Positions 1 to 30,099 of a stretch of DNA of 30,099 nucleotides are shown piece after piece; within the stretch, counting starts at the first letter, position 1, and each line of letters begins with the position of its first letter. The notes below the pieces were generated by a model. It saw only the letters and a list, made by a program, of their open reading frames with translations. It searched no databases and was not told where the DNA came from. A program made the position numbers and the translations under genes. The DNA is from an uncultured Chloroflexia bacterium (GTDB taxonomy: Bacteria > Chloroflexota > Limnocylindria > Limnocylindrales > CSP1-4), in NCBI GenBank assembly GCA_963766735.1, contig CAVYBU010000029.1, forward strand, positions 1 through 30,099. Direction: 5' to 3'.

Positions 1-1
1 C

Positions 2-223
2 GGGGCCCGGTGGCTCATCGTGGCCAAGTCCGACCACGGCGCCTGGCCGGCGATCCTCGACGGGTCGGAGCCGATGGCCAGGTGCTTCCGGGAGGTCCGG
101 CTGCCCGTCCCGGACGACCCGGCGGACGCAAAGGCCATCGAGGGCGTGCGTGTCTTCCGCATCGGCTGCGACGGCCTGGCCACGGGATCCGAGGCAGTCG
201 GCGCGGCGCTGCGCTCGCCGTAG
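2..223 (+). CDS. 3' end of a hypothetical protein (truncated by window edge)
   Basis: Frame 2 is open from the window start (GARWLIVAKSDHGAWPAILDG...) to TAG at 221-223, with GC-rich third positions; no recognisable motif. Confidence 0.55.
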   Translation, partial: GARWLIVAKSDHGAWPAILDGSEPMARCFREVRLPVPDDPADAKAIEGVRVFRIGCDGLATGSEAVGAALRSP

Positions 224-236
224 CCGCGGCACGGAC

Positions 237-242
237 TACACT
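237..242 (+). promoter_or_regulatory. Putative -10 element (TACACT) for a leaderless kinase transcript
   Basis: TAnnnT hexamer 7 nt before ATG 250; no Shine-Dalgarno sequence in between. Confidence 0.45.
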
Positions 243-249
243 CGGCACG

Positions 250-1347
250 ATGGATGGCCCCCGGAACGACGCGTCGAACACCCGGTTCGACAAGCTGCAC
301 GCCGAGGCGGCGGAGGCACTGACCTACGCCGCGAACACGCTGCGCGCCGTGCGGGACCGCTACCGGCAAGCGTACCTGGAGGACCTCGCCCGCTGGGAGG
401 CCCTGGCGGACGAGCTCGGCGCGCTTGAACACGGAGACGACGGTCGCCAGGGTCCGGCCGACCCTTCCAGCGACGGGAATGCGGCCCTGGCGGCGGAGTC
501 CGGCGCGGCAGACCGGCGGCTGCGCATGGTCCGGGGCGAGGTGGACCGCTCCCGGAAGGACCTTGCCGGCCACGAGGGCGAGCTGAGCCGGCTGGAGCTG
601 GCGATCCGCAACCTCGAGAGCACGTGGCTGTTCCTGGAGCGCGGGGACGCCTCGCTGATCACGGATCCGGCCCTGCCGGCCCTGCCCGCGGAACTCCGGA
701 TGCGGATCGTGGAGGCCCAGGAGGCCGAACGGTCGCGCATGGCCCAGGAGGTCCACGACGGGCCGGCCCAGGCGCTCTCGAGCGCGATCTTCCAGGTGGA
801 TTTCATCGAGCGGATCTTCGAAACGGACAGGCCGATGGCCCGCCAGGAGCTGCGGTTCCTGAGGGATCTGCTCCACCGGAATCTGGGTGACGTGCGCAGC
901 TTCATCGGCCATCTGCGCCCACCCCTGCTCGAGGAGCTGGGCCTGGACGGGTCCATCATGGACACGGTGGCCACGCAGGCCTCACTCTCTGGGCTGCACA
1001 TCGCGGCCGACCTGACTGCGCCCGCCGGCAGTCTGCCGGAGCCCGCCCAGACGGTCGTGCTGCGCGTGGTGCAGGAAGCGCTCCAGAATGTGCGCAAGCA
1101 CGCAGCTGCCGCGAACGTGGTGGTCACGACGGGGCTGGACGATGGACAATGGGTACTGGAGGTCCGGGACGATGGTCGCGGCTTCGACACCGGAGCTGTA
1201 GCGGCCCGTGGCCGCCGCAACTTCGGCCTCCAGTTCATGCGGGAGCGGGCCGAGCTGATCGGTGCGCGGTTTGAAGTGCGGTCGCGGACCGATGCCGGCA
1301 CGGTGGTCCGGCTGGCGATCCCGGTGACGCAAAAGGAGAGCGGATGA
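250..1347 (+). CDS. Cytoplasmic DegS-like sensor histidine kinase (coiled coil + HisKA_3 + HATPase_c)
   Basis: H-box ERSRMAQEVHDGPAQ (His codon 754-756), N-box QEALQNVRKHA, G1 DDGRGF, G2 FGLQFMRERA; helical charged N-terminus, no TM segment. Start moved from 10 to ATG 250 because 10-223 overlaps the upstream gene. Confidence 0.9.
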   Translation: MDGPRNDASNTRFDKLHAEAAEALTYAANTLRAVRDRYRQAYLEDLARWEALADELGALEHGDDGRQGPADPSSDGNAALAAESGAADRRLRMVRGEVDRSRKDLAGHEGELSRLELAIRNLESTWLFLERGDASLITDPALPALPAELRMRIVEAQEAERSRMAQEVHDGPAQALSSAIFQVDFIERIFETDRPMARQELRFLRDLLHRNLGDVRSFIGHLRPPLLEELGLDGSIMDTVATQASLSGLHIAADLTAPAGSLPEPAQTVVLRVVQEALQNVRKHAAAANVVVTTGLDDGQWVLEVRDDGRGFDTGAVAARGRRNFGLQFMRERAELIGARFEVRSRTDAGTVVRLAIPVTQKESG

Positions 1348-2084
1348 CCGAGTACGAGGGGCCTGAGCGCCGTCGATCCGGCCAGGAGCGGCGGACCGCT
1401 TATGAGCAGGTACAGATCCTGATCGTGGACGACCACGCGCTGTTCCGCGTGGGCATCCGCCAGATCCTGGAGCAGGAGGCCGATTTCGAGGTCGTCGCCG
1501 AGGCGGACGACGTGAGGACGGCCATCGACGCCGCGTTCGCCACCAACCCGGACATCATCCTGATGGACCTCTCGCTGCCCGCGCCCGGCGGCATCGAGAC
1601 CACGCAGCGTGTCAAGCGGGAGCTCCCCGCGGCCGCCATCGTGGTCATGGCCCAGGAGGAGGACGAGGATGCCCTGTTCGAATCGATCAAGGCCGGGGCG
1701 GCCGCGTTCATCCTGAAGGACATCGCCCCGGAAGACCTGGTGATGGTCATCCGCCGAGTGGTGGCGGGCGAGTACCTGATCAACGACAAGGTCTTCAGCA
1801 AGCCGGCCGTCGCCTCCCGCGTGCTCAAGGAGTTCCGGGAGCTGGCGGTCTATGGCCAGGAGGCCGCCCCCATCTTCGCGCCGCTCTCGCCGCGCGAGGT
1901 GGAGATCCTGGACAACATCGCCCAGGGCATGACCAACAAGCAGGTCGCCTACGCGCTCTCGATCAGCGAGCAGACGGTCAAGAACCACATGAGCTCCATC
2001 CTGCGCAAGCTCTCCGTCAACGACCGGACCCAGGCCGTGGTGTACGCGATGCGCCAGGGCTGGATCCGGATGCCGGAGGACTGA
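1344..2084 (+). CDS. NarL/DegU-family response regulator (REC + LuxR HTH)
   Basis: ILIVDDH, PDIILMD, AFILKD receiver motifs; LSPREVEIL...MTNKQVAYALSISEQTVKNHMSSILRKL LuxR HTH; ATGA overlap with the kinase. Confidence 0.93.
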   Translation: MTEYEGPERRRSGQERRTAYEQVQILIVDDHALFRVGIRQILEQEADFEVVAEADDVRTAIDAAFATNPDIILMDLSLPAPGGIETTQRVKRELPAAAIVVMAQEEDEDALFESIKAGAAAFILKDIAPEDLVMVIRRVVAGEYLINDKVFSKPAVASRVLKEFRELAVYGQEAAPIFAPLSPREVEILDNIAQGMTNKQVAYALSISEQTVKNHMSSILRKLSVNDRTQAVVYAMRQGWIRMPED

Positions 2085-2118
2085 TCCGCTCGCTGCGTCC
2101 CGGGGGGCTCCACGCCCG

Positions 2119-3297
2119 ATGACCACGCCCGAAACAGCGCCCGACGCCCCGGGATCCGCCCTTGAGGTCCAGCTGCACGCGGACCTGTCCACGCTCGACC
2201 GCGAGCTGGCCGAGATCGACATGCTCATCGGGCAGGCCAGGACGGAGGCCGTCCGGCACGAGCAGAGGCGGGCCCAGGCCGCCGAGCGGATCGGATCGGG
2301 CACGCAGGACGGGCCGGCCGGTTCGGGGGAAGCCTCGGACGCCTGGGCAAGCCTGGTGACGATGACCCGGCGTGCCGTGCTGATGGAGGCGCAGGCCGAC
2401 CTGCTCGACGGCAAGCGGAAGGCCGTGGCGCGTCACCGGGCTGCGGTCGCGGACGTGCTGGCGGCAATCGAGGAGCTGCCGGTGAAGCCCGCGGCGGGCG
2501 CGGCCGCGTCCGAGGACGGCGAGCAGGCCATGTCCCCGTCGATCTCGCGGGCGGTCCTCACGGCCCAGGAGGACCTCCGTCGAGACATCGCTCGCGCAAT
2601 GCACGACGGACCGGCGCAGTCGCTCACCAACATCGTCCTCCAGGTCCAGATCGTGGAGCGGTTCCTGGAGCGGGACCCGTCACAGGCCAGGAACGAGCTG
2701 CAGCTGCTGGTGTCGATGGTCCAGCAGACCCTGGACGCCACCAAGAGCTTCATCTTCGACGTCCGACCGATGGTGCTGGACGACCTGGGCCTGGTGCCCA
2801 CCCTCCGGCGCGCCGCCCGCGACCGCGGGCAGCGGGCGCACGTCCCCGTGCAGTTCGAGTCCATGGGCCAGGACCGGCGCCTGCCCATGGAGGTGGAGAG
2901 CGCGGTCTTCCGGATCCTGGACGAGGCGCTGGCCGCCTACCTGTCGCTCACACAGGAGAGGATCCTCCTGCGCCTGGACTGGACCGACACGCTGGAGGCC
3001 CGCCTCACCGCGCATCGCGCACCCGTGGACCCCACGGGTGACGCGCTGCCGGCCGTGCCGACCGGCGATGTCCCGGACGCCATCAAGCAGATGATCCAGG
3101 ACCGCCACGACGCACGCGCACTCGCGGACGCCGCGGCCGTGGAGGCAGCCATCATCGTGCTGCCGGCTCCCGTGCGCCGCGACATCGGCGAGCGTGCCGC
3201 ATCCATCGGGGCGACGGTCGAGGTCCTGGCGGGCGGCGGTGAGGTCCGCCTGGTGGTCCCACTGCCGCCGCCGGGTGAGGCAGGCGGCGAGGGATGA
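2119..3297 (+). CDS. DegS-like HisKA_3 protein with degenerate ATPase domain (probable pseudokinase / phosphotransferase)
   Basis: H-box RRDIARAMHDGPAQSL and RPMVLDDLGL are intact; N-box reads DEALAAY (no Asn), no DxGxG and no G2 box. Confidence 0.8.
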   Translation: MTTPETAPDAPGSALEVQLHADLSTLDRELAEIDMLIGQARTEAVRHEQRRAQAAERIGSGTQDGPAGSGEASDAWASLVTMTRRAVLMEAQADLLDGKRKAVARHRAAVADVLAAIEELPVKPAAGAAASEDGEQAMSPSISRAVLTAQEDLRRDIARAMHDGPAQSLTNIVLQVQIVERFLERDPSQARNELQLLVSMVQQTLDATKSFIFDVRPMVLDDLGLVPTLRRAARDRGQRAHVPVQFESMGQDRRLPMEVESAVFRILDEALAAYLSLTQERILLRLDWTDTLEARLTAHRAPVDPTGDALPAVPTGDVPDAIKQMIQDRHDARALADAAAVEAAIIVLPAPVRRDIGERAASIGATVEVLAGGGEVRLVVPLPPPGEAGGEG

Positions 3298-3458
3298 CGG
3301 AGCGGTCCGGGACCGGAGAGCCGGGACCCGGGATCCTGGAGACGTCTCTCGTGCTGGGGCTGGCGGTGCTGCTGGCGGCCACGATCCTCGTGTTCTTCGG
3401 CGGGCCCTTCGCAGACCTGATGGGCGTGATCGTGGACGCCGCCCATGGCGGACGCTGA
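3294..3458 (+). CDS. Divergent Flp pilin-like protein, 54 aa (not in ORF track)
   Basis: MTERSGTGEPGPGILETSLVLGLAVLLAATILVFFGGPFADLMGVIVDAAHGGR; ATGA overlap with upstream stop; aligns without gaps to GQGLAEYALILALIAIVAIIALIFLGG with G(-1) and E(+5). Confidence 0.7.
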   Translation: MTERSGTGEPGPGILETSLVLGLAVLLAATILVFFGGPFADLMGVIVDAAHGGR

Positions 3459-3482
3459 GCCCGGGCGAACCGGCCCGGCGGG

Positions 3483-3529
3483 ATAGGACCATCGTCCCAT
3501 TGGCGATGACGACGGGAAGCCTCTACTTT
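3483..3529 (+). promoter_or_regulatory. Putative pilin-1 promoter with imperfect palindromic operator
   Basis: ATAGGAC-CATC-GTCCCAT (3483-3500), GACGACGGG (3508-3516), TACTTT (3524-3529); the same layout recurs before pilin 3. Confidence 0.5.
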
Positions 3530-3585
3530 GCAGGTCGGCCCCCTTGCATCCTGGGCCGCGGCATTCATCTCGGGAGGTTTCGTCC

Positions 3586-3756
3586 ATGGCCCTCATCAAC
3601 GCGCTGCTCGCCTCGTTCCGCACGGACGAGGAGGGCCAGGGTCTCGCGGAGTACGCGCTGATCCTCGCGCTCATCGCCATCGTCGCGATCATCGCCCTGA
3701 TCTTCCTCGGCGGCCAGGTCTCGACGATCCTGTCGGACGTCGGCAACTCGATCTAG
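3586..3756 (+). CDS. flp: Flp family type IVc (Tad) pilin, copy 1
   Basis: MALINALLASFRTDEEG|QGLAEYALILALIAIVAIIALIFLGG..., Flp motif with E5/Y6; SD GGGAGG upstream of ATG 3586. Confidence 0.93.
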   Translation: MALINALLASFRTDEEGQGLAEYALILALIAIVAIIALIFLGGQVSTILSDVGNSI

Positions 3757-3776
3757 CGCGTCCGCTCTCCAGCGGA

Positions 3777-3805
3777 GAAGGCCGCCGGCTCGTCCGGCGG
3801 CCTTC
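3777..3805 (+). terminator. GC-rich hairpin after pilin 1
   Basis: GAAGGCCGCCGG-ctcgt-CCGGCGGCCTTC, perfect 12-bp stem; weak U-tail. Confidence 0.6.
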
Positions 3806-3896
3806 GTGCGTCCGGGCAACGGTTTTCCGGCCGGCGCCCCGCCCGCTTCCACGCTGCCGGGTGACCGTCGGCCCGCTCAGGTGCGGTCCAGAGGAG

Positions 3897-3925
3897 TTGA
3901 CACCCGCGGAGCGTCGGCATACCGT
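3897..3925 (+). promoter_or_regulatory. Sigma70-type promoter of pilin 2
   Basis: TTGACA (3897-3902), 17-nt spacer, TACCGT (3920-3925); strong SD AAAGGAGGT follows at 3963-3971. Confidence 0.7.
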
Positions 3926-3980
3926 CGGCATCGCCGCCGTCTCATCTGGCGGACTCTGACGGAAAGGAGGTACCACCCAC

Positions 3981-4151
3981 ATGACGCTTCTCAACGCACT
4001 CATCTCGCGCTTCTCGAGCGAGGAGGAGGGCCAGGGTCTCGCGGAGTACGCGCTGATCCTCGCGCTCATCGCCATCGTCGCCATCATCGCCCTGATCTTC
4101 CTCGGCGGCCAGGTCTCGACGATCCTGTCGGACGTCGGCAACTCGATCTAG
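3981..4151 (+). CDS. flp: Flp family pilin, copy 2, 56 aa (not in ORF track)
   Basis: MTLLNALISRFSSEEEG|QGLAEYALILALIAIVAIIALIFLGGQVSTILSDVGNSI; mature part identical to copy 1; SD AAAGGAGGT. Confidence 0.93.
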   Translation: MTLLNALISRFSSEEEGQGLAEYALILALIAIVAIIALIFLGGQVSTILSDVGNSI

Positions 4152-4174
4152 CTCCGACCCGCCAAGCGCACTGC

Positions 4175-4211
4175 CGCCGGCTGCCGTTCCTGGCAGCCGG
4201 CGTCGTGTTCT
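4175..4211 (+). terminator. Hairpin after pilin 2
   Basis: CGCCGGCTGCC-gttcct-GGCAGCCGGCG 11-bp stem followed by TCGTGTTCT. Confidence 0.6.
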
Positions 4212-4236
4212 CCGGCGGTTCCCCGGCGCACCGGGC

Positions 4237-4279
4237 GGACCATCGGAGGGGTTGCACGACGACGGGCAGGCGCTACCGT
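4237..4279 (+). promoter_or_regulatory. Putative pilin-3 promoter
   Basis: GGACCATCG (4237-4245), TTGCAC, GACGACGGG (4258-4266), TACCGT (4274-4279); parallels the pilin-1 upstream region. Confidence 0.5.
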
Positions 4280-4377
4280 AGGCAGACCTCCGGGGGCGGT
4301 ACGCGGGTATCTTCGCGCATCGCTGCATCAGGCACCCCGGACCGGGCAGCTTGCCCGAGAAGGAGGTGATCGCAGCC

Positions 4378-4557
4378 GTGCTGGCCATGTTCACGGCCCT
4401 GGCGGGTTCGATCGTCCGTCGCAACGACGAGGACGGTCAGGGACTCGCGGAGTACGCACTCATCCTGGCGCTCATCGCCATCGTCGCCATCGTCGCCCTG
4501 ATCTTCCTGGGAAGCCAGATCAGCGACAAGCTCAGCACAGTCGGGGACGCGCTCTAG
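4378..4557 (+). CDS. flp: Flp family pilin, copy 3
   Basis: ...RRNDEDG|QGLAEYALILALIAIVAIVALIFLGSQISDKLSTVGDAL; SD AGGAGGTGA at 4361-4369 favours GTG 4378 as start. Confidence 0.9.
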   Translation: MLAMFTALAGSIVRRNDEDGQGLAEYALILALIAIVAIVALIFLGSQISDKLSTVGDAL

Positions 4558-4579
4558 CGGCGTCCGGCACTCATTCGGC

Positions 4580-4615
4580 AGCCCGCCGGGTCATCCCGGC
4601 GGGCTTTCCATTTCC
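4580..4615 (+). terminator. Rho-independent terminator after pilin 3
   Basis: AGCCCGCCGGG-tcat-CCCGGCGGGCT 11-bp stem followed by TTCCATTTCC. Confidence 0.7.
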
Positions 4616-4800
4616 GCGGGGCACGCCGGCGAACTGGCGGCACGCGGGCCCCGGCGAGGCGTCCCTTGCAGGGCACCTTACGATGAACAGCGCATCCGCC
4701 CATTTCCTCCCAAGGGTCCTAGCCCTATTGGTTGGTCGTCGGGCGATTTCGCGGTGCTAGAGTGTTGCCACCTGTCACACGACCTCGGGGAGATACATCT

Positions 4801-5724
4801 TTGAAACGCTCGAATCGGTTGGTCCTGCTAATCGGATTCTTCCTCGCAATCGTTGCCTTCGTCCTCGTCTTCATGACGCTGCAAGGCGGTGGATCCACCA
4901 CCGGCAACCAGAACGATCCCGGCCTCAGGGAGGTCAACGTCGTCATCGCGGCGAAGGACATCCCGCTCGGCGCGAAGCTCACGTCGGACTCGGTGACGAC
5001 CAAGGTCTTCAAGGTCGCCGACAAGCCCACGGACAGCTACGGCGACCCGGTGGAGGTCGTCGGCCAGACGGCGCGCCAGCCCGTCACGAAGGATCAGCTC
5101 ATCACGAGCGCGATCCTCTACGGCTCCAGCCAGGGCATCACCAGCCTGACGGTGCCGGCGGGCAAGGTCGGCATCGCGGTCCAGGTGGACCAGGTGTCCG
5201 GCGTGGGCACGCTGACCAAGGCCGGCGACAACGTGGACATGCTGGTGGCACTCACCGGGGACAAGTTCCCGGTGGTGAGCGTCAACCCGGACGACCAGTC
5301 CATCACCGTCGTCTCGGGCATCAACTCCACCAGCGTCAAGCTCCTGCTCCAGGGCGCCCAGGTGATCGGGACCCTGCTCCCGCCGCCGCCGGCGGACACC
5401 GGCAACAACACCGAGGCTGAGGCGGGCACGGATGCCGGCGCGCCGACGAACCTCAACGGCCAGCAGCAGATCGTGATCCTCGCGGTCGACGCCCAGCAGG
5501 CCGAGATCGTCAAGTACGCCCAGCTCGACGGCAGCATCTCGCTGGTGCTGCGCAGCGCGGACGACTTCCGCGACCCGGTGACCGGTGAGCCGCTGGACCC
5601 GGAGCTGATCGTGCCGGTCCAGACGACGGGCGTCACGCTCCGGTCCCTCGTGGACAACAACGGCGTGCTGGTGCCGGAGCTGGTCGAGGCGATCCTTCCG
5701 GCGCAGGCGACGCCGGCGCCGTAA
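4801..5724 (+). CDS. cpaB: Flp pilus assembly protein CpaB/RcpC (SAF domain)
   Basis: N-terminal TM, VVIAAKDIPLGAKLT SAF motif, GVGTLTKAGDNVDML, C-terminal GSISLVLRS; TTG start with SD GGGAG and an extended -10 TGcTAGAGT at 4755-4763. Confidence 0.88.
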   Translation: MKRSNRLVLLIGFFLAIVAFVLVFMTLQGGGSTTGNQNDPGLREVNVVIAAKDIPLGAKLTSDSVTTKVFKVADKPTDSYGDPVEVVGQTARQPVTKDQLITSAILYGSSQGITSLTVPAGKVGIAVQVDQVSGVGTLTKAGDNVDMLVALTGDKFPVVSVNPDDQSITVVSGINSTSVKLLLQGAQVIGTLLPPPPADTGNNTEAEAGTDAGAPTNLNGQQQIVILAVDAQQAEIVKYAQLDGSISLVLRSADDFRDPVTGEPLDPELIVPVQTTGVTLRSLVDNNGVLVPELVEAILPAQATPAP

Positions 5725-5853
5725 CGCCGTGAGGGCCGGTGGCCCGCACGCCGCGCGAGCCGAGACGGGCCGGTTGACCCCGGCTCATCCCGGTCGCACC
5801 AATCCCGCACACCGCTGATACCAACCCAGGCCCCGAGGTCGGATCCACCACAT

Positions 5854-7119
5854 ATGGCAGACCAGATCCGCGTTCTCATCGTCGACGACATCCCGGAGAC
5901 CCGCGATCACCTCGCGAAGCTGCTTGGCTTCGAGTCGGACATCGAGGTCGTGGGAGCGGCGGCGTCCGGACGCGAGGCAATCGAGATGGCCAAGGGGCTG
6001 ACGCCCGACGTCGTCCTCATGGACATCAACATGCCGGACATGGACGGCATCACCGCCACAGAGCACCTGGCGGTCGAGGCCCCGACCACGGCCGTCGTGA
6101 TGATGTCCGTGCAGGGCGAGGCGGACTACCTCCGCCGGTCCATGCTGGCCGGCGCGCGCGAGTTCCTGGTCAAGCCCTTCTCCTCCGACGAGCTGACGTC
6201 GTCCATCCGGCACGTCTACACCCGCGAGCGAGACAAGCTCTCCCGGATCGCCCTCCAGCCCGCCGCTGCCGGCGCCCTCCCGGCCATGGCCCCCACCCCG
6301 CAAGCCCGCGCGGACAGCGAGCCCGGGCGCGTGGTGGCGGTCTTCGGTCCCAAGGGCGGCGTCGGCCGGACCACCCTCGCGGTGAACCTGGCTGTCGCCG
6401 CAGCCACCGAGCTGGGCCAGCGCACGTGTCTCGTGGATGCCTCGTTCCAGTTCGGCGACGTGGGCGTCCTGCTGAACCTCAACCCCAAGAACAAGTCCGT
6501 CGCGGACCTCATCCCGGAGCTGGAGAGCGGCGAAACCGAGTCGCTCGACACGTTCCTCATCAACCACTCCTCCGGGATCCGGGTCCTGCTGGCCCCGCCG
6601 TCACCGGAGATGGCAGAGCTCATCTCGCCGCATGGCGCCAAGCGCATGATCGAGGCGCTGCGCATGTCCCACGACCTGGTGGTCGTGGACTGCATGTCGT
6701 CGTTCAACGACACCACCCTCGCCATCCTGGATTTCGCCGACACCGTCCTCACGATGCTGTCGCTCGAGATCACGTCGATCAAGAACATCCGCCTCTTCCT
6801 GGAGGTGGCCGAGCAGCTCGGGTACGAGTCGGACAAGGTCCGGCTGGTCCTGAACCGTGCCGACTCGTCGCTGGGCATCCGCGTCGCCGACGTGGAGCAC
6901 TCGATCGGGCGGCGCGTGGATCACACGATCGTCTCGGACGGTCGGAGCGTCGTGTACGCCCTCAACCGGGGAGTACCGTTCTTCCTGTCAAACCGCGAGG
7001 CGCAGGTGTCCCAGGACGTCCTGCGGCTCGCGTCCGCCGTGGTGGGTTCCAGCACCGCGGCGGCCGGCGAGCCGGCCAAGAAGTCCGCGCAGAAGAAGTC
7101 GCTGTTCGCATGGCGATGA
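5854..7119 (+). CDS. cpaE: CpaE/TadZ-like protein: receiver domain + MinD/ParA-type ATPase
   Basis: REC motifs VLIVDD, VVLMDINMP, MMS, FLVKP; deviant Walker A GPKGGVGRTT; LVVVD; LVLNR; position between cpaB and cpaF. Confidence 0.88.
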   Translation: MADQIRVLIVDDIPETRDHLAKLLGFESDIEVVGAAASGREAIEMAKGLTPDVVLMDINMPDMDGITATEHLAVEAPTTAVVMMSVQGEADYLRRSMLAGAREFLVKPFSSDELTSSIRHVYTRERDKLSRIALQPAAAGALPAMAPTPQARADSEPGRVVAVFGPKGGVGRTTLAVNLAVAAATELGQRTCLVDASFQFGDVGVLLNLNPKNKSVADLIPELESGETESLDTFLINHSSGIRVLLAPPSPEMAELISPHGAKRMIEALRMSHDLVVVDCMSSFNDTTLAILDFADTVLTMLSLEITSIKNIRLFLEVAEQLGYESDKVRLVLNRADSSLGIRVADVEHSIGRRVDHTIVSDGRSVVYALNRGVPFFLSNREAQVSQDVLRLASAVVGSSTAAAGEPAKKSAQKKSLFAWR

Positions 7120-7166
7120 CGAAGCAGCGAGAGCAAGGGCCGTACACGGCCAAAGGGGTGTAGACG

Positions 7167-8579
7167 ATGTCCCTCCTCAAGCGCATCGAGAGCGCCCGTC
7201 CCGGCGCCGGGACAGGACCCGAAGGCGGTTCCAACGTCCCCGCGACCGCGCCGGGGGGGCCCGGCGGCCAGCCGCCGGCCTCACTTGGTGGCGGCCGGCT
7301 GACGTCCCAGGCCCCGGTCAGGGAGTCGTTCCGGGACGTGAAGTTCCGGATCCAGAACCGCGTCATCCAGGACCTGGACCCGAAGCTGGACCTGTCCAAC
7401 CAGGTCGAGGTCCGCCGGCAGATCGAGGAGATCTTCGGCAAGGTCATCGACGAGGAGGGCCTCGCCCTCACCCGCGCCGAGCGGGTGCGGATGCTGGAGC
7501 AGATCACCGACGAGATCATCGGCCTCGGCCCGCTGGAGCCCCTGCTCCGGGACGAGAGCATCTCCGAGGTCATGGTCAACGGCCCGCGCCAGGTCTACAT
7601 CGAGCGCTCCGGCCAGCTGGAGCTGACGAACGTCGTCTTCCAGAACGACGACCACGTGATGCGCATCATCGATCGGATCATCGCCCCGATCGGCCGCCGC
7701 GTGGACGAGTCCAGCCCGATGGTGGACGCCCGCCTCACAGACGGGTCGCGCGTGAACGCGATCATCCCGCCGCTGTCGCTGGTCGGCCCGGTGGTCACCA
7801 TCCGGAAGTTCTCGGCCAGCCCCCTCACCGTGGACGACCTGATCCGGTTCGGCACCGCCACCCCGGAGATGTTCGAGTTCCTGCGCGCCTCCGTGGAGGC
7901 CCGCCTGAACGTCTTCGTGTCGGGCGGCACCGGCTCCGGCAAGACGACCACGCTCAACGTCCTGTCGTCGTTCATCCCCAACGACGAGCGCATCGTGACG
8001 ATCGAGGACGCGGCCGAGCTGCAGCTCCGCCAGGAGCACGTGGTGACGCTGGAGTCCCGCCCGCCCAACATCGAGGGCAAGGGTGCGATCCCGATCCGCG
8101 AGCTCGTCCGCAACTCGCTGCGGATGCGGCCGGACCGGATCATCGTGGGAGAGTGTCGCAGCGGCGAGGCGCTGGACATGCTCCAGGCCATGAACACGGG
8201 CCACGACGGCTCGATGTCCACCGGCCACGCCAACAGCCCCCGCGACATGCTGTCCCGCCTGGAGACGATGGTGCTGATGGCGGGCGTGGACCTGCCGGTG
8301 CGCGCCATCCGGGAGCAGATCGCCTCCGCCGTGGACGTCATCGTCCACCAGGCCCGCCTCAAGGACGGGACCCGCCGGATCACGAACATCACCGAGGTCC
8401 AGGGCATGGAGGGTGACGTCATCGTGATGCAGGACGTGTTCGTGTTCGAGCAGACCGGCATCGTCGAGGGCAAGATCCAGGGCCACCTGAAGCCGACCGG
8501 CATCCGGCCCAAGTTCGTCGAGAAGTTCGAGGTCCAGGGCATCCACCTGCCGCCGGGCCTCTTCGGCTTCAGCTACTAG
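7167..8579 (+). CDS. cpaF: Tad pilus assembly ATPase CpaF/TadA
   Basis: GGTGSGKTT Walker A, TIEDAAEL, LRMRPDRIIVGECR, AMNTGHDGSMSTGHAN. Confidence 0.95.
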   Translation: MSLLKRIESARPGAGTGPEGGSNVPATAPGGPGGQPPASLGGGRLTSQAPVRESFRDVKFRIQNRVIQDLDPKLDLSNQVEVRRQIEEIFGKVIDEEGLALTRAERVRMLEQITDEIIGLGPLEPLLRDESISEVMVNGPRQVYIERSGQLELTNVVFQNDDHVMRIIDRIIAPIGRRVDESSPMVDARLTDGSRVNAIIPPLSLVGPVVTIRKFSASPLTVDDLIRFGTATPEMFEFLRASVEARLNVFVSGGTGSGKTTTLNVLSSFIPNDERIVTIEDAAELQLRQEHVVTLESRPPNIEGKGAIPIRELVRNSLRMRPDRIIVGECRSGEALDMLQAMNTGHDGSMSTGHANSPRDMLSRLETMVLMAGVDLPVRAIREQIASAVDVIVHQARLKDGTRRITNITEVQGMEGDVIVMQDVFVFEQTGIVEGKIQGHLKPTGIRPKFVEKFEVQGIHLPPGLFGFSY

Positions 8580-8599
8580 GAAGGCTGGGGAGCCCGCTC

Positions 8600-9616
8600 A
8601 TGGACAACATGACGATCGTCATCGCCGGCGTGGCCGCCCTCGCGATCCTCCTGATCGCGATCGGGATCGCCATGTCCGGCAGCGGCTCCGGGGTGAACGC
8701 CCGCCTCGAGCGGTACGCCTCCGGCAAGCCCGAGAAGGTGGAGACACCGGCGAATGGCCAGGGTGGCATCGCCGCGGCCATGGCGTCCAGCGCCACCATG
8801 ACCCAGCTCAACAAGGTGGTGGAGCAGCGCGACTTCGGCGCCAACCTGGCGCGCGAGATCGCGCGGGCGGACCTGCGCCTCAAGCCCAGCGAGTACCTGA
8901 TGATCTGGGCCGGGTCCACCGTGGGCGTGCCGCTCCTGATGTACGTGTTCTCGTTCGCGCTGCCGGCCCTCGGCAACCCGATCATCCTCCTGGTGGGGCT
9001 CCTCATCGGGTTCATGCTGCCGCGGTTCTGGCTGGGCCGCCGGAAGGGCGGGCGCCTCAGCAAGTTCAACAAGCAGCTGCCGGACACGATCACGCTGATC
9101 GCCAACGCCCTGCGCGCGGGCTCCTCGTTCCTGCAGGCCATCGAGCTTGTGGTCCGCGAGTCCCAGCCACCGATCTCCACGGAGTTCGGCCGCGTCATCC
9201 GCGAGGTCAACCTGGGCCTCTCCTTCGAGGTCGCCCTCGAGAACATGGTCCGGCGCGTCAGGTCCGACGACCTGGAGCTGATGGCCACCGCCATCTCGAT
9301 CCAGCACACCGTCGGCGGCAACCTGGCCGAGATCCTGGACTCGATCGCGTACACCATCCGGGAGCGCGTCCGCATCCAGGGCGAGATCCGGACCCTCACC
9401 GCGCAGCAGCGCCTGTCCGGCTACGTGGTCGGGTTCCTGCCGATCGGCCTGGCCGGGTTCCTGTTCATCGCGGCCCCCGGGTTCATGACGCCGATGTTCG
9501 ACGACCGGATCTCGATCATCGGGCTGCCGGGCGGGGTGATCATCCTGATGCTGGGCGGCTTCGCGATGTTCATGGGCTTCATGTTCATCCGCAAAATCGT
9601 CGACATCGAGGTCTAG
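8600..9616 (+). CDS. tadB: Tad platform protein TadB (T2SS F family)
   Basis: KQLPDTITLIANALRAGSS, IQHTVGGNLAEILD, IRTLTAQQRLS; TM segments; follows cpaF. Confidence 0.92.
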   Translation: MDNMTIVIAGVAALAILLIAIGIAMSGSGSGVNARLERYASGKPEKVETPANGQGGIAAAMASSATMTQLNKVVEQRDFGANLAREIARADLRLKPSEYLMIWAGSTVGVPLLMYVFSFALPALGNPIILLVGLLIGFMLPRFWLGRRKGGRLSKFNKQLPDTITLIANALRAGSSFLQAIELVVRESQPPISTEFGRVIREVNLGLSFEVALENMVRRVRSDDLELMATAISIQHTVGGNLAEILDSIAYTIRERVRIQGEIRTLTAQQRLSGYVVGFLPIGLAGFLFIAAPGFMTPMFDDRISIIGLPGGVIILMLGGFAMFMGFMFIRKIVDIEV

Positions 9617-9619
9617 CCC

Positions 9620-10552
9620 ATGGAGCCCCTGTCCCTGATCGTGGCGGCCATCGCATTCGTCGCCATCCTGATGATCTTCGTCGGCCTGGCCGGCCGCGCT
9701 CCGGTGGATCCGGTCCAGGCCCGCCTGACCCAGCTGGGGACCGCCCAGGCGGCCAGCCTGGAGGAGCTGGAGCTGCAGCAGCCGCTCTTCGAGCGGACCA
9801 TCCGCCCGCTGGCGAACCGGTTGTCCGGTTCGGTCGAGCGGGTCACCAGCGCCTCCTTCTCCGCGACAACCGAGAAGCGCCTGGCGCTGGCGGGCAATCC
9901 CGGCGACCTGCGCGTGGCGGACTGGCTGGGCATCAAGGCCGTGGGCGCGATCGTCGGCGCCGGCCTGTTCGTGCTGCTGTTCGTGGTCCCCGCCGTGATC
10001 AAGGTGCCGTTCCCGATCAACCTGGCGATGATCGCGGTCGGCGTGATGTTCGGCTACACCATCCCGGAGTTCTGGCTGGGCGGGCGCGTCAAGAAGCGCC
10101 AGAAGGCGATCCTGCTCCAGATCCCGGACGCCCTTGACCTGCTCACGATCTCCGTCCGCGCGGGCCTCGGCTTCGACGGCGCGCTGGCCAAGGTGGTGGA
10201 GAAGCTCAAGGGGCCCCTCACCGAGGAGTTCCGGCGGGCGCTGGCCGAGATCCGCGTGGGCAAGGCCAGGCGGGACGCGCTGCGGGACATCGTCGGGCGC
10301 ACCGAGGTGCCGCCCCTCACCAACTTCATCGGGGCGATCATCCAGGCCGAGCAGCTGGGCGTGTCGATCAGCAAGGTGCTGCAGGTCCAGTCCGAGCAGC
10401 TGCGGATCGAGCGCCGGCAGCGCGCCGAGGAGATGGCGGCCAAGGCGCCGATCAAGATGCTGTTCCCGCTGGTCGGGTGCATCTTCCCGTCGCTGTTCAT
10501 CGTCATCCTGGGCCCGGCGATCATCCTGATCATGATCAACCTCAGGGTCTGA
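9620..10552 (+). CDS. tadC: Tad platform protein TadC (T2SS F family)
   Basis: IPDALDLLTISVRAGLGFD, QAEQLGVSI, RQRAEEMAAKAPIKMLFPLV. Confidence 0.92.
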   Translation: MEPLSLIVAAIAFVAILMIFVGLAGRAPVDPVQARLTQLGTAQAASLEELELQQPLFERTIRPLANRLSGSVERVTSASFSATTEKRLALAGNPGDLRVADWLGIKAVGAIVGAGLFVLLFVVPAVIKVPFPINLAMIAVGVMFGYTIPEFWLGGRVKKRQKAILLQIPDALDLLTISVRAGLGFDGALAKVVEKLKGPLTEEFRRALAEIRVGKARRDALRDIVGRTEVPPLTNFIGAIIQAEQLGVSISKVLQVQSEQLRIERRQRAEEMAAKAPIKMLFPLVGCIFPSLFIVILGPAIILIMINLRV

Positions 10553-10554
10553 CC

Positions 10555-10650
10555 GGGACGGTGGGGTCCGGGGGTCCGACGGCGGGGGTCCGCAGGGTCC
10601 GGGCGGGCGGGCCGGGCCGGGTTCGCGGCCGGGGGTTCGCGGCCAGGGGG
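10555..10650 (+). repeat. G-run-rich low-complexity tract (GGGTCCG and GGTTCGCGGCC repeats)
   Basis: About 12 runs of 3 or more G in 96 nt; GGGTCCG x4, GGTTCGCGGCC x2. Confidence 0.7.
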
Positions 10651-11015
10651 TCGCGCGCAATCTCGAGCGGGATGCCGTCCTGGCCGAGCGCCTGGAGACG
10701 GCCGCATCGCTCTGGGGCAAGTTCATGGGCCTGATGGGGCGCCCGTCGCTGCCGGCCGGCGAGGGGCTGTGGCTGCCGGCCAGCAACGGGATCCACATGA
10801 TGTTCATGCGCTTCCCGATCGACGCGGTGTTCGTCTCCCGCCCGGACGCGGAGGGAGTGCGGCGCGTGCGATCGGTGCATCGCGGGTTGCGGCGGTGGAC
10901 GGGGGTCGTGTGGCTGGTCCGGGGCGCGGACGGCGTGCTGGAGCTGCCGGTCGGGACGATCGACGCGACTGGGACCGCGGTGGGCGACCGGGTGGAGATC
11001 CGCGAGACCGCGTAG
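10650..11015 (+). CDS. DUF192-family protein (start uncertain; possibly frameshifted 5' end)
   Basis: GLMGR...GEGLW...IHMMFMRFPIDAVFV...VLELPVG...VGDRV is the DUF192 pattern; in-frame VARNLERDAVLAERLETAASLWGKF precedes ATG 10725 with no ATG/GTG/TTG back to the TGA at 10533. Confidence 0.75.
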   Translation, partial: VARNLERDAVLAERLETAASLWGKFMGLMGRPSLPAGEGLWLPASNGIHMMFMRFPIDAVFVSRPDAEGVRRVRSVHRGLRRWTGVVWLVRGADGVLELPVGTIDATGTAVGDRVEIRETA

Positions 11016-11160
11016 GGGTTCCGGGCGCGCGGCGCGTTTCGGCGTGGGCGCGGGCGCGGCGCGGTTGGCGCCGGGCGCGGCGCGGCGCCGGGCGCGGGAC
11101 CCGGGCGCGACCGGCGACATGGTGAGCCGCGCATAAGCGGCTCGCGCCATCGTTCGGGTC

Positions 11161-11835
11161 GTGACCCGCGGATTGAACCCCATCGGCCGCCTCCTGGACC
11201 TCGCCCTGCCCGCCGCCTGCGCCGGCTGTGGCGTGGAGGGCGAGCCTCTCTGCGCCACGTGCCGCCCCGCGCTGGACGCGCGGCTCACGCTGCCGGCGGG
11301 AACGCCTCTGGGGCTCGCCGACGGTCCCCCCGAGCCGCTGCTCCAGCTGGACTGGTGCGCCCCGTTCGCGGGCGTGACGCGGCGGGCCCTGCACGCGCTC
11401 AAGTACACGGGCGAGCGCCGGCTGGCCGTCCCGCTCGGCGCTGCGGTCGCGGCCCGATGGCGCGCGGCTGGGGCGGGCGGCGACCTCTTCGTCCCGGTGC
11501 CGGTCCACGCGTCGCGGCGCCGGGAGCGAGGGTTCGACCAGGCGGAGCTCATCGCCGCGGCGGCATCGGACGCCCTCGGCCTCCCGTGGCGGCCGGCTCT
11601 CGTCCGCGCCCGGGCGACAGCGGCGCAGTACCGACTGGATCGCGGCCACCGGGCGAGGAACGTGCACGCTGCGTTCGAGGTTCGCAACGGATCGACGGCC
11701 GCGGTCGCGGGACGCTGGGTGGTGCTGGTGGACGATGTCGTCACGACGGGCGCGACGCTGGCCGCCTGCGCGGAGGCGCTCCTGGCATCCGGGGCGACCG
11801 CCGTCAGCGCCGTGACCGTTGCCCGGGAACGATAG
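11161..11835 (+). CDS. comF: ComF family protein (zinc ribbon + PRTase domain)
   Basis: CAGC...LCATC, ALKY, VPVPVH..RRRERGFDQAELIA, VVLVDDVVTTGATL. Confidence 0.92.
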   Translation: MTRGLNPIGRLLDLALPAACAGCGVEGEPLCATCRPALDARLTLPAGTPLGLADGPPEPLLQLDWCAPFAGVTRRALHALKYTGERRLAVPLGAAVAARWRAAGAGGDLFVPVPVHASRRRERGFDQAELIAAAASDALGLPWRPALVRARATAAQYRLDRGHRARNVHAAFEVRNGSTAAVAGRWVVLVDDVVTTGATLAACAEALLASGATAVSAVTVARER

Positions 11836-11880
11836 GACGATGGCGCCACCTGGCCCTGTGGGCCGGCTCCCGCACCCGTC

Positions 11881-11886
11881 TATACT
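11881..11886 (+). promoter_or_regulatory. Putative -10 element for hpf
   Basis: TATACT in the comF-hpf gap; no clear -35; SD GGGAGGT before GTG 11983. Confidence 0.5.
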
Positions 11887-11982
11887 CGAACCCCGGGTGG
11901 GGCCGATATCCCCGGGTCGGGCCGCCATCGCCGGCCCACCCGCCCCCGCAGCCAGGCGCACCGCAGCGCCGGGAGGTCAACC

Positions 11983-12576
11983 GTGAGGACGATCGTCAGG
12001 GGCAAGAACATCGAGGTTCCGGACCGGGTCCGGCAGTACACCGAACGCAAGTTCGTCCGCCTCGAGCGCTTCCTTGATGACCGCACGGACGCCGTCGTCG
12101 AGCTCTCCAACGAGGCACATCGGAGTGCCGCCGACGCGCACATCGTGGACGTCACGCTCATCATCGACGGGACGACGCTGCGCAGCCGCGCGACCGGAAG
12201 CTCGTACCAGGCCGCCCTCGACGAGGTCGTGGACAAGGTCGAGCGCCAGGCGATCGACCACAAGGAGAAGCCCCGCGTCCGTTCCCGCCCGGAGCTGGAG
12301 AAGGCGCTCCTCCGCAAGATCGCGGACGGGACGGCCGACGCCACCAGCGATCGGCAGATCGTGAAGACCAAGCGCTTCGCCATCGAACCGATGTTCGAGG
12401 AGGACGCGGTCACGGCGATGGAGGAGCTGGGCCACGACTTCTACGTCTTCGTGAACGCCGAGAACGAGCACGTGGCGGTCCTCTACCGGCGCAAGGACGG
12501 GCGCTACGGCCTGATCGAGCCGGTCGTGGGCGGCGAGTACACCCAGCGCAAGCCGTCGAAGGACGCCCGCCGGTAG
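11983..12576 (+). CDS. hpf: Ribosome hibernation promoting factor (long HPF / RaiA)
   Basis: IVRGKNIEV...ALDEVVDKVERQ; C-terminal IVKTKRF...PMFEEDAVTAMEELGHDFYVF...VLYRRKDGRYGLIE. Confidence 0.94.
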   Translation: MRTIVRGKNIEVPDRVRQYTERKFVRLERFLDDRTDAVVELSNEAHRSAADAHIVDVTLIIDGTTLRSRATGSSYQAALDEVVDKVERQAIDHKEKPRVRSRPELEKALLRKIADGTADATSDRQIVKTKRFAIEPMFEEDAVTAMEELGHDFYVFVNAENEHVAVLYRRKDGRYGLIEPVVGGEYTQRKPSKDARR

Positions 12577-12585
12577 GACGACCGC

Positions 12586-12619
12586 CGGCAGGAGGCGGGG
12601 CGGCAGGAGGCGGGGCGGC
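12586..12619 (+). repeat. 15-bp tandem repeat
   Basis: CGGCAGGAGGCGGGG x2 plus CGGC in the hpf-nfo gap. Confidence 0.7.
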
Positions 12620-12715
12620 TCCGGCAGCTCCGGCGGCGGGGCGGCCCCGGCGGCGGGCGAGGGTCCCTGCCCCAAGTCCCGGTACTCCGGCCCGCCGGTC
12701 GGCTAGGATCGGGAG

Positions 12716-13771
12716 ATGCTGCCGAACGGACGGCGCCTCGGCGCCCACCTCCCCCTGGGCCGCGGCATGGTCCGGGCGGCTGATCGGGCCGCAGCGATCG
12801 GCGCGTCGGCGCTGCAGGTGTTCAGCGACAACCCGACGTCCTGGCGCCGCCGCGAGACGCTGCCGCGGGAGCTGCCGGCCTTCCGGGACCGCCTCGTCGC
12901 CCACGACATCGCCCCGCTGGCGATCCACGCCCCCTACCTCATCAACCTCGCCGGCCCGGAGCCGGACCTGCACGATCGATCCGTCTCGGTCCTCGCGAAC
13001 GAGATCCGGGTGGCGGCCGCGTACGGGGCGCGCTTCGTCAACGTGCACATTGGCTCGCACCGGGGCGCCGGTCCCGCCGCCGGCGTGGACCGGCTGGCGG
13101 ACGGCATCAGGCGGGTGTTCGAGCTGGCGGACACGGACGCCGCCCCCGGCACGGACACGGTGATCCTCGTGCTCGAGAACGGCGCGGGCGCCGGGTTCGG
13201 GATGGGGGCGACGTTCGAGGAGCTGCAGCAGATCGATGAGGCGGTGGCGGCCGCCGGAGTACACCGCGCACGGTTCGGCTTCTGCCTGGACACCGCCCAC
13301 GCCTGGGGAGCCGGCTATCCGATCGACACGCCCTCGGGCGTGGACGAGACGCTGGACGCGTTCGACCGGCTGGTGGGCCTGGGTCGCCTGCGCATGGTCC
13401 ACGTGAACGACTCACGCGAGGAGCGCGGGTCGCGCGCCGATCGGCACGAGCACGTCGGGGCCGGCCGGATCGGGGCCGCGGGGCTCGGTCGGGTGCTGAC
13501 CCACGAGGCGTTGGACCACGTGACGTACTACCTCGAGACCCCGGGCATGGAGTCCGGCTACGACGCCGTCAACATCGCCCGAGCGCTGGACCTCGCCGCG
13601 GGGCGTCCGCTTGCGGACCTCCCGCCCGAGGCTCACGAGACCCGTGCGTCGCGCGGGCACAGCGCCCCTCCAGAGGCAGACGGCGATCCTCCGGCGACGG
13701 AGGGCGCCTTCCCGGTGGCGGAGGGCGATCCTCCGGTGGCTGTCCCCCGGCGCGGTCGGTCCGGCCGGTGA
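12716..13771 (+). CDS. nfo: Endonuclease IV (AP endonuclease family 2)
   Basis: HAPYLINL, VHIGS, LENGAG, FCLDTAH, VHVNDS, DRHEHVG, YLETP zinc-ligand motifs; TAGGAT 6 nt before the ATG. Confidence 0.93.
   Translation: MLPNGRRLGAHLPLGRGMVRAADRAAAIGASALQVFSDNPTSWRRRETLPRELPAFRDRLVAHDIAPLAIHAPYLINLAGPEPDLHDRSVSVLANEIRVAAAYGARFVNVHIGSHRGAGPAAGVDRLADGIRRVFELADTDAAPGTDTVILVLENGAGAGFGMGATFEELQQIDEAVAAAGVHRARFGFCLDTAHAWGAGYPIDTPSGVDETLDAFDRLVGLGRLRMVHVNDSREERGSRADRHEHVGAGRIGAAGLGRVLTHEALDHVTYYLETPGMESGYDAVNIARALDLAAGRPLADLPPEAHETRASRGHSAPPEADGDPPATEGAFPVAEGDPPVAVPRRGRSGR
13679..13741 (+). repeat. 21-bp degenerate tandem repeat x3 in the nfo tail
   Basis: Encodes DGDPPAT-EGAFPVA-EGDPPVA. Confidence 0.7.
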
Positions 13772-15390
13772 CCATCCTCCGCTCGCGCGTTGCAGGGGTG
13801 CCGGTCGAGGCGATCGTCCTCGTCGCGCTGATGCTGCTCGCCGCACTCACCCGGCTCCCCGGCCTGGAGGAGCGCGGGCTCTGGGACGCGGACCAGGCGC
13901 ACGACATGCTGGTGCTCGAGGCGCTGGTGACCGATGGGGAGATCCCGCTTCTCGGGCCCAAGACGTCCATCGGGACGTTCCACCATGGTGCTGTCTACTA
14001 CTACCTGCTTGCGCCCGCTGCCTTCGCGTCCGGCGCGGATCCCGTGGCGGTGATGGCGTGGATCGCGCTGTTCGGGATGGGGGCGGTCGCGGCCGTCTGG
14101 TGGCTGGCGCGGCTCATCGGCGGGCCGCTGGCGGCCGCGGTGGCGGGTCTCCTCGCGGCGGTTTCTCCGGCCGGCATCGACGAGTCCACCTTCATCTGGA
14201 ACCCGAACCTCATCCCGGTGGCCTCCGCGCTCGCGTTCGTGGGGATGATCCTCGCCCGGCAGACCGGCCGGGACCGCTGGTGGCTGCTGGCCGGCGCCGG
14301 GGCCATGGTCACGATGCAGTGCCACGTGCTGGGCGTGGTCATCGTCCCGCCGCTCGCCCTCGCCTGGGTGGCCGAGCTCCGCCGGCGGCGTGCGGCGGGC
14401 AGGCCGCTCCGCCCGCTGGTCGGCGCCGGCGCCGGTGCGGTGGCGATCATGGCGGCCGGCTACCTGCCGCTCATCATCCACGAGCTGCAGTCCGGCTTTG
14501 ACGAGACGCGCGGGATCCTGGACTACATCGTCGGCGGTGGCCGGACGACCGGCACCGGGCTGGTGGAGCGGACCGTGATGGTCGGGATGCGGTCGGTCAT
14601 CTGGCCGCTGGCGGGCCTCCTGACGGATCGTCCGACGCTGTCCATGATCACGGCGGTGATCGCCGCGGGCCTCGCGGCCGTGGCCGCGGTGGCAGGCCGT
14701 GCGCCCGACCGGACGGCGGTTCGCTGGCTGCTGGGGTCACTGGCCTGGTCCATCCTGGCCCTGGCGGTCTTCGCGCCCAGCCTCGCGGTCGTGGTCCCGG
14801 GCCTTCCCAACGACCACTACCACGCCTTCCTGGACCCCCTGGTGCTCGCGCTGGCAGGCGTCGGGGTGGCGCGGCTGGTGACCGGCTGGGGCCGCCTGCC
14901 CGTCACCCAGACGCGGGCCGTCGGCTTGACCCTCACGGCGATCCTGGTGGCGATCGGGGTCGTGTCGTGGCCGCCCAGCGTGGCCGAGGACGGTGGCTGG
15001 CTGCTGGTGGACCAGGCGGCGGCGCGGGTCGCGGCGGTGACCGGCGACCAGACGGTGGGACTGGACGGAATCCCGCCGTTCAAGTCCGCGGACGCGCTGC
15101 GCTTCCCGCTGCTCCGCCGCGAGGTGCCGATGCTGCCGGCGGAGATCGGGGGCGTCGTGGGTTCCGGCGGCGTCGTGGAGCCCGGCGGCACCGTGGGCCC
15201 CGGGTTCGCCGGGATGGCCGTCATCGTGTGCGACCCGCTGTTCGACGAGGTCGTGGGGAGCCCGTGTGGCGGGCCGGCAGAGGACGCCTGGGTTGCGGAG
15301 AACGGAGGGGGTGGGGAGCTGCGGCTGGTGGATCGCTTCGATGCCGGTCCGCGGCGCGTGATCTCGGTCTACGAACCAACGACCCCCTGA
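13768..15390 (+). CDS. GT-C fold membrane glycosyltransferase (ArnT/PMT-like)
   Basis: TM1 then RL...WDADQAHD acidic loop, PLLGPKTS...HGAVYYYLLAP, STFIWNPN, many TM helices; GTGA overlap with nfo. Confidence 0.78.
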   Translation: MTILRSRVAGVPVEAIVLVALMLLAALTRLPGLEERGLWDADQAHDMLVLEALVTDGEIPLLGPKTSIGTFHHGAVYYYLLAPAAFASGADPVAVMAWIALFGMGAVAAVWWLARLIGGPLAAAVAGLLAAVSPAGIDESTFIWNPNLIPVASALAFVGMILARQTGRDRWWLLAGAGAMVTMQCHVLGVVIVPPLALAWVAELRRRRAAGRPLRPLVGAGAGAVAIMAAGYLPLIIHELQSGFDETRGILDYIVGGGRTTGTGLVERTVMVGMRSVIWPLAGLLTDRPTLSMITAVIAAGLAAVAAVAGRAPDRTAVRWLLGSLAWSILALAVFAPSLAVVVPGLPNDHYHAFLDPLVLALAGVGVARLVTGWGRLPVTQTRAVGLTLTAILVAIGVVSWPPSVAEDGGWLLVDQAAARVAAVTGDQTVGLDGIPPFKSADALRFPLLRREVPMLPAEIGGVVGSGGVVEPGGTVGPGFAGMAVIVCDPLFDEVVGSPCGGPAEDAWVAENGGGGELRLVDRFDAGPRRVISVYEPTTP

Positions 15391-15415
15391 CGCCAAGCAT
15401 GCGAGCACCGAACGC

Positions 15416-15451
15416 GCGAACGCCGGCCCCTGCAGGCCGGCGCTCGCTTGT
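15416..15451. terminator. Hairpin between convergent genes
   Basis: GCGAaCGCCGGCC-cctgca-GGCCGGCGcTCGC followed by TTGT. Confidence 0.5.
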
Positions 15452-15500
15452 CCCCGAGACCCAAACGTGGAGGGACGTCCGGGTCGTGCCCTGAGAAGTG

Positions 15501-16061
15501 CTATGGACGGCCGGGCGGGCGCGCGGGCGGCCTGGCGGGCGGCCGCGGGGCGCCGTAGCGCGGCGGGGCGGTGCGGATGATGGCCGGTGCTGCCACGCCG
15601 CCTGCCGAGTAGGCAGATGCGCGTCCGTAGACGCTACCGGCCGGCGAGCTCGTGACTCCATTGTTGCCGCTGCCCGGATCGGCGACGCCGACGCTGGAAT
15701 AGGTCCGCGCGAAGCGGCGGACCCGGACGGCCAGGTAGTACTCCATGATCTGGCGGACCTGGGGCTCCGTGAGGGCCTCGTCCGCGCGGAGCGCGTATTC
15801 CACGCGCGCAGTCGGGTTCTGCGGTCCAACGGACACCACCCCGAGGGCGGTGGCCGTGTCGGCATCGTCGCGGATCTCGCGGAGACCGCGGGCCAGCTTG
15901 GTCGCAGTCCCCAGCGAGGGCATGCGATCGCCCCGGATCAACCGGGAGATCGTCGAGTGGTCGACCCCGGACTGCTGGGCCAGCTGGCGCTGCGACATCT
16001 TCTTGGCCTTGAGCTGCGCTCGCAGCCATTCGTTGAAGGCGCGCCCGTTGTCGGTCGTCAT
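15501..16061 (-). CDS. XRE-family HTH transcriptional regulator with Pro-rich tail
   Basis: FNEWLRAQLKAKKMSQRQLAQQSGVDHSTISRLIRGDRMPSLGTATKLA is a cro/cI-type HTH. Confidence 0.88.
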   Translation of the reverse strand: MTTDNGRAFNEWLRAQLKAKKMSQRQLAQQSGVDHSTISRLIRGDRMPSLGTATKLARGLREIRDDADTATALGVVSVGPQNPTARVEYALRADEALTEPQVRQIMEYYLAVRVRRFARTYSSVGVADPGSGNNGVTSSPAGSVYGRASAYSAGGVAAPAIIRTAPPRYGAPRPPARPPARPPGRP

Positions 16062-16310
16062 GCTCGCTCTGGGCTAGGTACCGGGTGCCTTACCCGGGAT
16101 AGCTGCAGTGTCGGTGGGATGGTGCGTCCACCCAATCACCCGTTGGTACTTGCACCCGGTGCGCCCCCGACAACACCGTCGTGACGTCCGGTGTGGTCGT
16201 GTGGGGTCCGGCGTAGGCCGTTCGGGGGAGGGGGTCCCGGTCAGCGGGCCGCGCCCACGCCTCGGCTCTCAGGGACCGCACCCGCGCGTCCAGCGACCGG
16301 CCCTGCGCCC

Positions 16311-17477
16311 TCAGCTCGCTGGGGCAGGGACCTCGGCCGGATGCGAGAGACCTTCGCCGCGCCGCTTGCCCGAGACCGCGTACAGGATCGACCCGAACAC
16401 GATGACCGAGAACACGCTGATCACCCGGTCGAGCAGGGCGATCGCCGTCGCCTCGGCGAGGGGCACGCCGTAGACGAGGGTGAGGACCCCCACGATCCCG
16501 GCCTCCACGATGCCCAGCCCGGCGGGGCTGAGCGGCACGGCCGTCAGCAGCGACCCGATGAGCGCCACGAACACCGCACCGGAGATGCCCAGCTCAACGT
16601 CCGGGAACCCGAGCGCCAGGACCACGAAGTACAGGCGCATGGCCTCGGTCATCCAGATCGCGATGCCCAGGAGCCCGAGTGCCGGCAGCTGCCGGCGCTT
16701 CAGGGCGCTGAAGACACCCTGCTCGAACCGGTCGTAGAACTCCAGGATCCGGCTCGGCAGGGGAAGGGCAGCCAGGATCCGGCGGCCGAAGCTGCGGAGC
16801 GTGAACAGCGCCACGACAAGCAGCGCAACGACCACGAGCGCAACCCCGAACAGCAGCTGGATCGACTCGGGCAACCCGTTCCGGAAGCTCCAGTAGCCGG
16901 CGGCAATCCCGAGCAGCGCGATCGTGAAGATGTCCAGGGCCCGCTCGATGAACACGGTCCCGAACGTGCGGCTCAGCGAGGCGTCGCTGTTGAGGCGAAG
17001 CAGGTAGGAGCGGTACAGGTCGCCCAGCTTTGCGGGAACCAGGCAGTTGACGAGCCATGACAGGAACAGGATCTCCGTCGAGTCCTTGACGCTGATCCGG
17101 AACCCTGTTGCCCGGAGCAACAACGCCCAGCGCAGGCCGCGGAGCGGGAAGCCCAGGTAGAAGACGAGGAATGCGACGAGGACCAGCACGGGGCTGGCGC
17201 CGGCGATCAGGCCCGGGACCTTGGACAGCGACGCCCAGTTGAGGCTCACGAAGAAGGCGATGATCGCCAGCGGGACCAGGATCGAGACGATCGTCCTGGT
17301 CTGGCGGAGGCGGCCGCTCAGGGAGACACGCTCCGCGGCGTCGTCGTTCGAGTCCTCCGCGACCTCTGCCGCGATGACCTGGGGCATGTCCGCACCGATC
17401 TCCATGGCACGGGACGCTACCGGGTCATCATGACCCTCCTCTACGGGTCGATGGTCCTGTCCCTCCTGCTCGGTCAC
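16311..17477 (-). CDS. UPF0104 / lysylphosphatidylglycerol synthase TM-domain (flippase-like) membrane protein
   Basis: RGLRWALLL, NCLVPAKLGDLYR, TVFIERALD, PLSPAGLGIVEAG, ALLDR; GTGA overlap with the PHP gene. Confidence 0.87.
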   Translation of the reverse strand: MTEQEGQDHRPVEEGHDDPVASRAMEIGADMPQVIAAEVAEDSNDDAAERVSLSGRLRQTRTIVSILVPLAIIAFFVSLNWASLSKVPGLIAGASPVLVLVAFLVFYLGFPLRGLRWALLLRATGFRISVKDSTEILFLSWLVNCLVPAKLGDLYRSYLLRLNSDASLSRTFGTVFIERALDIFTIALLGIAAGYWSFRNGLPESIQLLFGVALVVVALLVVALFTLRSFGRRILAALPLPSRILEFYDRFEQGVFSALKRRQLPALGLLGIAIWMTEAMRLYFVVLALGFPDVELGISGAVFVALIGSLLTAVPLSPAGLGIVEAGIVGVLTLVYGVPLAEATAIALLDRVISVFSVIVFGSILYAVSGKRRGEGLSHPAEVPAPAS

Positions 17478-18202
17478 GGGGCGCTCCCGGTGGGAGGCGG
17501 AGGGTCGGCAGCGTCGGGCCGGCGCCGGCCGTTCCCGCGGATCCGCTGGATCCCCTTGGCCACGGGCGTCCAGAGGCGCACGAAGTAGGTCGCGCGCCCC
17601 GGCACGAGATCGAGCGTGACCAGCGTGGCCAGGGCGGCCAGCAGGCCCTCGGGCGTGGACGGATCGCCATCGAGCGCCGTGTAGGCGACCCCTACCTCGA
17701 GCGAGCTGTGGGCATCCGACACCGCGATGCCGGGCAGCCCCAGCTCCCGGGCGAAGGCCGCTGCCCGTTCGTTGCCGGACCCGCCCACCACCCGGGCGTT
17801 ATGCGCCTCGACCCAGTCCACCAGCCCGCCGATGCCCTCCAGGCGGGGGTCGTTGAACATCGATCCCCGGTGCTTGTCGAACGGGTGCGGAATGCCCACG
17901 AGGCCGCCCTGGTCCCGGACCTCCGCGATGGTCTCGCGGGCGGGCTTTCCGGGCGACACCGCACTCTCGAGGAACAGGGCGATGAGGTCCCCGTCCGCGG
18001 TCTTGACCTCTTCCCCCACGATCACCGTGAGCCCGTCCGGGGCCGCATCCCGGGCCCGCAGCGCGCCCTCGATCCGGTCGTGATCCGTGATGGCGAGATG
18101 CGTGATCCCCCGGGTCGTCGCCGCCTTGACGACGGCCTCGGGCGATGCGAGCGAGTCGAAGCTCGCGGACGTATGACAGTGGAGGTCGACGAACGCCCTC
18201 AC
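17474..18202 (-). CDS. PHP-domain metal-dependent phosphoesterase
   Basis: DLHCHT..SFDS, AITDHD, GEE, PHPF, EAHNAR, SDAH; GTG 18202 has GGAG upstream (alternative start 18223). Confidence 0.88.
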   Translation of the reverse strand: MRAFVDLHCHTSASFDSLASPEAVVKAATTRGITHLAITDHDRIEGALRARDAAPDGLTVIVGEEVKTADGDLIALFLESAVSPGKPARETIAEVRDQGGLVGIPHPFDKHRGSMFNDPRLEGIGGLVDWVEAHNARVVGGSGNERAAAFARELGLPGIAVSDAHSSLEVGVAYTALDGDPSTPEGLLAALATLVTLDLVPGRATYFVRLWTPVAKGIQRIRGNGRRRPDAADPPPPTGSAP

Positions 18203-18251
18203 CCATTCACTCCGGCGGAGCACCGTCCGCTGGCTGGCGTGCCCATCCTCC

Positions 18252-18410
18252 GCGATTCCAGTCCTGCGGGACTGAGATCGCGTCCGGTAGGGCCCGTCAC
18301 CCAGCCATGGTCACCGGGATTGGCCGAGACGCCCGACGACCAGGAGAGAGAGGAAGACTGGCGGCACCGCGGGCTACCGCAGGCGATCTCAGTCCGCAGA
18401 CTGGAATCGC
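18252..18410. repeat. REPIN/MITE-like element, copy 1
   Basis: Left arm GCGATTCCAGTCCTGCGGGACTGAGATCGC (18252-18281) and inverted right arm GCGATCTCAGTCCGCAGACTGGAATCGC (18383-18410); both arms recur at 21330-21545. Confidence 0.8.
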
Positions 18411-18441
18411 CGAGGATGCCCACGGCGCTGCCCGGTCCCAC

Positions 18442-19440
18442 TCAGATCTGCTGGACCAGGGACTTCTTGAAGAAGTCGAAATGCTCCAGGGCCAGGCCTG
18501 TGCCCAGCGCCACGCAGTTCAGCGAGTTCTCCGCCACGTGGCAGGGGACGCCGGTGACCTGGGTCAGGAGCTTGTCGATGTTGCGCAGCAGCGAGCCGCC
18601 GCCGGACATGACCATGCCCTTGTCGATGATGTCGGAGCTCAGCTCCGGTGGCGTCTGCTCCAGCACCAGCCGGACCGCGGCGACAAGCTGCTGGAGGGGA
18701 ATCTCGATCGCCTCCATCACCTCGGAGGATGTGATCGGGATCGTGCGCGGCAGGCCGGCGATCAGGTCGCGCCCGCGGACCTCCATCGTGATCTCGCGCT
18801 CCAGCGGGAGGGCCGTCCCGATCTGGATCTTGACCTCCTCCGCCGTCCGCTCGCCGATCATGAGGTTGTACTTCTTGCGGATGTAGGTGGCGATCGCCTC
18901 GTCGAACTTGTTGCCGCCGACACGAAGGCTGTTGCTCACCACGATGCCGCCGAGCGCGATCACCGCGATCTCGGACGTGCCGCCACCGATGTCGATGATC
19001 ATGTTCCCGGAGGGCCCACTGATCGGCACGTTGGCACCGATCGCCGCGGCCAGGGGCTCCTCGATGAGGTACGCGTCCTTCGCGCCGGCCTTGAGGGCCG
19101 CGTCGCGCACGGCGCGCTTCTCCACGGAAGTGACGCCGGCCGGGACGCTGATCATCACGTCCGGCCTGGAGAAGCCGATCCGGCCCTTCGTCGCCTTGCC
19201 GATGAAGAAGCGGAGCATGGCCTCCGTGATGACGTAGTCGGCGATGACGCCGTCCTTCATCGGGCGGATGGCCTGGATGTTGCCGGGAGTCCGGCCGATC
19301 ATCTCGCGGGCTTCTTCACCCACTGCGACGATCCTGTTGTCCTCACCGACCGCGACGACGGAGGGCTCCGTGATGACGATGCCCTTGCCCTTCACATAGA
19401 CGATGACGTTCGCGGTGCCGAGGTCGATGCCGATCTTCAT
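18442..19440 (-). CDS. mreB: Rod shape-determining actin homologue MreB/Mbl
   Basis: [46 protein letters not shown]; no mreC/mreD adjacent. Confidence 0.95.
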
Positions 19441-19520
19441 ACGAGGGGATGCTACTCCGATGCGGGGCACGGCCCGTTGAGGCCGGCAGGATGGATCAGG
19501 GGTTGGGGCCGACCTGGGCC

Positions 19521-20852
19521 TCAGGCCCGGTCGGCCGAACGCGAGATGATCGCGCCGAGCTGCTGGAACTTCCGGTCGATGTTCTCATACCCGCGGTGAA
19601 CGTGGTGTGCGCCGTGGATCAGGGAGGCGCCGTCCGCCGCGAGGGCGGCGAGGATGAGCGAGGCGCCGGCGCGCAGGTCACCGATGGACGCCTCCGCGCC
19701 GTGGAGGCGGACGGGGCCGTGGATGGACGCGTGGTGCGCGTCCTCGATATCGACCCGTGCCCCCAGCTTGCGCAGCTCCGTCAGCCACTCGAGGCGATCC
19801 TCGAAGATCGCCTCGTGGACGCGCGAGGTGCCGGTGGCCTGGGTCAGGAGCACGCACATCGGCGGCTGGACGTCCGTGGCCAGGCCCGGGTACGGCGCAG
19901 TCTCGATGTCGCAGGCGCGCAGGTCACCGGGCCGCAGCCCCGTGGCATCGATGTCGATGGTGTGTGCCCCGCAGGCGACCGGCACGCCGATCTGGCCGAA
20001 GGCCTCGATCAGGCCCTGGACATGGCTGCAGGCTGCGTTCTCCAGCGTCAGCCGGCCGCCGGTCACCGCCGCCGCCACGAGGAAGGTCCCCGTCTCGATC
20101 CGGTCCGGCACCACCGAGTGGTTTGCACCGCGGAGCCGCTTGCGGCCGTGGACCTCGATGACGTCCGGGGCCGTCCGCGTGACATCGGCTCCCATCTCGC
20201 GCAGGAAGGTGATGAGATCGTCGACCTCCGGCTCCTGCGCCGCCGGCCGGATGACCGTATCGCCCTCGGCCAGGGTGGCCGCCAGCATCGCGTTCTCGGT
20301 GCCCATCACGGTGACCTGGGGGAACGTCACCTCGCCGCCACGGAGCCGGCCGGGCGCCTGGGCGTAGTAGTAGCCGTTGCGGTACTCGATCTCCGCGCCC
20401 AGCGCCCGCATCGCGTCCACGTGGAGGTTGACCGGGCGCCGTCCGATCCGGTCCCCGCCCGGGTTGCTGATGATGACGCGCCCGAAGCGGGCGAGGAGCG
20501 GGCCCAGCAGGATGAACGAGGCGCGCATCTTGGCGGCGGCCTCGAGCGGGATGAACAGCCAGTCCACGTCGCCGGCGGCGACCTCGTAGACGCCGGGGGC
20601 CGGATGATCCACCACGACACCCAGGTCCGTGAGGACCTCCGCCATGACGAGGACGTCCTCGATCTCGGGCACGTTCTCGAAGCGGCAGCGCTCGCCCGTG
20701 AGGACGGCAGCCGCAAGCAGCTTGAGGGCAGCATTCTTGGCGCCGCTGACCGTGACCGTGCCCCGGAGCGGGCGGCCACCCTCGATCCGGAAGGCTTCTG
20801 GGGGTGCCGGTTCCGGGTGGTACTCCCAGTGGAACGGCCGGGCGTCAGCCAT
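19521..20852 (-). CDS. murA: UDP-N-acetylglucosamine 1-carboxyvinyltransferase
   Basis: [60 protein letters not shown]. Confidence 0.95.
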
Positions 20853-20855
20853 GGT

Positions 20856-21284
20856 CTAGCCGCGCGAGCGCGGGCCCTCCCGGTGGCGGCGTTCGGCAAC
20901 CCGGATCCGGAGCAGCGCCTGCTGCAGCTCGCCACGGGCGGCCGCGAGGTCCGCCCCCTCGTGGTAGCCGGACGCGAGTGCTCGCTCCGCCTCCTTGCGG
21001 GCCTCCTCGGCCTTCCCGAGGTCGATCTCGGACGCCATGTCGGCCATCTCGGCCATCACGACGACCTTGTCCGGGCGGACCTGGAGGAACCCGCCCGCGA
21101 TGGCGAAGCTCTCCTCGTCCCCGCCTTTGCGGATCCGGAGCTCGCCGACGCCCAGCAGGCTGACCAGCGGAGTGTGGTGGGGCAGGATCCCAAGCTCGCC
21201 GTCGATGCCCGGCACCAGGACCATGTCGACCTCGTCCGAGTACGCCAGCCGCTCTGGCGTGACGATCTCGAGGTGGAGCGTCAT
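20856..21284 (-). CDS. atpC: F1Fo ATP synthase subunit epsilon
   Basis: MTLHLEIVTPER...PGIDGELGILPHHTP...GGFLQV; true start ATG 21284. Confidence 0.94.
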   Translation of the reverse strand: MTLHLEIVTPERLAYSDEVDMVLVPGIDGELGILPHHTPLVSLLGVGELRIRKGGDEESFAIAGGFLQVRPDKVVVMAEMADMASEIDLGKAEEARKEAERALASGYHEGADLAAARGELQQALLRIRVAERRHREGPRSRG

Positions 21285-21329
21285 CAGTTCGTACCCCAGT
21301 GACGGCCGCTCTCGCTCGCGCCGTCGGGT

Positions 21330-21545
21330 CGATTCCAGTCCTGCGGGACTGAGATCGCCCTCCACCAGGCCAGCTGCGCGGCCGATTGGCGGTGAGGCTG
21401 CCGCTCCACCCATCCTCCTCGACCCGAGACGGGCGTCCTGACGACGGGCGCCGGGCATCACGGGGAGAGGGAGGGAGGAGGAGACGGAGAGTGCCCGCGC
21501 AGACGTCCGGAAAGAGGGCGATCTCAGTCCGCAGACTGGAATCGC
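21330..21545. repeat. REPIN/MITE-like element, copy 2 (between atpD and atpC)
   Basis: Left arm 21330-21358 identical to 18253-18281; right arm 21517-21546 identical to 18382-18411. Confidence 0.8.
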
Positions 21546-21586
21546 CCGAAGGCCGGACGGCGAGAGCGGGCACATCTGCATCAGCC

Positions 21587-23889
<2,303 letters not shown>

Positions 23890-23912
23890 TGCTCGCTACC
23901 GCTCCGGGCCGC

Positions 23913-25445
<1,533 letters not shown>

Positions 25446-25514
25446 GGCGTCTCCGTCTGGGCGTTCGCAGGCTCCCGTTCGCTCCGGCACTCGACCGGCC
25501 GCGCGGGCGGGGGG

Positions 25515-26066
25515 CTAGCGGAGGCGTGCCCCCGCGTGTAGCTGGTCGCGCAGCCGCTCGAGGCGGCCGCGGATCGAGGCGTCGAGGAGCTGGTCGCGGA
25601 CCTGGACGGTCAGCCCGCCCAGGAGGTCCGGATCGACCTCCGCACGGAGCTCCACGGTGGTGCCGGCCATCGTCTCGACCCGGTTCCGGATCGCGACGGT
25701 CTCGTCCGCGGTGAGCGGCACGGCGCTGGTGACGGTGGCCATGACCACCGCGCGGTGAGCGTTGAGGCGCCGGGCGTACTCCTCGGCAACGCGGGGGAGG
25801 ATGCCTCCCCGACCGCGTTCCACGAGCAGCGCCACGAGTCGCAGCGCCCCCGGCTGGATCCGCGCCTCCAGGAGCCCGGCCACGATGGCCTTGCGCTGGA
25901 CGAGCGGGATGGCCGGGCTGTCCACGACCGGCGCGACGTCGGGCCGGCCGAGGATCTCCGCCGAGAGCGCGAGGTCCTCCTTCCAGCGGTCGAGCTGGTC
26001 GTGCGCGAGGGCCACCTCGAAGGCGGCCTCCGCGTAGCGACGGGCGGCGGCGACGGGTCGGCTCAT
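25515..26066 (-). CDS. atpH: F1Fo ATP synthase subunit delta
   Basis: ARRYAEA, VTSAVPL, VDPDLLGG, DASIRGRL. Confidence 0.95.
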   Translation of the reverse strand: MSRPVAAARRYAEAAFEVALAHDQLDRWKEDLALSAEILGRPDVAPVVDSPAIPLVQRKAIVAGLLEARIQPGALRLVALLVERGRGGILPRVAEEYARRLNAHRAVVMATVTSAVPLTADETVAIRNRVETMAGTTVELRAEVDPDLLGGLTVQVRDQLLDASIRGRLERLRDQLHAGARLR

Positions 26067-26641
26067 CAGTTCCTGGACCCGGCCGAGTCGGCGAGGAAGT
26101 CCGCTACCAGCTTGCGCTGGCGATCAGAGGTCATCGAGTCGCCGACGACGCGGCCGGCGGCGGCAAGGGCGAGGTCGGTGACCTCCCCACGGAGCTCTGC
26201 GATGGCTCGCTGCTTCTCCGCGTCGATCTCGGCCGTGGCGCGCTCGCGCAGACGTCCGAGCTCTTCGCGGGTGGCGGCGATATCCGCTTCCCTCGACTCC
26301 GCGGCAACCTTCTGGGCGCGGTTGATGATCTCGTTTGCTTCCCGGCGCGCCTCCTGGAGGGCGGCCAGCCGCTCCTGTTCGCCGGACTCGCGATCCCTCC
26401 GGGCCTGGTCAGCGTCCTGGAGGCCCTGCTCGATACGCGAGCGGCGGTCCTCGAGGGTCTTGCTCAGGCCTGCGAGGGCGAACTCGCGGATCAGGAAGAA
26501 GAACAGGATGAAGGTCGTCGCCGAGACGATGATCCAGAACAGGTTGATCTGGAACGGCTCCGCCCCGGCCGCCTCGCCGCCCTCAGCTGCGAGCGCGGCG
26601 ACCTGCCGGACGCCGTCACGGACAAGGGCGAGGATGTCCAC
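26066..26641 (-). CDS. atpF: F1Fo ATP synthase subunit b
   Basis: Single TM (INLFWIIVSATTFILFFFLI) then coiled coil; between atpE and atpH; start GTG 26641 or TTG 26650. Confidence 0.92.
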   Translation of the reverse strand: MDILALVRDGVRQVAALAAEGGEAAGAEPFQINLFWIIVSATTFILFFFLIREFALAGLSKTLEDRRSRIEQGLQDADQARRDRESGEQERLAALQEARREANEIINRAQKVAAESREADIAATREELGRLRERATAEIDAEKQRAIAELRGEVTDLALAAAGRVVGDSMTSDRQRKLVADFLADSAGSRN

Positions 26642-26650
26642 GGCCGGCAA

Positions 26651-26863
26651 CTACGCGGCGAAGATCGCGAGGAGGCCGACGACGATCGCGAGCACGCCAA
26701 GGCCCTCGGCGAAGGCCGCGAGGATGATGGCGAGACCGCGGATCTGGCCGGCGGCGTCAGGGTTGCGGCCGATCGCGCTGCTCGACATGCCGGCGAGGAT
26801 GCCGATGCCGATGCCGGGGCCAAGGACGCCTAGAGCGGCGATGCCGGCGCCAATCGCTTCCAT
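26651..26863 (-). CDS. atpE: F1Fo ATP synthase subunit c
   Basis: GxGxGxG helix, RNP loop, AFAEG carboxylate. Confidence 0.95.
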   Translation of the reverse strand: MEAIGAGIAALGVLGPGIGIGILAGMSSSAIGRNPDAAGQIRGLAIILAAFAEGLGVLAIVVGLLAIFAA

Positions 26864-26916
26864 CGAGTGAAACCCTCCATTCGACCCGGGTTGGCCGGGT
26901 TCAGGTGCCTAGGTGA

Positions 26917-27948
26917 TCAGTGGGCCCCGGCCGTTGCCGGCTCGGGATCCGTGGGGGCTGGCTGCGGCTCGTGCTCCTCATGGTGCTCGTCGCCGTGATG
27001 CTCGATCGCCGCCAGGGTGAACATGAGTGTCAGCGTACTGAAGATCAGCGCCTGGACGAGGTTCAGCATGACCTCGAGGGCGTACATGGCAAGGGGGATG
27101 AACGCCACCGTCAGGGCCGTGAGGACGCCGAGGGCGACCTCACCGCCGTAGATGTTGCCGAAGAGTCGCATGGACAGCGTGACCGGCTTCACGAACTCCA
27201 GGAGGAGCTCCACGAGGCCCACGAACATGGCGATGAGCCCCGCCCCGATCCCCTTCCTGAACTCGGTCACGGGGAAGAACTTGCCCAGGTAGCCCAGGCC
27301 CAGGTGCTTGAAGCCCTGGAACTGGAAGAACAGGAACGCGACCATCGCCAGGCCGATGGTGACGTTCACGTCGCTCGTCGGCGCACGGAACCAGATCACC
27401 CGGCCGACGCCGGGGATGAGCCCCGACCAGTTGCTGAACAGGATCAGGAGGAAGAAGGCGGCAAACAGCGGGATGTAGGGCTTGGCCCCCGGACCGCCCA
27501 GCGACATCGCGAAGCTCTCGAGGGACTCGAAGATCCACTCGGCTACGTTCTGCCGGCCACTGGGGATCATCCTCGCTCCCCGGGCCATCAGCCAGAACGA
27601 GAGGATCACGACGACCGCCACGATCCACAGGGTCAGCAGCGTGGACGAGATGCTCACGTCAAAGACCACGAGGCCGGGCGGCGTGTGGTGGCCGACCGGG
27701 ATCACGGCGTGGGGTGCCGGGAGTTCGAGGTTGCCGTTGATGAAGCAGATCGGGTAGACGCACTCGGCGGTGGCACCGCCCTCGGCCGTCGGATCGAACG
27801 GGGGGACGACGAAGAACGCGATGACGTCGATGACGAGGACTGCGGCGAGCATCAGCAGGATGCGGTTGCGGCGGCTCATCGATCCGCTTCCACCATCCGT
27901 GTTTCGCGCGTCACGTTCCCTCCGTGCAGCGGCGCGGCCATCGGCCAC
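26917..27948 (-). CDS. atpB: F1Fo ATP synthase subunit a
   Basis: PSGRQN, NWSGLIP, APTSDVN, LSMRLFGN, VQALIFSTL; alternative start ATG 27879. Confidence 0.94.
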   Translation of the reverse strand: MADGRAAARRERDARNTDGGSGSMSRRNRILLMLAAVLVIDVIAFFVVPPFDPTAEGGATAECVYPICFINGNLELPAPHAVIPVGHHTPPGLVVFDVSISSTLLTLWIVAVVVILSFWLMARGARMIPSGRQNVAEWIFESLESFAMSLGGPGAKPYIPLFAAFFLLILFSNWSGLIPGVGRVIWFRAPTSDVNVTIGLAMVAFLFFQFQGFKHLGLGYLGKFFPVTEFRKGIGAGLIAMFVGLVELLLEFVKPVTLSMRLFGNIYGGEVALGVLTALTVAFIPLAMYALEVMLNLVQALIFSTLTLMFTLAAIEHHGDEHHEEHEPQPAPTDPEPATAGAH

Positions 27949-27976
27949 GCGTCATCCGTGTCCGTTCCGTGGCCGG

Positions 27977-28189
27977 TCAGTCCAACCGCTTCAGGAACCG
28001 TGTCAGCAGGCGATAGATCCCAAATGCTCCAAGCCCGGCGCCGGCAAGGAAGCCGACCAGAATGAACAGCGGCCTGGTTCCCAGCTCCTGGTCCACCCAG
28101 TAACCCGCCGCCACTCCGGCGAGCGTCGTAACGAGGAGGACCAGGCCGATCTCGGAGAACAGCGCGAGGTATCCGAAACCGGCATTCAT
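27977..28189 (-). CDS. AtpZ/AtpI family protein
   Basis: Two TM helices with GYWVDQELGTRPLF; first gene of the atp operon. Confidence 0.87.
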   Translation of the reverse strand: MNAGFGYLALFSEIGLVLLVTTLAGVAAGYWVDQELGTRPLFILVGFLAGAGLGAFGIYRLLTRFLKRLD

Positions 28190-28213
28190 GGGCGACCAAC
28201 CACCGCGCCGGTG

Positions 28214-28222
28214 ACTATACCA
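28214..28222 (-). promoter_or_regulatory. Extended -10 promoter of the atp operon
   Basis: Minus strand TGgTATAGT, 24 nt before ATG 28189. Confidence 0.6.
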
Positions 28223-28236
28223 GAGCCCCCCGGGGG

Positions 28237-29784
28237 TCAGGAAAGCGCCAGGACGGCGTCAATGTCGATCCTCCCATCGCCGACGGCGCGGACCTCGATG
28301 GCGTGTGACACGCCGGGGCCGCGGGCAAGTCCCCCGACGTACAGGACCCGGCGGTGGACCGTCGCGCTCGCCCTCTCGCTGACGGTGGCGACCTTCGCGC
28401 CGTCCACCCAGACCTCGAAGCTGCCGCGGTTGGCCGAACGGGGGCCGACGATCGCGAACTGGCGGACGTCGGTCAGGGTGACGCTGGCGGAGGCACCGGC
28501 GGCGCCCGCGGAGCGCTGCCCGCCGCCGGAGGCGTTGCCGGTGGCATGCGTCGTCCAGGCCCCAGCAAAGGTGAGGGCCGGATCGGTCTCCTGGTAGCGG
28601 GTGACCCGCGCCGTCGACGAATAGCGCCAGGACCCGGTCCGGCCGGCGGTGTCCGTGGTCCGGGCGCGCCAGCGGAACGTGGGGCCGACGGGGAGGTCGC
28701 GGCGGATCGACCGGGCGGTGGAACGAGAGATGACGGTCATCGGGTAGGTGGCGCCGGCGTTGCCGCTCGCCTGCACGATGTAGGAGCGAACCCCGGACCC
28801 ACGGCGGGTCACGCCACACCAGGAGAGCCTGGCCGGGACCGTGACGTCGATGGTGCTGTCCGCGATGAAGCCCACCGTCGGCCGGTCGGTGATCGGGCTG
28901 CTCGAGAGGCCATCCTGGCCGGGGCGGGCGATTGTGATGGACACGGTGGCGGTGTCGGTCCGGCCCTCGCCGTCGCGGACGGTGTAGGTGAACGAATCGT
29001 CGCCCGTGGCGCAGGCCCTGGCGTTGTAGCGGACGCCGGCACCGTCGGCAGCGATGGAGACCGACACCTTCGTTCCCTGCGTCAGGGCGGTGACCGCAAG
29101 GGTGGGCGCCGGCTCCGGGGTGACCGGGCCGGAGGCCGGAGCGGAGACATCGTTGTCCAGGACCGCCAGCGTCCCGGCGCCGGTGGCATCCACCGTGAAT
29201 GCGTCTGCTCGAGCATCCGGTGCGTCGTTGGCCACGGCGACGGCCGGGGTCTGGCCCGGCGTCGACGGGAGGGTGGGCGCCGGCGACGCGATCAACGGGT
29301 CCATGGAGTCACCAGAGGGCCCCGGCGTGGGTGCGTGCGACGGTGGGGGGCTCGGGGTGAGCGCCACCGCGACGGGCGTTGGCGGGACCGGGGCGGAGGG
29401 GACCGGCCGCGATGTGGTGCCGGACCCGAACGCGCTGACGGCCAGGAGGACCAGGCTGGTGACGAGGAGCACGCCGGCAGCGTCGCGCCAGAGGCGGCGG
29501 CGCGTCGACACATCGAGCGGCGGTTCGACTGCCGGATCATCGGCCCCGGCGACCGCGGCATCCTCGGCCTGGTTGTCGGCCGGCGCGGCGAGACCCGTGG
29601 GGAGATCGCCGCCGACACCGATGCGCGAGAGGATCTCCTCCTGGGTCAGGTCCGGGCCCATCGTTGCGGCGACGACGTGCGCGGCCCTGACCGCAGCGCG
29701 GCGGCGTCGGACCAGGAAGGCGATGATCACCCCCGCCACGACGAGGGATATCGCGATCAGCAGGAAGGACAGGAGCGGCGGCAT
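28237..29784 (-). CDS. Membrane-anchored surface protein with Pro-rich linker and Ig-like/beta-sandwich domains
   Basis: Two TM segments, PST-rich linker, NDAPDARAD...VLDND...DSFTYTVRDG..TDTATVSITI (Big_9/cadherin-like), then FN3-like and GP..GSFEVWVDG...IDIDA domains. Confidence 0.72.
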   Translation of the reverse strand: MPPLLSFLLIAISLVVAGVIIAFLVRRRRAAVRAAHVVAATMGPDLTQEEILSRIGVGGDLPTGLAAPADNQAEDAAVAGADDPAVEPPLDVSTRRRLWRDAAGVLLVTSLVLLAVSAFGSGTTSRPVPSAPVPPTPVAVALTPSPPPSHAPTPGPSGDSMDPLIASPAPTLPSTPGQTPAVAVANDAPDARADAFTVDATGAGTLAVLDNDVSAPASGPVTPEPAPTLAVTALTQGTKVSVSIAADGAGVRYNARACATGDDSFTYTVRDGEGRTDTATVSITIARPGQDGLSSSPITDRPTVGFIADSTIDVTVPARLSWCGVTRRGSGVRSYIVQASGNAGATYPMTVISRSTARSIRRDLPVGPTFRWRARTTDTAGRTGSWRYSSTARVTRYQETDPALTFAGAWTTHATGNASGGGQRSAGAAGASASVTLTDVRQFAIVGPRSANRGSFEVWVDGAKVATVSERASATVHRRVLYVGGLARGPGVSHAIEVRAVGDGRIDIDAVLALS

Positions 29785-29869
29785 CGGCCCTCGGCATGCC
29801 GGTACCTCCGGGGTGCCGGTCGCTCGATGCTAGCACCGCGCGAAGCTGCTCCGCCCTCGGCCTGATGCC

Positions 29870-30097
29870 CTATTCCGCGGTCTCAGGCTCCTCGTACGTC
29901 TCCGCCTCGAGGGCGTTGGCCGTCTCGCCACGCGTCAACAGGAACAGCCCGAGGCCGAACGCGACGGCCAGGCCAAGGAACGCGTAGAGCTGCCCGGTGC
30001 CCGAGAGCACGAACGTGAGCACGGCAAGCAGGATGCAGATCGCGTAGATCACCAGGACCGTCTGGCTCTGGGAGAGACCCAGGTCCAGCAGGCGGTG
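29870..30097 (-). CDS. 3' end of MraY/WecA/TagO family undecaprenyl-phosphate GlcNAc-1-phosphate transferase (truncated)
   Basis: Frame reads HRLLDLGLSQSQTVLVIYAIC..., the HHRLL.LG.S motif of glycosyltransferase family 4, followed by two TM helices. Confidence 0.78.
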   Translation of the reverse strand, partial: HRLLDLGLSQSQTVLVIYAICILLAVLTFVLSGTGQLYAFLGLAVAFGLGLFLLTRGETANALEAETYEEPETAE

Positions 30098-30099
30098 AT

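Follow-up and report, generated by a model that had tools for sequence, protein, structure and literature searches.

Positions 250 to 12576 of a 30,099-nucleotide stretch of DNA (the window), from an uncultured soil Limnocylindrales (Chloroflexota) MAG with a 3.6 Mb genome, hold an Flp/Tad (type IVc) pilus locus that we take, with moderate confidence, to be the only one of its genome and to sit within an old Chloroflexota gene neighbourhood. In this neighbourhood one or more cytoplasmic kinases of the DegS family, in some cases accompanied by a NarL-type regulator, are followed by flp, cpaB-receiver-cpaE-cpaF-tadB-tadC, DUF192, comFC and hpf. Because the kinase-tad-comF arrangement recurs widely in the phylum, it suggests a pilus under regulation, which may serve DNA uptake; both the regulation by the kinases and regulator and the role in uptake are inferred. 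In the whole reading, mechanism included, we place about as much trust as doubt.

Gene order at the locus

The genes, all on the plus strand, follow the order HK1, RR, HK2, pil0, flp1 to flp3, cpaB, cpaE, cpaF, tadB, tadC, DUF192, comFC and hpf (Table 1). This co-oriented set had been proposed in an initial annotation of the window, and ORF calls, Pfam and NCBIfam confirmed every listed gene at its position. The ATGA couplings proposed there are also real: the start of RR overlaps the stop of HK1 (1347/1344) and that of pil0 the stop of HK2 (3297/3294; letters gATGAc at 3294).

Table 1. Features of the pilus locus, in window coordinates
Feature	Positions	Strand	Evidence
HK1, intact DegS-like histidine kinase	250..1347	+	HisKA_3 56 bits, HATPase_c 46 bits (Pfam)
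RR, NarL/LuxR-type response regulator	1344..2084	+	Response_reg 84.7 bits, GerE 79.6 bits (Pfam)
HK2, degenerate DegS-like kinase	2119..3297	+	HisKA_3 only (Pfam)
pil0, 54-aa divergent Flp-like prepilin	3294..3458	+	G/PGILET then hydrophobic helix
flp1, Flp prepilin (G/QGLAEY)	3586..3756	+	Flp_Fap 25.9 bits; repeat family D1
flp2, Flp prepilin	3981..4151	+	repeat unit 89% DNA identity to flp1 unit
flp3, Flp prepilin	about 4378..4557	+	Flp_Fap 28.6 bits
Terminator-like stem-loop past pilin genes	4580..4605	+	11 pairs, 10 G-C, then T-rich tail
cpaB/rcpC	4732..5724	+	RcpC 52.7 bits, SAF 34.7 bits; TIGR03177 103.6 bits (cut-off 71)
cpaE/tadZ, receiver fused to ParA/MinD-type ATPase	5854..7119	+	Response_reg 102.4 bits, AAA_31 51.3 bits
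cpaF/tadA secretion ATPase	7167..8579	+	T2SSE 217 bits; TIGR03819 347 bits
tadB platform protein	8600..9616	+	T2SSF 72.8 bits
tadC platform protein	9620..10552	+	T2SSF 73.2 bits
DUF192 protein, conserved tail of tad block just before comF	10725..11015	+	PF02643 50 bits
comFC/GntX-family protein, Cys4 ribbon + PRTase	11161..11835	+	Pribosyltran 29.8 bits
Long-form HPF, ribosome hibernation factor	11983..12576	+	Ribosomal_S30AE 67 bits, Ribosom_S30AE_C 86.5 bits

Kinases and response regulator

HK1 combines an N-terminal coiled coil, a HisKA_3 DHp domain and a HATPase_c domain with N, G1 and G2 boxes, and inspection of its translation by eye revealed no evident membrane segment. RR, for which NarP and NarL are the top NCBIfam models, has full-length matches of 86-91% identity inside its genus; identity is 78-84% for the family's remaining genera and 55-60% for families f3 and f5. 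With the threshold relaxed to E 10, neither HK1 nor HK2 matched the Pfam DegS model (PF05384), whereas 27 of the 52 homologous kinases, in other classes, did so and 20 passed the Pfam cut-off, which gives the label “DegS/DegU-like” solid backing. Both HisKA_3 and HATPase_c were found in 50 of the 52. On the tree, the 80 DegS-like rows group together without exception (support 97), to the exclusion of three other HisKA_3 kinases of the genome, and at the sequence level we show that the homologous kinases belong to the DegS family. HK1 falls in clade B (support 99) together with the upstream kinases of f36 trios, and carries a distinct DHp surface signature of its own, NAIF.VEY.

HK2 retains the coiled coil and a DHp domain with an invariant His162, and its CA-domain remnant has lost the N-box Asn, G1 and G2, so that the term pseudokinase is apt. 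In a 28-sequence alignment H162, D163, G164 and P165 are invariant, and the 46 invariant columns include the H-box and DHp helix 2. The PDB match was confined to the DHp of DesK (residues 149-222); hhalign aligned HK2 with intact kinases end to end (probability 100%, E 1.8e-74, 346 columns). HK2 nests in clade C among pilin-adjacent kinases and, unlike HK1, preserves the ancestral DHp surface. These comparisons show, as judged from alignment and tree, that HK2 is orthologous to the pilin-adjacent kinase and has degenerated catalytically while retaining its phospho-His; that it might act in a relay is conjecture. HK2-like proteins occur in 141 of the 401 genomes of a phylum-level survey.

Pilin genes and the Tad machine

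Four Flp-type pilins had been counted initially; three are canonical (G/QGLAEY) and the fourth, pil0, is divergent, without a Pfam Flp match; of the 17 same-genus loci, 14 gave a tblastn match to it at the equivalent position. The canonical three score 22-29 bits, all below the Flp_Fap cut-off of 32.2. As a control on pilin detection, the Flp motif was found in the 3.6 Mb genome at this locus, its duplicate and two chance sites only. flp1 has a ribosome-binding site (GGGAGG) ahead of it and a GC-rich hairpin behind it, at about 3778-3804, and another hairpin lies downstream of flp2 at about 4176-4201. The start of flp3 is uncertain (TTG 4351, GTG 4378 or ATG 4387), with a ribosome-binding site, GAAGGAGG, upstream of 4378. 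Terminator-like sites number 4 in 13 kb versus 2.1 +/- 1.3 in shuffles, a count that is not significant alone; it is their placement that matters. Upstream of the flp genes we found neither a regulator-binding motif nor a sigma-70-like promoter.

The TadZ/CpaE localisation ATPases of Aggregatibacter and Caulobacter, summarised in PMC8467076, are needed for Tad assembly or placement. In the window CpaE carries, at residues 7-118, a full canonical receiver domain that the initial annotation did not mention. Its closest PDB relatives are CheY, VraR, NarL and DesR, and the DD, phospho-Asp, Ser and Lys positions are retained in 30 of 31 rows of a Chloroflexota alignment (30 rows are bona fide orthologues, and row L203 is the response regulator of its locus, included in error). 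In clade-A families the kinase adjoins tad with no response regulator nearby, and the best regulator matches in five clade-A genomes are 33-41% identical, which is paralogue level; the CpaE receiver is therefore the sole receiver in these clusters.

Conservation of the neighbourhood

Gene order is conserved in every sampled genus of the source family. In the same genus flp follows RR-HK2 at 17 of 17 loci, and all 15 that reach far enough run from cpaB to tadC (comF in 14 of these 15, hpf in 13). The order is shared by 10 of 10 loci from other genera of the family, two of them without HK1 in the cluster. Outside the class, flp/tad lies directly downstream on the same strand at 35 of 50 kinase loci (15 of 21 families), the other 15 having no tad genes nearby; cpaE/cpaF are present at 23 kinase loci, 17 of which run on into comF, with hpf after comF in 10 of the 17. 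The proposed linkage thus holds for the family and for much of the phylum, but not for f3 and f5, where the HK1-RR-HK2 trio has no tad, comF or hpf within about 15 kb (10/10 loci, 8 with full flanks). In the one sister-family genome with trio and tad on a single contig, 460 kb separate them. Since the trio can be unlinked and so distant, it does not necessarily act for the pilus alone.

Gaps from tadC through DUF192 and comF to hpf measure 145-172 nt in the window (145 nt between DUF192 and comF), insertions between DUF192 and comF reach 2.5 kb in same-genus relatives, and one genome has no comF within 6 kb; given these gaps and insertions, comF is not tightly operonic here. In f19 loci, DUF192 and comF overlap or lie at most 15 nt apart. 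The window's comF scores below the cut-offs of both NCBIfam models, GntX (89 bits) and TIGR00201 (85 bits), and ComFC homologues are common in bacteria not known to transform. In a comF-centred sample unconditioned on the kinase, tad lies upstream at only 7 of 40 loci (6/34 families); 25 of the 40 lack both tad and hpf, and 8 are comF-hpf pairs without tad. In f3 and f5, comF stays with tad although the trio is located elsewhere, lying about 2.3 kb downstream of cpaF in 5 of 5 genomes. DUF192 follows tadC in f3 and many other families as well, and a comparable DUF192 placement is noted for Bacillota in the available text of PMC12786226. Three families lacking tad at the corresponding position have a response regulator, 43-55% identical to the window's RR, just upstream of comF; together with the comF-hpf pairs lacking tad, this fits the earlier suggestion that tad fills the stretch between a DegSU-like pair and comF-hpf. 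We regard hpf as probably outside the pilus system, a neighbour through old comF-hpf synteny.

Proposed mechanism and its alternatives

In the mechanism we propose, the intact kinase HK1 would sense a cytoplasmic cue and phosphorylate RR, which would set transcription of the pilin genes, a putatively highly expressed unit closed by the hairpin and followed by the machine genes. The phosphoryl signal would reach the CpaE receiver as well and switch pilus assembly, while HK2, predicted to be unable to bind ATP, might modulate this flow by removing phosphoryl groups (as a phosphatase), by passing them on (as a phosphotransfer protein) or by forming heterodimers with HK1. The pilus would most likely capture DNA and feed ComEA-ComEC-ComFC-DprA, with adhesion or surface motility as possible alternative or extra roles. 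A search for the competence genes found all of them in the same genome: comEA-comEC, dprA and one prepilin peptidase; no other pilus system was found in it.

The trio could instead regulate stress responses or physiology in general from the cytoplasm and lie beside tad by descent, the modules being independent, and we give this inherited synteny a modest chance. It would account for the trio of f3 and f5, kept apart from tad, for the kinase loci devoid of tad, for the comF loci with hpf only or with neither, and for the variable insertions before comF within the genus, and relatives are non-independent samples. However, in those 15 of 21 families, in several classes and amid differing flanks, the kinase and pilin genes are co-oriented and only some hundreds of bases apart, and tad-adjacent and non-adjacent kinases interleave on the tree (12 changes versus 27.7 in shuffles). 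The overlap of HK2 with pil0, the persistence of comF after tad where the trio has left, and the close DUF192-comF junction of f19 likewise tell against this reading.

That the pilus is regulated but serves only adhesion, aggregation or surface motility, comFC being an unrelated historical neighbour, has a small chance in our view. Tad pili are classical adhesins, and the pilus genes of Chloroflexales, all Tad-type, are proposed in the available text of PMC7332563 to drive gliding; the spacing of comF here and in the genus, and the rarity of tad in the unconditioned comF sample, agree with such a role. Yet no other pilus system was found in this genome, which retains comEA-comEC, comFC and dprA; comF remains with tad-DUF192 in f3, f5 and eight further families; and for one monoderm it is proven that transformation depends on Tad (PMC4322843). 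Far less probable is that HK2 is a decaying relic without function of its own, as the loss of all ATP-binding motifs and a C-terminal third weakly conserved between f1 and f3 might suggest: HK2 is carried by 85 of 91 f1 and 82 of 92 f3 genomes (tallies that include 7 unpublished genomes), its frame is intact over 342-430 aa at 30 of 33 loci, and its invariant columns, ancestral DHp surface and coupling to pil0 all argue against decay. The interpretation first put forward is partly supported, with linkage in family and phylum and the competence genes in its favour, and the unlinked sister families and the low share of comF loci with tad upstream counting against it.

Comparison with known systems

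The locus had been introduced as an undescribed system, which is too strong in kind, as the literature already describes both Tad loci regulated by kinases and transformation that depends on Tad pili. In Micrococcus luteus, transformation requires Flp pili (PMC4322843), and a cpaB-cpaE-PAS-kinase operon affects transformation (PMC8467076). M. luteus also resembles our genome in its monoderm-type Tad system without secretin, in having comEA-comEC and dprA with no other pilus system, and in a histidine kinase gene beside cpaB/cpaE. That kinase, however, is PAS-type, whereas those of the window are cytoplasmic and DegS-like (HisKA_3); the window further differs in having two kinases, one catalytically dead, with a NarL-type regulator, a canonical CpaE receiver, and comFC and DUF192 physically attached. 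comF has 0 occurrences in the available text of either paper.

Among two-component systems beside tad, PprA-PprB of Pseudomonas aeruginosa reportedly controls the Flp genes of the adjacent tad locus (work of Bernard and colleagues, 2009), a respect in which the window would resemble it, but that Tad system is diderm with a secretin, its kinase is of another type, and it has neither a pseudokinase nor a link to comF. The Bacillus subtilis chromosome holds a degSU ... comF ... hpf neighbourhood, in which DegS-DegU likewise pairs a cytoplasmic coiled-coil HisKA_3 kinase with a NarL-type regulator. Surface-appendage genes separate this pair from comFC and hpf further downstream; these are flagellar genes and comFA/FB, in contrast to tad in the window, and the likeness to DegS runs through the homologues of HK1 and HK2, which match the Pfam model as the two themselves do not. 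Spo0B of the Bacillus phosphorelay, similar to HK2, has a phospho-His DHp-like hairpin and a CA-derived C-terminal domain without ATP binding; HK2 is a HisKA_3/DegS-like derivative. Finally, TadZ/CpaE of Aggregatibacter and Caulobacter shares with the window's CpaE a ParA/MinD ATPase and an N-terminal receiver-like domain. The receiver of classical TadZ is described as atypical, whereas that of the window has all phospho-acceptor residues canonical and retained across the phylum.

Gene Organization of the Locus

The window is one entire contig (G000:C29) of 30,099 bases with ~70% G+C. A gene series encoded on the plus strand throughout occupies its positions 250-12576, as seen from ORFs, Pfam, NCBIfam and translations, in agreement with the gene set and co-orientation reported in the initial annotation. 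It opens with an intact HisKA_3 kinase (HK1), a NarL-type regulator (RR) and a kinase-like protein without ATP-binding motifs (HK2), hereafter the “trio”, followed by pilin genes and a tad block. The ATGA overlaps described at the kinase/regulator and HK2/pilin junctions are real judging from ORF coordinates and the sequence letters, and HK2, called a pseudokinase, is a degenerate kinase indeed. Two refinements apply: three of the four proposed Flp-type pilins are canonical and the fourth (pil0) is a divergent Flp-like protein, and CpaE includes a complete receiver domain of canonical type (102 bits).

Features of the window
Feature	Position	Strand	Remarks
Membrane-protein gene, 3′ end	2-223		no Pfam family; full-length on contig C19 (357 aa)
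HK1	250-1347	+	HisKA_3 and HATPase_c; N-terminal coiled coil; no membrane segment evident by eye
RR, NarL-type regulator	1344-2084	+	
HK2	2119-3297	+	HisKA_3 alone
pil0	3294-3458	+	Flp-like, 54 aa
Three Flp prepilins (flp1-flp3)	3586-3756, 3981-4151, about 4378-4557	+	motif G/QGLAEY
Hairpin after flp3	4580-4605		terminator-like score
cpaB, cpaE, cpaF, tadB, tadC, DUF192, ComFC/GntX-family gene, long-form hpf	downstream of flp, in that order	+	
PMT_2-type glycosyltransferase, LPG_synthase_TM protein, PHP-domain protein	13640-18440		
F1Fo ATP synthase operon	21587-27948	-	beta, alpha, delta and a subunits; ordinary
Big_9/cadherin-like protein	28237-29784		

The TadA/CpaF ATPase, the platform proteins TadB and TadC, TadZ/CpaE and RcpC/CpaB were all recognized in the window by Pfam and NCBIfam. 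The window pilins score 22-29 bits with the Flp_Fap Pfam model, below its cut-off of 32.2, and an Flp orthologue from sister family f3 exceeds it with 33.9 bits. ComFC stays below its NCBIfam cut-offs (GntX, 89 of 304; TIGR00201, 85 of 233.55), and the top NCBIfam models for RR, NarP and NarL, are likewise both under cut-off. The truncated membrane-protein gene at the contig start is kept directly upstream of HK1 across the family and is not found there in f3 or in other classes.

Every flp gene is followed at its 3′ side by a GC-rich hairpin. A 10-mer search of 73 flp upstream regions of the family gave no regulator site and returned only the preceding flp hairpin and the ribosome-binding site, while alignment of the three flp upstream regions in the window contained no shared block. 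A sigma-70 promoter scan gave 0 sites, and an Rfam search of positions 1-13000 at E up to 1 gave only two matches, both at chance level. Logan contigs of four RNA runs, 90-99% alike to the window and originating from relatives, cover pieces of most genes, the runs matching at small shares only (0.05-0.13 of sampled words); some junctions are spanned (637-1850, 1953-2212, 7005-7208 and 9448-9723), these contigs showing neither transcription nor operons.

Conservation in the Family and its Sister Families

Among 24 same-genus genomes, HK2 orthologues with E below 1e-100 were detected in 18 and fragments in two more; the remaining four, with completeness of 68-90%, gave none. All 17 same-genus loci fetched have RR-HK2 followed by pilin genes, and in those long enough the order cpaB-cpaE-cpaF-tadB-tadC-DUF192 is universal (15/15), with comF next in 14 and hpf in 13. 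The DUF192-comF spacing within the genus ranges from about 70 nt to 2.5 kb, and one genome has no comF within 6 kb. Ten loci from other genera of the family show the same order, with comF in all ten (once 7.8 kb off) and with hpf and HK1 in eight each. The two loci without HK1 in the cluster (L086 and L088) come from two of these genera; in them the conserved upstream gene abuts RR and the degenerate HK2 is the only kinase-like gene beside the regulator. We also observed that several same-genus assemblies end inside the near-identical flp repeats or just past them (G012, G017, G004 and two contigs of G023).

At the family level, where the tallies take in seven unpublished genomes, the host's own family (f1) has HK2 homologues in 85 of its 91 genomes, f3 in 82 of 92 and f5 in both of its two; f4 shows weak ones in 7 of 103, and 12 genomes of the small-genome family f2 yielded none. 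The trio is kept in ten loci of the sister families f3 and f5 (RR in 9/10), and neither tad, comF nor hpf was found within about 15 kb of it in any of the ten. In the f3/f5 genomes examined (n = 5), an orthologous cpaF of 65-69% identity lies on another contig save in one, where a single contig holds both cpaF and the trio, 460 kb apart. The f3 tad block runs flp, prepilin peptidase, receiver-cpaE, cpaF, tadC and DUF192, and comF follows cpaF at about 2.3 kb in all five f3/f5 genomes; hpf was not found in these five with the query used.

A Phylum-Wide Neighbourhood

Of 401 Chloroflexota genomes, 141 gave matches to HK2-like proteins, the similarity spanning both the coiled coil and the DHp domain; three unpublished genomes are part of this tally. 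From such matches we picked 50 loci outside the class, representing 21 families and chosen blind to context, and searched them by tblastn with the window proteins and with the Flp motif. In 35 of them (15 families) flp and/or tad genes lie directly downstream on the same strand, and cpaE/cpaF are present in 23 (10 families). Of these 23, 17 (8 families) continue via tadC, with or without DUF192, into comF, and 10 of the 17 (5 families) then have hpf after comF; in some families a second TadA-like ATPase is placed between comF and hpf. Nothing of the kind lies near the kinase in the other 15 of the 50 loci.

As a kinase-independent check, 40 comF loci from 34 further or overlapping families were inspected. 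Seven (6 families) have tad within 9.5 kb upstream of comF, with DUF192 directly before comF every time; hpf comes after comF in 12 loci, of which eight lack tad, and neither tad nor hpf was found in 25. In L226, L228 and L240 (families f17, f18 and f30) a NarL-type regulator 43-55% identical to RR sits just upstream of comF with no tad between, as though the tad block had disappeared from these loci or had never entered them. As a separate observation, five to eight kb of other genes separate tadC from DUF192, or DUF192 from comF, in L217 and L218 (f4), L244 (f34) and L087, and either DUF192-comF or tad-DUF192 still stay together. Overall, the complete arrangement is common and deeply rooted, yet its distribution is patchy. 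Our first view held comF to be a mere bystander kept by synteny, and it was dropped after the phylum loci and the f3/f5 results, because comF stays with tad where the kinases do not.

Origin of the Two Kinases

HK1 and RR present a soluble HisKA_3/HATPase_c kinase (solubility judged by eye) beside a NarL-type regulator, and HK2 has no HATPase_c domain. Of the 52 kinases from the 50 phylum loci, 50 have HisKA_3 and HATPase_c, and 27 match the Pfam DegS family (PF05384), 20 of them above cut-off and the best with 60 bits; neither HK1 nor HK2 matches this model even at E 10. Because their homologues match PF05384 and the HK2 family aligns to those homologues while HK1 and HK2 themselves do not match, the two are homologous to DegS-type kinases without being members by the Pfam test.

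In a FastTree phylogeny of 83 sequences (SH-like supports, midpoint root), all 80 DegS-like proteins are separated with support 97 from three further HisKA_3 kinases encoded in the genome. The HK1 proteins of f1 and f3 cluster with the upstream members of the trios in family f36 (support 99), and HK2 of f1 and f3 nests in a large clade with most pilin-adjacent kinases (support 97), which also takes in the intact pilin-proximal kinases of the f36 trios; one f6 protein, equally without HATPase_c, groups with HK2. Profile-profile comparison aligns the HK2 family to the intact kinases end to end (probability 100%, E 1.8e-74, 346 columns), with the H-box invariant and the N-box Asn, the G1 DxGxG and the G2 glycines gone. 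Given this tree placement and an end-to-end alignment in which the ATP motifs are gone, HK2 is the degenerate orthologue of the ancestral pilin-adjacent DegS-like kinase, and HK1 a paralogue. With its His kept and its ATP site absent, the make-up of HK2 would fit a His-phosphotransfer protein. The DHp helix-1 surfaces are consistently unlike, HK2 and the ancestral type reading ‘N[LIFV][IV]L’ and HK1 ‘NAIF.VEY’, and this difference suggests separate partners for the two proteins.

The Receiver Domain of CpaE

In the receiver alignment, 30 of 31 rows retain the DD pair, the phospho-Asp, the Ser and the Lys, and these 30 are all CpaE orthologues of Chloroflexota; row L203, the exception, is the RR of its locus and not a CpaE. 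The nearest solved structures to the CpaE receiver are CheY, VraR, NarL and DesR. One kinase clade (f9, f19, f28 and f56) has a cluster with the kinase and a receiver-CpaE, from which the regulator is absent, and the best RR matches in five genomes of this clade are 33-41% identical, that is, at paralogue level. In these lineages no receiver other than that of CpaE is at hand, which is the main reason to think that the kinase may signal to the pilus machine itself.

Pilus and Competence Genes of the Host Genome

The host bin comprises 3.6 Mb in 35 contigs (93.85% complete, contamination 4.22%). The window is in full collinear with G000:C19:18535-48306 on another contig of the bin, at 95-98% identity and 80-85% in the middle; the first 13.7 kb contain some 100 gap openings, which break the frames of HK1, HK2, cpaB, cpaE and tadB in the C19 copy. 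Because the ATP synthase operon lies within the duplicated stretch, this copy probably stems from a second strain variant binned together with the first and not from a true duplication. HK2-bearing contigs likewise come two per bin in two other MAGs (G023; L126 and L129). The less similar middle part corresponds to 13640-18440 (80-85% vs 95-98% in the flanks), the genes of which are surface-modification genes that diverge faster than their surroundings.

The initial annotation had named comEA, comEC, dprA and a prepilin peptidase as genes to look for in the same genome, and all are present, so that the genome encodes ComEA, ComEC, ComFC and DprA: comEA and comEC lie side by side on C8, with dprA on C2. 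The prepilin peptidase (TadV/CpaA role) is a single Peptidase_A24 gene of 212 aa standing alone outside the window (G000:C30:179507-180145). TadE-type pseudopilins (PF07811) lie far from the main tad locus, six at G000:C6:27589-34920 and one at C7:275397. A secretin (RcpA/CpaC) was sought by PF00263 and gave no match in this 93.85% complete genome, which is expected for a monoderm-type Tad system and is not disqualifying. T2SSE ATPases are restricted to the window locus, its duplicate and one orphan on C17, and the Flp motif to the locus, the duplicate and two non-hydrophobic chance sites; since the matches elsewhere amount to a duplicate, an orphan and chance sites, the window holds the only pilus system found in the genome. 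The orphan CpaF-like ATPase (G000:C17:113271-115139; L207:8771-10639, minus strand) is 66% identical to CpaF over 423 aa, its frame also holds a RidA/L-PSP domain, and no platform genes lie nearby. It may match the second TadA-like ATPase located between comF and hpf elsewhere (L235:10236-11372).

Proposed Working and Comparison with Known Systems

Chloroflexota are abundant in soils and sediments and mostly uncultured, and to our knowledge nothing is known about their pilus regulation and DNA uptake. Alongside the observed anatomy, conservation, family relations and competence gene set, we propose that HK1 would sense a cytoplasmic cue and phosphorylate RR, which would control the pilin unit, and that phosphoryl groups may also reach the CpaE receiver and gate assembly. 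HK2 could modulate this flow, whether by acting as a phosphatase, by relaying phosphoryl groups as a phosphotransfer protein or by pairing with HK1 as a heterodimer partner. The pilus may capture DNA for ComEA-ComEC-ComFC-DprA and/or serve adhesion or motility, and hpf would be an old neighbour of comF. We lean slightly toward a regulatory link of the kinases and regulator to the pilus, and regard its role in DNA uptake as a tentative possibility.

A more elaborate joint reading would see a four-step phosphorelay acting on the pilus machine, in which HK1 is the sole ATP-using kinase and HK2 a DegS-like kinase converted into a Spo0B-like His-phosphotransferase or phosphatase. HK2 would hand on or remove phosphoryl groups moving between RR and the CpaE receiver, so that a cytoplasmic cue would set both the transcription of the pilins and the building of a Tad pilus serving, with DUF192 and ComFC, as the Chloroflexota competence pilus. 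On this view the order ‘DegSU - surface appendage - ComF - HPF’ would go back to an ancestral module of the Terrabacteria, in common with Bacillus, whose gene order we take to be degSU-comF-hpf. Spo0B is the known counterpart for the phosphotransferase comparison, PprAB of Pseudomonas controls a tad locus, and the receiver of TadZ is known as atypical. We consider this joint reading improbable as a whole.

The recurring phylum-wide neighbourhood ties together a cytoplasmic DegS-type kinase, the only pilus system, a putatively phosphorylatable CpaE/TadZ and ComFC, and it yields the predictions of kinase-to-receiver phosphotransfer, regulator-dependent flp expression and Tad-dependent transformation. 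HK2 is a natural case of a kinase paralogue long kept after losing ATP binding. If the DNA-uptake link is true, a second large monoderm phylum would join the Actinobacteria in having Tad-based competence, and DUF192 would gain a functional context.

Several elements have counterparts in published work. Tad-dependent transformation is established in Micrococcus luteus (PMC4322843), where a cpaB-cpaE-PAS-kinase operon influences transformation; the authors of the latter work describe two-component control of pilin production as common (PMC8467076). For Bacillota, a terminal position of DUF192 in Tad operons is on record (PMC12786226), and Chloroflexales are reported to carry Tad genes as their only pilus genes, with gliding proposed for them (PMC7332563). 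In the main texts searched, we met with no account of a Chloroflexota tad locus that has DegS-like kinases, a degenerate kinase paralogue or comFC joined to it. With Tad-dependent transformation and kinase-regulated pili already in print, the cluster is a variation on known kinds.
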